NCBI GenBank assembly: GCA_965278945.1
Contig: OZ257128.1
Location: forward strand, 1,261,982 to 1,325,981
Direction: 5' to 3'
Source of the DNA: Actinomycetes bacterium
GTDB lineage: Bacteria > Actinomycetota > Actinomycetes > S36-B12
Length of the DNA stretch: 64,000 nt
Notes under the pieces: model-generated
Seen by the model: the letters and a program-made list of their open reading frames with translations, nothing else
Database searches by the model: none
What the model was told of the DNA's origin: nothing
Position numbers and translations under genes: made by a program
Part shown: positions 1 through 64,000 of the stretch, piece by piece
How the letters are laid out: each line of letters begins with the position of its first letter
Numbering within the stretch: the first letter of the stretch is position 1

Positions 1-294
1 CAGTGATCCGGCAAAGACGCCTCCGCGGACCCCGTGCATCAGCCAGCCGATGTAGGTCGCCAGTTGCTGCGCTTCCGGACCTGGCAGCACCATGCAGTAG
101 TTCAATGCATGGAGGAATCGCCCTTCGCTGACCCATCGGCGTCGTTCGACTACTTCGCGATGCATGACCGCGATCTGTCCGGCCGGTCCGCCGAAGCTGT
201 TGATGCCGATGTAGCCCCACACGCGAACTGCCTCGCGCATCGTGACGCCGTGCTGACGCGCGACAGGTGTCGCGTCCGGGATCTGCTCGCTCAT
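1..294 (-). CDS. chrA: chromate transporter ChrA, N-terminal fragment (gene continues beyond window start)
   Basis: Own translation of the minus strand from ATG at 294-292: [88 protein letters not shown]... This fits the CHR-family N-terminal signature (FGGPxGQI ... LPGPxxxQL). ATGA overlap with the upstream ORF stop at 291-294. Absent from the ORF track because it has no in-window stop. Confidence 0.8.
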
Positions 295-722
295 TCGGGA
301 TCTCGCCCGGCTAGAAGTTCCTGACGTCGAGACTCATACAGTCCATCGAAGATGACCCCGGTGATCGCGAGGACGGTGTCGTCGTCGGCTACCAGCGATA
401 GGCCCCGGCACACGACGTCGAGCCCGATAGCCTCCGGTGCGTCGAAGCGCTCATCGGCGAGATCGGCTTCGTGGACGATCCGGGCGAGGTCCCACAGCAC
501 TGGATCGGAGAGCTCGTAGCGGCGCAGGATAGTCTCGAAGCTGCAGTCGCCGGCATGGTGCGAGAGTTCCGCGCCGCGCATATCGAATGCCGTGGCGTCA
601 CTCGGCACCTCGTCCGGATCCTGCACGAATACGAAGGTTGCTTCGTCGTCAATGAACCGACGTATCAGCCATGCGCACGCCGCTCTGTCGACGTGGATGT
701 GGGCGCGGGTTGACCACCTCAT
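291..722 (-). CDS. chrB: ChrB C-terminal-domain protein (chromate resistance regulator/accessory)
   Basis: 143-aa ORF beginning [33 protein letters not shown], typical of the ChrB_C domain. Translationally coupled to chrA (ATGA at 291-294) and to the upstream ORF (overlap 719-722). Confidence 0.75.
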
Positions 723-1192
723 GCGGTGACCTCGGCGACAGTCTTGAGGTCGGCGATCGCCTGGCGCGCGCGGTCTCGCTCGTCAGTTGAGAAATAGTCG
801 CGCTGAGCGATGCGTGCCAGTTGCCGGGATAGGCGGTCGCACGTCCGCCGCCTGCTCGCTGTTCCTTCGTTCTGCGCATCGCCTGCCTCTTGGATCAGCT
901 GCTCGTACTCGGTCACGATTGCCGAGATCATCCGGGTCGTCAGCGATCTCTCGTCAGCGGCCGTACCCATGTGGCCGATCCAGATGGATGCTTCTCCCGC
1001 TGCGTGCGCAATCTCGTCAGCGATCCAATCGAAGTTCTCGCGGTTGCGCGGGCTCAAGGGAAGCGCGACGAGCCCGTCGACAATCTGCGCGGCGCCGAGG
1101 CGTCTCAGTTTGCGCCAGACCGCAATCCTGGGAGAGGACGGCTCCCGGGGCATGCGATAGGCGAGTAGTACCCATTCACGACGGTTCGACAT
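719..1192 (-). CDS. ChrB N-terminal-domain protein
   Basis: ORF 719..1228. Likely start is ATG 1192 (MSNRREWVLLAYRMPREPSSPRIAVWRKLRRLGA...), the pattern of the ChrB N-terminal domain. First gene of the split chrB-chrB-chrA operon. Confidence 0.65.
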   Translation of the reverse strand: MSNRREWVLLAYRMPREPSSPRIAVWRKLRRLGAAQIVDGLVALPLSPRNRENFDWIADEIAHAAGEASIWIGHMGTAADERSLTTRMISAIVTEYEQLIQEAGDAQNEGTASRRRTCDRLSRQLARIAQRDYFSTDERDRARQAIADLKTVAEVTA

Positions 1193-1787
1193 CGCTCGCA
1201 GGGTATTCAAACTAACTCGAATCTGCAACCACGGTTACATCCCTGATCGTCAGATGTCCGTCACTTCCAGGATCGCCTCGTGTCCCGGTGCCGCCGAGTC
1301 TGCGAATCCGGCAGAAATGACCCCAGCAGTAGGAGAAGCCCGTTCGCGCAACTTCGGTGCCTGCCAGTAACTTTCACGACTGCCCTAGTTGGTGAAATTT
1401 GCGCGTCACCGAAGGGCTCATCGCGTTGTGAAGGTATGGCGGTTGATCCGGGCGGGACAGCGTGCGTGGTCACAACGGTGCGCACGACGGGCTGGGCAGC
1501 CCGAAACTTGCGAGGCACTGAGGGGTCCACGTCGTTGAGAAAGCAGGAGGTACGAAGGGAGAGCACTGTGGCTCGTTCACTGGCAGTGTCTCGCGGTCAC
1601 AGGGGTAGGAGTCCCGATCGCGCCGTCGGGGATTGCCGGGACGCTGAAGCGAGCTCGCGCTCATGATCGACATCGTTATCCACAGGCGGGACGGCATGGT
1701 GGTTCGCTATCCACCGACTTGCGATTCGGCCTGCCGGTATTCGGCGAGACCTCAGAATGGTTGGGGCCGTCTGCGCGGGTACAAGTC

Positions 1788-2081
1788 ATGACCACTCTCC
1801 ACACAACCCTCGCTGGGGTCGGCGACGAGCTGCTCACCGTTGCGGAAGCTGCGAGAGTCGTGAAGAAGACACCGCAAACAGTGCGAGGGTGGATTCACCA
1901 GGGCCGAATCCCGTACGAGGTCACCCCCAGCGGGCAGTATTTGGTCTGGCGCTCGTGTCTCCTGCAGTCACGACCCAGCCAAGCGACCAACCTGCCTGCG
2001 CAGACATGGCAGCAGGAGATGGCCGACCGTCGAGCAGCGGCGCGAGCTTCTGCAAGGGCCGACGTTCAAGGCGTCGCCTAG
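1788..2081 (+). CDS. excisionase-family helix-turn-helix DNA-binding protein
   Basis: ORF 1719..2081. Internal ATG 1788 gives MTTLHTTLAGVGDELLTVAEAARVVKKTPQTVRGWIHQGRIPYEV, the excisionase/MerR-type HTH pattern (LTVxEAAxxL...TVxxWIxxGxIP). Lies directly upstream of an integrase. Confidence 0.6.
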   Translation: MTTLHTTLAGVGDELLTVAEAARVVKKTPQTVRGWIHQGRIPYEVTPSGQYLVWRSCLLQSRPSQATNLPAQTWQQEMADRRAAARASARADVQGVA

Positions 2082-2139
2082 TGGTAGCGGAGAACGACGG
2101 CCCTCGGCCGGCTAAACAGGGGAGCTGGAGGACACAACG

Positions 2140-3468
2140 ATGACCCGGACATCGCGTGCAGGAAGTCGCCCTCAACCCGCACTCAGGGCAGGCGTCCAGG
2201 TGGTGAACGACGTCGGACTTCTTGGTTGGCGTATCCGCGTGTGGGACCACAAGGCGCACAAGCGCGTCGAGCGATGGGTGTATGGCGACGAGGCCGAAGC
2301 AGTCGTCGCGCTGACCCTGCTACAGAAGGAGATCGATGACAAGGTCTCCGCCACCACGAAGCCACCGTCAACGGTCGGCGAGCTCGCGAACGCCTACCTC
2401 GGGTGGTATCAGTACCGGGAGCCACCCACCGTGAAGAACCCGCGTGGCAAGAAGCGACCGTTCCCGACGTTCGAGAAGGAGAACAACATCGTCGCGCTCT
2501 ATGTGCTTCCCGCACTAGGGCCTGCCACCAAGATTCGGGCGGTCAGTCACACGACGTGCGTCACCTCGATCACCGATCTCGAACTGAAAGACGGCTCACC
2601 GGCGTCTGGCAGCACAAAGGAGACCGCCGCATCGACCATGAAGAAGATGTTCAAGTACGCGGTGTTGCAAGGGTGGTTGACCGCGAATCCCGCGGCAGCC
2701 GTGCCCGCTGTCTGGTCTGACGGAGCGCGCAAACGAGTGGCGATCCCCAGCATGCTTCAGGCCGAACGGATCGCGCGGATTCTCGACGGCTATGGGCCGC
2801 TGCCCACTGGCGTGAAGAGTGCGCTCGCTGAGGGAAGGATGACTCGCGAGAACCTACGACTCGGCGTCTACGGGGATGTGCTTCGAGTCATCGCACTTAC
2901 GGGCCTGAGGATCAGCGAGATCACCGGCCTGACGGTCGACAAGGTCGATCTGGAGAACCGGACAATCACGGTCAACTGGAGGATCACCGAATCCGGTGGT
3001 CAACGAACTGCAGGGGCCACGATGAAGACCTCGGCGGGTGATCGAAACGTCGTAATTATTGATCAGGCGATCGAGCCCCTGGAGCGGCTCCTGGCACGAG
3101 CGAAGCTACTGAAGATCAGCTACCTGGTCGGCGGTCCCGGTGGCGGACCCATGAGCTATCGCACATGGCGAAAGAACCTGAAGAACGCGCGCGCGATTTA
3201 CCCGAAGTTACACGGGGGAGCGGCGGACTACTCGGCCCATGCCTATCGGCACCTCTGCGCGTCCCTCATGATCGCTGCGCACGTCGACATAGAGACGGTG
3301 CGCAACCAGATGGGCCATTCGACGGTCGCCGTCACCCAGAAGGTCTACCGCCACTCCCTGAACCTGAATCAAAAGCAGCTAGCCGCGCGGCTGTCAGCGG
3401 AGATCACTCGACTGCACGCGGAGGCGACCGGACTCCAGGATCAGGAACTGACTGAGGACGTGGCCTAG
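2140..3468 (+). CDS. tyrosine-type site-specific integrase
   Basis: 442-aa ORF. C-terminal catalytic region ...LTGLRISEITGL...HAYRHLCASLMIAAHVDIETVRNQMGHSTVAVTQKVYRH (R..HxxR..Y motif set). Ends 131 bp from the 3' end of tRNA-Val(GAC). True start is uncertain. Confidence 0.85.
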   Translation: MTRTSRAGSRPQPALRAGVQVVNDVGLLGWRIRVWDHKAHKRVERWVYGDEAEAVVALTLLQKEIDDKVSATTKPPSTVGELANAYLGWYQYREPPTVKNPRGKKRPFPTFEKENNIVALYVLPALGPATKIRAVSHTTCVTSITDLELKDGSPASGSTKETAASTMKKMFKYAVLQGWLTANPAAAVPAVWSDGARKRVAIPSMLQAERIARILDGYGPLPTGVKSALAEGRMTRENLRLGVYGDVLRVIALTGLRISEITGLTVDKVDLENRTITVNWRITESGGQRTAGATMKTSAGDRNVVIIDQAIEPLERLLARAKLLKISYLVGGPGGGPMSYRTWRKNLKNARAIYPKLHGGAADYSAHAYRHLCASLMIAAHVDIETVRNQMGHSTVAVTQKVYRHSLNLNQKQLAARLSAEITRLHAEATGLQDQELTEDVA

Positions 3469-3599
3469 TGATGAATAACGCTTCATCTGCGGTTGCCCCC
3501 AACAGGTTGTGGGGGCAACTGTGGGGGCAGGAGTCCTCTTCCGTGAGTCAGACTTCGGAGCGAGATAGGAAACCCGTTGCGTTGCTGAGGGTTCTGGAG

Positions 3600-3672
3600 T
3601 GGGCGATACAGGAATCGAACCTGTGACCTCTTCCGTGTCAAGGAAGCGCGCTAGCCCCTGCGCCAATCGCCC
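3600..3672 (-). tRNA. tRNA-Val (anticodon GAC)
   Basis: Hand-folded cloverleaf on the minus strand: GGGCGAT TG GCGC AGGGGCTA GCGC G CTTCC TTGACAC GGAAG AGGTC ACAGG TTCGATT CCTGT ATCGCCC A. 73 nt, CCA not encoded. Confidence 0.9.
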
Positions 3673-3742
3673 TGCTGTGTTGCTGTGTGCTGACCTGCGG
3701 TGCTGCTGTGAAGCCTGCGCAACCTTACACGGTTCCCCCACC

Positions 3743-3807
3743 CCGCCGACCTTGAGGTTGGCGTGGGTTTGCACGCGCGATTCCCACGCCAACCTCAAGG
3801 TCGGCGG
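3743..3807. terminator. perfect 25-bp inverted repeat with 15-nt loop, probable bidirectional terminator
   Basis: CCGCCGACCTTGAGGTTGGCGTGGG (3743-3767) and its exact reverse complement (3783-3807). Starts 3 nt after the DUF5302 stop and lies upstream (5' side) of tRNA-Val(GAC). No clear U-tract. Confidence 0.65.
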
Positions 3808-3809
3808 GA

Positions 3810-4022
3810 TTAGCCGCCGCTCTTGCGGCGGAACTCGCGCTTGCCGCCGGAGCGGCTGGAGTGGTCCTTGACGGGGCCGCCGCCGCCCGGCTCGTGCGAC
3901 ACGCTGCCGCTGCCTGACTTGCCCTTCTTGGCATCAAGCGCCGCCTTGAACTTCGCGCGCTGGTCCTCGGCCTCGGCAGCAGTGGGCGATGGGGTTTCGG
4001 GATTCTTCGGTGCAGTGGACAT
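3810..4022 (-). CDS. DUF5302-family small conserved actinobacterial protein
   Basis: ORF 3810..4046. Likely start ATG 4022: MSTAPKNPETPSPTAAEAEDQRAKFKAALDAKKGKSGSGSVSHEPGGGGPVKDHSSRSGGKREFRRKSGG. The KFxxALxxKxG ... REFRRKSGG ending is characteristic. Confidence 0.7.
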   Translation of the reverse strand: MSTAPKNPETPSPTAAEAEDQRAKFKAALDAKKGKSGSGSVSHEPGGGGPVKDHSSRSGGKREFRRKSGG

Positions 4023-4079
4023 GGGTTGATTCTGGCACCAATGCATTCACGTCATCACACGGCGCACGCCGGTGGATCG

Positions 4080-4150
4080 AGGTGGAGACGGGATTTGAAC
4101 CCGTGTACACGGCTTTGCAGGCCGTTGCCTCGCCTCTCGGCCACTCCACC
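4080..4150 (-). tRNA. tRNA-Cys (anticodon GCA)
   Basis: Minus strand GGTGGAGTGGCCGAGAGGCGAGGCAACGGCCTGCAAAGCCGTGTACACGGGTTCAAATCCCGTCTCCACC+T. Anticodon arm ACGGC CTGCAAA GCCGT. 71 nt. Confidence 0.9.
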
Positions 4151-4189
4151 AGGGCGCCTCGCGGACCAGATAGTCCACCTGCGTTTCCG

Positions 4190-4262
4190 AGCGGACGACG
4201 GGATTCGAACCCGCGACCCTCACCTTGGCAAGGTGATGCGCTACCAGCTGCGCTACGTCCGC
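4190..4262 (-). tRNA. tRNA-Gly (anticodon GCC)
   Basis: Minus strand GCGGACG TA GCGC AGCTGGTA GCGC A TCACC TTGCCAA GGTGA GGGTC GCGGG TTCGAAT CCCGT CGTCCGC T. 73 nt. Confidence 0.9.
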
Positions 4263-4360
4263 ACGATCTTGCGATCGAATGAGAACCTTAGCCGACGTGA
4301 CTGCGGCCGAGCCACTCAGGGCAGCATGCCCACGCGGCCAAGTCACGTACCCGCAATGAT

Positions 4361-5407
4361 GTGCCCGTGGTCCTATCGGCAGCGGCGAGCACCGGCGGAT
4401 GGTGGGCCAACGACCTGCTCGAGGTGACATCCGACCTGTCGAAACTCGATTCCTCAGGTCGCTGGGTGGTCGCGATTCCCTATGACGGCGAGCCTGTTCT
4501 CGCACGCTTCGGCGACTGGTCAAGGACGCCCCCAGTGCAGCCTTCGGGATCGTGGCACGGACCCGCGCGCGATTCTTGGATCACCTCCCTGGACGAGAGT
4601 GCGTATCGCGCAGCAGTGGAGAGCATTCGCTCGTCGATCGCGCTCGGCGACGTGTATCAAGCCAACATCTGCCGCGTCCTGTCCGCGCCCTTGCCAATCG
4701 GGACCACCGCAGATGTCGGTGCCCTTGCCGACGTCCTGGCGACTGGCAATCCGTCTCCGTACGGCGGTTTCCTGCGCCTGCCCGACCATGATGTCCACCT
4801 TGCCTCGGCGAGCCCTGAGCTGTTCTTGTCGCTCAGTTCGGATAAGGGCCATCGACTCGTCACGTCGGGACCGATCAAGGGCACCGGGCGCGTGCGGGAG
4901 GACCTGACCGAGAAGGACGCTGCGGAGAACGTGATGATCGTCGATCTCGTGCGCAACGACCTGTCGATCGTCAGCGAGGCTGGGTCCGTGAGCGTCCCCT
5001 CCCTCCTTGAGGTGCAGGAGCATCCGGGCCTGGTGCACCTCGTGTCCTACGTCGAGGGGCATCTACGGCCCGACGTCCGGTGGGCAGAACTCATCGCTGC
5101 AGCCTTCCCGCCCGGATCGGTCACCGGAGCACCGAAGATCGCCGCGGTGGGGCTCATCTCCGAACTCGAGCCGGTCAGCCGCTCGTACTACTGCGGTGCT
5201 TTCGGATGGGTCGATGCGGACACTGGTTCGGCGGAGCTCGCCGTGACGATCCGCACGTTCTGGATCAGCGACGGGACCTTGCACTTCGGGACGGGTGCGG
5301 GCATCACCTGGGGGTCTGACGCAGCAGCGGAGTGGCGCGAGACCGAACTGAAGGCTGAGCGACTGATCGAGGTCGCCAGCGACGCATGGCACACTGTCGC
5401 CCCATGA
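4361..5407 (+). CDS. pabB: aminodeoxychorismate synthase component I (chorismate-binding enzyme)
   Basis: 348-aa ORF with chorismate-binding motifs (GDVYQANICRV..., PPGSVTGAPKIAA..., SYYCGAFGWVD). ATGA-coupled to a class IV aminotransferase. Start is uncertain. Confidence 0.75.
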   Translation: MPVVLSAAASTGGWWANDLLEVTSDLSKLDSSGRWVVAIPYDGEPVLARFGDWSRTPPVQPSGSWHGPARDSWITSLDESAYRAAVESIRSSIALGDVYQANICRVLSAPLPIGTTADVGALADVLATGNPSPYGGFLRLPDHDVHLASASPELFLSLSSDKGHRLVTSGPIKGTGRVREDLTEKDAAENVMIVDLVRNDLSIVSEAGSVSVPSLLEVQEHPGLVHLVSYVEGHLRPDVRWAELIAAAFPPGSVTGAPKIAAVGLISELEPVSRSYYCGAFGWVDADTGSAELAVTIRTFWISDGTLHFGTGAGITWGSDAAAEWRETELKAERLIEVASDAWHTVAP

Positions 5408-6243
5408 AGTTCTGGGTGGGAACAGGCGAAGATGGCGACCTCGTAGACGAGGCACAGGCGAAGGTCAGCGTCCTGGACCATGGCTTCACCGTCGGCGACG
5501 GCATCTTCGAGACTCTCAAGGTCACCTGGGAGGGCGCTTTCGCCGTCTCTCGACACATCACCAGACTCGGCGTCTCGGCGAACGCGATGGGCCTCGCGGA
5601 GCCCGATGCCGACATCGTCCGGATTGCCGTTGACGAGGTTCTCGCGGCAAACGCAGGGGAGTTCGGGAACCTCGGCCGCCTGCGGATCACCTACACGGGC
5701 GGTATCGCCAAGTACGGCAGCGAACGCGGCGACGCGGTGCCTACTCTCGTCGTTGGGCTCACGGCTGCCACTGCCTGGCCGGACACCGAGGAGCTGGTCA
5801 CCGTGCCATGGACCCGCAACCCGGACTCCGCGATTGCCGGGGTGAAGACCACCTCGTATGGCGAGAACGTCGTCGCCTTCAACTACGCGCACGAGCGCGG
5901 TGCTGGCGAGGGACTCCTTGCCAACACCCGAGGCGAACTATGCGAGGGAACGGCGTCGAACGTGTTCGTCGTGGTCGACGGCCGGGTGCTGACGCCGCCC
6001 CTGTCGAGCGGCTGCCTGGCCGGCATTACTCGCGGCCTGGTGATGGAGTGGTTCGGAGCCGAGGAACGGGCGATGCCGATCGAGGTGCTGAATGAGGCCG
6101 ACGAGATCTTCGTGACCTCGGCAACCCGATCGGTTCATCCCGTCGTGCGGGTCGACGATCGGACCTGGAGCATTCCCGGACCGATCAGTCGCGACCTGCG
6201 CGCCGCTTTCGACGCGCAGGTCGCGAAAGACATCGACCCCTGA
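5404..6243 (+). CDS. pabC: class IV aminotransferase, aminodeoxychorismate lyase-like
   Basis: ORF 5386..6243. ATG 5404 overlaps the pabB stop (ATGA 5404-5407). Sequence VSVLDHGFTVGDGIFETL ... NVF fits fold-type IV PLP enzymes. Confidence 0.7.
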   Translation: MKFWVGTGEDGDLVDEAQAKVSVLDHGFTVGDGIFETLKVTWEGAFAVSRHITRLGVSANAMGLAEPDADIVRIAVDEVLAANAGEFGNLGRLRITYTGGIAKYGSERGDAVPTLVVGLTAATAWPDTEELVTVPWTRNPDSAIAGVKTTSYGENVVAFNYAHERGAGEGLLANTRGELCEGTASNVFVVVDGRVLTPPLSSGCLAGITRGLVMEWFGAEERAMPIEVLNEADEIFVTSATRSVHPVVRVDDRTWSIPGPISRDLRAAFDAQVAKDIDP

Positions 6244-6256
6244 TCCTGCTGCTTGC

Positions 6257-7840
6257 CTAGCGGACGCGGTACGTCCTGTTGATCACCATGCGGTTCCACT
6301 GTCCGGCAACCGCGGGAGCAACTGCGCGAACGTTGCAGTTCCCATTGCGAACTCCGCGAAGGCGAACATTGCCGTTGTTCGGGAACACCAGACGGCAGTT
6401 GCCTGCACCACTCGTGATCCGCCAGGAGATGTCCTGGCCGGCATTGGTCACGTTGTTGCGGCTATTGATCAGCGTGACGGTGCTGCCGCGGTTGACTCGA
6501 CCCGATGCGCGCGGTGCAGCGAGCGGAGCCTGGGTGCCGGGCGCGAGGTTGATCGTGTAGATCGCTGTCGCGGGACCGTAGCCGTTGCCGCCCCTGCTGC
6601 TCGCCGTGAGCCGGCACTGGCCGGTGCCCGCGTCGACTACGAGCGTCGCACCGCTGAGGTTGCAGGGACCGGAATCGGCCAGCGATACCGGGGAGCCCGA
6701 CGCGGTGGATGTCACGAACGTGACCGACGTTCCGTTGGGCAGCGTGTAGAGGCCGACGGGCGACCATGCACCCTGGCCCTGCGGCGCCAGCGAGATGACG
6801 TCGCTCTGCTGGGGAGCGGTACCGACGGCGAGGTTGTCCTGCGCCGTGCCGGTGAGGCCTCCGTTGCCGACCCATCGAACGGCGAGGGTGTAGTTGCCCG
6901 GTGCGGGCGGCGTCCACGTTGCCTGCGCCTGGCCGTTGGCCTGGACCGGCACGTTGGTCGCGAGGATCGCGCCGTTGATGGTGAACGTCACAACACCACT
7001 TGGCGGCACCACGCTCACGACTGCGGTGAGAGTCGACGGCACGCCGGTGGAGAAGCCCGGCGGGTTGGCGATGAACACGTTGACGCCGGTGCTCGTGACC
7101 TGCACCTGGTCGGGCGCGCTGGTGCAGCTCGTCTGGCACGTCGTGTTGATGACGCCGTTGACGGTCGCGGGCGTGTACGTCGCGATGAGATTGACCGTAC
7201 CGAGGACCGACGGGACCCACTGGATCTGCGCTGTCGACGGCACCGCGTTGTTCAGCGGAACCGGGCTGCCGATGTTGCCGCCGCCGAGGACCCCGAACTG
7301 GATGAAGCCCTGAGGTGAGGCCTGGCTGCCGCTGTTCGCGGTCACTGACGCGGTGAGCATCGTGGGCTGTCCGATAGCCACCGTGTTGGCGGCAGTGATG
7401 CGGGTCGTGGTGGGCACCGGAGCGATCGCCGACCTGATGGCGTTCGAAGCGGTGCCGTTCATGTCGGCGGAGATGTACAAGGCGACGGCCGAGGTAGGCA
7501 CCCACTGGAAGGTGTACTGGAAGGCGTTGCCGACGCACTGGGCGAACGTCGCCGTGCCGATCGTCTGCGTGGATCCGGTCGTGCTGCCGAGGATGGTCAC
7601 GGCGGGCGGAAGGATCGGGCCACATGCTCCGCCGTCGACTGCGGCTGTGATCGAAAGGTACTGCGGCACACCCACCAGTCCGTTGGTCTGCACTCCAGCA
7701 AGGGTGATCGTGGTCGCGGCCGAGGCGGGAGCCGCAGCAATCACCCCGACGGAGCCGAACGCAACAAGCGACATGACGGCGACGGTTGCCATGAAGCCAG
7801 ACGCGGCTCGGCTCCGTCGAGTTCTTGTAACAGACATCAA
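6257..7840 (-). CDS. secreted Ig-like-repeat protein, paralogue 1 (no Lys, Glu or His)
   Basis: 527-codon ORF. Signal peptide (RTRRSRAAS...AAAPASA|AT), repeated T/S/V/A-rich beta modules resembling bacterial Ig-like (Big_3-type) domains, paired Cys. Codon at 7840 is TTG; ATG at 7837 has SD GGAAGG 7 nt upstream. Confidence 0.7.
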   Translation of the reverse strand: MMSVTRTRRSRAASGFMATVAVMSLVAFGSVGVIAAAPASAATTITLAGVQTNGLVGVPQYLSITAAVDGGACGPILPPAVTILGSTTGSTQTIGTATFAQCVGNAFQYTFQWVPTSAVALYISADMNGTASNAIRSAIAPVPTTTRITAANTVAIGQPTMLTASVTANSGSQASPQGFIQFGVLGGGNIGSPVPLNNAVPSTAQIQWVPSVLGTVNLIATYTPATVNGVINTTCQTSCTSAPDQVQVTSTGVNVFIANPPGFSTGVPSTLTAVVSVVPPSGVVTFTINGAILATNVPVQANGQAQATWTPPAPGNYTLAVRWVGNGGLTGTAQDNLAVGTAPQQSDVISLAPQGQGAWSPVGLYTLPNGTSVTFVTSTASGSPVSLADSGPCNLSGATLVVDAGTGQCRLTASSRGGNGYGPATAIYTINLAPGTQAPLAAPRASGRVNRGSTVTLINSRNNVTNAGQDISWRITSGAGNCRLVFPNNGNVRLRGVRNGNCNVRAVAPAVAGQWNRMVINRTYRVR

Positions 7841-7903
7841 TGTGCCTTCCAGATAGACGATGACTTGACGCTAGTCCACGTTCGCGTCGTTCGGAAGGAC
7901 ATG

Positions 7904-7939
7904 AGTGAGGGCCCCCGGTCGTGTCCGAGGGCCCTCACT
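7904..7939 (-). terminator. 11-bp perfect-stem hairpin after paralogue 2
   Basis: AGTGAGGGCCC (7904-7914) pairs with GGGCCCTCACT (7929-7939), 14-nt loop, 17 nt downstream of the stop at 7957. No U-tract (I-shaped type common in high-GC genomes). Confidence 0.5.
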
Positions 7940-7956
7940 GAATGTTCTCGTTCTGG

Positions 7957-9540
7957 CTAGACGCCCTGATAGGTGCGAGTCAGGACGAACTTGTTCCACT
8001 TCCCGGAAATGGCCGGAGCCTTGGCCTTCACGTCGCAGTAGCCCTTCTTGAGCATCTTGAGCTTGACCGCTCCGTTGTCGGCGAAGACCAGCTTGCACAC
8101 CGAGTTCTTGCCCTTGGTGATCGACCAGGTGATCGGCTGGCCGACGTTGGTCTTGCCCTGCGAGGCCTTCTCGAGGGTGATCGTCTTGCCGACGTTGACC
8201 TTGCCAGACTGCGGAGCGGCGAGCTTCGCCGTCTGCGTGCCAGGCGTCAGGTTCACGGTGACCGTGCCGGTCACCGGTCCGTAGCCGTTGCCGCCCGGGC
8301 TGCTAGCAGTCAGCTGGCACTGGCCAGAACCGGTGTTCGCGGTGAACGTTGTCGGCGTGATCGTGCACGGTCCCGATCCTGCGAACGTCACAGGTGCGCC
8401 GGACGCGGTCTGGGCAGTGAAGGTGATCACCGTTGCGTTGGCGACGGTGTAGGTCGCGCCTGCGGTGAGCGTGGTTCCGGCCGAGGTGGTGATGATGATC
8501 TGGTCAGCCTGGGCGGGAGCCGTGCCCACGGAGACCGTCTCCTGGGCTGATCCGGTGACTCCACCGTTGCCCGCCCACGACGCGGCAACCACGAACTGAC
8601 CTGCTGACGGGGGAGTCCAGCGGGTCTGGGCCTGGCCGTTCGCGGCCACCGGCACGTTGGAGGCCAGAATCGCGCCGTTGATCGTGAAGGTCACGGTCCC
8701 CGACGGCGGCACCACGCCGACGACAGCCGTCAGCGTCGACGACAGGCCAGCGGAGAAGCCGGGCGGGTTGCTGAGGTAGAGGTTGACACCGCTCGCGGTG
8801 ACCTCGACGAGGTCAGGTGCGCTCGTGCACGTGGTGCCGCAGGTGGTGTTCTGCGCGGCATTGCCCGCATTCGCTGGCGTGTACGTCGCGATGAGGCTGG
8901 TGGCCCCCAGCGTCGGCGGGACCCACTGGATCTGCGCCACGGACGGCGTCGCCGTGTTCAAGGCGACCGGAGCGCCGATGTTGCTGCCGCCCACGACCGA
9001 GAACTGAACGGTGCCCTGGGGCGAGAACAGGCTGCCCGCTCCGGCCGTGACGGTGGCCGAGACGGTGACGGCCTGGCCGAGCTTGACGGTCGACGGCGAA
9101 CTGATGACCGTGGTCGTCGGGACGGGGGAGATCGCCGACCTGACCGCGGTCGAGTTGGTGCCGGAGACGGTTGCGTAGATGTACCAGACCGTCGCGGAAC
9201 TGGGCACCCATTGATACGTGTACTGGAAGGTGCTGTCGCCAACGCAATTGGCGAAGGTGGCGGTTCCCAGTTGCACGGTCGTGCCGTTTGCGGTGCCGAA
9301 CACGGTCGCTGTCGGGGGCAGGATGCTGCCGCACAGGGCTCCCGAATCGAGGGCTGCGGTGACCTGGAGTGCCTGGGGCACGCCGGTCAGACCGGTGGGC
9401 TGGACTCCGCCCATGGTGACCAGCGTTGCTGCAGACGCGGCGGGCGCGAGGATGACCGAACCGAGAACCAGCGCGGCCGCGGCCGCAGTGCCGGCCACGA
9501 GGGTCGCGAGGCGACCTGGGCGAGCGGGTAGTGGACGCAT
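7957..9540 (-). CDS. secreted Ig-like-repeat protein, paralogue 2
   Basis: 527-aa ORF. Signal peptide (...ILAPAASA|AT). Collinear with paralogue 1 over its full length (roughly 55-65% identity by eye), with the same Cys positions. Confidence 0.7.
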   Translation of the reverse strand: MRPLPARPGRLATLVAGTAAAAALVLGSVILAPAASAATLVTMGGVQPTGLTGVPQALQVTAALDSGALCGSILPPTATVFGTANGTTVQLGTATFANCVGDSTFQYTYQWVPSSATVWYIYATVSGTNSTAVRSAISPVPTTTVISSPSTVKLGQAVTVSATVTAGAGSLFSPQGTVQFSVVGGSNIGAPVALNTATPSVAQIQWVPPTLGATSLIATYTPANAGNAAQNTTCGTTCTSAPDLVEVTASGVNLYLSNPPGFSAGLSSTLTAVVGVVPPSGTVTFTINGAILASNVPVAANGQAQTRWTPPSAGQFVVAASWAGNGGVTGSAQETVSVGTAPAQADQIIITTSAGTTLTAGATYTVANATVITFTAQTASGAPVTFAGSGPCTITPTTFTANTGSGQCQLTASSPGGNGYGPVTGTVTVNLTPGTQTAKLAAPQSGKVNVGKTITLEKASQGKTNVGQPITWSITKGKNSVCKLVFADNGAVKLKMLKKGYCDVKAKAPAISGKWNKFVLTRTYQGV

Positions 9541-9648
9541 GGGGCATTCCCCTCAATTTGAAGTGACCTCGACGGTAACCCACGTACCCGCTCGAACCGC
9601 GCCTCACGCGCCACGCCAACCGGGCCTGCGATAAAGTTCTGGGACTTC

Positions 9649-9720
<72 letters not shown>

Positions 9721-9743
9721 CCTGAGGGATGAGGAGTTCGGCC

Positions 9744-11684
9744 GTGATGACCACCGCTCTTGAAGTTCTGGGAGCGGATCGGTCCATCGTCGCGGCTCGG
9801 ATCAACGGGGAGATCCGCGATCTCAGCACCGCGGTGTCAGACTCCGACATGGTCGAGGCGATCGGCGTCGACACCCCCGAAGGCCTGTCGATCCTGCGGC
9901 ACTCCACCGCGCACGTGCTCGCCCAGGCGGTGCAGCAGACCTTCCCCAGCGCGAAGCTCGGCATCGGGCCGCCGATCAAGGACGGCTTCTACTACGACTT
10001 CGACGTCGAGACTCCCTTCACCCCCGACGACCTCGAGACCCTTGAGAAGGCCATGGTCGCCATCATCAAGTCGGGTCAGCGCTTTTCGCGCCGCACCGTC
10101 GCCGAGGACGAGGCGGTCCGCGAACTGGCCGACGAGCCCTACAAGCTTCGGCTGATCGGCAGCGAGGGCGGCTCCGACGTCATGGAGGTCGGCGGCGCCG
10201 AGCTGACCATCTACGACAACGTGGACCCGAAGTCGGGCGAACGGCGCTGGGGAGACCTGTGCCGCGGCCCGCATGTCCCGGACACTCGCTACATCCCGCA
10301 GAACGCGTTCAAGCTGATGCGTACCGCGGCTGCGTACTGGCTCGGTGACCAGGCCAACGAGCAATTGCAGCGGATCTACGGCACCGCCTGGCCTTCGAAG
10401 GACGACCTGCGCGCGCACCTGACCTTCCTCGAGGAGGCCGAGCGCCGCGACCATCGACGCCTCGGTGCGGAGATGGACCTGTTCAGCTTCCCCGAGCAGA
10501 TCGGCTCAGGCCTGGCTGTCTTCCATCCCAAGGGTGGCGTGGTCCGCCGGGTCATGGAGGACTACTCGCGGCTGCAGCACGAGCGCGCAGGCTACGAGTT
10601 CGTCAACAGCCCGCACATCACCAAGGGTGCGCTCTTCGAGCAGTCCGGCCATCTGGATTGGTATGCCGAGGGCATGTATCCGCCCATGCACCTCGACGCG
10701 GAGATCGACGCCGACGGAGTGGTTCGCAAGCAGGGCGTCGACTACTACCTGAAGCCGATGAACTGCCCGATGCACAGCCTGATCTTCGATGCCCGGGGCC
10801 GCTCGTACCGCGAGCTTCCGCTGCGCATGTTCGAGTTCGGCACCGTCTATCGCTACGAGAAGTCGGGCGTCGTGCAGGGCTTGACTCGCGCGCGCGGCTT
10901 CACCCAGGACGACGCGCACATCTACTGCACCGACGAGCAGATGCCCGCGGAGCTCGACAGCCTGCTGACCTTCGTGCTGGACCTCCTGCGCGACTACGGC
11001 CTCGAGGACTTCTATCTCGAGCTCTCCACGCGCAACCCCGACAAGTCCGTAGGCAGCGAGGAGGACTGGGTGCGAGCAACCGAGGAACTTCGCCTGTCCG
11101 CGGAGAAGCAGAACCTCGAGCTGGTGCTCGACGAGGGAGGCGCGGCCTTCTACGGTCCCAAGATCTCCGTCCAGGCGAAGGACGCGATCGGCCGCACCTG
11201 GCAGATGTCGACGATCCAGGTCGACTTCCAACTGCCCCAGCGCTTCAACCTCGAGTACCAGGCGTCCGACGGCACGCGCAAGCGCCCGGTGATGATCCAC
11301 CGCGCACTGTTCGGCTCGATCGAGCGGTTCTTCGCGGTTCTCCTCGAGCACTACGCGGGTGCGTTCCCACCCTGGCTGGCGCCCGTGCAGGTCATCGCGA
11401 TCCCGGTGACGGATGCGCACAACGATTACCTGATCGACGTGGCATCTCGACTTCGGGCGGCCGGCGTGCGCGTCGAGGTTGACACCGCAGACGACCGGAT
11501 GCAGAAGAAGATCCGCTCTGCACAGAAGTCCAAGGTGCCGTACATGCTCATTGCCGGCGACGACGATGTCGCCGCGGGTGCGGTGTCGTTCAGGTACCGC
11601 AGCGGCGAGCAGAAGAACGGCGTGCCGATCGACGAGGCGATCGCCGAGATCGTGTCCGCGATCGAGTCCCGCGTGCAGGTCTGA
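9744..11684 (+). CDS. thrS: threonine--tRNA ligase
   Basis: ORF 9729..11684. Class II ThrRS motifs ([33 protein letters not shown]). SD GAGGAG at 9731-9736 favours GTG 9744 or ATG 9747 over ATG 9729. Confidence 0.95.
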
Positions 11685-11685
11685 C

Positions 11686-12201
11686 GTGACGGACGCGTGG
11701 GAGCGGCTCTACACACCGCATCGCATGGTCTACCTGCGCGGTGAGGGCAAGCCCGTGAGCGAGGAGCCCGGCGACGGCTGCCCGTTCTGTCGTGCGCCGG
11801 GAATGCCGACCGACGAGGGACTCGTCGTGGCGCGCGGCGAGCACGTGTACGCCGTTCTCAACCTGTACCCGTACAACGCGGGTCACCTCATGGTGTGTCC
11901 GTATCGTCACGTCGCCGACTACCCGGACCTGTCGACCGCGGAGGTCGCCGAGCTCGGAGCGTTCACGCAGAAGTCGATGACCGTCCTGCGTGCGGTGTCG
12001 GGTGCGCACGGGTTCAACATCGGCATGAACCAGGGCGCGGTATCGGGTGCGGGCATTGCGGCGCACCTGCACCAGCACGTCGTGCCGCGATGGGGCGGCG
12101 ACACGAACTTCATGCCGATCGTCGGCGCGACGAAGGTCATCCCGCAGTTGCTGGAGGACACCCGCGCGCTGCTCGCCACCGAGTGGGAGTCGGTCGCCTA
12201 G
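11686..12201 (+). CDS. HIT-family nucleotide hydrolase/transferase
   Basis: GTG 11686, in frame with ORF 11479..12201. Histidine triad HLHQHVVPR. Conserved position after thrS. Confidence 0.85.
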   Translation: MTDAWERLYTPHRMVYLRGEGKPVSEEPGDGCPFCRAPGMPTDEGLVVARGEHVYAVLNLYPYNAGHLMVCPYRHVADYPDLSTAEVAELGAFTQKSMTVLRAVSGAHGFNIGMNQGAVSGAGIAAHLHQHVVPRWGGDTNFMPIVGATKVIPQLLEDTRALLATEWESVA

Positions 12202-14342
12202 ACCTCGGTGAGCTTCTTGGCCAGGTTCGGCGGGACGACTGCGTAGCCGGACGGCTCGCGAGTGAAGTCACCGGTGCCGTGAGTGATGCTGCGGATGTCG
12301 ATCGCGTAGCGCGAGATCTCCGACTCCGGAATGGAGGCGACGACCTGCGAGCGTCCGCCGGGCAGGGCCGTGGTGCCCGTGACATGGCCGCGCCGAGTCG
12401 CCACGTCCGCGATGACCGCGCCGACATGATCGTCGGGGACATCGACGGTGACCTTCGCCACCGGCTCGAGAAGGGTGATCTCGCTCTTGCTGGCGGCATC
12501 CTTGAGCGCGAGTGCTCCTGCCGTCTGGAAGGCCATGTCCGATGAGTCGACGCTGTGCGACTTGCCGTCGTTGAGGGTCACGCGGATGTCCACGACCGGG
12601 AACCCGGCCTGCAGGCCATGAGCCATCTGCTGGCGCACGCCCTTTTCTACTGAAGGGATGAAGGAGCGGGGAACCGCGCCGCCGACCACCTTGTCGACGA
12701 ACTCGAACCCGGCGCCGGACTCCAGCGGTTCGACAGTGATGTCGACAACCGCATACTGCCCGTGGCCGCCCGACTGCTTGACGAGCCGACCGGTTCCGCT
12801 CGCACCCGTGGCAAAGGTCTCCCGGAACGAGGCGCGGACCTGCGCCTGGTCGACTCCGACTCCGTATCGCGTGCGGATGCGATCGATGATGAGATCGGCG
12901 TGGGCCTCGCCGAGGGTCCACAAGATGATCTGGCCGGTCTCCTCGGGATGCTCCACCCGCAGTGTCGGATCCTCGGCAGCGATGCGACCCAGGGCCGTGC
13001 CGAGCTTGTCCTCGTCGCCTGCGCTTCGCGCCGTGATGGCCACGGGGAGAAGCGGAACCGGCATGTGCCAGGGCTCCATGAGAAGCGGACGGTCGGGCGA
13101 GGAGAGAGTGTCGCCGGTCTCCGCGCGGGCCAGCTTGCTGACCGCGACGATGCTGCCCGCAATAGCCGAGTCCGCTGCCGTGTGCTGGCTGCCGACCATC
13201 CGGGTGATGTGACCGATGCGCTCGTCGACATCGTGGTCGACATGCCCGCTGCCGTCGGAGAAGTGACCGGAGACGTGCACCACGGTCTCCGCGCGCAAGG
13301 TGCCGGAGAAGACCCGGACCACGGAGATCTTCCCGACGTACGGATCGCTCGTCGTCTTGATGACCTCGACGCACAGCGGTCCGTCCGGATCGGCCTCGAT
13401 CGGCTGCACCGGGGATCCGTCGGTGGTGGTGACCGTGGGCGGCGCATGCTCCGCCGGCGACGGGAAGGCCCGGGCGATGAGATCGAGGATGAGCTCGGAG
13501 CCAACGTTGGCCGACGTCACCGCGTGTCCCATGACGGGATGGAAGTGCGCTCGAGCGACCGCGCGCTCAAGATCGACCGTCAGCGTCTCGGTATCGATGA
13601 GCTCGCCGTCGATGAAGCGATCCATCAGCGTCTCGTCCTCGGACTCGGTGATGATCCCTTCGATCAGTTCGCTCCGCGAGGCCTCGATGAGGTCGAGGTG
13701 GCGATCCTCGGGAGCACGCACGGCGGGGGATCCGGTGCTCCAGTCCCACAACTCGTCGTCGAGAAGGTCGATGAAGCCGGCAACGACGCCATCGTCCGCG
13801 TGCATCGGAAGGAACAGGGGAAGGATCCCGCCGCCGCCGACGAAGATCCGCTTGCACACCGCGACCGTCTCGTCGAAGTCCGCACGTTCCTTGTCGAGAT
13901 TGGTGACGACGATGGCCCGCGGCATCGAGACCGCCTCGCATTCGTCCCACAGTCGCGCGGTCGCCGCATCGATGCCGTCGACGGATGAGACCACGAACAG
14001 CGCCGCGTCGGCTCCGCGCAGCCCGGCCCGCAGTTCCCCGGTGAAGTCCGCATAGCCGGGGGTGTCGATGAAGGTCACGACCGCGTCCTTCCACCCCACG
14101 GTCGCGACAGCCAGGCCGACGGAGCGCTTCTGGCGCACGGCGACCGGGTCCGTGTCGCCGATGCTGGAGCCGTCGGTCACCGAGCCGCGTCGATGGGTCG
14201 CGCCGGCCGCATTGAGCAGGGACTCAAGGAGCGAGGTCTTGCCGGATCCGGCAGGTCCGACGAGGACCACGTTCCGAATCTGGGCGGGTGAGTCAGCGAC
14301 GGGGGAGACCCCCGGCTTCCTGTCCGAACGCCTGTCGACCAT
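12198..14342 (-). CDS. elongation factor G-like GTPase (EF-G2 type)
   Basis: ORF 12198..14387, likely start ATG 14342 (MVDRRSD...). G-domain motifs GPAGSGKTS, DTPGYADF, TNLDK, followed by EF-G domains II-V. 4-bp convergent overlap with the HIT stop. Confidence 0.85.
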   Translation of the reverse strand: MVDRRSDRKPGVSPVADSPAQIRNVVLVGPAGSGKTSLLESLLNAAGATHRRGSVTDGSSIGDTDPVAVRQKRSVGLAVATVGWKDAVVTFIDTPGYADFTGELRAGLRGADAALFVVSSVDGIDAATARLWDECEAVSMPRAIVVTNLDKERADFDETVAVCKRIFVGGGGILPLFLPMHADDGVVAGFIDLLDDELWDWSTGSPAVRAPEDRHLDLIEASRSELIEGIITESEDETLMDRFIDGELIDTETLTVDLERAVARAHFHPVMGHAVTSANVGSELILDLIARAFPSPAEHAPPTVTTTDGSPVQPIEADPDGPLCVEVIKTTSDPYVGKISVVRVFSGTLRAETVVHVSGHFSDGSGHVDHDVDERIGHITRMVGSQHTAADSAIAGSIVAVSKLARAETGDTLSSPDRPLLMEPWHMPVPLLPVAITARSAGDEDKLGTALGRIAAEDPTLRVEHPEETGQIILWTLGEAHADLIIDRIRTRYGVGVDQAQVRASFRETFATGASGTGRLVKQSGGHGQYAVVDITVEPLESGAGFEFVDKVVGGAVPRSFIPSVEKGVRQQMAHGLQAGFPVVDIRVTLNDGKSHSVDSSDMAFQTAGALALKDAASKSEITLLEPVAKVTVDVPDDHVGAVIADVATRRGHVTGTTALPGGRSQVVASIPESEISRYAIDIRSITHGTGDFTREPSGYAVVPPNLAKKLTEV

Positions 14343-14428
14343 GTGTGCAGCTCCCGCCTGATTCTGGCTAGCCTCCACCCTTCGCATTGCTCAAGGCAAC
14401 CGGAACCGCTGACCGATACGATCGACCC

Positions 14429-15055
14429 GTGCTCAACAACCCCGCCGCCCGGCGCGTGATGAGCGTGGTAATCGAGCCGACCGCCCGATTGATGCTCCGC
14501 TTGCGTGTCTCACCGGACGCCGTGACGGTTTTCGGCACGGTCGCAGTCGTCGTCGTTGCCCTTGTCTGCCTTCCGCAAGGGTGGTTCGTCCCGGCCGTCC
14601 TCATCATTCTCGTGCTCGCCTTCAGCGATCTCCTCGACGGCACGATGGCCCGGCTGGCGGGGACATCGGGTCCGTGGGGCAACTTCCTCGATGCCACGCT
14701 GGACCGCATCGGCGACGGAGCGATCTTCGGCGGACTCGCGCTCTACGGCGCATTCAACGACCAGCCGTGGGTGACCGCCGCCGCGACGCTGGCCTTGGTG
14801 ACCGGTCAGGTGACGTCGTACGCGAAGGCCAGGGCCGAGGCCGTCGGCGCGACCGCGAACGTGGGCATTGCCGAGCGCGCGGAGCGACTCATCATCGCGG
14901 GCATAGCCGCCCTGCTCGCCGGCTTCGGGGTCCCTTACGTCCTGCCGGCCGCGCTGTGGCTTATCGGAGCGCTGGGATTGATCACGATCGCGCAGCGGAT
15001 CGTCACGGTCCGCGGCCAGCTCATCATCCGTCCGCAGCCGGACGCGCATGAGTGA
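14429..15055 (+). CDS. pgsA: CDP-alcohol phosphatidyltransferase (phosphatidylinositol phosphate synthase type)
   Basis: Motif DLLDGTMARLAGTSGPWGNFLDATLDRIGD. The ORF opens at 14387; GTG 14429 gives an N-terminus matching mycobacterial PgsA1 in length. Confidence 0.85.
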   Translation: MLNNPAARRVMSVVIEPTARLMLRLRVSPDAVTVFGTVAVVVVALVCLPQGWFVPAVLIILVLAFSDLLDGTMARLAGTSGPWGNFLDATLDRIGDGAIFGGLALYGAFNDQPWVTAAATLALVTGQVTSYAKARAEAVGATANVGIAERAERLIIAGIAALLAGFGVPYVLPAALWLIGALGLITIAQRIVTVRGQLIIRPQPDAHE

Positions 15056-15971
15056 GGCGAGACCTGCCAGTCGTCCGTCGGCTGGCGACGCCATCACGGA
15101 GTGGGCATTCGCCGCAGGTTGGCAGCTGGTCAAGTGGCTTCCCGAGGCCGTGGCGTATCGGGCATTCGACGCGGCAGCTGACGTGCTGTGGCGCCGACGC
15201 GGCGGCGGCATCCTCCAGTTCGAACGAAACCAGGCCCGGATCCACCCAGAACTCGATGCCAGCCAGCTGTCGGCCCTGAGCCGCGAGGGGATGCGCAGCT
15301 ATCTGCGCTACTGGTGCGACGCGTTCCGGCTGCCCACCTGGTCCATCGAGAAGATCAACACCTTCGGACTCGAACGGGTCGAGCTCCTCGACGTGGCGAT
15401 GGCAGACGGCAATGGCGTGGTCATCGCGCTGAATCACGGCGGCAACTGGGATCACGCAGGCGCCTGGGCATGCGGACGATACGGACAGATCACGACGGTT
15501 GCCGAGCGGCTCAAGCCGGAGGGGCTCTTCAATCGCTTCCTCGCTTTCCGCGAGTCGCTGGGCATGGAGATCGTGCCGCTCGGGGATCCCGATCTCATGC
15601 GGATCCTGGCGCGCCGTCTGAAGGAAGGCCGACTGGTCCCGCTGCTAGGCGACCGAGACATCAGTCGCAACGGCGTCGAGGTCGAGTTCTTCGGGAGCAC
15701 CGCGTCGTTCCCCGCAGGACCTGCGGTGCTGACCATGCTCACCGGAGCCACGTTGCTGCCTGTGACGCTGTGGTATTCGCCCGATGCGGGCACCGGCTAC
15801 ATCCACGACCCGATCCCGATCCCGACCGAAGGAAGCCGCGCAGAGAAGGTCAAGGTCATGACGCAGCAGGTGGCCGACGCCTTCGCGGAAGGGCTGCGCG
15901 ACCACAGCGTCGACTGGCACATGATGCAGCCGGTCTGGCTCGAGGACCTCGATCCGGCGCGGCGCGGATGA
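15048..15971 (+). CDS. lysophospholipid/PIM acyltransferase (HtrB/PatA-like)
   Basis: 307-aa ORF overlapping pgsA by 8 nt and pimA by ATGA. Contains NHGGNWD (HX4D-type acyltransferase motif variant). Conserved pgsA-acyltransferase-pimA order. Confidence 0.8.
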   Translation: MSEARPASRPSAGDAITEWAFAAGWQLVKWLPEAVAYRAFDAAADVLWRRRGGGILQFERNQARIHPELDASQLSALSREGMRSYLRYWCDAFRLPTWSIEKINTFGLERVELLDVAMADGNGVVIALNHGGNWDHAGAWACGRYGQITTVAERLKPEGLFNRFLAFRESLGMEIVPLGDPDLMRILARRLKEGRLVPLLGDRDISRNGVEVEFFGSTASFPAGPAVLTMLTGATLLPVTLWYSPDAGTGYIHDPIPIPTEGSRAEKVKVMTQQVADAFAEGLRDHSVDWHMMQPVWLEDLDPARRG

Positions 15972-17155
15972 AGATCGGACTGGTGTGTCCATACGCCTGG
16001 GACCTGCCGGGCGGCGTGCGCTCGCACGTGGCGGATCTGGCCGTCGTTCTCAGCGAGCACGGGCACGAGGTCAGCGTCCTGGCTCCGGTCATCAACCCCG
16101 ACGACCTGCCTTCCTATGTCGTCGACGGCGGCCGGCCGATCTCCATTCGCTACAACGGATCGGTCGCGCGCTTGAGCATCGGCGTGCGCGCGACGCGGCG
16201 CGTGCGCAACTGGGTGCGCGCGGGCGACTTCGACATCGTCCACGTGCACGAGCCGATGGCGCCGAGCCTGTCGATGCTCGCCCTGTGGTCGTCGCGCGGC
16301 CCGCTTGTCGCGACGTGGCATTCGTCGCAGGACCGCTCACGAATCCTCGCGGCCGGTTACTACCTCGCGCAGACAGTGATGGAGAAGGTTCGCGGTCGCA
16401 TCGCGGTGAGCGAGGATGCGCGGCGCACCCTCGTCGCCCACGTCGGCGGCGACGCGGTGCTCATTCCCAACGGAGTACGCGTGTCGGCGTTCGCCAATGT
16501 CGAGCGGCTGCCCGACGTCGATCCTGCGCATCCCAGCGTGCTGTTCCTCGGGCGCATGGATGAGCCCCGCAAGGGCCTCGGCATTCTGCTCGACGCACTT
16601 CCGCAGGTTCTCACCGCCGTGCCGGACCTTCAGGTGCTGATCGCCGGGCCTGGCGACATCGACGACCAGATCGACGAGGTGCCGGAGTCGGCCAGGGCGA
16701 ATGTCCGCTTCCTGGGCTTCATCAGCGACGAGGACAAGACGCGCGCTCTTCGTTCGGTCGACGTCTACGTCGCGCCGCACACGGGAGGCGAGTCCTTCGG
16801 AATCGTCCTGGTCGAGGCGATGGCCGCGCAGGCTGCGGTCCTCGCCTCCGATCTTCCCGCCTTCCGGCGGGTACTCGATGACGGCGCCTACGGCCGGCTG
16901 TTCGCCAATCAGGACTCGCAGTCCCTCGCGGAGGGGCTCATCGACCTGCTCGGCAACGACGACATCCGCTCCGCGTACGTCAAGGCTGCCGATCGCCGAG
17001 TCCGAAGCTTCGACTGGGACCGAGTCGTCGAGGACGTGATCGCCGTCTATGACAGCGTGCGGACCCCCGGCGAGAAGGTGACCGAGGACCTGCGCGGACA
17101 ACTTGTAGGCAGGCTGAACCCGCGCGGAGACGCATCCAGGAGCGAGGGTCAATGA
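15968..17155 (+). CDS. pimA: GT4 glycosyltransferase, phosphatidylinositol alpha-mannosyltransferase
   Basis: ATG 15968 (MKIGLVCPYAWDLPGGVRSHV...) in frame with ORF 15188..17155. C-terminal GGESFGIVLVEAMAA (E-x7-E). Confidence 0.85.
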   Translation: MKIGLVCPYAWDLPGGVRSHVADLAVVLSEHGHEVSVLAPVINPDDLPSYVVDGGRPISIRYNGSVARLSIGVRATRRVRNWVRAGDFDIVHVHEPMAPSLSMLALWSSRGPLVATWHSSQDRSRILAAGYYLAQTVMEKVRGRIAVSEDARRTLVAHVGGDAVLIPNGVRVSAFANVERLPDVDPAHPSVLFLGRMDEPRKGLGILLDALPQVLTAVPDLQVLIAGPGDIDDQIDEVPESARANVRFLGFISDEDKTRALRSVDVYVAPHTGGESFGIVLVEAMAAQAAVLASDLPAFRRVLDDGAYGRLFANQDSQSLAEGLIDLLGNDDIRSAYVKAADRRVRSFDWDRVVEDVIAVYDSVRTPGEKVTEDLRGQLVGRLNPRGDASRSEGQ

Positions 17156-17703
17156 GCGGGTGGATGCTGTTCGGCATCATCGTGGTGATCGTCGTCCTGC
17201 TGGCCGGGTTCTACCTAAGCATGACCGCGGGACGGCTCGATCACCTGCACCGTCGAATCGACCTGGCCAGGCTCGCGCTCGACGCGCAACTGCTGCGCCG
17301 GTCGTCCGTCGCCTTGGAACTGGCGTCATCTGGACTGCTCGATCCCGCCGCGAGCCTGGTCATGGCGGAGGCCGCGCACGAGGCTAGAACGGCGACTGAC
17401 GGATCCGACGTCGATCGCGCGCTCGCCGAGTCGGACCTGACCGCTGCCCTCGTGGCCGCTCTCGATCCCGATGACATCGAGGAGGTCAATGCGGCGCCGA
17501 GCGGAGCGCAGATGCTCGCCGAGCTCGATGCCGCATGCAGCCGGGTCGAGCTGTCGAGGCGATTCCTCAACGATGCGGTGCGTGCCTGCCGCCAATTGCG
17601 TCGCCAGCGCATGGTCCGCCTGTTCGGACTCGCTGGCCACACCCCCTGGCCGGATACGTGGGAGATGGACGACACCGTTCCCGCAGGCCTGCTCGAGCCG
17701 TGA
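17152..17703 (+). CDS. hypothetical N-terminally membrane-anchored protein
   Basis: 183-aa ORF, ATGA-coupled to pimA. One N-terminal TM helix (LFGIIVVIVVLLAGFYL), then a helical Ala/Leu/Arg-rich domain. Function not recognised. Confidence 0.55.
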   Translation: MSGWMLFGIIVVIVVLLAGFYLSMTAGRLDHLHRRIDLARLALDAQLLRRSSVALELASSGLLDPAASLVMAEAAHEARTATDGSDVDRALAESDLTAALVAALDPDDIEEVNAAPSGAQMLAELDAACSRVELSRRFLNDAVRACRQLRRQRMVRLFGLAGHTPWPDTWEMDDTVPAGLLEP

Positions 17704-17775
17704 AAGTCCGGTGCTGCCGACGGCTTTGGGACGCCCTAGGATTGGCTGCCTAGCACCGTACGAACCAGTGCGTGC

Positions 17776-18702
17776 GTGATGGTGGAGGTCGAAGTGTCGG
17801 ATTCGGTGGGAACTCTGCGGGTCAAGCGTGGCATGGCCGAGATGCTCAAGGGCGGCGTCATCATGGACGTGGTCACGGCCGAGCAGGCCAAGATCGCCGA
17901 GGACGCTGGCGCTGTCGCAGTCATGGCACTCGAGCGAGTCCCCGCCGACATCCGCGCGCAGGGCGGGGTCTCGCGCATGTCCGATCCCGACATGATCGAC
18001 GGCATCATCGCGGCGGTGTCGATCCCCGTCATGGCGAAGGCGCGCATCGGTCACTTCGCCGAGGCGCAGGTGCTGCAGTCCCTGGGCGTCGACTACATCG
18101 ACGAGTCCGAGGTTCTTACTCCCGCCGACTACGCCAACCACATCGACAAGTGGCAGTTCACCGTTCCCTTCGTCTGCGGATCGACCAACCTGGGCGAGGC
18201 ACTGCGCCGCATCACCGAGGGCGCGGCGATGATCCGGTCCAAGGGCGAGGCCGGCACCGGCGACGTGTCCAACGCCGTGACCCACATGCGCAAGATCCTG
18301 GGCCAGATCCGTCAGCTCAGCGTGATGTCCAAGGACGAGCTGTACGTCGCGGCCAAGGAGCTGCAGGCGCCGTACGACCTGGTCGCCGAGGTCGCCGAGC
18401 GCGGCTCGCTGCCAGTCGTGCTGTTCACCGCCGGCGGCATCGCCACTCCGGCCGACGCCGCGATGATGATGCAGCTCGGGGCAGACGGAGTCTTCGTCGG
18501 CTCGGGCATCTTCAAGTCCGGCGGCGGACCCGCATCACCCGAGGATGCCTCCAAGCGCGCCCAGGCGATCGTGCAGGCAACCCGCCACTTCGACAACCCC
18601 GACATCGTCGCCAAGGTCTCCCGCGGACTCGGCGAGGCCATGGTCGGCATCAATGTGGCCGACATCCCCGTCCACCACCGCTTGGAAGACCGGGGCTGGT
18701 GA
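17776..18702 (+). CDS. pdxS: pyridoxal 5'-phosphate synthase lyase subunit
   Basis: 308-aa ORF with [17 protein letters not shown] ... and GSGIFKSG. Confidence 0.95.
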
Positions 18703-19307
18703 CGCGCGCGCCGGTCATCGGCGTGCTGGCGCTTCAAGGAGACGTGCGCGAGCACGTCAGGTCGCTCGAATCCGTCGGCGCGCGTGCCGTGCCCGTGCGC
18801 CTGATCGAGACTCTCGCGGAGGTCGACGGCCTAGTGATCCCTGGTGGCGAGTCCACGACCATGTCGAAGCTCGCGGTCATCGACGGATTCCTCGAGCCAC
18901 TGCGGGCCGCACGCCGCGACGGAATGCCGATGTATGGCTCGTGCGCAGGGATGATCATGCTGGCCGACACGGTCACCGACGCGCGGGACGATCAGGAGTT
19001 CATCGGCGGGCTGGATGTCACGGTGCGTCGCAACGCCTTTGGTCGGCAGGTGGATTCCTTCGAGTCCGACCTCGACATTCCGGCGCTGGGGGAGCGGCCA
19101 TTCCGCGCCGTCTTCATCCGTGCGCCCCAGGTCGATGCCGTGGGTGCTCGCGTCGAGATTCTGGCAAGGGTCCGTGGAGCAGGCGCCGACGGTACGATCG
19201 TCGCGGTTCGACAAGGTCACGTTATGGCGACCGCGTTCCACCCAGAACTGACTGGCGACCACAGGATCCACGAGATGTTCGTCGACTGCGTGAGGCAGTC
19301 GACATGA
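18699..19307 (+). CDS. pdxT: pyridoxal 5'-phosphate synthase glutaminase subunit
   Basis: GTG 18699 overlaps the pdxS stop (GTGA). [14 protein letters not shown] ... [10 protein letters not shown] ... FHPE. In frame with ORF 17772..19307. Confidence 0.9.
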
Positions 19308-19320
19308 CGAGGGAGCACCC

Positions 19321-20073
19321 ATGAGCGGCCACTCCAAATGGGCCACCACGAAGCACAAGAAGGCTGTGGTCGACGCTCGGCGCAGCAAGCTCTTTGCGCG
19401 ACTGATCAAGGGCATCGAGGTAGCCGCGCGTCTCGGCGGAGGCGACACCGACGGCAACCCGACGCTCTTTGACGCGATCCAGAAGGCCCGCAAGAACTCG
19501 GTACCGCTGGAGAACATCGAGCGCGCGGTCAAGCGCGGCTCGGGCGCGGAAGCCGGCGGCTCGGACTGGCAGACGATCATGTACGAGGGATACGGGCCAA
19601 GCGGTGTCGCCGTGCTCGTCGAATGCCTGACGGACAACCGCAACCGCGCGGCCTCGGATGTTCGCGTGGCGATGACCCGGAACGGCGGCTCGATGGCCGA
19701 CCCCGGATCCGTCTCCTACATGTTCACCCGCAAGGGCGTCGTCATCGTCCGCAAGGCAGACGGCCTCGACGAGGACTCGATCCTCACTGCTGTGCTCGAT
19801 GCAGGCGCGGAGGAGGTCAACGACCTGGGCGAGGCCTTCGAGATCGTGAGCGAGGCCGGCGACATCGTCGCCGTGCGCACCGCCTTGCAGGACGCCGGCA
19901 TCGACTACGAGTCAGCGGATGCCACGTTCCTGCCGAGTGTCAGTGTCGAACTGGACGAGGAGGGCGCGCTCAAGGTGTTCCGCCTGATCGAGGCGCTCGA
20001 GGACAGCGACGACGTCCAGAACGTCTACGCGAACTTCGACGTATCGGATGAGGTCATGGAGGCGGTGGGCTAG
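19321..20073 (+). CDS. yebC: YebC/PmpR-family transcriptional regulator
   Basis: 250 aa, begins [15 protein letters not shown]. Confidence 0.95.
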
Positions 20074-20075
20074 GC

Positions 20076-21545
20076 GTGAACGACTACGTCGGCACGCAGA
20101 TGCGCGGGTGGGACGCCGCGACGTTCCGAACCGCAAGCGGTGATCCGACGATGCGCTCAACCGTTATTGCCCTGACCGTCCTCGATCACGCTCCGGACTG
20201 GCAACGCCTTCGCGATCGGATCGAGCGCCTCACCTTGTTCGTTCCCGCACTGCGCATGCGGCCGTTGTACGGAGCACTCGCCTTCTCTGCGCCCCGACTG
20301 GCCGTCGATCCCGACTTCGATATCGACTTCCATCTGCGTCGCTATCGGCTCCCCGAGGGGGCCGGCTGGCGCGGACTCCTCGACGACGCGCGGCGCATGA
20401 GCCTGACCGACTTCGATAACAATCGCCCGCTGTGGGAGGCGGCCTTCGTCGAGGGTCTTCCCGACGGGCAGGCGGCCTTCCTGCTGAAACTGCACCATTC
20501 GATCGCCGACGGCCATGCGACCGTGATGATTGGCCTCTCGCTATTCGAGTTCGGTCCGGATGCCGACCCGAATGAGGCGGCGCCGCCGGACGCCCCGCAC
20601 GCCGAGGACGTCGGACTTCGCGATGTCACGCTTGCCAATCTCGCGGACAATCTGCGTCGGAGCACGGACCTCGCCGTGTCGACCGTCAGGGGGGCGATCG
20701 ACTTCGCGCGCGGCACGGTGACGGAAACCTCCGCTACCTGGGCGAAGGCGTGGGCAACCGTCTCGTCGATCGGGCGGATGGCGTCCATGCCCGACGGCCC
20801 GTTGTCGCCCGTCATGTCCGGACGCGGCACGACCTACCGATTCGCGGCATTCGACATGCCGTTCTCCGGCCTTCGCGATGTCGCGAAGGAGAACGGGTTC
20901 AGCGTCAACGACTGCTTCATGGCAGCAGTAGCCGCGGGCTTGGACAGCTACCACCAAAGGCATGGCGTGCTCGTCGACTCCCTTCGGGTCAACGTTCCGA
21001 TCAGCACTCGTGGCGACGCCGGCGATCGGACGGCTCGCGTGTCGAACTCGGTGAGCATCGCGCGATTCCCACTGCCTATCGCGGGACTGTCGACGGCCGA
21101 GCACATGCAGGTCGCTCATGATCTCGTCGCGCAGTGGAAGGCCGAGCCGGCGATCCGACTTACCGACCCCCTCGCGGAGGTCTCGTGGCTGGTTCCGGTT
21201 CCGATGCTGGCCCAAGCCGCACAAGCCTCGGACGTGACGACGAGCAACGTGCCAGGCCCGCCGGTCCCCCTGTACCTCGCGGGAGCACGCATGGTCGCCT
21301 GCTACCCGCTCGTCGCGACCATCGGGGCGGCGGTCAACATCACGATGGTGACCTATGACGGGGTCGCGTACGTCGGCATGTCCGCCGACGACCGGGCGGT
21401 CGGGGACCTCGACGCCCTTGTCGAGGACATCCGGGGCGGCTTCGCCACGGTCACGGGCGAACCCGTCGGATCAGCCGATCGCTACAGCGTCCGGCCCGAT
21501 CTGGAGGACACGGCAGTGCGCGACGAGGCGAATCCCGCCTCCTGA
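20076..21545 (+). CDS. wax ester synthase/diacylglycerol acyltransferase family protein
   Basis: 489 aa with the catalytic HHSIADG motif (LLKLHHSIADGHA). Confidence 0.85.
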   Translation: MNDYVGTQMRGWDAATFRTASGDPTMRSTVIALTVLDHAPDWQRLRDRIERLTLFVPALRMRPLYGALAFSAPRLAVDPDFDIDFHLRRYRLPEGAGWRGLLDDARRMSLTDFDNNRPLWEAAFVEGLPDGQAAFLLKLHHSIADGHATVMIGLSLFEFGPDADPNEAAPPDAPHAEDVGLRDVTLANLADNLRRSTDLAVSTVRGAIDFARGTVTETSATWAKAWATVSSIGRMASMPDGPLSPVMSGRGTTYRFAAFDMPFSGLRDVAKENGFSVNDCFMAAVAAGLDSYHQRHGVLVDSLRVNVPISTRGDAGDRTARVSNSVSIARFPLPIAGLSTAEHMQVAHDLVAQWKAEPAIRLTDPLAEVSWLVPVPMLAQAAQASDVTTSNVPGPPVPLYLAGARMVACYPLVATIGAAVNITMVTYDGVAYVGMSADDRAVGDLDALVEDIRGGFATVTGEPVGSADRYSVRPDLEDTAVRDEANPAS

Positions 21546-21569
21546 CGGTCCCACCCATTAGCCTTCAAT

Positions 21570-21585
21570 CCGAACACGTGTTCGA
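21570..21585. promoter_or_regulatory. LexA (SOS) box candidate upstream of ruvC
   Basis: CCGAACACGTGTTCGA matches the actinobacterial consensus TCGAAC-N4-GTTCGA at 15 of 16 positions. Perfect 14-bp palindrome CGAACACGTGTTCG. Ends 10 nt before ruvC ATG 21595. Confidence 0.6.
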
Positions 21586-21594
21586 TGACAAGGG

Positions 21595-22119
21595 ATGGAG
21601 GGGCCAGTGCGGGTCCTCGGCATCGACCCCGGCCTCACCCGGTGCGGCGTAGCCGTGATCGATGGCGGCCCGGGCCAGACCCTGACGGCCGCACATATCG
21701 GCGTGATCCGCACCGATCCCGACGTGCCGATCGAACTGCGCCTGACTGCTGTCGAAGCGGGGCTGTCCGCACTGATCGCCGAGTTCGGTCCCGATGCGAT
21801 CGCCATCGAGAGAGTCTTCAGTCAGCACAACGTTCGCACGGCGATGGCCACGGCTCAGGCGGCAGCTATGGGACTGCTGCTGGCCGGCCAGCGAGGCATC
21901 CCGGTCGCACTCCACACTCCGACCGAGGTGAAGGCGGCCGTCACCGGCAACGGTCGCGCCGACAAGGCCCAGGTCACCTCGATGGTCGTTCGCATCCTGC
22001 GACTTCCCGGACCGCCCAAGCCGGCCGACGCGGCCGACGCGGTCGCGATCGCGATCTGCCAGCTGTGGCGCGGCGAAGGTCAGCGACGTCTGGCGCGCGC
22101 TGTGGCGGCCGCGCAGTGA
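21595..22119 (+). CDS. ruvC: crossover junction endodeoxyribonuclease RuvC
   Basis: 174 aa with VLGIDPGLTRCG. Confidence 0.9.
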   Translation: MEGPVRVLGIDPGLTRCGVAVIDGGPGQTLTAAHIGVIRTDPDVPIELRLTAVEAGLSALIAEFGPDAIAIERVFSQHNVRTAMATAQAAAMGLLLAGQRGIPVALHTPTEVKAAVTGNGRADKAQVTSMVVRILRLPGPPKPADAADAVAIAICQLWRGEGQRRLARAVAAAQ

Positions 22120-22733
22120 TCTCCTTCGTTCGCGGCACTGTCGTCAGCGCGGGAACTGACCGGCTGGTCGTCGATCTCGGCTCGGTTGGGCTCTCGGTCA
22201 TGTGCACCCCTGGTACCGCGCGCACCGTTCGCCATGGCGAGCACGTCGAGCTCATGACCAGCCTCGTCGTGCGCGAGGACGGCTGGACGCTCTACGGATT
22301 CCTCGACGCCGACGAACGGTCCACCTTCGAGCAGACCCAGACGGTGTCCGGGATCGGTCCGCGAATCGCATTGGCCCTGCTCGAGTCCTTGTCGCCGGAC
22401 GACCTCAGGCGAGCAGTGGTGACCGGTGACGAGTCCGCGCTCATGAAGGTTTCCGGAATTGGACGCAAGGGGGCGCAGCGCCTGATCCTCGAACTCGGCG
22501 ACCGCCTCGGGCCTCCGAGTCCAACCGTGGACTCCTCCTCGCGATCCTCAGCCTCCGGCTGGCGCGCCTCGGTCGAGGCGGGACTGACCTCGCTGGGCTG
22601 GAGCGCCCGCGAGGCCGAGCAGGCCGTTGGGGCCATCGATCCCGAGGTAGCGGCCGCGGCTACCGCGGCTGGGGCCAGTGCCGACGTCGGCGCGCTGCTG
22701 AAGTCCGCTCTGCGCACCCTGGACCGGTCCTGA
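22116..22733 (+). CDS. ruvA: Holliday junction branch migration complex subunit RuvA
   Basis: GTG 22116 (GTGA overlap with ruvC). VISFVRGTV...; HhH motifs [12 protein letters not shown] and [12 protein letters not shown]. Confidence 0.9.
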
Positions 22734-22735
22734 CG

Positions 22736-23773
22736 ATGGCCCACGACGACGCCCTGAATGCCGAGTCTGATCCCGACGACGCCGTCGTCGAGGGGGCTCT
22801 TCGACCGACAAACCTCGCCGAGTTCATCGGTCAGGACCGGGTCAAGTCCCAGCTTGGCCTGGTGCTCGAGGCGGCCAGCCGCCGCAGTCGGACCGCCGAC
22901 CACGTGCTGCTCAGCGGTCCGCCCGGCCTGGGCAAGACGACTTTGGCGAGCATCATCGCCACGGAAATGGGCGCACCGCTTCGGCTCACCTCAGGTCCCG
23001 CCCTTCAGCACGCGGGCGATCTCGCCGCGGTGCTCGCCAGCCTGCAGCCTGGCGAGGTGCTGTTCATCGACGAGATTCACCGCACGGCCAGGGCAGCCGA
23101 GGAACTTCTGTACCTGGCGATGGAGGACTTCAGGGTCGATGTCGTCGTCGGCAAGGGACCCGGAGCGACGGCCATCCCGCTCGACATCGAGCCGTTCACC
23201 CTCGTCGGAGCGACCACCCGGGCGGGACTGCTGCCCAGCCCACTGCGCGATCGATTCGGCTTCACAGCGCACCTGGACTTCTACGACGCCGCCGACCTCG
23301 AGGTGATCATCACCAGGTCCGCGGGACTGCTCTCGGTGCCGGTCGATGCCGAGGGAGTGCGCGAGATCGCCGGGCGCTGCCGGGGAACGCCGCGAATCGC
23401 GAATCGACTCCTGCGGCGGGTTCGTGACTGGGCACAGGTCCATGGCGATGGTGTGGTCAGCCAGGCCAGCGCCCGCGCGGCCCTTGAGCTCTACGAGGTC
23501 GACGCGCTCGGACTGGACCGTATCGACCAGGCCGTCCTCGACGCACTCGTCACGAGGTTCGGCGGCGGACCGGTCGGACTGTCGACTCTGGCCGTCGCCG
23601 TCGGGGAGGAACCGGAGACGATCGAGACTGTCTCCGAGCCCTTCCTCGTGCGCCTTGGCATGCTGCTGCGAACCCCCCGAGGACGGATGGCAACTGCTTC
23701 TGCGTGGCGCCATGCGGGCCTGGTCCCGCCGTCCGGCGCCTTCGGAGCCCAGCAGGCGTTGGACCTCGACTAG
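22736..23773 (+). CDS. ruvB: Holliday junction DNA helicase RuvB
   Basis: 345 aa, Walker [12 protein letters not shown]. Confidence 0.95.
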
Positions 23774-23852
23774 CCGACCGCACCGGCCTAATCTCGTTGC
23801 AGTAGCCTCATTTCCTGCACGATGACGCCCCCACACCCTTGGAGAACCTCGC

Positions 23853-24128
23853 GTGGAGAATCTGCCCACCCTGCTTTTCATCGTGCTCGCCGGAGCCGCG
23901 TTCTACATGCTCATCATCCGACCGGGGAAGAAGCGCCAGCAGGCGCAGCAGCAGATGGCCGCCACCCTCATCCCCGGCGCGGAGGTCATGACGACTGCCG
24001 GGGTCTTCGGCACGGTCGTCTCGGTCACTGACGACGAGGTCGGCATGGAGATCGCGCCGGGAGTCGTCATGCGGATCCTGCCCGCGGCGGTTGCGCGGGT
24101 CGTGGTGAAGGACAGCCCCGTAGACTGA
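23853..24128 (+). CDS. yajC: preprotein translocase subunit YajC
   Basis: 91 aa, TM helix then RPGKKRQQ...G..V.T.GG..G.V pattern. Precedes secDF. Confidence 0.9.
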   Translation: MENLPTLLFIVLAGAAFYMLIIRPGKKRQQAQQQMAATLIPGAEVMTTAGVFGTVVSVTDDEVGMEIAPGVVMRILPAAVARVVVKDSPVD

Positions 24129-24188
24129 CCCGGCTCGGGCGCCCCTGCTTGCGCCTGAACTCACATTTTTGCCCTGCTAAGGAGAATC

Positions 24189-25928
24189 GTGGCGCCATCG
24201 CCCACCAGCCGGCCCGCTCGGCTGATCGTCCTGTTGACGGCGATCGTCATCGGATTAGGCGCCTGGGCCTTCTGGCCAGGCACAGAGACCTCGATCAGGC
24301 TCGGCCTGGACCTCCAGGGCGGGACGCAGGTCATCCTCCAGCCACAGGCGGTCACCGAAGGCGTGGCGGTGACCGACGAACAGCTCGAGCAGACCGTCGC
24401 CATCATCCGGCAGCGCGTCGACGGACTCGGTGTCTCCGAGGCCGAGGTGACGACCCAGGGCACTGGAGACGGCGCCGTGATCGTCGTGTCGGTCCCTGGC
24501 GTCAATCAGGACCGGGTTGTCGACCTCGTCCAGCGAACCGCGCTCCTGGACTTCCGCCCGGTCTGGGGCATCTACAACCCCGGTGGCGACCCGACCGCGA
24601 CCGCATCGCCCAGCGCGAGCCCGAGCGCCAGCCCCAGTGCCACGGCATCGCCGTCGCCGAGCGCGACCAGTGACGCGAGTTCCGCTGCGAGTCCCAGTGC
24701 CAGCCCGAGTGCCAGCCCCGGCGCGACCCCGGCGGCCACGCCCAGCCCGACCGCCTCGGATGAACCCGCCGATCTCATCCAGTCCGACTCGAACTCCGAG
24801 GAGTTCCAGCGGCAGATCGCGGCCCTGGACTGCACACTGCCGGCGAACTTCACCGGCGGTCGTCCTGACAATCCCGAGCTGTGGCTGGGAACCTGCGAGA
24901 GCAACGGCCAGGCGAAGTACAACCTGGAGCCCGCCTTCATCCGCGGAACCAACGTCACTGGCGCCACAGCCCAGCTACCGCAGAACGGCGTCGGCTGGGT
25001 CGTCTCTCTCGAGTTCGACAGCGAGGGCTCAGCAGCGCTCGCCGAGGCATCGACGCGGCTCACCTCGCTGCCTGAGTGCGGTGCCGTCGGCGCTAACCCC
25101 TGCAACGCCTTCGCCATCGTCCTCGACGGCGTCGTGGAGTCGGCCCCCCGCTTCAACGAGGCCATCCTTGGCGGACAGGCGCAGATCGAGGGCAATTTCA
25201 CGCAGCAGGAGGCCAAGGATCTCGCCAACGTCCTGAAGTACGGCGCCCTGCCCGTCACCCTCGAGCCGGTCGACATCACGACCGTCTCGCCGACTGTCGG
25301 TAATGACCAGCTGCGCGCCGGAATCATCGCGGGCCTGCTCGGTCTGACCCTGGTCATGATCTACCTGCTCATCTACTACCGAGCGCTCGGACTGGTCGCC
25401 GTCCTGTCCCTCGCGATCGCTGCGGGCATCAGCTACCTGGCGTTCGTGATCCTCAGCAAGACCATCGGACTGACCCTGTCACTGGCCGGTGTGGCGGGCG
25501 CGATCGTCGCGATCGGTATCACTGCCGACTCGTTCATCGTCTACTTCGAACGAATACGAGATGAGATCCGCGAGGGTCGGTCGCTGCGTGTCGCCTGCGA
25601 CTCTGGCTGGGTTCGTGCGCGTCGCACGCTGCTGGCGGCCGACTTCGTGTCGCTGCTTGCCGCGATCGTGCTGTACATCCTGTCCGTCGGCAGCGTCCGA
25701 GGGTTCGCCTTCGTCCTTGGCCTTACCACTCTCATCGACGTTCTTGTCGCGTTCTGCTTCACCCACCCGATTGTCGTTCTGCTGGGCCGCACTCGATGGA
25801 TGCAGAAGGCCTCACGCTGGACCGGACTGCAGTCCACGTACGCGGGCGCAGCCACGGGTGGTGGCAGCGGTAGTGCGACGGCCAGTCGGTCGAAACGCCG
25901 CACCCCGAAGCAGGAGGCCTCGTCATGA
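24189..25928 (+). CDS. secD: protein translocase subunit SecD
   Basis: 579 aa. LGLDLQGG motif, 6-TM C-terminal region. Overlaps secF (ATGA). Confidence 0.95.
   Translation: MAPSPTSRPARLIVLLTAIVIGLGAWAFWPGTETSIRLGLDLQGGTQVILQPQAVTEGVAVTDEQLEQTVAIIRQRVDGLGVSEAEVTTQGTGDGAVIVVSVPGVNQDRVVDLVQRTALLDFRPVWGIYNPGGDPTATASPSASPSASPSATASPSPSATSDASSAASPSASPSASPGATPAATPSPTASDEPADLIQSDSNSEEFQRQIAALDCTLPANFTGGRPDNPELWLGTCESNGQAKYNLEPAFIRGTNVTGATAQLPQNGVGWVVSLEFDSEGSAALAEASTRLTSLPECGAVGANPCNAFAIVLDGVVESAPRFNEAILGGQAQIEGNFTQQEAKDLANVLKYGALPVTLEPVDITTVSPTVGNDQLRAGIIAGLLGLTLVMIYLLIYYRALGLVAVLSLAIAAGISYLAFVILSKTIGLTLSLAGVAGAIVAIGITADSFIVYFERIRDEIREGRSLRVACDSGWVRARRTLLAADFVSLLAAIVLYILSVGSVRGFAFVLGLTTLIDVLVAFCFTHPIVVLLGRTRWMQKASRWTGLQSTYAGAATGGGSGSATASRSKRRTPKQEASS
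24591..24758 (+). repeat. in-frame Ser/Pro/Ala low-complexity tract inside secD
   Basis: Encodes PTATASPSASPSASPSATASPSPSATSDASSAASPSASPSASPGATPAATPSPTAS. Imperfect 12-nt (SPSA) periodicity at the DNA level. Confidence 0.6.
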
Positions 25929-27004
25929 GCAGCATCAGGAACCTCGGGCATCGCCTCTACGAAGGCGAGGTGTCGGTCGACTTCGTAGGCCGACGCAAGA
26001 CCTGGTACCTCGTCTCTGCCGTCATCCTTCTGGTCTGCATTGGCGCAGTGATCTTCCGCGGCCTGAACTTCGGCATCGAGTTCCGCGGCGGCGCGGAGTT
26101 CACCATTCCCAACGCCACCTGCAGCATCGAGCAGGCACGCGATGTCGCCGATACGGCGACGGGCGGCCAGTCCATCGTCACTCAGACGGCGAGCGGAACG
26201 ATCGGCGTGCAGACCGAGTCACTGACGCCCGCACTGAGTGTCCAGGTGGCCGCGGACCTCGCCGCTGCCTGCGGAGCGTCCGTCGATGACATCAAGGTGC
26301 AAGTCGTCGGCCCAACCTGGGGCGCTGAGATCTCGAAGAAGGCCTTCCAGGGACTCATTGTCTTCCTGATCCTCGTCAGTCTCTTCTTGTCGATCTATTT
26401 CGAGTGGCGAATGGCAGTCGCGGCATTGGTCGCGCTCCTGCACGACCTCGTCATCACCATCGGCATCTACGCACTGACCGGGCTTCAAGTGACACCTGCA
26501 ACGGTGATCGGCTTGTTAACAATTCTCGGCTTCTCGCTATACGACACCGTGGTGGTGTTCGACAAGGTCAAGGAGAACACGCGCAGCATCGCCGGCCAAT
26601 CGGTGATGACGTACGGCGAGGCCGCGAACCTTGCGGTCAACCAGACCCTCGTGCGGTCGATCAACACGTCAATCGTCGCGCTACTCCCGGTTCTCGCGAT
26701 CATCGTCGTTGGCGCCGGACTCCTCGGCGCTGGAACCCTCCTCGACCTGGCCGTCGCGCTTGCCGTGGGCATGGCAGCGGGCGCGTACTCGTCGATCTTC
26801 ATCGCGACGCCGTTCCTGGTGCAGCTCAAGGAGCAGCAGCCAGAGATGAAATCGCTCGCCGCTCGCGTCGCGGCACGTCGCAAGCAGGTCAAGTCGTCGG
26901 CAAGCGCAGATGCGGCCGACGGGGGAGCGATCACGACGAGGACCGACCCCGGAGTTCGTCAGCAGCCCAGGCGGAGGGCACGTTCGCGTCGAGGCAAGAG
27001 CTAG
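25925..27004 (+). CDS. secF: protein translocase subunit SecF
   Basis: 359 aa, FGIEFRGG motif and SecDF TM core. Confidence 0.95.
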   Translation: MSSIRNLGHRLYEGEVSVDFVGRRKTWYLVSAVILLVCIGAVIFRGLNFGIEFRGGAEFTIPNATCSIEQARDVADTATGGQSIVTQTASGTIGVQTESLTPALSVQVAADLAAACGASVDDIKVQVVGPTWGAEISKKAFQGLIVFLILVSLFLSIYFEWRMAVAALVALLHDLVITIGIYALTGLQVTPATVIGLLTILGFSLYDTVVVFDKVKENTRSIAGQSVMTYGEAANLAVNQTLVRSINTSIVALLPVLAIIVVGAGLLGAGTLLDLAVALAVGMAAGAYSSIFIATPFLVQLKEQQPEMKSLAARVAARRKQVKSSASADAADGGAITTRTDPGVRQQPRRRARSRRGKS

Positions 27005-27007
27005 CCA

Positions 27008-27547
27008 ATGCTGTTGTCCGACGAGACCGAGCGGCTCCTATGGAGCAGGATTCGCGATGTCCCGGACTGGCCTCAGCCCGGCGTACTGTTTCGGGACCTC
27101 ACGCCGCTGATGGCGGATCCGGTCACGTTCACCGCATCGATTGATCTCCTGGCGGGAGCACTTGACGGACCGATAGACGAGATCGTCGGTATCGAGGCTC
27201 GCGGCTTTCCCTACGGAGCGGCGCTGGCGTACCGCCTCGGTGCTGGGTTCGTCACGCTGCGCAAGCCGGGCAAGCTTCCCGGGGACGTGCACAGCAAGTC
27301 GTACGACCTCGAGTACGGCTCGACGTCGCTAGAGATGCATCAGGACGCCTTGGCTCCGGGTCGACGCGTCGTGATCGTCGATGACGTCCTGGCCACCGGC
27401 GGCACGGCGTCGGCAGCAATCGACCTGATCCAGATCACGGGCGCAACCATCGTGACTCTGGCCGTGGTGTTGGACCTTGTGGCCCTCGGCGGGGGTGGCG
27501 TCGTCCGCGAGCGCGGGGTCGATGTCACCGCGCTGCTCACTGCTTAG
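27008..27547 (+). CDS. apt: adenine phosphoribosyltransferase
   Basis: 179 aa, PRPP-binding VVIVDDVLATGGT. Confidence 0.9.
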   Translation: MLLSDETERLLWSRIRDVPDWPQPGVLFRDLTPLMADPVTFTASIDLLAGALDGPIDEIVGIEARGFPYGAALAYRLGAGFVTLRKPGKLPGDVHSKSYDLEYGSTSLEMHQDALAPGRRVVIVDDVLATGGTASAAIDLIQITGATIVTLAVVLDLVALGGGGVVRERGVDVTALLTA

Positions 27548-27583
27548 CCCCCACGTACACTTGACGCACGCGACAAGGGAGAC

Positions 27584-29866
27584 GTGTTGGCCAAGGACAC
27601 CCCGCTTCCCACGGAGCCGCCACTCGCGGCCCCGGCCGTTGCCACGTCGGATACCGGGGGATTGCGCTCCAGGTTCGCGCGGTTGGCCGGAACGCGGACC
27701 ATCTTCCCCGAGCTCGATCCTCTGCTGAGGACGCTCCGCAAGTATCACCCGAAGGCCGACACCAAGGTTGTCGAGCGTGCCTACGAGATGGCCGCGTACC
27801 GACATCAGGACCAGAAACGACGCTCGGGCGAGCCGTACATCACCCACCCGCTCGCGGTGGCCACCATCCTCGCCGACCTGGGCATGACCGCACCGACTCT
27901 CGCCGCTGCGCTGCTGCACGACACGGTCGAGGACTCCGGGTACGCGCTTGATGCACTGCGTGAGGACTTCGGCGATGAGATCGCCCAGCTCGTCGACGGA
28001 GTTACCAAGCTGGACAAGGTTCGCTACGGGGAGGCGTCCGCGGCCGAGACCGTCCGCAAGATGGTCATCGCGATGGCTCGCGACATCCGCGTCCTGGTCA
28101 TCAAGCTCGCGGACCGACTGCACAACATGCGCACGCTTCGGTGGATGCCCGAGGACAAGCAGCAGAAGAAGGCCCGCGAGACCCTCGAGATCTATGCCCC
28201 GCTCGCTCATCGCCTGGGGATGAACGCGGTCAAGTGGGAGCTCGAGGACCTGTCGTTCGCGACGCTGTATCCGAAGATGTACGAGGAGATCGTCAGGCTC
28301 GTCGCCGAGCGCGCACCCTCCCGCGACCAGTACCTGACTGCGGTCATCGAGCAGATCGAGACGGACCTGAAGACCAGCAAGGTCAAGGCAATCGTCACAG
28401 GTCGTCCGAAGCACTACTACTCCGTGTACCAGAAGATGATCGTTCGCGGCCGAGACTTCGCCGACATCTACGACCTCGTCGGCGTGCGCATCCTCGTCGA
28501 GGACATTCGGGACTGCTACGCGGTGCTTGGCGTCGTGCACGCCAAGTGGAGTCCGGTTCCCGGTCGGTTCAAGGACTTCATCGCGATGCCGAAGTTCAAC
28601 ATGTACCAGTCGCTGCACACCACCGTGATCGGACCCGAGGGCAAGCCGGTCGAGTTGCAGATCCGCACCCAGGACATGCACCGGTCGGCGGAGTTCGGCG
28701 TGGCCGCGCACTGGCGCTACAAGCAGCAGGACGTCGGAGGCAAGTCAGGGCCCGACGACTTCGGCTGGCTGCGCCAGCTGATGGAGTGGCAGCGGGAGAC
28801 CGAGGATCCCGACGAGTTCCTCGACGCTCTTCGCTACGACCTGGGCTCGTCCGAGGTCTTCGTGTTCACTCCCAAGGGCGATGTCGTCGCACTGCCGAGC
28901 AACGCGACCCCAGTCGACTTCGCGTACTCCGTCCATACCGATGTCGGGCACAGATGCGTCGGGGCTCGCGTCAACGGCAAGCTCGTACCGCTTGAGTCCA
29001 CCCTGGAGAACGGCGACGTCGTCGAGATCTTCACCTCGAAGGCCGACGGCGCGGGTCCCAGTCGCGACTGGCTCACCTTCGTCCAGTCTCCGCGCGCGAG
29101 GTCGAAGATCAAGGCCTGGTTCTCGCGCGAGCGCCGTGACGAGGCGATCGAGACTGGCAAGGACTCCATCGTGCGCGCGATGCGCAAGCAGGGGCTCCCG
29201 CTGCAGCGCATGATGACGAATCAGGCCCTCACCGCGATCGCCGCCGGGCTTCACCAGGCGGACATCTCGGCTCTCTACGCGGCGGTCGGCGAGGGCCGCA
29301 TCTCCGCGGCGACGATCGTCCAGCGGCTTGTCGAGTCCGCTGGCGGTGTCGATGGGGCAGCCGACGACGCGGCAGAGATGGTCAGCCCGATCAATGTTCA
29401 GCGCCAACGCCAGCGCGCGCCCGGCGATGTCGGCGTCATCGTCAAGGGTGCTGACGATGTATGGGTCAAGCTGGCGCGATGCTGCACTCCGGTCCCCGGC
29501 GATGAGATCACCGGCTTCGTCACTCGTGGAGCCGGGGTGTCGGTGCACCGCGAGGACTGCGTCAACGTTCCGGGCCTGCGGGCAGAGCCCGACCGCATGG
29601 TCGAGGTCGAGTGGGCGCCGACGTCATCGAGCGTGTTCCTCGTGAACATCCAGGTCGAGGCTCTCGACCGGGCCCGCCTGCTGTCCGACGTGACGCGAGC
29701 ACTTTCCGACACTCACGTGAACATCCTGAGCGCGTCGGTAACCACCACGCGCGATCGCATCGCTCTCTCGCGCTTCACCTTCGAGATGGCCGATCCGAAG
29801 CACCTTGGATCGGTGCTTCGTGCGGTCCGCGGGGTGGAAGGCGTCTTCGACGCCTACCGAGTCTGA
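27584..29866 (+). CDS. relA: bifunctional (p)ppGpp synthetase/hydrolase (RelA/SpoT homologue)
   Basis: 760 aa. HD domain (HPLAVA...LHDTVEDS), synthetase domain (YRSLHTTV-like [11 protein letters not shown]), TGS and ACT regions. GTG 27584 with SD AAGGGAG. Confidence 0.95.
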
Positions 29867-29869
29867 CGT

Positions 29870-31156
29870 CTAGCGGTGGTCGGACGCCGCATTCCTGGCC
29901 GCATCAAGCAACGCGGTAGTGCTCGCGATAGACGCCTCGAGATCGGCAACCTTGGCCGAGTTGCCGGCCGCAGCGGCTGCGTCGCGCTGCTCCTGCAAAC
30001 GAGCAACGGCATCAGTGAATGCGGTCGCTGTCGATTCCGCGCGTGCCTTGGTCGTGGGATTGCTGCGCTGCCACGTCTCCGCCTCGGACTTCCTGGCTGC
30101 ATCCTCGACTCGCTTGAGTCGTCCGTCGAGACGATCGCGGTCGGCTCTGGGTAGGTCACCGGCCTTGTCGTAGCGATCCTGGATGCTGCGAAGGGTTGAC
30201 TTGGCGGCCTTGAGGTCCGTGATCGGCAGCAGTGCCTCGGCCTCGGCAACGAGAGCCTCCTTGGCCGGCAGGTTCTCCCGCAGCCCGGCCTGCTCGGCTT
30301 CCTCGCTGGCGATGCGAGCCGCGTAGAACTGGTCCTGGGCCGCCTTGAAGCGCTTCCAGAGCTTGTCCTCCTCGGCGCGCGAGGCCCGTGGTGCAACCTT
30401 CCACTCGGCCATGAGGTCGCGCAGCTTCTTCGAAGTCGCGATCCAGTCCGTGGATGCGGCAAGTGCCTCCGCTGCAGCGATGAGTTCACGCTTGCGCCCG
30501 ACCGCTGTCTTGCGCTGGGTATCCAGCTCGGAGAAGTGCGTGCGGCGGCGCTTGTCGAATGCCGTGCGAGCGGCGCTGATCCGCTGCCACAGCTCCTGCT
30601 CGCTGCTGCGTTCGCCTCGGGGCAGGGCCTTCCACTCCTCGACGATCGCTGCGTAGCGCTCGGTCGTGGACTTCCACGATGTCGACTCGCGCAGCGACTC
30701 CGCCTCGTCGGCAAGGGCCCGACGACCGGCCAGGGCCGACTCGCGCTGCTCGGCCTTGCGAGCACGCGCCTGAGCACGAGCATCCTCGACGGCGGCCGCG
30801 AGGCGGTCGCACCGAGCGGTGAGGCCCTCGACGTCTCCGACGAAGGATCGCGCGGCGAGAGCTTCGCGGATGCGGACCAGGACGGCCTCGGCCTGCTCCG
30901 CCGGCGCGCGGTGGTCGGCGAGGCGCTTCTCGATCAGGTCGATCTCGACAACGAGGTCGTCGTACTTGCGTCCGAAGAAGGCAAGGCCCGCGGCAGGTTC
31001 CCCTGCTGCCCACTGCCCGACAGTCACGTCGCCCTCGGGCGCGTGCAGGATCACGGTCCCGTCGGCCTCGACACGACCGAACTTGCTCGGGTCGCTTGTT
31101 GTCGCGAGGGGCGGTGGACGCAGCGCGGCAGGCGTGGGCACGCCGATGTCGGACAT
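29870..31156 (-). CDS. DUF349 domain-containing protein
   Basis: 428 aa with repeated helical W..K..L..F...R modules typical of DUF349. Convergent with relA (3-nt gap). Confidence 0.7.
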   Translation of the reverse strand: MSDIGVPTPAALRPPPLATTSDPSKFGRVEADGTVILHAPEGDVTVGQWAAGEPAAGLAFFGRKYDDLVVEIDLIEKRLADHRAPAEQAEAVLVRIREALAARSFVGDVEGLTARCDRLAAAVEDARAQARARKAEQRESALAGRRALADEAESLRESTSWKSTTERYAAIVEEWKALPRGERSSEQELWQRISAARTAFDKRRRTHFSELDTQRKTAVGRKRELIAAAEALAASTDWIATSKKLRDLMAEWKVAPRASRAEEDKLWKRFKAAQDQFYAARIASEEAEQAGLRENLPAKEALVAEAEALLPITDLKAAKSTLRSIQDRYDKAGDLPRADRDRLDGRLKRVEDAARKSEAETWQRSNPTTKARAESTATAFTDAVARLQEQRDAAAAAGNSAKVADLEASIASTTALLDAARNAASDHR

Positions 31157-31241
31157 CCGTCAACCTGCTTTCCTGTGTGCGATCCGAAGTGACACCGCGT
31201 GTAGCACCACTGTGGGGCTACTACCCTAGCCCTCGCCACTA

Positions 31242-32147
31242 TTACGACTGGACTGTTGCCGATTCGATAAACACCGGCTGCCGCGGAGCACCGTCTGCGG
31301 TGCCGTCGGCAACGCCCACCGATGCGATCTCCTTGATGATGTCCAGGCCCTCGGTGACCGTTCCCCAGATGGTGTACCCGCTGGGCAGCGTCGTGTCGTC
31401 GTAGACGAGGAAGAACTGCGATCCACCCGTTCCCGGCCCGGCATTCGCCATCGCGACGGTGCCCGCGGGGTAGTTGGCCGCACCCTCAGCTGGCAGGTTC
31501 TCGTCGGGAACGACGTAGCCGGGGCCACCGGTTCCGTCTCCCGCCGGGTCTCCGCACTGAAGCACGAAGATGCCGGCAGTTGTCAGTCGATGGCATTGCG
31601 TGTTGTCGTAGAAGCCTTCGGACGCCAGGAAGACCTCGCTCGACACTGTTGCCGGCGCGTTCGGGTCCAGGGCGATGACGATGTTCCCGCAGTTGGTCGT
31701 GAACGTGATGCTCGTCGCCGTCTGGTCGGTCGGAGCAGACGCGTAGGACCTGTCATTGGCGCGAACGGTGCCCGGTGCGTGGCAGTCGAGGATTGCGGGC
31801 TCGCCGATCGGCTCGTCGGTCGTGCCAGCGCTTGGGCTCAGCTCGGGGCTTGCCGACACCGATGCCGACGGCTCGGGAGAGGCTGCCTCGGCCGCGGCCT
31901 GCGCGGACTGGAGGATGTCGGCGAGCTCTGACGGGTCGATCGACGAGGAGGGCGAGGCAACGGCATCGTCGGAGCGGGTGTTGGCGTAGACGACCCAGGC
32001 CACGGACCCGAACACGAGGGCGACGACCACGAGAACGGCGATGATCTTCTGGTTGCGTCGACGGCGAGAGCCGCTCGTGGCGCGGCGTGCCTGCTGCCGC
32101 TCGTACTTCGCACGGGCCAGCTCGCGCTGGCGCTTGTTGCCCGACAT
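31242..32147 (-). CDS. membrane-anchored cyclophilin-type peptidyl-prolyl isomerase
   Basis: ORF 31242..32375, start ATG 32147 (MSGNKRQRELARAKYE...). TM helix, S/P/A linker, then a cyclophilin core (FHRLTT-like QCHRLTTAGIFVLQCGDP...GTVAMANAG...SQFFLV). Confidence 0.85.
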   Translation of the reverse strand: MSGNKRQRELARAKYERQQARRATSGSRRRRNQKIIAVLVVVALVFGSVAWVVYANTRSDDAVASPSSSIDPSELADILQSAQAAAEAASPEPSASVSASPELSPSAGTTDEPIGEPAILDCHAPGTVRANDRSYASAPTDQTATSITFTTNCGNIVIALDPNAPATVSSEVFLASEGFYDNTQCHRLTTAGIFVLQCGDPAGDGTGGPGYVVPDENLPAEGAANYPAGTVAMANAGPGTGGSQFFLVYDDTTLPSGYTIWGTVTEGLDIIKEIASVGVADGTADGAPRQPVFIESATVQS

Positions 32148-32238
32148 CTGCACCCCTTGGTCCGGAACTCCCCAGTCGGCCCGAGGAGCGCTGCGTGAGT
32201 CTATGCGGCGCTCTGCGCACGAGGCCGACCGATAGGCT

Positions 32239-32973
32239 ATGCGCCTCAACGCGACCGAGGGAACTGACGTGCTGGTAGCTGGATTCCCGACGGGCTCGTG
32301 GTCGACGAACTGCTTTCTCGTCGCGGCGGGTCCGGGCGAGCCGTGCATCATCGTCGATCCCGGCCAGGAGTCCATCGACGGCGTTCACGACATCATCCGC
32401 GAGCACCGGCTCGCTCCCGCGGCCGTTCTTCTCACGCACGGGCATATCGATCACATCTGGTCGGTCGCTCCGTTGTCGTCTGAATTCGGCATCCCCGCGA
32501 TGATCCATTCCGCGGATCGTCATCGGCTCGCGGACCCCGCGGGGACGACGCTGCTGGCGTCACGCGAGCAGTTGTTGTCGATGACGAAGAACTCCCTGGA
32601 GCTCACCGAGCCGGATGACGTACGCGTAGTCGAGGACGACGACGTGCTGGAACTGGTCGGGATGCGATTTCGCGTCCGGCATGCACCGGGTCACACCGAG
32701 GGTTCGGTCGTGTTCGAGATCGAGGACGTCATGCTCAGCGGCGACGTGTTGTTCGCGGGTTCGATCGGGCGCACGGACCTGCCGGGCGGCGACCATGCCG
32801 CCATGCTCGACTCACTTCGTCGGGTGGTTCTCTCCGCTCCCGACGAGACGACGGTGCTGCCGGGCCACGGGCCGCAGACGACGATCGCGGCCGAGCGGGC
32901 GACCAATCCGTACCTCACTGCTCTGATCGCTGATTCCGGCGAAGCACTGCCGCAGCGTCGAACCGGGCTGTAA
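32239..32973 (+). CDS. MBL-fold metallo-hydrolase (glyoxalase II-like)
   Basis: 244 aa with THGHIDH metal motif. Confidence 0.85.
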
Positions 32974-32975
32974 TC

Positions 32976-34256
32976 GTGGTGACCTTCAGCGCACCCAAGG
33001 GCGTGCCCGACTACTTCCCGCCCCAGTCCGAGCAGTTCATCGCTGTTCGCGATGCTCTCGCCGCGCCCGCGCGGCTCGCGGGATACGGATACGTCGAGCT
33101 CCCGATCTTCGAGGACACCGCACTGTTCGTGCGGGGCGTCGGGGAGTCGTCCGATGTCGTGAGCAAGGAGATGTACACGTTCGAGGATCGCGGTGGACGC
33201 TCGCTGACTCTTCGTCCCGAGGGCACGGCCGGAGTCATGCGACTTGTGATCGAGCACCGGCTCGATCGCGGACCGCTGCCGGTGAAGCTCTGGTACAGCG
33301 GTCCGTTCTTCCGCGCGGAGCGACCGCAGCAGGGCAGATACCGGCAGTTCCAGCAGGTGGGCATCGAGGCGATCGGCGTTGATGACCCCGCGCTCGATGC
33401 CGAGGTCATCGCACTCGCCGACGAGGCGTACCGCTCCCTCGGTCTGACGAAGTACGAATTGCTGCTGACGTCCCTGGGCTGCGCCACGTGCAGGCCGCCG
33501 TACCGCGAACTGCTCCTGCAGTTCCTTCGCGGACTGGATCTCGACGAGGCGACTACGAAGCGCGCGGCCGTGAACCCACTGCGCGTGCTCGACGACAAGC
33601 GTCCCGAGGTGCAGGCGATGCTCGGCGACGCGCCGTTGATGGTCGACCACCTGTGCGAGGACTGCCAGCAGCACTACGACAGCGTTCGCGGGTTCCTGCG
33701 CGTGCAGGGGGTGACGTGGGTCGAGGCACCCCGATTGGTGCGCGGTCTCGACTACTACACGAAGACCACCTTCGAGTTCTCGCATCCGCTGCTCGGCGCC
33801 CAGGCCGGAATCGGAGGCGGGGGTCGCTATGACGGGCTCATGGAGTCGGTTGGCGGCGCGGCCCTATCGGGCATCGGCTTCGGGCTGGGTACCGATCGGA
33901 CGATGCTCGCGTGTGCTGCCGAAGGCCTGACGCCGGGCGAGGCAATCCTGGTCGACACCTTCCTCGTCCCGATCGGAGAGCAGCATCGCGCAGCGATTGT
34001 CGCCCTGATGACCGAGCTCAGAACGCGCGGCGTCCGCGCGGACATGGCATACGGCACGAAGACCGTGAAGGCCGCGATGAAGTCTGCCGATCGCAGTGGG
34101 GCACCGGTGGTCGTCATCGTGGGCGACGACGACGCGAACGCTGGCGTGGCTCAGGTCAAGGACATGGCCAGCGGCGAGCAGGTCGCGGTCGCGTGGCAGG
34201 GTGTGGCCGATGCGCTCGTCGAACGGGCGCACAAGCAACGGAAGGACGCGCGGTGA
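32976..34256 (+). CDS. hisS: histidine--tRNA ligase
   Basis: 426 aa with [11 protein letters not shown] and GGGGRYDGL. Confidence 0.95.
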
Positions 34257-36010
34257 TCCGCACGCATGAGGCTGGGACCCTTCGACTCGACGATGCGGGG
34301 TCGACCATCACGCTCGCCGGATGGGTGGCCAGCCGCCGCGACCACGGGGGAGTCGCCTTCCTCGACCTGCGCGACGCGAGCGGGATCGTTCAGGTGGTCG
34401 TTCGCGACGCCGAGGTCGCTCACGGACTGCGCGACGAGTACTGCATCAAGGTCGTGGGCACGGTCCAGGCGCGCCCCGACGGCAACCAGAACCCCGAGCT
34501 GCCCAGTGGCGACATCGAGGTCATTGCCGATGACATCGAGATCCTGTCGGCCAGCGCCCCGCTTCCATTCCCGATCGACGATCGCGTGTCGATCGGCGAC
34601 GAGGTCCGCCTGAAGTACCGCTATCTGGACCTGCGCCGCCCCGCGGCGGGCAACGCGCTCCGGATGCGATCGAAGGTGAACCAACTGGCACGAGACGTGC
34701 TCCTTGCGCGCGACTTCATCGAGATCGAGACGCCCACACTCACCCGCTCGACTCCCGAGGGTGCGCGCGACTTCCTCGTTCCCGTCCGATTGCAGCCCGG
34801 GCACTGGTACGCGCTGCCGCAGTCCCCACAGTTGTTCAAGCAACTGCTCATGGTCGGCGGAATGGAGCGCTACTTCCAGATCGCGCGCTGCTACCGCGAC
34901 GAGGACTTCCGCGCGGACCGTCAGCCCGAGTTCACCCAGCTCGATGTCGAAATGTCCTTCGTCGATCAGGAGGACGTGCTCGAGGTAGGCGAGGCGATCA
35001 TCCGCGCGCTGTGGAAGGGCGTCCTCGGCTACGAGATCGGCGAGATCCCGCGCATGACCTACGCCGAGGCGATGCGCCGCTACGGCAGTGACAAGCCCGA
35101 CCTGCGGTTCGAGCTCGAGCTGATCGACATGACCGAGTTCTTCAAGGACACCCCGTTCCGCGTCTTCCAGGCCGAGCATGTCGGCGCTGTCGTCATGCCG
35201 GGCGGCGCTGACCAGCCGCGCAAGCAGTTCGACGCCTGGCAGGAGTGGGCCAAGCAGCGCGGCGCGAAGGGCCTGGCCTACGTCACCGTTGCCGAGGACG
35301 GCACCCTCGGCGGACCGGTCGCCAAGAACCTCAGCGAGACCGAGGTTGCCGGACTCGTGGCCGCCGTCGGCGCCAAGCCGGGCGACTGCGTGTTCTTCGG
35401 CGCCGGCAAGGCATCCGATGCGCGCGCGCTCCTCGGTGCCGCACGACTGGAGATCGCCAAGCGACTGGGGCTCATCGACGAGTCGGCCTGGTCCTTCCTA
35501 TGGGTGATCGACGCGCCGATGTTCGAGGAGATCGACAACGAGGACGGCACCAAGGGCTGGACCGCCGTCCATCACCCGTTCACCTCTCCGAACGCGGAGT
35601 GGCTGGACCGCTTCGAGGACGCCCCGGACCAGGCTCTGGCGTACGCCTACGACATCGTCTGCAATGGCAACGAGATCGGCGGAGGATCGATCCGTATCCA
35701 CCAGGCCAGCGTCCAGGAGCGCGTGTTCGCGCTGCTCGGCATGAGCGAGAGCGAGGCGCGCGACAAGTTCGGGTTCCTGCTCGACGCGTTCGCGTACGGC
35801 CCGCCGCCGCACGGCGGCATCGCGATCGGTTGGGACCGCACCTGCATGCTCCTGGCCGGAGCTCCGTCGATCCGCGATGTCATCGCGTTCCCGAAGTCCG
35901 GCGGAGGCCAGGATCCGCTCACCGGCGCTCCCACGCCGATCACCGCGCAGCAGCGGAAGGAGGCGGGCATTGACGCCGCTCCAGCCGCTCCTGCAGGCGC
36001 GACCGACTGA
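34253..36010 (+). CDS. aspS: aspartate--tRNA ligase
   Basis: GTG 34253 (GTGA overlap with hisS), in frame with ORF 33911..36010. [11 protein letters not shown]..., [31 protein letters not shown]. Confidence 0.95.
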
Positions 36011-36689
36011 CCCGTTCGTCCAGTGGATGGTCCGGGACCTGGTTCCCGATCATCTGGTCGTCGACGGCGAGAACACCGCGTGGATCTGGGGCGGACGCAC
36101 GAGCGGGGAGGTCTGGGCGACGGCCCTCGGCGAGGATCCTGAACGAACTGCCGGGCTCATCGCGAAGCTCGCGGAACTGACGTCGGTCGACGGCGTCACT
36201 GTGCCTGACGACGCTTTTGTGTTCCTGCCCGCACGCCTGCAGAGCCCGGACCCCGGTCACTGGTGCTACTGGACACTCGACCCGACGGATGCACCCGCGG
36301 CCTCGGACGTCGCCGTCGATCTCGCACTCGACGATCCGAGAATCTCGGGGCTGCTTGCACATTCCACGTCCGCTCACGTGTTTCCCGGGGATCCAGAAGT
36401 CGTGCGCTGGTCGGGCGTGGTCGATGGCGATCGCCTGGTGTCGGTGGCGGGCCAGGTGACCGAGCGAACAGGCGCGGCTCACATCGTGAGCGTGTGCACC
36501 GATCCGTCCGTCCGCGGCAGAGGCCTCGCGCGCGAGGCGTGCTCGCGGATCATCCACGACGCCATCGCCGATGGCTCCCCGCAGATCGTCCTGGAGATGT
36601 ACGCCGCGAACGAGGCGGGCCGGCGCACCTACTCCGCCCTGGGGTTCACCGAGGTCGGCCGCTACAAGTCCGGCCTCCTCCGGCCCTAG
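35970..36689 (+). CDS. GNAT-family N-acetyltransferase (putative)
   Basis: In frame with ORF 35877..36689. TTG 35970 preceded by SD GGAAGGAGG. C-terminal [21 protein letters not shown]...GFTEVGRY fits the acetyl-CoA-binding motif. Start is uncertain. Confidence 0.55.
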
Positions 36690-38033
36690 CAAACTCTCCG
36701 CGAGTGGGCACTTGGTGCTGCTTTCCGGCGCTTGGGTTCAAGGGATCGATGCAACACCTGAGGTGAAGAGGTGTTGTGATGCTTGGTCCTCCGGGGTTGC
36801 CGCCAGCGGTGCGGCTCGGGTTTTGGCAGTGGGTGCGGTCGGGGTTGTCGGTCGCGGAGGCGGCTGCTGCGGCGGGCGTGTCCGAGCGCACGGGTGCGGG
36901 GTGGTTCGGTGAGGCTGGCGGAGTGATTCCTCCATCGGTGACGCCCGGCAAGGTCAGGCCTCGGTTGACGTTCGATCAGCGTGAGGAGATCGCGGTCCTG
37001 CGTGGGTCGGGGGCGTCGAACGCGGAGATCGCGCGGGCGGTGGGCTGTCACCGGTCCACGATCGGGCGTGAGCTGGCGATGAACTCCACGTTCTTCGCCG
37101 ACCGGCACCTGCCTAGGTATCGGGCGTCGATGGCGCAGAAGCGCTCCGACTGGCGGGCTCGCCGGCCGAAGGCGTCCGCGCTCAAGGCCAACGACCGGCT
37201 GCGGCAGGTGGTGCAAGATCACTTGGAGGACGAACTCAGCCCGGAGCAGATCTCAGGTCGGCTGAGGATCGATTTCCCTGATGATCCGGAGATGCGCGTG
37301 AGTCACGAGGCGATCTACCAGGCGTTGTTCGTCCAGGGCCGCGGCGCGTTGCGCCGTGACCTGCACCAACGGCTGCGCACGGGCCGGGCGATCCGCAAGA
37401 CCCGGAGGACCGCAGGTGAGCGCCGTGGCCGGATCCCGGGGATGGTCTCCATCACCGAGCGCCCGCCCGAGGTCGCCGACCGTGCTGTTCCTGGCCATTG
37501 GGAGGGCGACCTGATCGTGGGGAAGAACTCCGGCTCGGCGATCGGGACCTTGGTCGAGCGGGCAACCGGGTTCTGCCTGCTGCTGCACCTTCCCGGCAAC
37601 CACGGCGCGGACGCGGTAGCCGACGCGATGATCACCGCGATGAGCCAGCTGCCGGCGACCTTGCGACGCACGCTGACCTGGGACCAGGGATCGGAGATGG
37701 CCAACCACGTCCAGATCGCCGCAGCCACGGACCTGGACATCTACTTCTGCGATCCCCACTCACCATGGCAGCGCGGATCCAACGAGAACACCAACGGCCT
37801 GCTGCGTCAGTACTTCGCCAAAGGCTCCGACCTGTCGGTCTATGCCCCGGACTATCTCGAGCACGTCAGCCGAAAACTGAACAACCGGCCACGCAAACGC
37901 CACGGCTTCAAGACACCAGCCGAAATGCTCGACCACCTACTGTCAGAACCGGTCAATCCAACCGATGTTGCATCCACCGCTTGAATCCACCGCGCGCAAA
38001 CACGACACCACGTGCCCACTCGCGGGGGTTTGC
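36690..38033 (+). mobile_element. IS30-family insertion sequence (about 1.34 kb)
   Basis: Transposase ORF flanked by terminal inverted repeats: CTCCGCGAGTGGGCAC (36696-36711) and GTGCCCACTCGCGGGG (38012-38027). With one indel they extend to GCAAAC... / ...GTTTGC. Inserted right after the GNAT stop (36687-36689). Exact ends and target duplication are not resolved. Confidence 0.8.
36776..37984 (+). CDS. IS30-family transposase
   Basis: 402 aa. N-terminal HTH, DDE core with HWEGDLI ... DQGSEM ... NENTNGLLRQY. Confidence 0.9.
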   Translation: MMLGPPGLPPAVRLGFWQWVRSGLSVAEAAAAAGVSERTGAGWFGEAGGVIPPSVTPGKVRPRLTFDQREEIAVLRGSGASNAEIARAVGCHRSTIGRELAMNSTFFADRHLPRYRASMAQKRSDWRARRPKASALKANDRLRQVVQDHLEDELSPEQISGRLRIDFPDDPEMRVSHEAIYQALFVQGRGALRRDLHQRLRTGRAIRKTRRTAGERRGRIPGMVSITERPPEVADRAVPGHWEGDLIVGKNSGSAIGTLVERATGFCLLLHLPGNHGADAVADAMITAMSQLPATLRRTLTWDQGSEMANHVQIAAATDLDIYFCDPHSPWQRGSNENTNGLLRQYFAKGSDLSVYAPDYLEHVSRKLNNRPRKRHGFKTPAEMLDHLLSEPVNPTDVASTA

Positions 38034-38055
38034 GGGCGGTCCGTAGGGTGAGCGC

Positions 38056-38598
38056 ATGACGTGGACCGACGGCGACGCTGGCCCCTTCTACCGGCGGTTC
38101 AGGCCCGACGACCTCGAGTCCGCGGATCGTGAGATTGATGCCCTGAACCGGTTGCTTTCCGACTCGGGCCAGATCTCCGATGCCGAGCTCATGACCGCTC
38201 ACCTCGATCTCGCGAGCCTGCTGATTCAGCGAGACCGCGAGCTCGAGGCTCTTTCCCATATCGAGGCGGCTCGCGTGATTGCCGAGCGCCTCGGTGACAC
38301 GCACGGTCTCATCGAGGTCTACCTCAACCTCGGAACGGCGCAGCAGTACCTCGGCGAGCGCGATGCCGCACAGGATTCGTATCAGCGTGGGCTTGACTTG
38401 TGCGCGTCGATCCAGGGTCCTGACCATGCCCACTTCCTCTTGCAGCATCGAGGCCGGTGCTTCGTGGAGCAGGGCCGCGTCACCGAGGCGAGGAACTGCT
38501 TCGAGCAGGCACTCGCAGTACGCATCGAGCTGGGCGACGAGCGGCTCGTCCGCTCGTCCGCGGAAGCGCTGGCGCACCTGCCGGACGATGCCTCCTGA
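38056..38598 (+). CDS. tetratricopeptide-repeat protein
   Basis: 180 aa with TPR-like repeats ([27 protein letters not shown]...). Confidence 0.6.
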
Positions 38599-38629
38599 CC
38601 GGTCCGCCGCGGAGCCATATGGTGACGGC

Positions 38630-39961
38630 ATGACCTTGTTCGACGACGGGTTGTCGTCCGGCCGCTCGTCGGCACCTCTCGCGGTGCGCATGCGTCCGCG
38701 AACCCTCGATGAGGTCGTCGGCCAGGATCAGGCGCTGGCTCCAGGCTCGCCGCTGCGGACCCTGCTCACCGCCGCTCACGATGCTCCCGTCGTGTCCGTC
38801 ATCCTGTGGGGTCCACCGGGTACGGGAAAGACGACACTGGCGAGCCTGCTGTCCGTGGGCAGCGGTCGATCGTTCGTGGAACTGTCCGCGGTGACCGCCG
38901 GAGTGAAGGACGTTCGCCAGGTCATCGAGCAGGCACGAAACGGCCTCGGCATGCATGGCCGCGGGACGGTCCTGTTCATCGACGAGGTGCATCGGTTCAG
39001 CAAGACGCAGCAGGACGCGCTGCTGCCCGCCGTCGAGAACGGCTGGGTCACCTTGATCGCGGCGACCACCGAGAACCCGAACTTCTCGGTCATCTCGCCG
39101 CTGCTGTCCCGCAGCGTCGTCGTGTCGCTGTCACCGCTCACGGACGACCACGTGCAGGAGGTGGTGACGCGGGCGATCGCCGATCCACGCGGACTCGGCG
39201 GGGCGATCGAGGTCGACGAGGACGCGCTCGCGCATCTCGTGCGCACCTCGAATGGCGATGCCCGTCGCGCGCTGACCGGACTGGACGCTGCCGCGACGTC
39301 GGCGATCGCTACCGGACGGACTCGCGTCACGCTCGCCGATGCCGAACGGGCCGTCCAGCAGGCATCGGTGCCGTACGACAAGGACGGTGACCAGCACTAC
39401 GACGTCATCAGTGCGTTCATCAAGAGCCTGCGCGGCAGCGACCCGGACGCTGCACTGCACTACCTCGCCCGGATGATCGAGGCAGGCGAGGATCCGCGCT
39501 TCATCGCCCGGCGCCTCATGATCCTGGCCAGCGAGGACATCGGCATGGCCGACCCGAGCGCGCTGCAGACAGCGGTCGCGGCGGCCGAGGCGGTCGCCAT
39601 GATCGGCATGCCGGAGGGCGGCATCATTCTCGCGCACGCCACCATCCACTGCGCCCTGGCGCCGAAGTCGAATGCGGTGGTGGCCGGGCTTGGCGCAGCG
39701 ATCGCCGACGTGAAGGCCGGAGGCATCGGACGCGTACCGCCGCCACTGCGCGACAGTCACTATCCGGGGGCGACCGCCCTCGGTCACGGCCGCGGCTACG
39801 TCTATCCCCACGACGAGCCGGGCGGCGTGGCCGCGCAGCAGTACCTGCCCGACGAGCTCACAGATCGCACCTATTACCGCCCGACCTCGCACGGCGCCGA
39901 GGCCGCGTGGGGGGACATTGCCGCCCGCCTGCGGGAGATGCGCCGGTACGACGACCGTTAG
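38630..39961 (+). CDS. rarA: replication-associated recombination protein A (AAA+ MgsA/RarA)
   Basis: ATG 38630 in frame with ORF 38279..39961. [12 protein letters not shown], Walker [12 protein letters not shown], MgsA C-terminal [23 protein letters not shown]. Confidence 0.9.
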
Positions 39962-39971
39962 GGTTGCCTCC

Positions 39972-40232
39972 ATGCGAAGGATGGTGTGGGTTGCCGTGGG
40001 CGCGGCGGGCGGGATTTTCGTCTACAAGCGCGCCCAGACGGCTGTCGCTGATGCGCGGGAACGCGGTGTGGTCCTCACCGCCCAGCAGCTTGGTCACTCC
40101 GCTGCTTCGGCCGTGACCGCAGCCCGCGAGTTCGCGGTCGGGGCAACCACGCGAGCGCCGGAGGAGCCCCGCACGCCAGGGGCTGCCGCCGCCCGCGTCC
40201 TTGCCGCCGCCCGCCGAACCCCCCAGAAGTAG
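39972..40232 (+). CDS. small hypothetical membrane protein
   Basis: ATG 39972 (MRRMVWVAVGAAGGIFVYKR...), one TM helix. In frame with ORF 39918..40232. Confidence 0.45.
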   Translation: MRRMVWVAVGAAGGIFVYKRAQTAVADARERGVVLTAQQLGHSAASAVTAAREFAVGATTRAPEEPRTPGAAAARVLAAARRTPQK

Positions 40233-40242
40233 GAGAGCTTTC

Positions 40243-42918
40243 GTGGACTCCGCCGAGATCCGTAGCAGGTTCCTGCGCTATTTCGCCGATCGTGGGCATC
40301 AGGTCATCCCGTCGGCGTCGTTGCTGCTCGACGATCCGACGCTGCTGTTCGTCAACGCTGGCATGGTGCCCTTCAAGCCCTACTTCCTCGGCGAGGCGCC
40401 CCCGCCGTACCCGCGGGCGACGAGCGTCCAGAAGGTCGTGCGCACAGGCGATATCGAGGAGGTCGGCAAGACGGCCCGTCATGCGTCGTTCTTCCAGATG
40501 GCCGGCAACTTCTCCTTCGGCGACTACTTCAAGCAAGAGGCCATCCCGTTCGCCTGGGAGTTGCTGACCACTCCGGTGAGCGACGGCGGCTACGGGTTCC
40601 CCGAGGAGAAGCTCTGGGTCACCGTCTACCTCGACGACGACGAGGCCATCGACATCTGGCACAAGCAGGTCGGCGTGCCGCTCGACCGCATCCAGCGACG
40701 CGGGATGCTCGACAACTTCTGGTCGATGATGGTTCCCGGTCCGTGCGGGCCGTGCTCGGAGATCTACTACGACCGCGGTCCCGAGCATGGGCGCGAGGGC
40801 GGGCCGATCGCCGACGAGGATCGCTACCTCGAGGTGTGGAACCTGGTCTTCATGCAGAACCTGCGCGGCGAGGGCCCGGCCAAGGAGGGCTACCCGATCC
40901 TCGGCGACCTGCCCGCCAAGAACATCGATACCGGCATGGGCCTCGAGCGCATGGCGACCATCCTCCAGGGCGTCGACAACCTCTACGAGATCGACACCAC
41001 GCGCGGCATTCTCGATCGAGCCAGCGAGCTGACCGGCGCGAAGTACGGCGCGAACGAGCGCGACGACATCGCGCTCCGAGTCGTCGCCGACCATGCGCGC
41101 ACGTGCGTGTTCCTCATCGGCGACGGTGTCATCCCGGGGAACGAGGGCCGCGGGTACGTGCTGCGCCGACTCATGCGCCGGACGATCCGGATGATGCGCC
41201 TGCTCGGCGCTCACGAGCCGACGATGAGCGAGCTCGTCGATTCCACCGTCCTCACGATGGCGCCGCAGTACCCCGAGCTCAATGACGAGCACAACCGCGT
41301 GCGCACGATCGCCGTGGGCGAGGAGGCGACCTTCCTGCAGACTCTGCGTACGGGAACGACGATCTTCGACACGGCCGCAGCAGGCGTGCGCGCTGGCGGC
41401 GGAACCCTGCTCTCCGGCGACCAGGCGTTCGCGCTGCACGACACGTACGGATTCCCGATCGATCTCACCTTGGAGATGGCCTCGGAGCAGGGACTGGCCG
41501 TAGACGAGCCGGAGTTCCGCCGTCTCATGCAGCAGCAGCGGGAGCGCGCGAAGGCCGACTCCCGCGCCCGAAAGAGCGGCCTGGTGGCCACGACCGCGTA
41601 CCGCGACATCCTCCAGTCCGGCGGGACGACGACGTTCACCGGTTACGACGAGTCGCAGACCGAGTCGCTGGTCATCGGAATCGTCAAGGACGGCGAGACC
41701 GTCCCGGCAGCGCGTGTCGGAGAGCACGTCGAGATCGTCCTGAATCGCACGCCGTTCTACGCCGAGGCCGGCGGGCAGCTCGGCGACCATGGCGCACTTC
41801 GTGCATCGAACGGCGCGACCGTCGACGTGTACGACGTGCAGACTCCGGTGCCCGGTCTGTTCATCCATCGCGGCGAGGTACTCGACGGCGAGCTGGTCTC
41901 CGGGACGACGGTCATCAGCGAGGTCGATGCCGCCCGTCGTCGTGCGATCTCACGCGCGCACACCGCGACCCACATGATCCATCGCGCCTTCCGGGAGCGA
42001 CTTGGAGACACGGCGACGCAGATGGGGTCGGAGAATGCGCCGGGTCGCCTGCGCTTCGACTTCCCGAATCCGACTCCCGTCTCGGCGTCTGTGCTCCAGG
42101 AAGTCGAGCAGCGGGTCAACGAGGTGCTCATCGACGATCTCGTCGTCACCGCTCACTCGATGAGCCAGCCCGAGGCGCGCGCCCTGGGCGCGATGGCGCT
42201 GTTCGGCGAGAAGTACGGAGACAGCGTGCGCGTCGTGTCCGTCGGCGACTGGGCGCACGAGCTCTGCGGCGGCACGCACGCGCAGCGCTCGGGCCAGCTC
42301 GGCGTCGTCACCTTCTTGTCGGAGGGCTCTATCGGTGCCGGAGTACGGCGTGTCGAGGCGCTCGTCGGAGCCGATGCGTACCAGTTCCTCGCGCGCGAGC
42401 ACCTGCTCGTCAACCGGCTGTCCGAACTGGTGAAGGCGCCGGCCGACCAGCTCGTCGACCGAGTCGAGAAGACGATCGCCGCGCTGAAGGGCGCCGAGCG
42501 AGATCTGGCGAAGGTCCGCAGCGCGCAATTGGCGGTCAACCTCGACGGCATCATCGGCGAGGGCAAGGACATCGGCCAGGTGCGCATCTGGTCGTTCGTG
42601 GCTCCCGACGGGACCTCGGGCGGTGACCTGCGCGAGCTGGTCGTCAAGGCCAGCGGCCGAGCACGCCACGACATCCCCGTCGTCATCTTCGGGGCGTCCG
42701 TCTCCGACGGGAAGGTGTCGGTCGTCGCCGGAGCCTCGCCGCAGGCGATCGCGCTGGGGATCACCGCGAACGCGATCCTGCAGGCAGCCTCGCCGAGCAT
42801 CGACGGCCGAGGCGGCGGAAAGGATGACTTCGCGCAGGGCGGCGGCACGAACGCGTCCGGCATTCCGGGAGCCTTCGAGGCGGTCGAGGAGCTCATCCGG
42901 CAGAGGGCGGAGCAGTAG
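40243..42918 (+). CDS. alaS: alanine--tRNA ligase
   Basis: GTG 40243 after SD AGGAGAG. FVNAGMVPFKPYF, HTATHMIH, C-terminal DHHA1-like region. In frame with ORF 40201..42918. Confidence 0.95.
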   Translation: MDSAEIRSRFLRYFADRGHQVIPSASLLLDDPTLLFVNAGMVPFKPYFLGEAPPPYPRATSVQKVVRTGDIEEVGKTARHASFFQMAGNFSFGDYFKQEAIPFAWELLTTPVSDGGYGFPEEKLWVTVYLDDDEAIDIWHKQVGVPLDRIQRRGMLDNFWSMMVPGPCGPCSEIYYDRGPEHGREGGPIADEDRYLEVWNLVFMQNLRGEGPAKEGYPILGDLPAKNIDTGMGLERMATILQGVDNLYEIDTTRGILDRASELTGAKYGANERDDIALRVVADHARTCVFLIGDGVIPGNEGRGYVLRRLMRRTIRMMRLLGAHEPTMSELVDSTVLTMAPQYPELNDEHNRVRTIAVGEEATFLQTLRTGTTIFDTAAAGVRAGGGTLLSGDQAFALHDTYGFPIDLTLEMASEQGLAVDEPEFRRLMQQQRERAKADSRARKSGLVATTAYRDILQSGGTTTFTGYDESQTESLVIGIVKDGETVPAARVGEHVEIVLNRTPFYAEAGGQLGDHGALRASNGATVDVYDVQTPVPGLFIHRGEVLDGELVSGTTVISEVDAARRRAISRAHTATHMIHRAFRERLGDTATQMGSENAPGRLRFDFPNPTPVSASVLQEVEQRVNEVLIDDLVVTAHSMSQPEARALGAMALFGEKYGDSVRVVSVGDWAHELCGGTHAQRSGQLGVVTFLSEGSIGAGVRRVEALVGADAYQFLAREHLLVNRLSELVKAPADQLVDRVEKTIAALKGAERDLAKVRSAQLAVNLDGIIGEGKDIGQVRIWSFVAPDGTSGGDLRELVVKASGRARHDIPVVIFGASVSDGKVSVVAGASPQAIALGITANAILQAASPSIDGRGGGKDDFAQGGGTNASGIPGAFEAVEELIRQRAEQ

Positions 42919-42922
42919 CCGC

Positions 42923-43393
42923 GTGCGCCCAGGTGTTCGACTGGCGTGCGATGTGGGCACGGTCCGCATAGGACTGGCACGCAGCGACGCCACGGGGATG
43001 CTGGCCGTCCCCCTTCCCGCACTGGCCGCCGGGCCGCAGGCGGTCGACGGCGTGCTCGATGCGGTAGCCGAGTGGGACGCGATTGAGATCTTCGTGGGAC
43101 TTCCCCTCCACATGAGCGGCGCCGAGGGTCCGTCTGCCGAGTTAGCCAGGTCGTGGGCTCGCTCACTTCGGGAACGAACCGCTGTGTCGATCCGTCTGAT
43201 CGACGAGCGTCTGTCTACTGTGGAAGCCCAACGGGGCTTTCGCTCAAGCGGACGTTCGACCCGCGAGTCCCGCTCGCTCATCGACAGCGCGTCCGCGGTC
43301 GTCGTCCTGCAGTCCGCACTCGAGTCCGAACGCGGGACCGGTGAGCCACCCGGCGAACCGGTGCCGAACGGGCCGGGAGGAGGAGCACCGTGA
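42923..43393 (+). CDS. ruvX: Holliday junction resolvase-like nuclease RuvX (YqgF)
   Basis: GTG 42923. LACDVGTVRIGLARSD ... VDERLSTVEA. Confidence 0.85.
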   Translation: MRPGVRLACDVGTVRIGLARSDATGMLAVPLPALAAGPQAVDGVLDAVAEWDAIEIFVGLPLHMSGAEGPSAELARSWARSLRERTAVSIRLIDERLSTVEAQRGFRSSGRSTRESRSLIDSASAVVVLQSALESERGTGEPPGEPVPNGPGGGAP

Positions 43394-44508
43394 GTCAGCT
43401 TGAGTCGGTCATGACGTCAGGTCCCCTTCCGCCGTCTCGCCATGACCGCACGTGGGGGCGCCGGATTGCCGCGCTCGTCTCGATCGGCCTCGTGCTGCTC
43501 ATGGTCGGTGCCGCATACCTGCTCCTGCGCGGTGGCGGCGACGAAAGCGACTTCGGCGGCTCGGGCACGGGCACCGCGGTCGTGGTCGTCGGACGAGGCG
43601 ACACGCTGACCGAGATCGGCCAGAAGCTCGAGGACGCCGATGTCGTCCTCACCGCCGGCGCGTTCATCGACGCCGCCGAGGTCGACGATCGGGCGGCGTC
43701 CATCGGCCCGGGCAAGTACACGCTCCGCAAGCAGATGAGCGCGGATGCAGCGCTCGAGCTGATGCTCGATCCGCAGTCGCGGGCCGACAGCAGGCTCGTC
43801 CTGCCTGAAGGACTGCGGCTCGAGCAGACGGTGTCCGCCGCGGCGGAGGCATCCTCACTGCCGAAGTCCGCGTTCCAGGAGGTCCTGCAGGATCCCGCGC
43901 AGCTCGAACTGCCGACGTGGGCCAAGGACCGCCCCGAGGGATTCATGTTCCCTGCGAGCTATGACCTCACCGGGGATGAGACCGCCAGAACGCTGCTGCG
44001 CAGCCTGGTCAAGCGCTTCAACCAGGCCAGCGCCGACATCGGCCTGGAAAGTCGCGCCGCCGACGTGGGCCTGTCGCCCTACGAGGTGCTGGTCGTCGCC
44101 TCGCTGATCCAGGCCGAGGGTGCACCCCAGGACTTCGCGAAGGTAGCGCGCGTGATCTACAACCGGCTCGACGCGGACATGCCGCTGCAGCTGGACTCGA
44201 CTGTCGCGTACGCCCTCGGTATCACCGACCTCACGCTCAGCGCGGACCAGTTGAAGGCCGCGTCCCCTTACAACACCTATGTGCGTCGCGGGCTGCCGCC
44301 GCGTCCGATCAACTCGCCGGGCGAGGCCGCCATCGAGGCAGCACTCGACCCGGCGAAGGGAAAGTGGCTGTACTTCGTGCTGTCCGATCCGCGATCGAAG
44401 GACACCAAGTTCGCCGCGAGCTACGAGAGGTTCCTCGAACTGAAGAAGGAGTACCAGGAGAACCTGGCCGAGTACGAGCGTGAGCAGGCGGCCGGTTCCA
44501 GTGGCTGA
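43390..44508 (+). CDS. mltG: endolytic murein transglycosylase MltG (YceG-like)
   Basis: 372 aa, GTGA overlap with ruvX, TM anchor, SPYNTYVRRGLPPRPINSPG. Confidence 0.9.
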   Translation: MSQLESVMTSGPLPPSRHDRTWGRRIAALVSIGLVLLMVGAAYLLLRGGGDESDFGGSGTGTAVVVVGRGDTLTEIGQKLEDADVVLTAGAFIDAAEVDDRAASIGPGKYTLRKQMSADAALELMLDPQSRADSRLVLPEGLRLEQTVSAAAEASSLPKSAFQEVLQDPAQLELPTWAKDRPEGFMFPASYDLTGDETARTLLRSLVKRFNQASADIGLESRAADVGLSPYEVLVVASLIQAEGAPQDFAKVARVIYNRLDADMPLQLDSTVAYALGITDLTLSADQLKAASPYNTYVRRGLPPRPINSPGEAAIEAALDPAKGKWLYFVLSDPRSKDTKFAASYERFLELKKEYQENLAEYEREQAAGSSG

Positions 44509-45316
44509 GGCACCGCAGTCGTCACGTCATCGCGCCGCGGTTCTGGGCTCGCCCATCGAGCATTCCCTCTCGCCCCTGCTTCACCGAGCCGCGTACGCCG
44601 ACCTCGGCCTCGACTGGCAGTACGACGCCATCGAGGTCGACGAGCACACGCTGAAGGACTTCCTTGCCGGGCTCGACGACTCGTGGGCTGGCCTGTCGCT
44701 CACCATGCCGCTGAAGGAGCGCGTCATCTCGTACCTCGACGTGGTGGACGACCTGGCTGCAGAGATCAGGTCGGTCAACACGGTCATCCCGAGCGCCGGC
44801 GGCTGGCGCGGCACGAACACCGATGTCGTCGGCATGGTCCGAGCCCTGCGCGAGGCCGGGGTTCAGGGCGAGCTGAAGTACGGCACGGTCCTCGGCTCGG
44901 GGGCCACCGCGCGCAGTGCCGTCGCTGCCATGGCCGAACTCGGAGTCGAGATCGTCACGGTGCATGCGCGCAACTCTGAGACATCTCGCGCGGTCGCCGA
45001 ACTGGCCATCCGGCTCGGCGTCGAGGGCCGCACCACCGACCTTCAGCCCGACCTGCGCGCACTCGAGGCCGATGTCGTCATCTCGACGCTGCCGGGAGAC
45101 GCGGCCGAGCCGTGGGTGCGCTTCGCCGATGGTGCACGCGGAACACTCCTGGACGTCTCGTATCACCCGTGGCCGACTCCGCTGGCGGCCACCTGGCGCA
45201 CCCGCGCGGTCGCCAGCGGCCGCGATCTGCTGCTGTGGCAGGCCGTCGAGCAGGTCCGGCTCATGACCGGCCGCGAGCCCAATCCCGTGGTTATGGCGGC
45301 CGCGCTGCCCGCCTGA
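44480..45316 (+). CDS. aroE: shikimate dehydrogenase
   Basis: AAVLGSPIEHSLSPLLH. Alternative start GTG 44501. Confidence 0.85.
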   Translation: MSRRPVPVAEAPQSSRHRAAVLGSPIEHSLSPLLHRAAYADLGLDWQYDAIEVDEHTLKDFLAGLDDSWAGLSLTMPLKERVISYLDVVDDLAAEIRSVNTVIPSAGGWRGTNTDVVGMVRALREAGVQGELKYGTVLGSGATARSAVAAMAELGVEIVTVHARNSETSRAVAELAIRLGVEGRTTDLQPDLRALEADVVISTLPGDAAEPWVRFADGARGTLLDVSYHPWPTPLAATWRTRAVASGRDLLLWQAVEQVRLMTGREPNPVVMAAALPA

Positions 45317-45373
45317 CCTCGTCCGTCGCGACCGTGGTCAGCACGCGTGCTCCCATCTGGAAGGATTGCGCGC

Positions 45374-46558
45374 ATGGTCCGATGGTTGACGGCAGGGGAG
45401 TCGCACGGCCCGGCACTAGTGACGATCGCCGAAGGCCTTCCCGCAGGAATCGAGATCACGTCAGAGCGCATCGCCGACGACCTCGCCCGCAGGCGCCTGG
45501 GTGCCGGACGCGGCGCACGGATGAAGTTCGAGCGTGACGAGGTGCGCCTTCTCGGCGGTGTCCGTCACGGCGTGACCCTCGGCGGTCCCGTGGCGATCGA
45601 GGTCGGCAACTCCGAGTGGCCCAAGTGGGAGCAGGTGATGTCTCCCGATCCCGTCGACGAGGCCGTGCTCGCCGAGCTCGCGCGCAACGCTCCGCTCACC
45701 AGGCCACGGCCCGGCCATGCCGACCTCGTCGGCATGCAGAAGTACGGGTTCACCGACGCGCGCCCGATCCTCGAGCGTGCCAGCGCGCGCGAGACCGCCG
45801 CACGAGTCGCGCTGGCCGCAGTCGCCCGGGCGTTCCTGCGCCAGGTGGCCGGCATCGAGGTACTCAGCCACGTCGTGCGCATCGGCGCCGCCGCGGTGCC
45901 CGAGGGTGCGTACACCCTGCCCGTCGCGAGCGACCTCGATGCGATTGACGACAGTCCCGTTCGCTGCCTTGACCCTGAGTCGGCTGCGGCGATGGAAGCC
46001 GAGATCTCCGCCGCGCATCGCGACGGGGACACCCTCGGCGGCGTGGTCGAGGTCCTGGCGTACGGCTTGCCGCCCGGACTGGGCAGCCATGTTCATTGGG
46101 ATCGCCGCCTGGACTCCAAGCTCGCGGGTGCGCTGATGGGCATCCAGGCGATCAAGGGTGTCGAGATCGGAGACGGCTTCCACCTGGCATCGGTACGCGG
46201 CTCCCTCGCGCAGGACGAGATTGTCTCCGGCCCTGACGGCCTTCGTCGCACGTCCGGGCGTTCGGGAGGCACCGAGGGCGGGATGTCGACGGGCGAGCCG
46301 CTTCGGGTCCGTGCGGCCATGAAGCCGATCTCGACGATTCCCAAGGCCCTTCGCACCGTCGACATCGCCACCGGTGAGCCCGCGGCCGCGATCAACCAGC
46401 GTTCGGACGTGTGCGCGGTTCCCGCCGCGGGAGTCGTCGCCGAGGCCATGGTGCTGCTCGTGCTCGCCGACGCGATGCTGGAGAAGTTCGGCGGCGACAG
46501 CGTCGTCGAGGTCACGCGCAACCTGAACGGCTACCTCGACAACCTCTCCGTGCGCTGA
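45374..46558 (+). CDS. aroC: chorismate synthase
   Basis: ATG 45374: [16 protein letters not shown]. In frame with ORF 45347..46558. Confidence 0.95.
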
Positions 46559-47064
46559 TGGCTCCCGTCCTCGTCCTGGTCGGATCGCCGGGTGCTGGCA
46601 AGTCGAGCGTCGGGCGACGCGTCTCCGAGCGTCTTGGCGTGTCCTTCCTCGACACCGACCATGCGATCGAGGCAGCGGCCGGGATGAGCGTGTCAGACAT
46701 CTTCGTCAGCCTCGGCGAGGAGGAGTTCCGCCGTCTCGAGGCCCTGGCCGTAGCGCAGGCGGTCGCCGACTCCGACGGGGTAGTCGCGCTCGGCGGGGGA
46801 GCGGTCATGCGCGAGGAGACCCGCGAGGTCCTGGCCGGCCAGCGGATCATCTGGCTGAAGGTCGGCGTCCCCGACGCCGCGAACCGGGTCGGCCTCAACC
46901 AGGCCCGGCCCCTCCTGCTCGGCAATGTGCGCGGCACCTTGTCCTCGCTGCTGGAGCAGCGCAATCCGGTGTACGAGTCCTTGGCCACCGCTGTCGTCGA
47001 CACCTCAGGTCGCAATCTTCGCGAGGTCACCGACGCCGTGCTGGAGATCGTGCGCGATGCCTGA
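46558..47064 (+). CDS. aroK: shikimate kinase
   Basis: ATG 46558 (TGATG junction with aroC). P-loop GSPGAGKSSVG. Confidence 0.9.
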   Translation: MAPVLVLVGSPGAGKSSVGRRVSERLGVSFLDTDHAIEAAAGMSVSDIFVSLGEEEFRRLEALAVAQAVADSDGVVALGGGAVMREETREVLAGQRIIWLKVGVPDAANRVGLNQARPLLLGNVRGTLSSLLEQRNPVYESLATAVVDTSGRNLREVTDAVLEIVRDA

Positions 47065-48163
47065 GGTCGTCATCCCCGTATCTGCCGAGCGCGACTACGA
47101 CGTCGTGGTCGGCAGGGACCTGCAGACCGCTCTAGTGCCGATGGTTGCGGGGTCCCAGCGTGTCGCGATCATCCATCCCGGCGCCCTCGCGACACGCGCC
47201 TCGGCCATGCGAGCGGACCTGCTCGATGCGGGCTTCCACGTCACGCTGATGGAGGTGCCCGAGGCCGAGGACGCGAAGACGGCCGAGGTCGCCGCGACGT
47301 GCTGGAACGCGCTCGGTAACGCGGGCTTCACGCGCAGCGATTCGATCATCGGGCTAGGCGGCGGTTCGACGACTGACCTGGCCGGGTTCGTCGCGGCCAC
47401 GTGGCTGCGTGGTATCCGCGTGGTGCAGGTGCCCACGACCCTGCTGGCCATGGTCGACGCGGCGGTGGGCGGAAAGACCGGCATCAACACCGCGAAGGGC
47501 AAGAACCTCGTCGGCTCGTTCTGGAGTCCGCGTGGCGTCATCTGCGACATCGACACACTGGCCACGCTGCCCCGCGCCGATCTCCTCGCCGGCATGGCCG
47601 AGGTCGTGAAGGTCGGTTTCATCCGCGACACGTCGATCCTCGACGACGTCGAGGCCGATCCCTCCCTCGCCACGGACCCGGCAGGCACGCTGCTGCCCGA
47701 CCTGATCCGTCGAGCCGTGCAGGTGAAGGCGGATGTCGTCGGTGCTGACTTCCGCGAGACGTCGGCGACGGCGGGCGACGGGCGGATTGGCCGGGAGGCG
47801 CTGAACTACGGCCACACCTTCGCGCATGCGATCGAGCGCCGCGAGCACTACTCGTGGCGCCACGGCGACGCGGTTGCCGTCGGCATGATGTTCGTCGCGG
47901 AGATGGCGGCTCTCGACGGCCGGATCACTGCTGACGAGCTCACGCGGCACGCGTCCGTCCTCGCCTCACTCGACCTGCCGGTCAGATACGAGGCCGGGCA
48001 CTGGGACGAGCTGTACGCCGCGATGTCCGTCGACAAGAAGGCACGCGGGTCGATGCTGCGATTCGTCGTGCTCGACGGCATCGGCAACCCGGTGATCTGG
48101 GACGGTCCGGACCCCGAGGTCCTGGCCAGCGCCTACGCGTCGATCAGCAGCCCGCGCGCGTAG
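47057..48163 (+). CDS. aroB: 3-dehydroquinate synthase
   Basis: ATG 47057 overlaps the aroK end. GLGGGSTTDLAGFVAATWLRG. Confidence 0.9.
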   Translation: MPEVVIPVSAERDYDVVVGRDLQTALVPMVAGSQRVAIIHPGALATRASAMRADLLDAGFHVTLMEVPEAEDAKTAEVAATCWNALGNAGFTRSDSIIGLGGGSTTDLAGFVAATWLRGIRVVQVPTTLLAMVDAAVGGKTGINTAKGKNLVGSFWSPRGVICDIDTLATLPRADLLAGMAEVVKVGFIRDTSILDDVEADPSLATDPAGTLLPDLIRRAVQVKADVVGADFRETSATAGDGRIGREALNYGHTFAHAIERREHYSWRHGDAVAVGMMFVAEMAALDGRITADELTRHASVLASLDLPVRYEAGHWDELYAAMSVDKKARGSMLRFVVLDGIGNPVIWDGPDPEVLASAYASISSPRA

Positions 48164-48173
48164 AGTTCGCGCC

Positions 48174-48611
48174 ATGTCGCATGTGTACGTCCTCAATGGA
48201 CCGAACCTCGGACGACTGGGAACTCGCGAGCCCGGCATCTACGGAAGCATGACCTTCGAGCAGCTCGCCGATGCCTGCCGTGCCACGGCGGCGGACCTGG
48301 GCCTGAGCGCCACGGTGCTGCAGACCGACGACGAGGCCGAGCTGATCGGCTGGCTGCATCGCGCGCAGGACGAGCAGGCCTCGGTCATTCTCAATCCGGC
48401 CGCGTTCACCCACTACTCGTACGCTCTTCGCGATGCCTGCGCGATGGTGACCACCCCTCTCGTCGAGGTGCACCTGTCGAACCCTGCCGCGCGCGAGGAG
48501 TTCCGCCACACCTCCGTGATCTCGGCGGTCGCGAACGGCACGATCGCCGGCTTCGGCACGGACTCATACCGGCTCGCCCTGCGCGCGGTCGCTGCTCTCG
48601 TCGCGGGCTGA
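48174..48611 (+). CDS. aroQ: type II 3-dehydroquinate dehydratase
   Basis: 145 aa with LNGPNLGRLGTREPGIYG. Confidence 0.9.
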   Translation: MSHVYVLNGPNLGRLGTREPGIYGSMTFEQLADACRATAADLGLSATVLQTDDEAELIGWLHRAQDEQASVILNPAAFTHYSYALRDACAMVTTPLVEVHLSNPAAREEFRHTSVISAVANGTIAGFGTDSYRLALRAVAALVAG

Positions 48612-48613
48612 GC

Positions 48614-49690
48614 GTGGCACCAAGCCATCACCGCGCGCGCCGCGACAGGCTCCGCGCGCTGCTCGGCACGCAGGTCGAGGCCGACTGGCTGATCGTCACC
48701 GGGCTGCCGAATATCCGCTACCTGAGCGGCTTCTCCGGCAGTAATGCGGTCCTCGTCGTCGGTCGTAGACCCGCGGACGACGTCATCGGCACCGACGGCC
48801 GCTATCGCGACCAGGTCGCGCACGAGGCGCCTGGCCTGCCGACCATCATCGACCGTGACACGCTCGCGGTGACCGCGGCCGCACTGCCCGTCGGCCCGGT
48901 CGCGGTCGAGTCGTCGATGTCGATCGGCCACGTGCAGGCGATTACCGCGAGCCGCGGCATGCCGCTGGTGTCCACGGGACTGGTCGAGCAGCTGCGCGCC
49001 GTCAAGGACGACACCGAGCTCGAGGCACTCGGGCGGGCGTGCGCGATCACCGTCTCGGCCCTGGACGTCCTGGCCGGAGAGATGGCCCCTGGAGTCAGCG
49101 AGCTGGCCCTGGCCCGGAGGCTCGAGCAGCTGTTCGGGGAGTTCGGCGCGGAGGACCGGGCCTTCGACACGATCGTGGGGTCAGGGCCCCACTCGGCGAT
49201 CCCGCACCATCAGCCCGGTCCTCGCCTGCTGGAGCGCGGCGACCTCGTCGTCGTGGACGCCGGGGCGCGTGTCGACGGCTACCACGCGGACATGACCCGC
49301 ACGTTCCTCGTCGCGGCCGCCCCCGAGCCGTGGCAGGCCGCAATCCACGACCTCGTCCAGCGCGGCCAGGCCGCGGCGACCGCCCAGTACCTGCCGGGCA
49401 GCAATGCCCGAGCGGTCGACTCGGTCGCCCGCGACGTGATCACCGCGGGCGGGCACGGCGACGACTTCACCCACGGCCTGGGCCACGGGGTCGGCCTGCA
49501 GATCCACGAGGCGCCGCTCATGGGGCCTCGAGCGACCGGTACTCTTGAGGCCGCAATGGCGATCACCGTCGAACCAGGGATTTACCTTCCAGGACGCGGC
49601 GGAGTTCGCATCGAAGACACCCTCGTCGTCACCGGCACCGGTCCGCGGATCCTCACTGAGGCGTCCCGCGACCTGGTGGTCGTCGGCTGA
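48614..49690 (+). CDS. M24-family Xaa-Pro aminopeptidase
   Basis: 358 aa with HGLGHGVGLQIHE and metal ligands of the pita-bread fold. Confidence 0.85.
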   Translation: MAPSHHRARRDRLRALLGTQVEADWLIVTGLPNIRYLSGFSGSNAVLVVGRRPADDVIGTDGRYRDQVAHEAPGLPTIIDRDTLAVTAAALPVGPVAVESSMSIGHVQAITASRGMPLVSTGLVEQLRAVKDDTELEALGRACAITVSALDVLAGEMAPGVSELALARRLEQLFGEFGAEDRAFDTIVGSGPHSAIPHHQPGPRLLERGDLVVVDAGARVDGYHADMTRTFLVAAAPEPWQAAIHDLVQRGQAAATAQYLPGSNARAVDSVARDVITAGGHGDDFTHGLGHGVGLQIHEAPLMGPRATGTLEAAMAITVEPGIYLPGRGGVRIEDTLVVTGTGPRILTEASRDLVVVG

Positions 49691-49720
49691 CGGGGTACCG
49701 ACCGCACAGGAGCAACTCGC

Positions 49721-50284
49721 GTGGCGACCACGAATGACCTGAAGAACGGCATCGTCCTCAACCTCGACGGCGGTCTGTGGACCGTCATCGAGTTCCAGCA
49801 TGTGAAGCCCGGCAAGGGCGGCGCGTTCGTGCGCACCAAGCTGAAGAACGTGCTCACCGGCAAGGTCGTCGACCGCACGTTCAACGCCGGCCTGAAGGTC
49901 GAGACCGCCACGGTCGACAAGCGCGAGATGCAGTACCTCTACAAGGACGGCGAGGACTGGGTGTTCATGGACACGCAGTCCTACGAGCAGCTCCCGGTGA
50001 GTTCTGCTGTCGTCGGCGATGCCAGCAAGTACCTGCTGGAGAACCAGACCGCGACGGTGGCCACGAACGAGGGAGTGCCGCTGTACGTCGAGCTGCCCGC
50101 GTCCGTCGAGCTGATGATCACCTACACCGAGCCGGGCCTGCAGGGGGACCGCTCGACGGGCGGGACCAAGCCCGCCACGCTGGAGACTGGCGCGGAGATC
50201 GCGGTCCCGCTGTTCATCGAGTCCGACACCAAGGTCAAGGTCGACACCCGCGACGGGTCGTACCTGGGCCGCATCAACGACTGA
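49721..50284 (+). CDS. efp: elongation factor P
   Basis: 187 aa with [17 protein letters not shown]. Confidence 0.95.
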
Positions 50285-50285
50285 C

Positions 50286-50714
50286 GTGTCCGCCCGCAGC
50301 AAGGCCCGCAAGCGGGCGCTCGACGTCCTGTACGAAGCCGACATCCGCGGCATGGCTCCAGCCGACGTCCTGGCCGCCACCGCATCGCGGCGCACCGACG
50401 AGGGACAGTCGTCTCTGAACGAGTACGTCACCGAGCTGGTCGACGGGGTGCAGGCCCATCGCGAGTACATCGACGAACTGCTGGGCAGCTACTCGATGGG
50501 CTGGACGATCGACCGAATGCCGGCCGTCGACCTCGCCGTGCTCCGGCTCGGCGCGTACGAGCTGCTGTGGCGCGACGACGTTCCCGACGCGGTTGCCATC
50601 TCCGAGGCAGTCAACCTCGCGCAGGAGCTGTCGACCGAGGAGTCGGCGTCCTTCGTCAACGGACTGCTGGGCCGCCTGCTCGAGCTCAAGCCCCGCCTGG
50701 CCCTCGACACCTAG
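50286..50714 (+). CDS. nusB: transcription antitermination factor NusB
   Basis: 142 aa. ARKRALDVLYEADIRG ... VAISEAVNLAQELS. Confidence 0.9.
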   Translation: MSARSKARKRALDVLYEADIRGMAPADVLAATASRRTDEGQSSLNEYVTELVDGVQAHREYIDELLGSYSMGWTIDRMPAVDLAVLRLGAYELLWRDDVPDAVAISEAVNLAQELSTEESASFVNGLLGRLLELKPRLALDT

Positions 50715-50720
50715 AACCCA

Positions 50721-50784
50721 GAATTGAACCGCCTCCCGGGCCAAATCCGGGTTCTGTGGCCGTTCCGGGGCGCATTCGCGGGAT
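50721..50784. repeat. left arm of 64-bp inverted repeat bracketing the lipoprotein cassette
   Basis: GAATTGAACCGCCTCCCGGGCCAAATCCGG...GGCCGTTCCGGGGCGCATTCGCGGGAT. 58 of 64 identical to the reverse complement of 51376-51439. Starts 7 nt after the nusB stop. Confidence 0.85.
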
Positions 50785-50803
50785 TTGACCCGCTCCGCGC
50801 GGC

Positions 50804-51313
50804 CTACTGCTTCTCGACGACCGCCGTCAGCGTGGTCGCGTCGTCGACGGCAATGGCCATCAGCGTCACCGAGTAGCCGTTTCCGATGAAGTCCGCGGTG
50901 CTGACGCCCTCCATGTCATTGACGTCGCCTGCGGTGAAGCCCGCCGAGACCAGCGCGGCCGAGTACGCGGCGATGGAATCCGTGGCGGGGACATCGGCCT
51001 TCCACATGGCGTTCGCCTGCGACCCGTCACCCTCGACGCTGACGGTCAGCAAGGCCCCACCGTCGTACGTCGGTACTGCCGATGGCCACGAATCCGGAAC
51101 GGTGAGGTTCTCGCCGATCTGGACCTGGGTGCCGTCGCTGTTCGTCACGGTGAGGTTGCCGTCGTCAAGATCGACGTCACCGCCGATGGCCTCGCCCGCG
51201 GCATTCTCGATTGCCGACTCAGCGGCGTTTCCGCAGCCGGCCAGCAACGGTGCGCCAGCGAGGAGCGCGACGCTCATTGCGGCTGCAGCAACACGACGAC
51301 GGGCGGTGATCAT
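50804..51313 (-). CDS. lipoprotein of unknown function
   Basis: 169 aa. Signal peptide with lipobox LLAGC, acidic Gly/Asp-rich mature part. SD GGAGGA upstream. Confidence 0.7.
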   Translation of the reverse strand: MITARRRVAAAAMSVALLAGAPLLAGCGNAAESAIENAAGEAIGGDVDLDDGNLTVTNSDGTQVQIGENLTVPDSWPSAVPTYDGGALLTVSVEGDGSQANAMWKADVPATDSIAAYSAALVSAGFTAGDVNDMEGVSTADFIGNGYSVTLMAIAVDDATTLTAVVEKQ

Positions 51314-51375
51314 GGAGTCCTCCAGCGTGAGTCGGGTGCTCGTGAGCCTAGCGACAGGCTCCGTGGGCGGTTCAG

Positions 51376-51439
51376 ATCCCGCGAAGGCGCCCCGGAACGG
51401 CCGTCAAAGCCGGATTTGGCCCGGGAGGCGGTTCAATTC
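51376..51439. repeat. right arm of 64-bp inverted repeat
   Basis: Reverse complement matches 50721-50784 at 58 of 64. Five of the six mismatches cluster in a 7-nt patch. Weaker similarity continues about 9 nt inward. Ends 7 nt after the stop of the minus-strand small ORF 51446-51646. Confidence 0.85.
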
Positions 51440-51445
51440 GGGACG

Positions 51446-51646
51446 TCATGGGGCGGTGACGGAGTAGTAGATGTATGAACCGCCGATGCCGAGGACGACG
51501 ATCGCTGTCGCGATCAGGCCAGTGGAATGACGCACCCACCAGGCACGGGTATCTGGGCCTGACGCGTGGCCCGGAGGAGGCGTTGCCATGCCGTCCGGTG
51601 TCGAAGGTGCTGCTGCTCCGCCAGGGGGCGGAGGGACGTCGGTCAT
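51446..51646 (-). CDS. hypothetical small Pro-rich membrane protein
   Basis: ATG 51646 within ORF 51446..51832: MTDVPPPPGGAAAPSTPDGMATPPPGHASGPDTRAWWVRHSTGLIATAIVVLGIGGSYIYYSVTAP, with a C-terminal TM helix. Weak support. Confidence 0.35.
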   Translation of the reverse strand: MTDVPPPPGGAAAPSTPDGMATPPPGHASGPDTRAWWVRHSTGLIATAIVVLGIGGSYIYYSVTAP

Positions 51647-51708
51647 GGCGCAACCCTGCTCTGCTCGTCGGCGGAGCGCAACCGTCCGGCGGGCTTCGAC
51701 GTTGGCCG

Positions 51709-51728
51709 TCGGCTTCGTGCCCCGGGTG
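51709..51728. repeat. extra partial copy of the attL flank plus core
   Basis: TCGGCTTCGTGCCCCGGGTG is identical to 51800-51819, 91 bp away. Confidence 0.7.
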
Positions 51729-51807
51729 ATCGATCGCCTTCGGCTCACTCGACCCCGCGCACTCGCCTCGACAGAGCCCGAGCAAGTTCGGCTCTGCGCT
51801 CGGCTTC

Positions 51808-51830
51808 GTGCCCCGGGTGGGATTTGGACC
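51808..51830. repeat. attL core of the phage-like element
   Basis: GTGCCCCGGGTGGGATTTGGACC versus 61421-61443 GTGCCCCGGGTGGGATTTGAACC (22 of 23). Equals a displaced tRNA 3' end. Confidence 0.75.
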
Positions 51831-51933
51831 ACGGCTAGCCCAAAAGCCCCTCACGAATACGGCCCAGAAAGCCGATTCCCTCATAGAGCCTTAGTGCCGA
51901 GTGGTGCCTGTTGGTGTCCACTTGTAGGGACGG

Positions 51934-51953
51934 TGTGCACCCGATGTGCACCC
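51934..51953. repeat. arm-type repeat (tandem GTGCACCC), left copy
   Basis: TGTGCACCCGATGTGCACCC. 19 of 20 identical to 61339-61358, same orientation. Internal 11-nt period. Confidence 0.6.
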
Positions 51954-52040
51954 AAAGACGCCTGCCCCGATGGCAGGTGCCCCGCCCGAGCTGTAACTCG
52001 GACGGGGCGTGCAACACCCCTTCAGAGGAGAGGTACTGCA

Positions 52041-52271
52041 ATGACAAGCAAAGCAGCAATGACCGACATCGAGCGACCCCTTGTCGAACGCCTGGACGGG
52101 CCGAATGGGAGTTTCACGATAAGGCTGACGGATGAGGGTCGCCGAACGCTCACTGCAGCGCAGTGCGTCGAACTAGCAACGCAACTGCGAGATTTCGTCT
52201 CTGAGTTGCTGGACGATGCACGCAGAGCTAAGGCGGAAGCGTCGACAGTCGGGCAGGATCTGGGCACATGA
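52041..52271 (+). CDS. hypothetical protein (76 aa)
   Basis: ATG 52041 with SD GAGGAGAGG. ATGA-coupled to the next ORF. In frame with ORF 51588..52271. Confidence 0.5.
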   Translation: MTSKAAMTDIERPLVERLDGPNGSFTIRLTDEGRRTLTAAQCVELATQLRDFVSELLDDARRAKAEASTVGQDLGT

Positions 52272-52522
52272 CCGATCCGATGCTCATTGGGTTCCCCGAG
52301 GCAGCAGCACGCCTAGGCGTTGCAGAGTCGTGGCTGCGTCGAGCGGTGACCGCCCGGGAGGTGCCGCACAGGCGACTCGGAAAGCGGGTGATGTTCTCCC
52401 TAGCCGACCTCGATCAGATCGTCGCGGAGGCGGAGGTGCCCGCAGTCGTCGCTACGGAGGGGTTCAGGCCCATTCCGAGTCGACGGCGCGCAGGAGGTTT
52501 AGTCCCGCCATCACGCGGGTAG
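52268..52522 (+). CDS. excisionase-family helix-turn-helix protein
   Basis: 84 aa. LIGFPEAAARLGVAESWLRRAVTAREVPHRRLGKRVMFSLADLDQIV fits the excisionase-type HTH pattern. Confidence 0.6.
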   Translation: MTDPMLIGFPEAAARLGVAESWLRRAVTAREVPHRRLGKRVMFSLADLDQIVAEAEVPAVVATEGFRPIPSRRRAGGLVPPSRG

Positions 52523-52607
52523 CACGGGGACTGGGACCGGCGTTCGCCCCCGAGGGCGCCGGTCTCAGTCCTACCGTTTAGGCCAACCGGCAGACGTAGG
52601 GAGCAAT

Positions 52608-52955
52608 ATGCCGATCGATCCGAAGGAATACCGGTACGAAGGCGGCGAGGATCTCACCGGACCAATTAGGGCGGCCGCCGCGGCGTTGGACGCCATGGGT
52701 GTCGAGATGTTCTCAGAAGTGCAGTGGGATGTCGCAGAGAATGTCATCGCGGTCGGCTACGCCCCATATCCGGGCGTAGAGGCGCAGGCATGGGTCCGGG
52801 ACGGACTCGGCCCGGTGTTTACGCTCGGGGCTTTGGAGGCACTTCTGAGTCGCTATGAGGCCTTCGACCAAGGGGACTTAGAGGCGTTCCAGAGCTTCGA
52901 CCCCGTGAACAACCGCCGCGTGGCGATCATCTATGACCTGACGCCTACCGCCTGA
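52608..52955 (+). CDS. hypothetical protein (115 aa)
   Basis: ORF with an acidic, globular-looking sequence. No recognised motif. Confidence 0.5.
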   Translation: MPIDPKEYRYEGGEDLTGPIRAAAAALDAMGVEMFSEVQWDVAENVIAVGYAPYPGVEAQAWVRDGLGPVFTLGALEALLSRYEAFDQGDLEAFQSFDPVNNRRVAIIYDLTPTA

Positions 52956-53009
52956 AGTCGTTGCGCCGTTGTAATTGACGGGGGTCAACCCCGGTCGTAC
53001 AGTTGATAA

Positions 53010-53040
53010 CGGCAAAGTGGCGCTCGCGATGGGTTATCCC
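53010..53040 (-). pseudogene. tRNA fragment: partial copy of the D-arm/anticodon 5' half of the adjacent tRNA-Gly-like gene
   Basis: CGGCAAAGTGGCGCTC (53010-53025) is identical to 53139-53154. TTATCCC recurs after an 8-nt insertion. Confidence 0.55.
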
Positions 53041-53057
53041 TAGCGAGTCCAGATTTA

Positions 53058-53089
53058 GAAAGGCCCCGGGTTACCGCCCGGGGCCTTTC
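53058..53089. terminator. 13-bp perfect-stem hairpin
   Basis: GAAAGGCCCCGGG (53058-53070), loop TTACCG, CCCGGGGCCTTTC (53077-53089). A/T-flanked on both sides. 12 nt beyond the 3' end of the tRNA-like gene. Confidence 0.6.
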
Positions 53090-53101
53090 CCTTGCTATTC
53101 G

Positions 53102-53176
53102 TGCCCCCGGGGAGATTCGAACTCCCGTCCTCCATCTTCGGCAAAGTGGCGCTCTTATCCCCTGAGCTACGGGGGC
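53102..53176 (-). tRNA. tRNA-Gly(GCC)-like gene with a bulged anticodon stem (possibly pseudo or phage-type)
   Basis: Minus strand GCCCCCG TA GCTC AGGGGATAA GAGC G CCACT TTGCCGA AG(A)TGG AGGAC GGGAG TTCGAAT CTCCC CGGGGGC A. 75 nt. Canonical acceptor, D and T arms, but one extra A in the 3' strand of the anticodon stem. Confidence 0.55.
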
Positions 53177-53338
53177 ACGGCCACCGAGCGGCGCAGGGCG
53201 CTACAAGGTGACATGCAAAGCCTAGAGCCAATTTGGGACGCTCGGCACGGCTCGCACCACACACCCCCCCCAAAGCAGCTCGATTCCCGGGCGTGTTGCC
53301 ACAGGGTGGGGTTTTTCAGTTTGCGGGGAGAGATTTAC

Positions 53339-53357
53339 GGAAGCGGCGAGGGTGGCC
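53339..53357. repeat. 19-bp motif GGAAGCGGCGAGGGTGGCC, copy 1
   Basis: Identical core at 57991-58009 and 58058-58076, all in the same orientation. Copies 1 and 2 share about 55 bp (53324-53379 versus 57977-58031). Confidence 0.8.
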
Positions 53358-53377
53358 GGGGGTCGTCTCTTAAAAAG

Positions 53378-56092
53378 TCAGAGCCCGATTACTGAAGGGT
53401 CCTTGCCTCGGCGGCGCATCTCGCGGCCGATGCCGTCGCGAACCGTCGTCACGAGATCACGCTCGCTCATCACGGAGCCCGAGACGTGAACGTCGATGTA
53501 GACGTCCCCGCCACCCTTGCCCCTCATTGAACCGAGCCGGTCGAGCGGAATGACAGCCTCGTCCCCAGCCTCGCCGAGCAGCCCGATCGTCGGGCCGGTC
53601 ACGATCCCGCCATCAGCGAAGTGGGGCATGTTTAGCCCGGCGACAGCAGCGATCGCCGCACCCGAAACGCTCGCCACAGCGACGTCGATGTTGACCGTCC
53701 GACCCATGTCACGCGAGAGCGAGTCCATGACCTCCATCAGCGCGGTACGCCCGGCGCCCTGCGGGCCGAACGTCGCGACGAACGAGTCCGACATCGCCTG
53801 AGCGGCAGCGAGTCCAGCCGTGATGAAGGCCGGCACGATCGCATTCGCGGTCTGCGTTGCCGAGTCCTCAACAGTCGCGAGGTTCTCCGAGAAGTAGCCG
53901 ACAAGCCCCTGATCGAGGATGCCCTGACCAAGTGCGCCGCCGATGGCGACACCCTTCGACATGATCTCTTGGATGAGCGCGTCCGAGCCGCCCTGCTCGC
54001 GGATCGCCTTGATGACGTTCTGGAACCACTCCTGGCCGCGGACCTGATTCTCGAACCCCTGCACGAGCGAGATGCCCGTGGCCTTACCTGCGGAATCCCA
54101 CTGGCCCGTCCACGCGGCACCGAGGTCGATGCCCGAGGTGAACGTGTCCTTGGCGCCGTTGACGAAGTCGTCGAGTGCGCCTTGCGCGTCGGCGAGTGCG
54201 CTACTGACCTCGCCCCATGCATCGGTCACGAGGTCGGCGAAGTCCTGGGCGTTGCCCGCGATGACGTCCTGAACGCCGGAAGCAATGGCAGCGGCCTTCG
54301 CCATCTCGTCGGTGACGGTCTTGACCATCTTCACGCCAGCGGCAACTGCCTTGCTCGAACCCTTGTCGATGCCCGCCGCGACGCCCTCGGCGAGTGGCTC
54401 GCCGACCTCGCGCATCATCAGCTTCGACGGGGAATTGATCTCGGCCGCGTTTCGCGCGGCTCGCTCGGCGGCCTCAACGAGTGCTTTGGCGTTCGCGGCC
54501 GCACCCGGAGTGCCGTCAGCGATGCCCTGTGCCAGCCCTAGTGCCAGGTTCTTACCTAGCCCAGCGCCGAGGGTCATCGCCTTCGCGTAGGCGGCAACGT
54601 GCTTCTCCTTGGAGAAGACTGCCTGAAGCTCATCGCTCCACATCCCCTGTGACTTGAGGAACTTGCGGATGTCCTTCAGGTCGAAGCCCTCGTCGACAAA
54701 CTGCCGCACGACCTTCGCCCCGCGGCCTGCAAAGTTGGCCTCGTACTCCTCAAGGTCGGCCCCGGTGCGCTTCGCCCAGCGGTTCGACTGCTCCGCGGCC
54801 ATGCGGAAGCCCTCCATGACGGCGTCCTGGTTCTTGCGGGCGCCAGCGCCGTAGCCGTCAAACGTGCGAGTCTGCTTTGCCACGTTCTCGTCTAGGTCGC
54901 GTAGCCAGCGGGTGAACTCGAGCCTGCCCTGCGCGTATGACACGACGGTGTTGAATGCCTGCTGCGCGGCGGTCAGTTCCTGGAGCGCCGCAGCCGCATC
55001 CTCTGAGCTTTCGAGGATGTTGCCGTGCTCGTCGACTACCTGCTTGATGCCGTCCTTGTAGGTGACCACGGCGCCGCTCGCATCGCGATAGGAGACGATC
55101 GCCCCCTCGGTCGAAGCCGAGGTGACCTTGGCCCAGGCGTCGGTGTCCCCTGTAAGTGCCTTGATCGCGTCGGATGCCTGCACGATGATGCCGATGACGC
55201 CGGTTCCGAGGTTGACCTTGGAGAGGGCATCCGCGAGTGCCTCGACGCCGGGGACATTCCCCACGAGGCCGGACAGCGCGTCACGGGTCGCGTCGATTCC
55301 GCGGGCCGTAAGGCGGATGCCCTCCCCGATCTCGTCCCCGAGTCGGGCGATCGTATTGACGGTCCCGTCGATGTTGCCCTCGGCACCGGCGAGGATGTTG
55401 AGCGAGTCGATGAGGCCGTATCCGATGGACTCCTGTGCCTCGCTCGCGGCGGTGCTGATCCGCTGGAGCTTGCCCGCCATCGTCTCTGCCGCCGCGGCGG
55501 CCTGGCCCTTGAACTTCTGCGTGAGCTGGTCGGTGGCGTCGGCGAAGTTCTTGGACTTCACTGTGTCGGCGTCGAGCACCGGCGCGAGGCGGTTCAGGGC
55601 GCCGAGGTTGCCGCCGTGGGCCTTGGCGAGTGCCTGCGTGACGGACTCCAGGTTCTTGCCCGTGCCTACTGACACGTCCATCGCGAGCTGGAGGAGCTTC
55701 TGAGACTCGGTGACGTCACCGGTCGCGGTGACCAGATTCTGGTACGCGGGGCGCAGTTGGTCGTCCGCCACACCCGTGGCGAGCATCAAGTCCTTGATGA
55801 AGTTCTCGACCTCGGGGACATGATGCGCCGCGCCGACATTTCGCATGGCCGTTGCCAGAGCCACTTGGGACTTCTCGTCCTCCATGGCTGCCGTTGCTGC
55901 GTCGCGCATGTAGTCGGCGACCTTGGCAATGCCAGCGGTAAGTGCGAACCCGCCGAACACGCCGCCCGCGATCTTGCCCATTGACGCGAACGCGCCCGAG
56001 GTGCGAGTCGCCTGATCGCCGACACCGCGAAGGGTCCGGGACGCCGAGACGTCACGGCCTACGAGGTTGAAGCCAAGGGATGTGTCAGCCAC
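53378..56092 (-). CDS. phage tail tape measure protein
   Basis: 904 aa. GTG 56092 with SD AGGAGA. Ala/Gly-rich helical protein with an N-terminal region typical of TP901-type tape measure proteins. Located in phage context. Confidence 0.85.
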   Translation of the reverse strand: MADTSLGFNLVGRDVSASRTLRGVGDQATRTSGAFASMGKIAGGVFGGFALTAGIAKVADYMRDAATAAMEDEKSQVALATAMRNVGAAHHVPEVENFIKDLMLATGVADDQLRPAYQNLVTATGDVTESQKLLQLAMDVSVGTGKNLESVTQALAKAHGGNLGALNRLAPVLDADTVKSKNFADATDQLTQKFKGQAAAAAETMAGKLQRISTAASEAQESIGYGLIDSLNILAGAEGNIDGTVNTIARLGDEIGEGIRLTARGIDATRDALSGLVGNVPGVEALADALSKVNLGTGVIGIIVQASDAIKALTGDTDAWAKVTSASTEGAIVSYRDASGAVVTYKDGIKQVVDEHGNILESSEDAAAALQELTAAQQAFNTVVSYAQGRLEFTRWLRDLDENVAKQTRTFDGYGAGARKNQDAVMEGFRMAAEQSNRWAKRTGADLEEYEANFAGRGAKVVRQFVDEGFDLKDIRKFLKSQGMWSDELQAVFSKEKHVAAYAKAMTLGAGLGKNLALGLAQGIADGTPGAAANAKALVEAAERAARNAAEINSPSKLMMREVGEPLAEGVAAGIDKGSSKAVAAGVKMVKTVTDEMAKAAAIASGVQDVIAGNAQDFADLVTDAWGEVSSALADAQGALDDFVNGAKDTFTSGIDLGAAWTGQWDSAGKATGISLVQGFENQVRGQEWFQNVIKAIREQGGSDALIQEIMSKGVAIGGALGQGILDQGLVGYFSENLATVEDSATQTANAIVPAFITAGLAAAQAMSDSFVATFGPQGAGRTALMEVMDSLSRDMGRTVNIDVAVASVSGAAIAAVAGLNMPHFADGGIVTGPTIGLLGEAGDEAVIPLDRLGSMRGKGGGDVYIDVHVSGSVMSERDLVTTVRDGIGREMRRRGKDPSVIGL

Positions 56093-56119
56093 GGAAGTCT
56101 CCTAGCGAAGTTGTGGGGT

Positions 56120-56155
56120 GAGCGGGGGCTCCGTATGGAGGCAGAGCCCCCGCTC
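56120..56155 (-). promoter_or_regulatory. 12-bp perfect-stem hairpin between capsid and tape-measure genes
   Basis: GAGCGGGGGCTC (56120-56131) pairs with GAGCCCCCGCTC (56144-56155), 12-nt loop. On the mRNA strand it ends about 20 nt upstream of the tape-measure SD. Confidence 0.5.
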
Positions 56156-56246
56156 GATTGAGTGGGCCGTCCCTGACAAAGACGGGGGTTCCCACTCGCC
56201 CGCGCGGCGGTCGAAAGGACCAAAGGCCCCGCCGCGGGGAGTCAGG

Positions 56247-57716
56247 TCACAGGGTCGGAACGATCAGTCCCGTTCCTGTGATCTTCGAGAAGGCCTTGGG
56301 CTGGCGCGCAGCTGTGAAGGCCGAATACCCGTAGCAAGCCAATCTTGTGGTCAGCGTGTCGATGATCTCGAACTTGAGCTGCACCGGAAGCCCGCCGTTG
56401 TCCTCCATGAGGAACGCATCGCGGAAGTCTCCGACGAAGATCACGGTCTCATTGGTCGAAGCGCCCAGATTTACCGGGATGTTGCCATCCAAGATGACCG
56501 GGACGTTCTGCAACTCGCGGCTGGTTGTCGCGTAGTCGACACCATCCGTCATGCCAAGCGCGTTGAACGGACTGTGCGCGCCCACGAATGGGCGCCCATC
56601 GGTGGCGAGGATCGACGTGATCCACGCCCACAGGTTCGGGTTCATCGCAATGGCGGTTGGCCCTGTGAACCGAGTCGACGTGATCGCGCCAATCGCGGAT
56701 GCGAGCTTCGGCCACAACTCGGCAATCGTCGGGGTGGTGTCCGTGTACGTCACGGACGTGATGCCCGACGTGCCGAAGATGCCCTGGTGCTGTCCGTCCG
56801 CACCGGATCCAGTGAGGACCTGGGCGTCCATCTGCACGGCGTAATCGGATGCGAGATCGGTGAGTGTGATCTCCTCGACGAGAGTGCCCCGCTCGATCGC
56901 CTGCCGAGCCACGTCAACGTAGCCTCCGATCGTCACGACCGGAACCTCCAGCAGCGTGTCGTCGATGTCCTGGTTCGAGAGGGCAGTGTTCTGCGTTGCC
57001 TGCACGCCCGTGGCGGTCTTGGTCGTGATGCGGGGAATATTGACCTTCATGCCGGTAGCTGGCAGCGGAACACCGCTGTTGCACAGGTTCGCCACAGGGC
57101 GGCCCGCACGCAGGTACTCCGCGAACAGGTTGATCATGTACTCCGGCGGCACGAATCCGGCCACGCCGCCCGTGGTGACGGCGCGCTCGACCAATGCGGG
57201 TTGGTGGGTTCGCATCTCCTGGCCGTGCTGCTGAAGCCGAACGGTGGCCTCCGGGTCGAGCTTGATCTGCGCAGCAAACAGGTCCTTGAGGAATGAGTTC
57301 TCCCCGGCCTTGGCACGCTCTTCGCTGTAGGTACGCGGCTCGCGCACCGAAGTAGTAGTCGTCATGCGGTTCTCCTGATTCTGGGCACGGCGCATCTGTC
57401 CGGCCTCGGTCACGTGAAGTTCGTTGGAAAGGCGATCGGCCTCCGCGTCTACGCGGATCTCGATCATCAACTGAGCAATGTCGTCGTCGGCCGCGCGGAG
57501 TTCCTTCTCCATGCGGTCGGCCTGTTCCTCAAGGTCGATCTTCTCCCGACGTAGTTCGGGGATCTTCGCCGAAGTTGCTGCGTCGATGTCGCCGAGGTTG
57601 CGGATGCGCAGGAACTCGTTGGCGAGGTCGTTGATCTGACTCACGACCGCGTTCCTGCGACCCAACAGAGTGTTGCGGTCGGCCTTCTTTTGTTTCAGTA
57701 GTTCGTCAAAGGTCAT
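56247..57716 (-). CDS. phage major capsid protein, HK97-like, with N-terminal coiled-coil extension
   Basis: ORF 56247..57773, start ATG 57716 (MTFDELLKQKK...). About 115 aa of coiled coil, then GGVAGFVPPEYM...VNIPRI...LTGSGADGQHQGIF..., typical of HK97-family capsids. Confidence 0.85.
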   Translation of the reverse strand: MTFDELLKQKKADRNTLLGRRNAVVSQINDLANEFLRIRNLGDIDAATSAKIPELRREKIDLEEQADRMEKELRAADDDIAQLMIEIRVDAEADRLSNELHVTEAGQMRRAQNQENRMTTTTSVREPRTYSEERAKAGENSFLKDLFAAQIKLDPEATVRLQQHGQEMRTHQPALVERAVTTGGVAGFVPPEYMINLFAEYLRAGRPVANLCNSGVPLPATGMKVNIPRITTKTATGVQATQNTALSNQDIDDTLLEVPVVTIGGYVDVARQAIERGTLVEEITLTDLASDYAVQMDAQVLTGSGADGQHQGIFGTSGITSVTYTDTTPTIAELWPKLASAIGAITSTRFTGPTAIAMNPNLWAWITSILATDGRPFVGAHSPFNALGMTDGVDYATTSRELQNVPVILDGNIPVNLGASTNETVIFVGDFRDAFLMEDNGGLPVQLKFEIIDTLTTRLACYGYSAFTAARQPKAFSKITGTGLIVPTL

Positions 57717-57990
57717 GTGGAGCTCCGAAGTCGAAGTGAGCGCAGGCCAGCGCGAAGGCGCCAAGGTGCGCAAAGGGATTCATCGGCGCAGGGAGCAGAC
57801 GCTCCGCGCTCGGTCAGGTCATGTGTCAGAGTCCGAGGGCTGCGGCGGCCGGCAGAGCCGGGAACCGAAACCGAGGTCTCGATGACGACAACCTGAATCG
57901 TCGACATCGCAATGGTACCGGATGTGGGCGACAGATCGCGAGTCACACAATCGGCGTTGGTGGTTGGAAAAAATGTCGGGGAGAGATCAC

Positions 57991-58009
57991 GGAAGCGGCG
58001 AGGGTGGCC
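57991..58009. repeat. 19-bp motif copy 2
   Basis: GGAAGCGGCGAGGGTGGCC, in the 380-bp non-coding stretch upstream of the capsid gene. Confidence 0.8.
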
Positions 58010-58057
58010 GCGCGATCCGTCCTTAAAAGTCCCCAGACAATCTGTGTGTGTAGACGA

Positions 58058-58076
58058 GGAAGCGGCGAGGGTGGCC
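58058..58076. repeat. 19-bp motif copy 3
   Basis: GGAAGCGGCGAGGGTGGCC, about 22 nt from the stop of ORF 58099-58320. Same spacing logic as copy 1 and the tape-measure stop. Confidence 0.8.
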
Positions 58077-58098
58077 ATGCGCCCGCTAGGAAAACGTG

Positions 58099-58320
58099 TC
58101 ATTCGTTCGCCTCGTTCCCGAGCACGATGCCGACCTCGCCATACATGCCGGCCAGCGCAGCGAACAGGCTGGCGAATAGGAGATCACCGCGGACCTCGTG
58201 TGCTGTCGCTTCCTCCTTGCATTGCGTGTAACGGTCGAGCGCTGCCGGTCGGTCGAGCTTGCCTGCGTCGTCGATGACTGCGTGGACGGCGGCGGCGAGT
58301 AGCTCAGCTCCGGTTGTCAT
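58099..58320 (-). CDS. hypothetical protein (73 aa)
   Basis: ATG 58320 (MTTGAELLAAAVHAVIDD...) within ORF 58099..58566. ATGA-coupled to the upstream 39-codon ORF. Confidence 0.45.
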   Translation of the reverse strand: MTTGAELLAAAVHAVIDDAGKLDRPAALDRYTQCKEEATAHEVRGDLLFASLFAALAGMYGEVGIVLGNEANE

Positions 58321-58436
58321 GTGGCTCCCTTGTCTGTCGTGGTGTCGGTGGCGTTCGGGCAGTCGCGTCGGTGCGTTGTCGGCCATTGAGGCCAGGTCAC
58401 GGCGCCGCAATGCGGGCAGCGGGAATGGATGGTCAT
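58317..58436 (-). CDS. 39-aa Cys-containing micro-ORF (CxxC ... C)
   Basis: Own translation: MTIHSRCPHCGAVTWPQWPTTHRRDCPNATDTTTDKGAT. ATGA overlaps at both ends (58433-58436 and 58317-58320). Below the ORF-track size cutoff. Confidence 0.35.
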   Translation of the reverse strand: MTIHSRCPHCGAVTWPQWPTTHRRDCPNATDTTTDKGAT

Positions 58437-59125
58437 CTCCATGGCCCGTCGTGGAGGAAGTGCGGTTCCGGAAGCTCGCAGTGCTCGCACACGCCGGGAA
58501 GGTCGAGTCGGGTGATGAACTGGTGCTGATCTGAGTTGTCGTCGATCTTGTAGGCCCGCCCGTCAACGGTCCGGATCACCGCAATCTCAATCCTTCGTGG
58601 CGAGTCGGTGGAGCGCCCTAGCGCGACATCCGACTCTGCCTCTCTGCTCTTCTCTCTCTGCTTCGCATCGAGAAGAGCAGAGTCTGATTGAGATAGGGGG
58701 GCGTTACTAACGCTGTCCGTAACGCCGTTACTAACGCTGTTACGGACAGCAGGACAGGCCTTAGTGCAAGCAGAGTGATCGCCAGCACTGTGTCGACGTG
58801 CACGGTCGCGGTAGTCGTCCTGCCGCCTGCGGTTCGCCTGGCGGTCACGCTCTACCTGCTCGGCCGATCGTTGGTGACCACCTTCGGATGCGAGGTAGTT
58901 CACGATTCGGTAACCGCCGTCAATCGGATGCCAGAAGCCCTTGTCCACGAGCTCTGCCGCAGACATATCGGGCTCGGGGGAGTCACTGACACGCGAGAGG
59001 CGCATCAGCACGACGCCGTCAGTAAGGGCCGTGACGCAGTGCACGAGCGCCTCAATGTGAAGCAGGCGCGCGTCACGGCTCAGGCCGGCATTCTCGAGCT
59101 GCACGAGCATCTCGCTAGGCACCAT
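58433..59125 (-). CDS. hypothetical protein (230 aa), candidate replication initiator or DNA-binding protein
   Basis: ATG 59125 (MVPSEMLVQLENAGLSRDARLLHIEALVHC...) within ORF 58433..59218. Basic RDRQANRRRQDDYRDRARR segment. Iteron-like DNA repeats lie inside the coding sequence. Confidence 0.5.
   Translation of the reverse strand: MVPSEMLVQLENAGLSRDARLLHIEALVHCVTALTDGVVLMRLSRVSDSPEPDMSAAELVDKGFWHPIDGGYRIVNYLASEGGHQRSAEQVERDRQANRRRQDDYRDRARRHSAGDHSACTKACPAVRNSVSNGVTDSVSNAPLSQSDSALLDAKQREKSREAESDVALGRSTDSPRRIEIAVIRTVDGRAYKIDDNSDQHQFITRLDLPGVCEHCELPEPHFLHDGPWR
58702..58750. repeat. iteron-like repeat cluster (possible ori) inside the 230-aa ORF
   Basis: 15-bp direct repeat CGTTACTAACGCTGT at 58702-58716 and 58726-58740. 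12-bp inverted repeat GCTGTCCGTAAC (58712-58723) and GTTACGGACAGC (58739-58750). Four GTTAC/GTAAC half-sites in 49 bp. Nearby 9-bp inverted repeat at 58644-58652 and 58672-58680 in a CT-rich stretch. Confidence 0.6.
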
Positions 59126-59336
59126 TGCGTAGGCCACGGTGCCCCCAGTCGATCTTGCGAAGGTGCGCTTCGAGCACCTCGCGCTTTCGGAGCTCCGCAG
59201 AGCGACCGGGGTGCTCACGGCGCGCGCGCTCGATCGCGAGTCGCTGTCGCTCGGGGAGCTCTGCGATGTCCTCGATGTCGTTCGCCCTTGCGATGCGTCT
59301 CTCCATCAAGTGGCTGAACCACTCGGGTACGGCCAC
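59115..59336 (-). CDS. hypothetical protein (73 aa)
   Basis: GTG 59336 (VAVPEWFSHLMERRIARANDIEDIAELPERQ...) one nt after the upstream stop. Overlaps the next ORF by 11 nt. Confidence 0.4.
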   Translation of the reverse strand: MAVPEWFSHLMERRIARANDIEDIAELPERQRLAIERARREHPGRSAELRKREVLEAHLRKIDWGHRGLRNGA

Positions 59337-59337
59337 C

Positions 59338-59523
59338 TCAGGACTGGCCGTTCTGCTGCACGAGCCATGCGACGACATCCGACCGCGAGTAGCGAACGGA
59401 GCCCCCGACCATCGTCGCCCGCGGGCCGATGGATCGCTTCCTCCACGCTCGCACGGTCTCGACGCTGATCTTGAGCCAGTCGGCGACTTCCTCGGACTTG
59501 AGGAGTTCGTCTGTGACGGTCAT
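59338..59523 (-). CDS. excisionase/AlpA-type helix-turn-helix protein (61 aa)
   Basis: ATG 59523: MTVTDELLKSEEVADWLKISVETVRAWRKRSIGPRATMVGGSVRYSRSDVVAWL. First gene of the leftward operon. Confidence 0.65.
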   Translation of the reverse strand: MTVTDELLKSEEVADWLKISVETVRAWRKRSIGPRATMVGGSVRYSRSDVVAWLVQQNGQS

Positions 59524-59576
59524 GGGTCTGCACCTCTTCTGTCGGGCCGGAACATGCAATTACCAATATCCACGGG

Positions 59577-59608
59577 TTGACGTAGGTAAACAACACAGAT
59601 AGTGTTGT
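59577..59608. promoter_or_regulatory. divergent promoter/operator region of the element
   Basis: Rightward: TTGACG (59577-59582), 17 nt, TAGTGT (59600-59605). Leftward on the minus strand: TTGTTT (59593-59588), 17 nt, GATATT. Palindrome ACAACAC-AGATA-GTGTTGT (59590-59608) overlaps the rightward -10 and the leftward -35. Confidence 0.4.
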
Positions 59609-59645
59609 GCGCAAGAGAAATGTTGATCAACAGAAGGGGAGCGCG

Positions 59646-60230
59646 ATGGGTTTCGACATTCCCAAGCCAAGGAAGCCCGTCGAGTTGCGTGAGGGCTTAC
59701 TGCGCGCCGGGCCGATTCAGATACTCGACCTTTCCGACGAGAAGGTCCGCTTCGCTTCTGGATGGAACACGCCGCGATGGGTTGACGCCGAGCTCCGTTT
59801 GCCAGGGCAACCTGCTGTACGGCTTCGGGTCGAAGTCCTCGGCAAGAGGCGACTCCGAGCGGTTGTGACCAGCATTGAGCTGACCGAGCCGACGACCGGC
59901 CTTCGAGCGCGCCACCTGCGCGAACTCGCGGCGTCCTTGCCGGACCTCCCGGGCGAGGTGCTGGCTGTTGCGTCACTGCCTATGTACGAGGGCCGACCGG
60001 CCGCCTCCACAAGGGACTGGGACAGGGCGGTGCGAGATGCCGTCCGCGCCCCGGGCCGTAGTCAGGTCGAACGAGAGGACGAGGTTCTGGGGCTCTGGGA
60101 AGGGAAGTTTCAGCCGCGGGGTCTCACTCAGCGCGAAGCTGCCGAGGAGATTGGACTCGCTCACTCGACATTCCGCTCCTACCTCACACATGCACGCGCA
60201 CGGAGGGATGCAAACAATGGCCGTCGTTGA
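59646..60230 (+). CDS. hypothetical protein (194 aa) with C-terminal HTH-like segment
   Basis: ATG 59646 after SD GAAGGGGAG, in frame with ORF 59607..60230. C-terminal LTQREAAEEIGLAHSTFRSYLTHAR. Overlaps the integrase start by 14 nt. Confidence 0.5.
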   Translation: MGFDIPKPRKPVELREGLLRAGPIQILDLSDEKVRFASGWNTPRWVDAELRLPGQPAVRLRVEVLGKRRLRAVVTSIELTEPTTGLRARHLRELAASLPDLPGEVLAVASLPMYEGRPAASTRDWDRAVRDAVRAPGRSQVEREDEVLGLWEGKFQPRGLTQREAAEEIGLAHSTFRSYLTHARARRDANNGRR

Positions 60231-61380
60231 TCGCTGGAAGAACGCTGACGGAAGCCCGAGCGAGGAGAACGGTCGGGGCAAGCGGTGGCTTGTGCGCTAC
60301 CGGGACCCGCAGGGCCAGCAGCGTTCCAAGTCCTTCGACCGCAAGGCCGACGCCGACTCCTACAACCTGGAGACAGCCGTCAACGTCAGGACGGGCATGT
60401 GGGCAGACCCCGCAGCAGGCAAGCAGACCTTCGACACGTTCGCCGAGGCGTGGCTCGACCTGAACCGCCCGCAGTGGCGTGCGACGACGACGCGCAGCAT
60501 GGAGCAGATCGTCCGCAACCGGCTCAAGCCGTCGATCGGCATGACGCCGATGGCACGGATCAATGCCGGTCAGGTGCAGGCGATGGTCAACGGCTGGTCG
60601 GGCACCTACAGCCCCGCGACGATCGCGCTCAACGTCCAGACGTTCCGCACGATCATGGCCGCGGCGATCGAGGCCGGCGTCATCGGCAAGGACCCAGCGC
60701 CCAAGATCAAGGCGCCCAAGCGGTCTCGACGTCGGGACGCACACCTAAGCCACGAGGACGTCGCAACGATCCTGACAACCGCGAGGGGACCCGTTCGGCC
60801 GTTCCTGGCCACGCTGGCATGGTGTGGCCTTCGGATGGGTGAGGGCCTAGGACTCGACGTCGCGGACGTCGACTGGCTGAGCGGCACCGTGACGGTCTCG
60901 AAGCAGCAGTCGACGGAGTACGCCGACTCCACAGTGGACGCGATGCCCAAGACGGAGGCGGCCTACCGGACGGTGCCGTTCCCTCCCGAGCTCGTGGAGA
61001 TGTGCTCGGAGATGCTGGCGGGACGTCGAGCCGGGACAGGGTCGCTCGAGGATGGATACCTGTGGCAGGCGACGGACGGCCGCAGGCTGCAGCGGACCAA
61101 CGTCGACTCGGAGATCCGGCGCATTCGGCGCGTCACGAAGCTCTCCTTCAGCGCCCACCACCTTCGGCACTACTACGGTGCCGCGCTCCTGTCGCAGGGC
61201 GTCCCGATTCCCCAGGTCGCCAAGCAGATGGGCCACGCGAGTCCACAGGTCACGCTCCGGGTGTACGCATACGCGATGACGGACGACGCCGAACTAGGCC
61301 GCGCAGCAGTCGCTCAGATCGCTTCCCTCTCGGCGTCATGTGCACCCGTTGTGCACCCGCAAGCGGCGGGGGAGTCCTAG
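60217..61380 (+). CDS. tyrosine-type phage integrase
   Basis: ATG 60217 after SD GGAGGGA, in frame with ORF 59968..61380. MAVVDRWKNADGSPS... (SAM-like N-terminal domain), catalytic WCGLRMGEGLGL ... HHLRHYYGAALLSQG ... GHASPQVTLRVYAY. Confidence 0.9.
   Translation: MAVVDRWKNADGSPSEENGRGKRWLVRYRDPQGQQRSKSFDRKADADSYNLETAVNVRTGMWADPAAGKQTFDTFAEAWLDLNRPQWRATTTRSMEQIVRNRLKPSIGMTPMARINAGQVQAMVNGWSGTYSPATIALNVQTFRTIMAAAIEAGVIGKDPAPKIKAPKRSRRRDAHLSHEDVATILTTARGPVRPFLATLAWCGLRMGEGLGLDVADVDWLSGTVTVSKQQSTEYADSTVDAMPKTEAAYRTVPFPPELVEMCSEMLAGRRAGTGSLEDGYLWQATDGRRLQRTNVDSEIRRIRRVTKLSFSAHHLRHYYGAALLSQGVPIPQVAKQMGHASPQVTLRVYAYAMTDDAELGRAAVAQIASLSASCAPVVHPQAAGES
61339..61358. repeat. arm-type repeat, right copy (inside integrase 3' end)
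   Basis: TGTGCACCCGTTGTGCACCC, 19 of 20 identical to 51934-51953. Confidence 0.6.
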
Positions 61381-61420
61381 ATGCGACGTCTGCCCTGCTC
61401 AGCGGGGGTAAGCCTGCGAA

Positions 61421-61443
61421 GTGCCCCGGGTGGGATTTGAACC
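61421..61443. repeat. attR core of the phage-like element
   Basis: GTGCCCCGGGTGGGATTTGAACC. Overlaps the acceptor 3' strand and T arm of the tRNA at 61422-61495. Confidence 0.75.
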
Positions 61444-61495
61444 CACACTGGACGGTGTTTGAGACCGCTTCCTCTGCCGGTTGGGATACCGGGGC
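61422..61495 (-). tRNA. tRNA with anticodon CAA (Leu by anticodon), atypical: 74 nt, no long variable arm
   Basis: Minus strand GCCCCGG TA TCC CAACCGGCAGA GGA A GCGGT CTCAAAC ACCGT CCAGT GTGGG TTCAAAT CCCAC CCGGGGC A. Good acceptor, anticodon and T arms, U33, A37, G18G19, A73. 3-bp D stem with an 11-nt loop (class II-like) but only a 5-nt variable region. Confidence 0.7.
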
Positions 61496-61532
61496 GCGGG
61501 GTTCAGAGTAGTCGGGTCCCTAGGCTGCGGGC

Positions 61533-62108
61533 ATGACCCACTCCGTGCTCGTCGCCGAGGACGAGGCGCTCATTCGCATGGACCTCGTCGAGATGCTGGG
61601 GGAGTGCGGCTACACGGTCATCGCCCAGGTCGTCGACGGGCAGGCGGCTGTCGACCAGACACGCGCATTGCGCCCTGACGTGGTGTTCCTCGACGTGGCG
61701 ATGCCTCGTCGGGACGGTCTGTCTGCGGCCGAGGAGATCATCGCGGAGGGGTTAGCTCCAGTGGTGATGGTCACCGCGTTCAGCCAGCGCGACATCGTCG
61801 CGCGCGCCGCCTCAGCGGGTGTTCTTGGCTACCTCGTGAAGCCGTTCGTCAAAGCGGATCTCGTGCCAGCGATCGAGCTGGCGATCGCCCGCTGGGAGCA
61901 GATGCGTGACCTGTCGACTCAGGTGGACGGGTTGCGCGAGCGCCAGACGGCCAGGCAGACGGTCGATCTGGCGAAGCGGAGGCTGCAGGACCAACTCGGA
62001 CTCAGCGAGGCCGATGCGTTCGCGTGGTTACGGCGGGCGGCGATGGATGGACGGGTCACCCTGGCGGAGGCCGCAGCCGCGGTTATGGCAGAATCCGCAT
62101 CATCTTGA
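61533..62108 (+). CDS. pdtaR: ANTAR-domain response regulator (PdtaR-like)
   Basis: 191 aa. Receiver domain (VLVAEDEALIRMDL...DVVFLDVAMP...KPF) followed by ANTAR (...AKRRLQDQLGLSEADAFAWLRRAAMDGRVTLAEAA). Confidence 0.85.
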   Translation: MTHSVLVAEDEALIRMDLVEMLGECGYTVIAQVVDGQAAVDQTRALRPDVVFLDVAMPRRDGLSAAEEIIAEGLAPVVMVTAFSQRDIVARAASAGVLGYLVKPFVKADLVPAIELAIARWEQMRDLSTQVDGLRERQTARQTVDLAKRRLQDQLGLSEADAFAWLRRAAMDGRVTLAEAAAAVMAESASS

Positions 62109-62199
62109 TCGACAATATCAAATTGAGATCACGATGCAGCATCAATGTAACCGGGGGTTACCCGGGTGAAACCTGTCGAGCCATAAGGTACGGCTAATG

Positions 62200-62229
62200 C
62201 GACGGTAACCGCCGTCGTTTGTCCTTTGT
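62200..62229 (+). terminator. hairpin plus T-rich tract in the pdtaR-SBP intergenic leader
   Basis: CGACGG (62200-62205), loop TAACCG, CCGTCG (62212-62217), then TTTGTCCTTTGT. Ends 2 nt before SD AAGGAG (62232-62237). Confidence 0.5.
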
Positions 62230-62242
62230 ACAAGGAGACTGC

Positions 62243-63619
62243 ATGAAGCGCACTACGGTCCTCAAGTCGGCCGCCGTGCTCGGAGTGGCATCTTTGGCAC
62301 TAGCCGCCTGTGGTGGCTCGTCGTCCAGCGATTCCAGTTCCAGCGCAGCCCCGGCCGCGAGCAGCGCGGCTCCGGCCCCCAGCGAGGCAGCCTCATCCGA
62401 GGCCCCCGCCGCGGCAACCGGCACCCCGCTCTACCTGGTTGATGGAAACACAGGAAATGCCCTCGGCGAGAAGCTGCCGGCCGGCACCCTGAACGGCGTC
62501 AAGGGAACCATCCCCGGCGCCGAGAACACGCAGGACTTCAAGGATGCGCTTCTTGAGGTCGATCCGGAGCTGATCGACTTCTCGTACGCACCCGAGTCCT
62601 ACGACGCAACGATTCTCGCAGCGCTCGGCGCGGCCAAGGCCAAGTCCGACGCTGGCGTCGATGTGGCCAAGGAGCTCGTTGGCATCACCAACGGCACCGA
62701 GATCTGCAACGACTACGCAGGTTGCATCGAGCTGCTGAACCAGGGCATGGACATCGACTACAACGGTCGCTCCGGTGCTGTGAACTTCTGGGAGGCTGGC
62801 GATCCGACGAGTGCGTCGATCGGCGTCTACCAGTTCGGCCCCGATAACACCTTGCTCCCCGACGTCACCTACATGCAGGGCGAGATCGTTCCTGACGGTG
62901 AGGCCAACCCGATCGACGCGAAGCCGCAGAAGGGCGCCAATGACGGAACCTACGTCGTCGGCACGCTGCTCCCCGTCACCGGTTCGCTTGCCTTCCTCGG
63001 CCCACCCGAGGTCGCTGGCGTGAAGCTCGCCATCAAGGACATCGAGGCTGCCGGCGGCATTCCCGGATTCGACAAGATCGTCCTCGAAGAGGGCGACTCT
63101 GGCGATACGTCCACCGATACGGCCACCCAGACCGTGAAGCGCCTCCTGGCGAAGGATGTCGATGTCATCATCGGCGCCGCCTCGTCCGGTGTCACGCTGA
63201 GCACCCTGGACCTGGTCACGAGCAATGGTGTTCTGCAGATCTCACCGGCGAACACCTCGCCGGAGCTCACCACCGCTCCTGATGGCGGCCTGTACTGGCG
63301 CACCGCCCCGTCCGACGTCCTTCAGGGCGCCTTCGTTGGTTCGCTCGTCCTCGAGGACGGCTACACCAAGGTCGGCATCATGTCGCTGCAGGACTCGTAC
63401 GGTGACGGACTCAACGCCAACGTGACCAAGGCAATCGTCGAGGGCGGTGGCGAGGTTGTCGCCAACGTTGTCTACGACCCGAAGGCCACTGACTTCTCCG
63501 CAGACGTGGCGAAGATCAAGGCAGCTGGACCTGAGGCAATCGTGCTCATCGGCTTCGATGAGTCCGCTCAGATCATCCAGGAGCTGGTCAAGCAGGGCAT
63601 TGGCCCGAACGTCAGCTAG
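62243..63619 (+). CDS. LivJ-type (branched-chain amino acid family) ABC substrate-binding lipoprotein, apparently circularly permuted
   Basis: ATG 62243 (MKRTTVLKSAAVLGVASLALAAC, lipobox) in frame with ORF 62219..63619. S/A/P linker. Residues encoded by 62426-62890 resemble the C-terminal third of LivJ. 62945-63616 resemble the N-terminal two thirds (GTLLPVTGSLAFLGPP ... ISPANTSPELT ... WRTAPSD ... IVLIGF). Confidence 0.75.
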   Translation: MKRTTVLKSAAVLGVASLALAACGGSSSSDSSSSAAPAASSAAPAPSEAASSEAPAAATGTPLYLVDGNTGNALGEKLPAGTLNGVKGTIPGAENTQDFKDALLEVDPELIDFSYAPESYDATILAALGAAKAKSDAGVDVAKELVGITNGTEICNDYAGCIELLNQGMDIDYNGRSGAVNFWEAGDPTSASIGVYQFGPDNTLLPDVTYMQGEIVPDGEANPIDAKPQKGANDGTYVVGTLLPVTGSLAFLGPPEVAGVKLAIKDIEAAGGIPGFDKIVLEEGDSGDTSTDTATQTVKRLLAKDVDVIIGAASSGVTLSTLDLVTSNGVLQISPANTSPELTTAPDGGLYWRTAPSDVLQGAFVGSLVLEDGYTKVGIMSLQDSYGDGLNANVTKAIVEGGGEVVANVVYDPKATDFSADVAKIKAAGPEAIVLIGFDESAQIIQELVKQGIGPNVS

Positions 63620-63635
63620 TCACACCCGCTCCACA

Positions 63636-63677
63636 CTGTGGGGGTCGTCCTTCGGGACGGCCCCCACAGTTCTTTGT
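63636..63677 (+). terminator. rho-independent terminator of the SBP gene
   Basis: CTGTGGGGGTCGTCC (63636-63650), loop TTCG, GGACGGCCCCCACAG (63655-63669), then TTCTTTGT. Confidence 0.7.
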
Positions 63678-63685
63678 ACGGGTCT

Positions 63686-63749
63686 CCGCGAGTGGGCAGT
63701 TGTGGCTGGACAAATCGGACGTGGGACGGCCACAACTGCCCACTCGCGG
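63686..63749. mobile_element. MITE-like miniature element with IS30-type terminal repeats
   Basis: Perfect 21-bp inverted repeat CCGCGAGTGGGCAGTTGTGGC (63686-63706) and GCCACAACTGCCCACTCGCGG (63729-63749), 22-nt spacer. With the preceding CT (63684-63685) the left end shares CTCCGCGAGTGGGCA with the IS30 left end (36696-36710). The right arm shares TGCCCACTCGCGG with the IS30 right end. Confidence 0.6.
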
Positions 63750-63875
63750 TTGAGCGGAAAGGGCGAGTGCGCCCATACGTGGACCAAGCCGGGACAGATC
63801 GTCAATTTCGCCGCAGAACCGGCCCCATTTGCCTGTTCGTCCCGGGATCCGGGACAAACGGAAGGGGTGCTGGGG

Positions 63876-64000
63876 TTAGGCGCGGGCGAGGGTGCCGAGG
63901 TAGAGCTGGATCACCTTGGGATCGGTGGCCAGTTCCTTGCCGGTGCCGGTGTACGCGTTGCGGCCCTGGTCGAGCACGTAGCCGCGGTCGCAGATCTGCA
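63876..64000 (-). CDS. livF: branched-chain amino acid ABC transporter ATP-binding protein, C-terminal fragment (gene continues beyond window end)
   Basis: Own translation of the minus strand: ...QICDRGYVLDQGRNAYTGTGKELATDPKVIQLYLGTLARA*, typical of a LivF-type C-terminus. Stop TAA at 63876-63878. Confidence 0.7.
   Translation of the reverse strand, partial: QICDRGYVLDQGRNAYTGTGKELATDPKVIQLYLGTLARA

What the first reader, a model, noticed from the sequence alone, without database searches (positions are those of the whole stretch)
51808..61443. 9.6-kb integrase-bounded phage-like element whose only structural genes are a capsid and a tape measure (satellite-sized)
Direct repeats GTGCCCCGGGTGGGATTTG[G/A]ACC (51808-51830 and 61421-61443, 22 of 23) bracket 9,636 bp. 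The right copy is the 3' end of the tRNA at 61422-61495, and the integrase (60217-61380) reads toward it. This is classic tRNA-3'-end integration.

Contents:
- integrase and a divergent switch region
- two excisionase-type HTH genes
- a chain of coupled small ORFs, including a 230-aa ORF with internal iteron-like repeats
- an intact HK97-type capsid gene with a coiled-coil (scaffold/delta-like) N-terminus
- after only 154 bp, an intact 904-aa tape-measure gene
- a tRNA-like gene

I see no terminase, portal, prohead protease, connector, tail tube, baseplate or lysis gene in any frame.

This is either a heavily deleted cryptic prophage or a satellite-type element that keeps replication, regulation and a capsid gene while relying on a helper. 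That logic is known from capsid-forming PICI-type satellites and is only sparsely documented in Actinobacteria.

Caveat: at ~70% GC, long ORFs persist by chance, so intactness alone is weak evidence of selection.
Basis: partly seen in the sequence, partly recalled or inferred. Interest (0 to 1): 0.65.

Follow-up and report, generated by a model that had tools for sequence, protein, structure and literature searches.

The report
Small capsid-plus-tape-measure phage satellite
A 9.6-kb mobile element sits in a tRNA-Leu gene of an uncultured actinobacterium; its only virus-particle genes are a capsid and a tail tape measure, and it most likely spreads by borrowing every other particle part from a helper phage, a lifestyle only recently described.

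Summary
A 22/23-nt direct repeat (51808-51830, 61421-61443) brackets 9,636 bp, and the right copy is the 3' end of tRNA-Leu(CAA). Inside are a tyrosine integrase, two HTH_17 genes, a replication initiator with iterons, an intact 489-aa HK97-family capsid gene, an intact 904-aa tape measure (TMP) 154 bp later, and a real tRNA-Gly. No other structural gene was found.

It is not deletion debris:
- The capsid groups with capsids of precisely bounded 8.2-8.3-kb tRNA-integrated elements in Streptomyces and Nanopelagicales that carry no other detected virion gene. One assembles as a closed circle.
- The capsid-then-TMP adjacency recurs in two other diverged elements. One has the same integrase, regulator and excisionase order and the same tRNA-Leu site.
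- In 26 phage contigs with related TMPs the capsid-to-TMP gap is 2.4-4.8 kb.

The TMP is a mosaic of a complete siphophage's TMP, with ends up to 98% nt identical and a replaced middle. A ~60-nt noncoding motif occurs three times in the element and once in that phage, just upstream of terS.

Best reading: a helper-dependent satellite, a new variant of kinds described in 2023-2026 (mycobacterial integrase+capsid candidate PICIs, EPIPs, TMP-encoding PLEs). Helper dependence is inferred, not shown.

The parts
51709..51728 (.). Extra 20-nt copy (8 nt of host flank plus the first 12 nt of the att core), 91 nt left of attL. Probably a scar of earlier use of this site.
   Evidence: Exact repeat D20; sequence read.
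51808..51830 (.). attL: the displaced copy of the tRNA-Leu 3' end (GTGCCCCGGGTGGGATTTGGACC).
52044..52271 (+). 75-aa ORF, first of a three-gene rightward cluster. Function unknown.
   Evidence: ORF and GC3; weak DUF4376 match below the cut-off.
52268..52522 (+). 84-aa HTH_17 protein (excisionase / AlpA-type DNA binder).
   Evidence: PF12728 3e-08; phrog_1840 excisionase 2e-10.
52608..52955 (+). 115-aa ORF of unknown function.
   Evidence: No Pfam, PHROG or PADLOC match.
53058..53089 (.). 14-bp GC-rich hairpin between the converging gene sets, just downstream of tRNA-Gly. Terminator-like.
   Evidence: sequence.
53101..53176 (-). Element-borne tRNA-Gly(GCC), not a copy of the host gene.
   Evidence: ARAGORN; Rfam 54.5 bits; alignment to the host tRNA-Gly.
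53318..53379 (-). Motif copy C (~60 nt, core GGCCACCCTCGCCGCTTCC). It starts 1 nt after the TMP stop codon and lies ~160 nt upstream of tRNA-Gly.
   Evidence: nhmmer E 2.7e-14. 87% identical over 52 nt to phage contig L005 at 424-474.
53378..56092 (-). Tape measure protein, 904 aa, intact. It is a mosaic relative to the TMP of phage contig L005.
   Evidence: PHROG TMP families. Full-length homologues sit in the TMP position of phage tail modules. Mosaic pattern and dN/dS.
56120..56155 (-). Strong 12-bp stem-loop in the 154-bp capsid-TMP spacer, followed by AGGAG and the GTG start of the TMP.
   Evidence: Read directly.
56247..57716 (-). HK97-family major capsid protein, 489 aa, with an N-terminal helical (delta/scaffold-like) domain.
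   Evidence: PF05065 and phrog_2263; homologue lengths; AlphaFold N-terminal hairpin at pLDDT 80-93.
57968..58099 (-). Motif copies B (57968-58033) and A (58036-58099), in tandem within the ~380-bp noncoding region upstream of the capsid gene.
   Evidence: nhmmer E 2.8e-15 and 8.9e-13. Copy B is 80% identical over 61 nt to L005 at 424-483.
58099..58386 (-). Small ORF (up to 95 aa; start uncertain). Function unknown.
58433..59218 (-). Replication initiator-like protein (261 aa from GTG, about 230 aa from the first ATG) with an internal iteron array and palindrome at 58703-58750.
   Evidence: phrog_2447 2e-12 and phrog_3926 2e-10; repeats. The analogous 205-aa O-like initiator in L046 also has iterons.
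59115..59378 (-). 87-aa ORF of unknown function.
59338..59559 (-). 73-aa HTH_17 excisionase/regulator, first gene of the leftward operon.
   Evidence: PF12728 4.5e-11; phrog_66; 54% identical to the L046 counterpart.
59607..60230 (+). 207-aa protein with a C-terminal HTH, overlapping the integrase start. A candidate regulator, conserved with L046 (42% identity).
60217..61380 (+). Tyrosine integrase, 387 aa.
   Evidence: PF00589 3.9e-21 and phrog_1 4.6e-59; 60% identical to the L046 integrase.
61421..61495 (-). tRNA-Leu(CAA). Its 3' 23 nt (61421-61443) are attR.

Best explanation
This is an integrated, probably still mobile phage satellite of an uncultured Actinomycetota host.

Shown
- It sits at the 3' end of tRNA-Leu(CAA), next to a tyrosine integrase.
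- It has its own replication initiator with iterons.
- Its only virion genes are a capsid protein with a built-in N-terminal scaffold-like domain and a full-length tape measure.
- It belongs to a clade of small tRNA-integrating elements (four relatives measured at 8.2-8.3 kb; this one 9.6 kb) in which no structural gene other than the capsid was detected.
- Its TMP and a noncoding motif are shared with a complete siphophage lineage, represented by contig L005.

Inferred
- An L005-like phage acts as helper. It supplies terminase, portal, prohead protease, connectors, tail tube, tail chaperones, tail tip and lysis.
- The ~60-nt motif lies directly upstream of terS in the phage. In the element it lies upstream of capsid-TMP (two copies) and upstream of tRNA-Gly (one copy). 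I think it most likely couples these genes to the helper's late programme as a helper-responsive promoter or operator. It could instead be the terminase recognition (cos-type) site.
- The element's capsid protein builds a small shell sized for about 9.6 kb on helper portal and protease.
- The element's TMP is built into otherwise helper-made tails. Its N- and C-terminal parts stay close to the phage TMP; I assume these ends contact other tail parts. The replaced middle third may escape something that targets the helper's TMP. This follows the precedent of PLE11, which blocks its helper's TMP and uses its own (PMC12987554).
For: Boundaries and integration.

Gene content.

Capsid lineage
- 48-57% identity to capsids of small elements, against 32% to the capsids of the phages that carry related TMPs.
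- Small-element capsids form a clade apart from portal-linked capsids.
- Relatives are bounded by exact tRNA-end repeats and nearly constant in size: 8,253, 8,343 and 8,309 bp. One Streptomyces relative assembles as a closed 8,206-bp circle across attP.
- Over 135 ORFs around 13 capsid loci: capsid 13, tyrosine integrase 6, serine recombinase 3, portal 1.

Conserved capsid-TMP pair
- Spacers are 154 bp in the window, 283 bp in L008 and 152 bp in L046/L047/L048.
- In all 26 IMG/VR contigs with both genes the gap is 2.4-4.8 kb.
- L046 shares the integrase (60% identity), the 207-aa regulator (42%), the excisionase (54%) and the same tRNA-Leu end.

Link to a phage
- The TMP is 60% identical to that of L005, which carries TerS, TerL, portal, protease, capsid, tube and chaperones before its TMP.
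- Patches reach 92-98% nt identity. dN/dS is 0.23 and 0.28 in the conserved ends.
- The motif occurs three times in the element and once in L005, 14-80 nt upstream of terS, and in none of the 48 other loci held at that point (later loci L052-L131 were covered only by blastn).

Precedents: EPIPs (PMC12822802); PLE11 chimeric tails and tmp genes in other satellites (PMC12987554); mycobacterial integrase+capsid candidate PICIs (PMC10654092).
Against: - No helper phage is visible in the 64-kb window, and the rest of the genome could not be read.
- No excision, packaging or transfer is shown for this copy.
- No TerS, cos or pac function is demonstrated. Three copies of a true cos site would be awkward for unit-length packaging.
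- The motif has no sigma-70 consensus and no RNA structure, so its role is a guess.
- TMP presence is patchy in the capsid subclade: L045 and L001 lack it.
- Satellite TMPs are not monophyletic, so the TMP could be a repeatedly captured passenger.
- The family-level gene inventory rests partly on my own ORF calls and on a top-25 Pfam list.
- L005 comes from an unrelated sequencing run, so co-occurrence with this host is unproven.
Confidence: 0.68

Rival explanations
1. Interference or defence island. The capsid and TMP act mainly as dominant-negative parts that poison head and tail assembly of invading L005-like phages. They protect the host population, with little or no transfer of the element itself in particles.
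For: - The TMP keeps phage-like ends but has a replaced middle third, a pattern that could make non-productive tails.
- The motif shared with the phage's terS leader would time expression to infection.
- Satellites and PICIs are known to carry tail-assembly interference functions (PMC11364771, found in the search but not read; PMC12987554).
Against: - No PADLOC defence family matched.
- The element keeps a full integration, excision and replication kit.
- The measured relatives are nearly constant in size at 8.2-8.3 kb. This fits a packaging limit better than a pure defence role.
- Interference and satellite transfer are not mutually exclusive.
Confidence: 0.14
2. Cryptic remnant of a full prophage that lost terminase through protease, connectors through chaperones, and the tail tip and lysis genes by several deletions. 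The surviving ORFs are intact by chance or by youth.
For: - The gene order motif, capsid, TMP is collinear with the phage order motif, terS ... capsid ... TMP.
- High GC makes long ORFs persist.
- Mosaicism is normal among phages, so a capsid at 32% and a TMP at 60% identity to the same phage does not by itself exclude a phage origin.
Against: - The same unusual adjacency, with intact ORFs, appears in two other elements whose capsids are only 50-54% identical.
- No pseudogene fragments of neighbouring phage genes are present.
- dN/dS is 0.23-0.28.
- Capsid relatives are sharply bounded small elements, one of them circular.
- None of 26 phage contigs shows the adjacency.
Confidence: 0.08
3. Helper-independent integrative plasmid or 'mini viral entity'. 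Its capsid forms a tailless, portal-less shell, as proposed for 8.9-kb gut elements, and the TMP is incidental cargo.
For: - A published class of 8.9-kb contigs has capsid, scaffold, integrase and RepA but no portal, terminase or tail (10.1101/2025.06.18.659913).
- The element has its own replication module.
- A relative occurs as a closed circle in an isolate assembly.
Against: - No known route packs dsDNA into an HK97-type shell without portal and terminase.
- The TMP is conserved, under purifying selection and recently exchanged with a tailed phage.
- The shared terS-leader motif points to coupling with a tailed phage.
- The published elements come from the human gut. Their relatedness to this element was not tested.
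Confidence: 0.07

Closest known systems
EPIPs, 'Extracellular Prophage-Inducing Particles' of Mycolicibacterium aichiense (Qian et al., bioRxiv Dec 2025, PMC12822802)
   Same: Actinobacterial host, about 10-kb genome, and both a major capsid protein and a tape measure protein. They lack tail tube, tail tip and lysis genes and are interpreted as a satellite of a siphophage. Reported particles have smaller capsids and altered tails.
   Different: EPIPs have a serine integrase, TerS, head-to-tail adaptor and stopper, and a separate scaffold. Here there is a tyrosine integrase at tRNA-Leu, none of those genes was detected, and the scaffold-like domain is fused to the capsid. Sequence homology could not be tested: no ~11-kb record matched in the phage collection.
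Mycobacterium 'candidate PICIs' and phiRv1/phiRv2 (Abad et al. 2023, PMC10654092; de Sousa et al. 2023, PMC10085698)
   Same: Small integrated regions defined by an integrase plus a major capsid gene. The tyrosine-integrase versions sit at tRNA genes. Some carry replication genes and tRNAs, and they are proposed to be satellites.
   Different: Those papers do not mention a tape measure. Some of those elements carry terminase, scaffold or (from my own knowledge of phiRv1/2) a prohead protease. The host here is not a Mycobacterium. Homology of the capsids was not tested.
Vibrio cholerae PLE11 (Mathur, Boyd et al., Nature 2026, PMC12987554)
   Same: A satellite that encodes its own TMP and builds chimeric tails from helper parts. 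The paper notes putative tmp genes in other satellites, including some cf-PICIs.
   Different: PLEs parasitise a myovirus. They also encode a tail chaperone and a baseplate hub protein, have no capsid gene of their own, and carry the TMP-targeting inhibitor Rta. There is no sequence relationship to this element, and no Rta-like function has been identified here.
Capsid-forming PICIs (cf-PICIs)
   Same: The satellite makes its own capsid from its own HK97-type protein and takes tails from a helper.
   Different: cf-PICIs encode a complete head and packaging set (portal, protease, adaptor, connector, TerS, HNH). This element has only the capsid protein.
P4-type satellites
   Same: The logic is the same: an integrative element with its own replication whose late genes and packaging depend on helper signals shared with the helper genome.
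   Different: P4 has no capsid gene; it resizes the P2 capsid with Sid. None of the P4 marker genes was seen, though they were not searched for by name.
8.9-kb 'mini viral entities' with a lone HK97-fold capsid (Aguilar et al., bioRxiv 2025, 10.1101/2025.06.18.659913)
   Same: Same size class and the same inventory: capsid/scaffold, integrase, excisionase and a replication protein, with no portal, terminase or tail. One genome has an ORF annotated as a tape measure.
   Different: They come from the human gut and are interpreted as tailless, encapsulin-like entities. Relatedness was not tested.

Membership tests
HK97-type major capsid protein (Pfam PF05065) | Match above the Pfam gathering score and full length relative to family members. 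| tested here: met
   67.4 bits against a cut-off of 24.2; phrog_2263 at 1.5e-52; homologues are 470-496 aa.
Tape measure protein of siphophages | Homologues occupy the slot between the tail chaperones and the distal tail protein in complete tail modules, and the protein is collinear over its full length. | tested here: met
   In L005, L006, L007, L043 and L044 the homologue sits in the tail module just upstream of a ~380-430-aa gene; a Pfam tail-tube match plus two small ORFs precede it only in L005 and L006. 904 aa against 902 aa at 100% coverage.
tRNA-integrating tyrosine-recombinase element | The integrase lies next to a tRNA whose 3' end is duplicated at the far boundary. | tested here: met
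Intact temperate siphophage | Terminase, portal, tail tube, tail tip and lysis genes are present. | tested here: not met
   None found by Pfam, PHROGs or tblastn with related phage proteins.
PICI (SatelliteFinder sense, PMC10085698) | Integrase plus an AlpA-type regulator. | tested here: met
   Integrase and two HTH_17 proteins are present. AlpA family membership itself was not scored.
PICI (SatelliteFinder sense, PMC10085698) | A primase-replicase, and a packaging or capsid-redirection module (TerS, Ppi, Cpm or similar). | tested here: not met
   There is a replication initiator (O-like) instead of a pri-rep, and no TerS or redirection homologue.
Capsid-forming PICI | Own capsid together with portal, prohead protease, head-tail adaptor/connector, TerS and HNH. 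| tested here: not met
   Only the capsid is present.
Mycobacterial 'candidate PICI' (operational definition of PMC10654092) | [quoted passage not shown] | tested here: met
   The host is outside Mycobacterium: the best named hits for a flanking gene are Actinomycetota and Actinomycetales MAGs.
EPIP | Major capsid protein and tape measure protein in a genome of about 11 kb. | tested here: met
   The unit is 9,613 bp with both genes.
EPIP | Serine integrase, TerS, head-to-tail adaptor and stopper. | tested here: not met
   The integrase is a tyrosine recombinase, and the other genes were not detected by sequence profiles. Structure-based detection was not done.
EPIP | Sequence homology to EPIP genomes, and induction of a helper prophage. 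| not testable with these tools
   EPIP sequences are not in the collections searched. Induction needs an experiment.
Actinomycete integrative and conjugative element (AICE, pSAM2 type) | A TraB/FtsK-like DNA translocase for conjugation. | tested here: not met
   No such domain appears in any ORF scanned.
Phage satellite (general) | Mobilised and packaged only in the presence of a helper phage. | not testable with these tools
   There is only indirect support: the shared TMP patches and the terS-leader motif in phage contig L005.

The most novel reading that the evidence does not exclude
This would be a two-part hijacking kit. Under this reading, a family of actinobacterial satellites reprograms both ends of the virion with just two genes.

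- The first is a self-scaffolding capsid protein that sets a small head.
- The second is a tape measure whose ends are kept matched to the current helper by recombination, while its middle is swapped.
- A copied terS-leader motif of the helper wires these genes, and a tRNA, to the helper's late programme or to its terminase.

If so, this would be the smallest structural toolkit I know of for a satellite that alters both head and tail. It would also suggest that tail manipulation by satellites, shown so far only in Vibrio PLEs, arose independently in Actinomycetota.
Probability: 0.4. Interest if true: 0.75.

Novelty: new variant of a known kind. Interest (0 to 1): 0.6.

Why it matters
Satellites shape phage-host dynamics, defence and gene flow, but they are barely charted in Actinomycetota, and their manipulation of tails was recognised only in 2025-2026.

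- This element and its relatives in Streptomyces, Nanopelagicales, Marmoricola and soil or freshwater metagenomes suggest that capsid-bearing satellites are widespread in the phylum.
- They give a minimal system of two structural genes for asking what a satellite must supply itself to resize a head and to use or alter a helper's tail.
- The shared terS-leader motif and the mosaic TMP name a candidate helper lineage. That makes the helper-satellite pairing directly testable.
- Annotation pipelines would probably call this an 'incomplete prophage'; I did not run one.

Tried and rejected
- Exact look-ups of the window's own capsid and TMP gave no record, and the cluster look-up gave no name. The organism and the rest of the genome stayed out of reach. 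Only 'Actinomycetota/Actinomycetales MAG' could be inferred from a flanking gene.
- A 37-sequence capsid alignment was too diverse for locus searching. A 16-sequence one worked.
- TMPs of about 735 aa that I suspected were satellite versions turned out to sit in ordinary phage modules.
- Scanning IMG/VR for the 19-nt motif core gave three hits in an unrelated, probably coding context, so they are chance matches.
- The motif has no significant RNA fold (z from -1.2 to +1.3) and no sigma-70 promoter match. An ECF-like reading exists only on the wrong strand, so I rejected it.
- A cos-site reading is kept only as a minority view, because three copies would cut the unit into pieces of about 4.65 and 4.96 kb.
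- The AlphaFold model of the capsid was poor (mean pLDDT 52.8), so no fold search was run. Only the N-terminal helical hairpin is used.
- PADLOC found no defence system.
- Relaxed PHROG scans of the small ORFs found no hidden TerS, adaptor or stopper. Structure-based searches of those ORFs were not done.
- The phage collection has no close TMP relative, only one partial hit (EBPR siphovirus 6).
- The idea that the internal tRNA-Gly marks a second, nested att site was dropped. Its similarity to the att core is only 74%, ordinary tRNA T-arm likeness, and there is no third att copy.

Full report
**Observation**

The 23-nt repeat GTGCCCCGGGTGGGATTTG[G/A]ACC occurs exactly twice in the window, at 51808-51830 and 61421-61443. 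No match is expected by chance.

The right copy is the 3' end of tRNA-Leu(CAA), 61421-61495 on the minus strand. The unit length is 9,613 bp, or 9,636 bp counting both repeats.

GC is 64% in the element and 66% in the window. A GC3 frame plot, together with ORF lists, gives the gene model below.

| Coordinates | Strand | Feature |
|---|---|---|
| 52044-52271, 52268-52522, 52608-52955 | + | 75-aa ORF, 84-aa HTH_17 protein, 115-aa ORF |
| 53058-53089 | . | terminator-like hairpin |
| 53101-53176 | - | tRNA-Gly(GCC) |
| 53378-56092 | - | 904-aa tape measure (TMP) |
| 56247-57716 | - | 489-aa capsid |
| 57717-58098 | . | ~380-bp noncoding stretch |
| 58099-58386 | - | small ORF |
| 58433-59218 | - | replication initiator-like ORF |
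| 59115-59378 | - | 87-aa ORF |
| 59338-59559 | - | 73-aa HTH_17 protein |
| 59607-60230 | + | 207-aa HTH protein |
| 60217-61380 | + | tyrosine integrase |

Support for each call:
- Pfam and PHROGs confirm the integrase, both HTH_17 proteins, the capsid (PF05065 1.8e-18; phrog_2263 1.5e-52) and the replication initiator (phrog_2447 2e-12). TMP families match the middle of the 904-aa protein.
- The initiator ORF holds a 12-nt x3.4 tandem array and a 19-nt palindrome.
- The internal tRNA is genuine (Rfam 54.5 bits). It is not a copy of the host's tRNA-Gly(GCC).
- No terminase, portal, protease, connector, tube, tip or lysis gene was found by Pfam, PHROGs or PADLOC.
- tblastn with 56 proteins from three related phages hit only the capsid and the TMP in all 64 kb.

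**Are the two structural genes intact and real?**

Capsid homologues are typically 470-496 aa and align over the full length. The AlphaFold model is poor overall, but it gives a confident helical hairpin for residues 1-98. That fits a fused delta/scaffold domain.

The TMP has full-length homologues of 870-906 aa. The closest is 902 aa and 60% identical. It lies in contig L005 after TerS, TerL, portal, S78 protease, capsid, tail tube and two chaperone-sized genes, and before a distal-tail-sized gene. L006, L007, L043 and L044 show the same placement. It is a true tape measure.

**Debris or a conserved design?**

Four observations argue for design.

1. Capsid lineage.
   - The capsid is only 32% identical to the capsids of the phages that carry the related TMPs.
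   - It is 48-57% identical to capsids in small elements with no other detected virion gene.
   - In a neighbour-joining tree the small-element capsids form a clade apart from portal-linked capsids.
2. Relatives are small and sharply bounded.
   - Streptomyces pseudogriseolus: tRNA-Thr, 46-nt repeat, 8,253 bp.
   - Another Streptomyces: 8,343 bp.
   - A Nanopelagicales MAG: tRNA-Val, 29-nt repeat, 8,309 bp.
   - A Streptomyces isolate contig closes on itself. Its 95-bp overlap spans element sequence plus a tRNA 3' fragment, which is an attP circle of 8,206 bp.
   - A Pfam census of 135 ORFs around 13 such capsid genes found integrases or serine recombinases in nine and a portal in only one. 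Only the top 25 families were listed, so a rare terminase could be hidden. The per-gene tables for L001-L004 and L046 show none.
3. The capsid-then-TMP adjacency recurs.
   - L008: capsid 54% identical, 283-bp spacer, 789-aa TMP.
   - L046/L047/L048: capsid 50% identical, 152-bp spacer, TMP N-terminus 42-43% identical.
   - L046 also shares the integrase (60%), the 207-aa HTH protein (42%), the excisionase (54%), an O-like initiator with iterons and the same tRNA-Leu end, 31 of 32 nt.
   - At least 590 IMG/VR contigs carry related TMPs. The best 80 were fetched, and in all 26 of those with a detectable capsid the capsid-to-TMP gap is 2.4-4.8 kb.
4. Purifying selection. The conserved TMP ends give dN/dS of 0.23 and 0.28 against the phage homologue.

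**A link to a particular phage lineage**

The TMP is a mosaic of L005's:

| Codons | Identity to L005 TMP |
|---|---|
| 0-60 | 90-92% nt |
| about 230-560 | about 45% nt (25-30% aa) |
| 660-780 | 92-98% nt |

A ~60-nt noncoding motif (core GGCCACCCTCGCCGCTTCC) occurs three times in the window, all inside the element and all on the gene strand. Two tandem copies lie upstream of the capsid. One starts 1 nt after the TMP stop codon and about 160 nt before tRNA-Gly.

The only other place it was found is L005 (nhmmer over the window and loci L001-L051; the IMG/VR loci fetched later were covered only by blastn). There a single copy (nhmmer E 4e-14, 87% identical to copy C) ends 14 nt before the start codon of terS.

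The motif has no RNA fold and no sigma-70 signature. Three viral hits to the core alone are chance.

Satellite TMPs are not monophyletic; each is about as close to phage TMPs as to the others. That fits repeated exchange with phages.

**Mechanism**

Shown:
- integration at tRNA-Leu;
- an autonomous replication module;
- two intact virion genes;
- family conservation;
- sequence sharing with a complete siphophage.

Inferred:
- An L005-like phage supplies everything else.
- I read the motif as a helper-late-programme signal, either a promoter or operator or a terminase site.
- The fused-scaffold capsid protein would build a small head. The narrow 8.2-8.3-kb size of the four measured relatives suggests a packaging limit.
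- The TMP would enter chimeric tails. Its phage-like ends would keep it compatible with helper tail parts.
- The replaced middle may avoid something aimed at the helper's TMP. PLE11's Rta/TMP pair shows this logic (PMC12987554).
- The tRNA-Gly may support translation of the glycine-rich TMP, in which 9.1% of codons are GGC or GGT, against 7.0% in five neighbouring host genes.

None of these inferred steps is demonstrated for this copy. No helper is visible in the window.

**What is already known**

- Integrase-plus-capsid 'candidate PICIs', including phiRv1 and phiRv2, are described in Mycobacterium. No TMP is mentioned there (PMC10654092, PMC10085698).
- EPIPs are ~11-kb satellites of a Mycolicibacterium prophage. 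They encode both a capsid protein and a TMP, and also a serine integrase, TerS, adaptor and stopper (PMC12822802).
- PLE11 uses its own TMP in chimeric tails. The same paper notes tmp genes in other satellites (PMC12987554).
- 8.9-kb gut elements with a lone capsid have also been reported (10.1101/2025.06.18.659913).

The element fails the defining tests for cf-PICI, classical PICI, EPIP, P4 and AICE membership, but it works like them. It is best filed as a new variant: a minimal, tyrosine-integrase, capsid-plus-TMP satellite family in non-mycobacterial Actinomycetota.

**Verdict**

- The satellite reading is favoured, at about 0.68.
- An interference island stands at 0.14, prophage debris at 0.08, and a helper-independent mini-virus at 0.07.
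- Interest is 0.6.

Noticed in passing
window 291-3672: A second tyrosine integrase (2140-3468, +; PF00589 5e-19) reads toward tRNA-Val(GAC) at 3599-3672 (-). ChrB-domain genes lie at 291-1228, and GC is lower there (0.63). This looks like another tRNA-integrated island, cut by the window edge. In the Nanopelagicales locus L009, tRNA-Val(GAC) in the equivalent tRNA cluster is the attachment site of a lone-capsid element.
   Followed up: partly
window 51709-51728: An exact 20-nt copy of host flank plus the first 12 nt of the att core lies 91 nt left of attL. It may be a scar of an earlier integration or excision at tRNA-Leu.
   Followed up: partly
L010 1-8301 (Streptomyces sp. NPDC058103, NZ_JBHVTC010000070.1): This isolate-genome contig carries a lone-capsid relative and closes on itself. 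The 95-bp terminal overlap contains element sequence plus a tRNA 3' fragment, so it is an attP junction. That implies a circular 8,206-bp form in the sequenced culture.
   Followed up: partly
L044 2198-3490: A phage head-maturation gene encodes a 430-aa protein with both Ferritin (PF00210) and Peptidase_S78 domains, lying between portal and capsid. A ferritin-like domain fused to a prohead protease is reminiscent of encapsulin cargo.
   Followed up: no
proteins P0022, P0029, P0050, P0105: Some close capsid homologues (41-51% identity) are 628-685-aa fusions of an S78 prohead protease with the capsid domain. In parts of this lineage, protease and capsid are therefore one gene.
   Followed up: no
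L007 83-1303; L044 5051-6214; L005 22-429: In L007 and L044, Pfam glycosyltransferase genes sit inside the virion structural modules of phages carrying related TMPs. In L005 the 135-aa ORF just upstream of the terS leader motif looked glycosyltransferase-like to me by eye only; no profile matched it.
   Followed up: no
L002 12495-13024 and L003 7500-8029: The Streptomyces lone-capsid elements end with a weak HNH-domain gene and an 81-aa ORF. HNH proteins partner with terminases in cos-type packaging, so these relatives may use a different hijacking route from the window's element.
   Followed up: no
window 53318-53379, 57968-58099: Motif copies B and C are direct repeats bracketing the capsid-TMP cassette. 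Recombination between them would delete both structural genes, which may explain why the TMP and capsid cargo is patchy among relatives.
   Followed up: no
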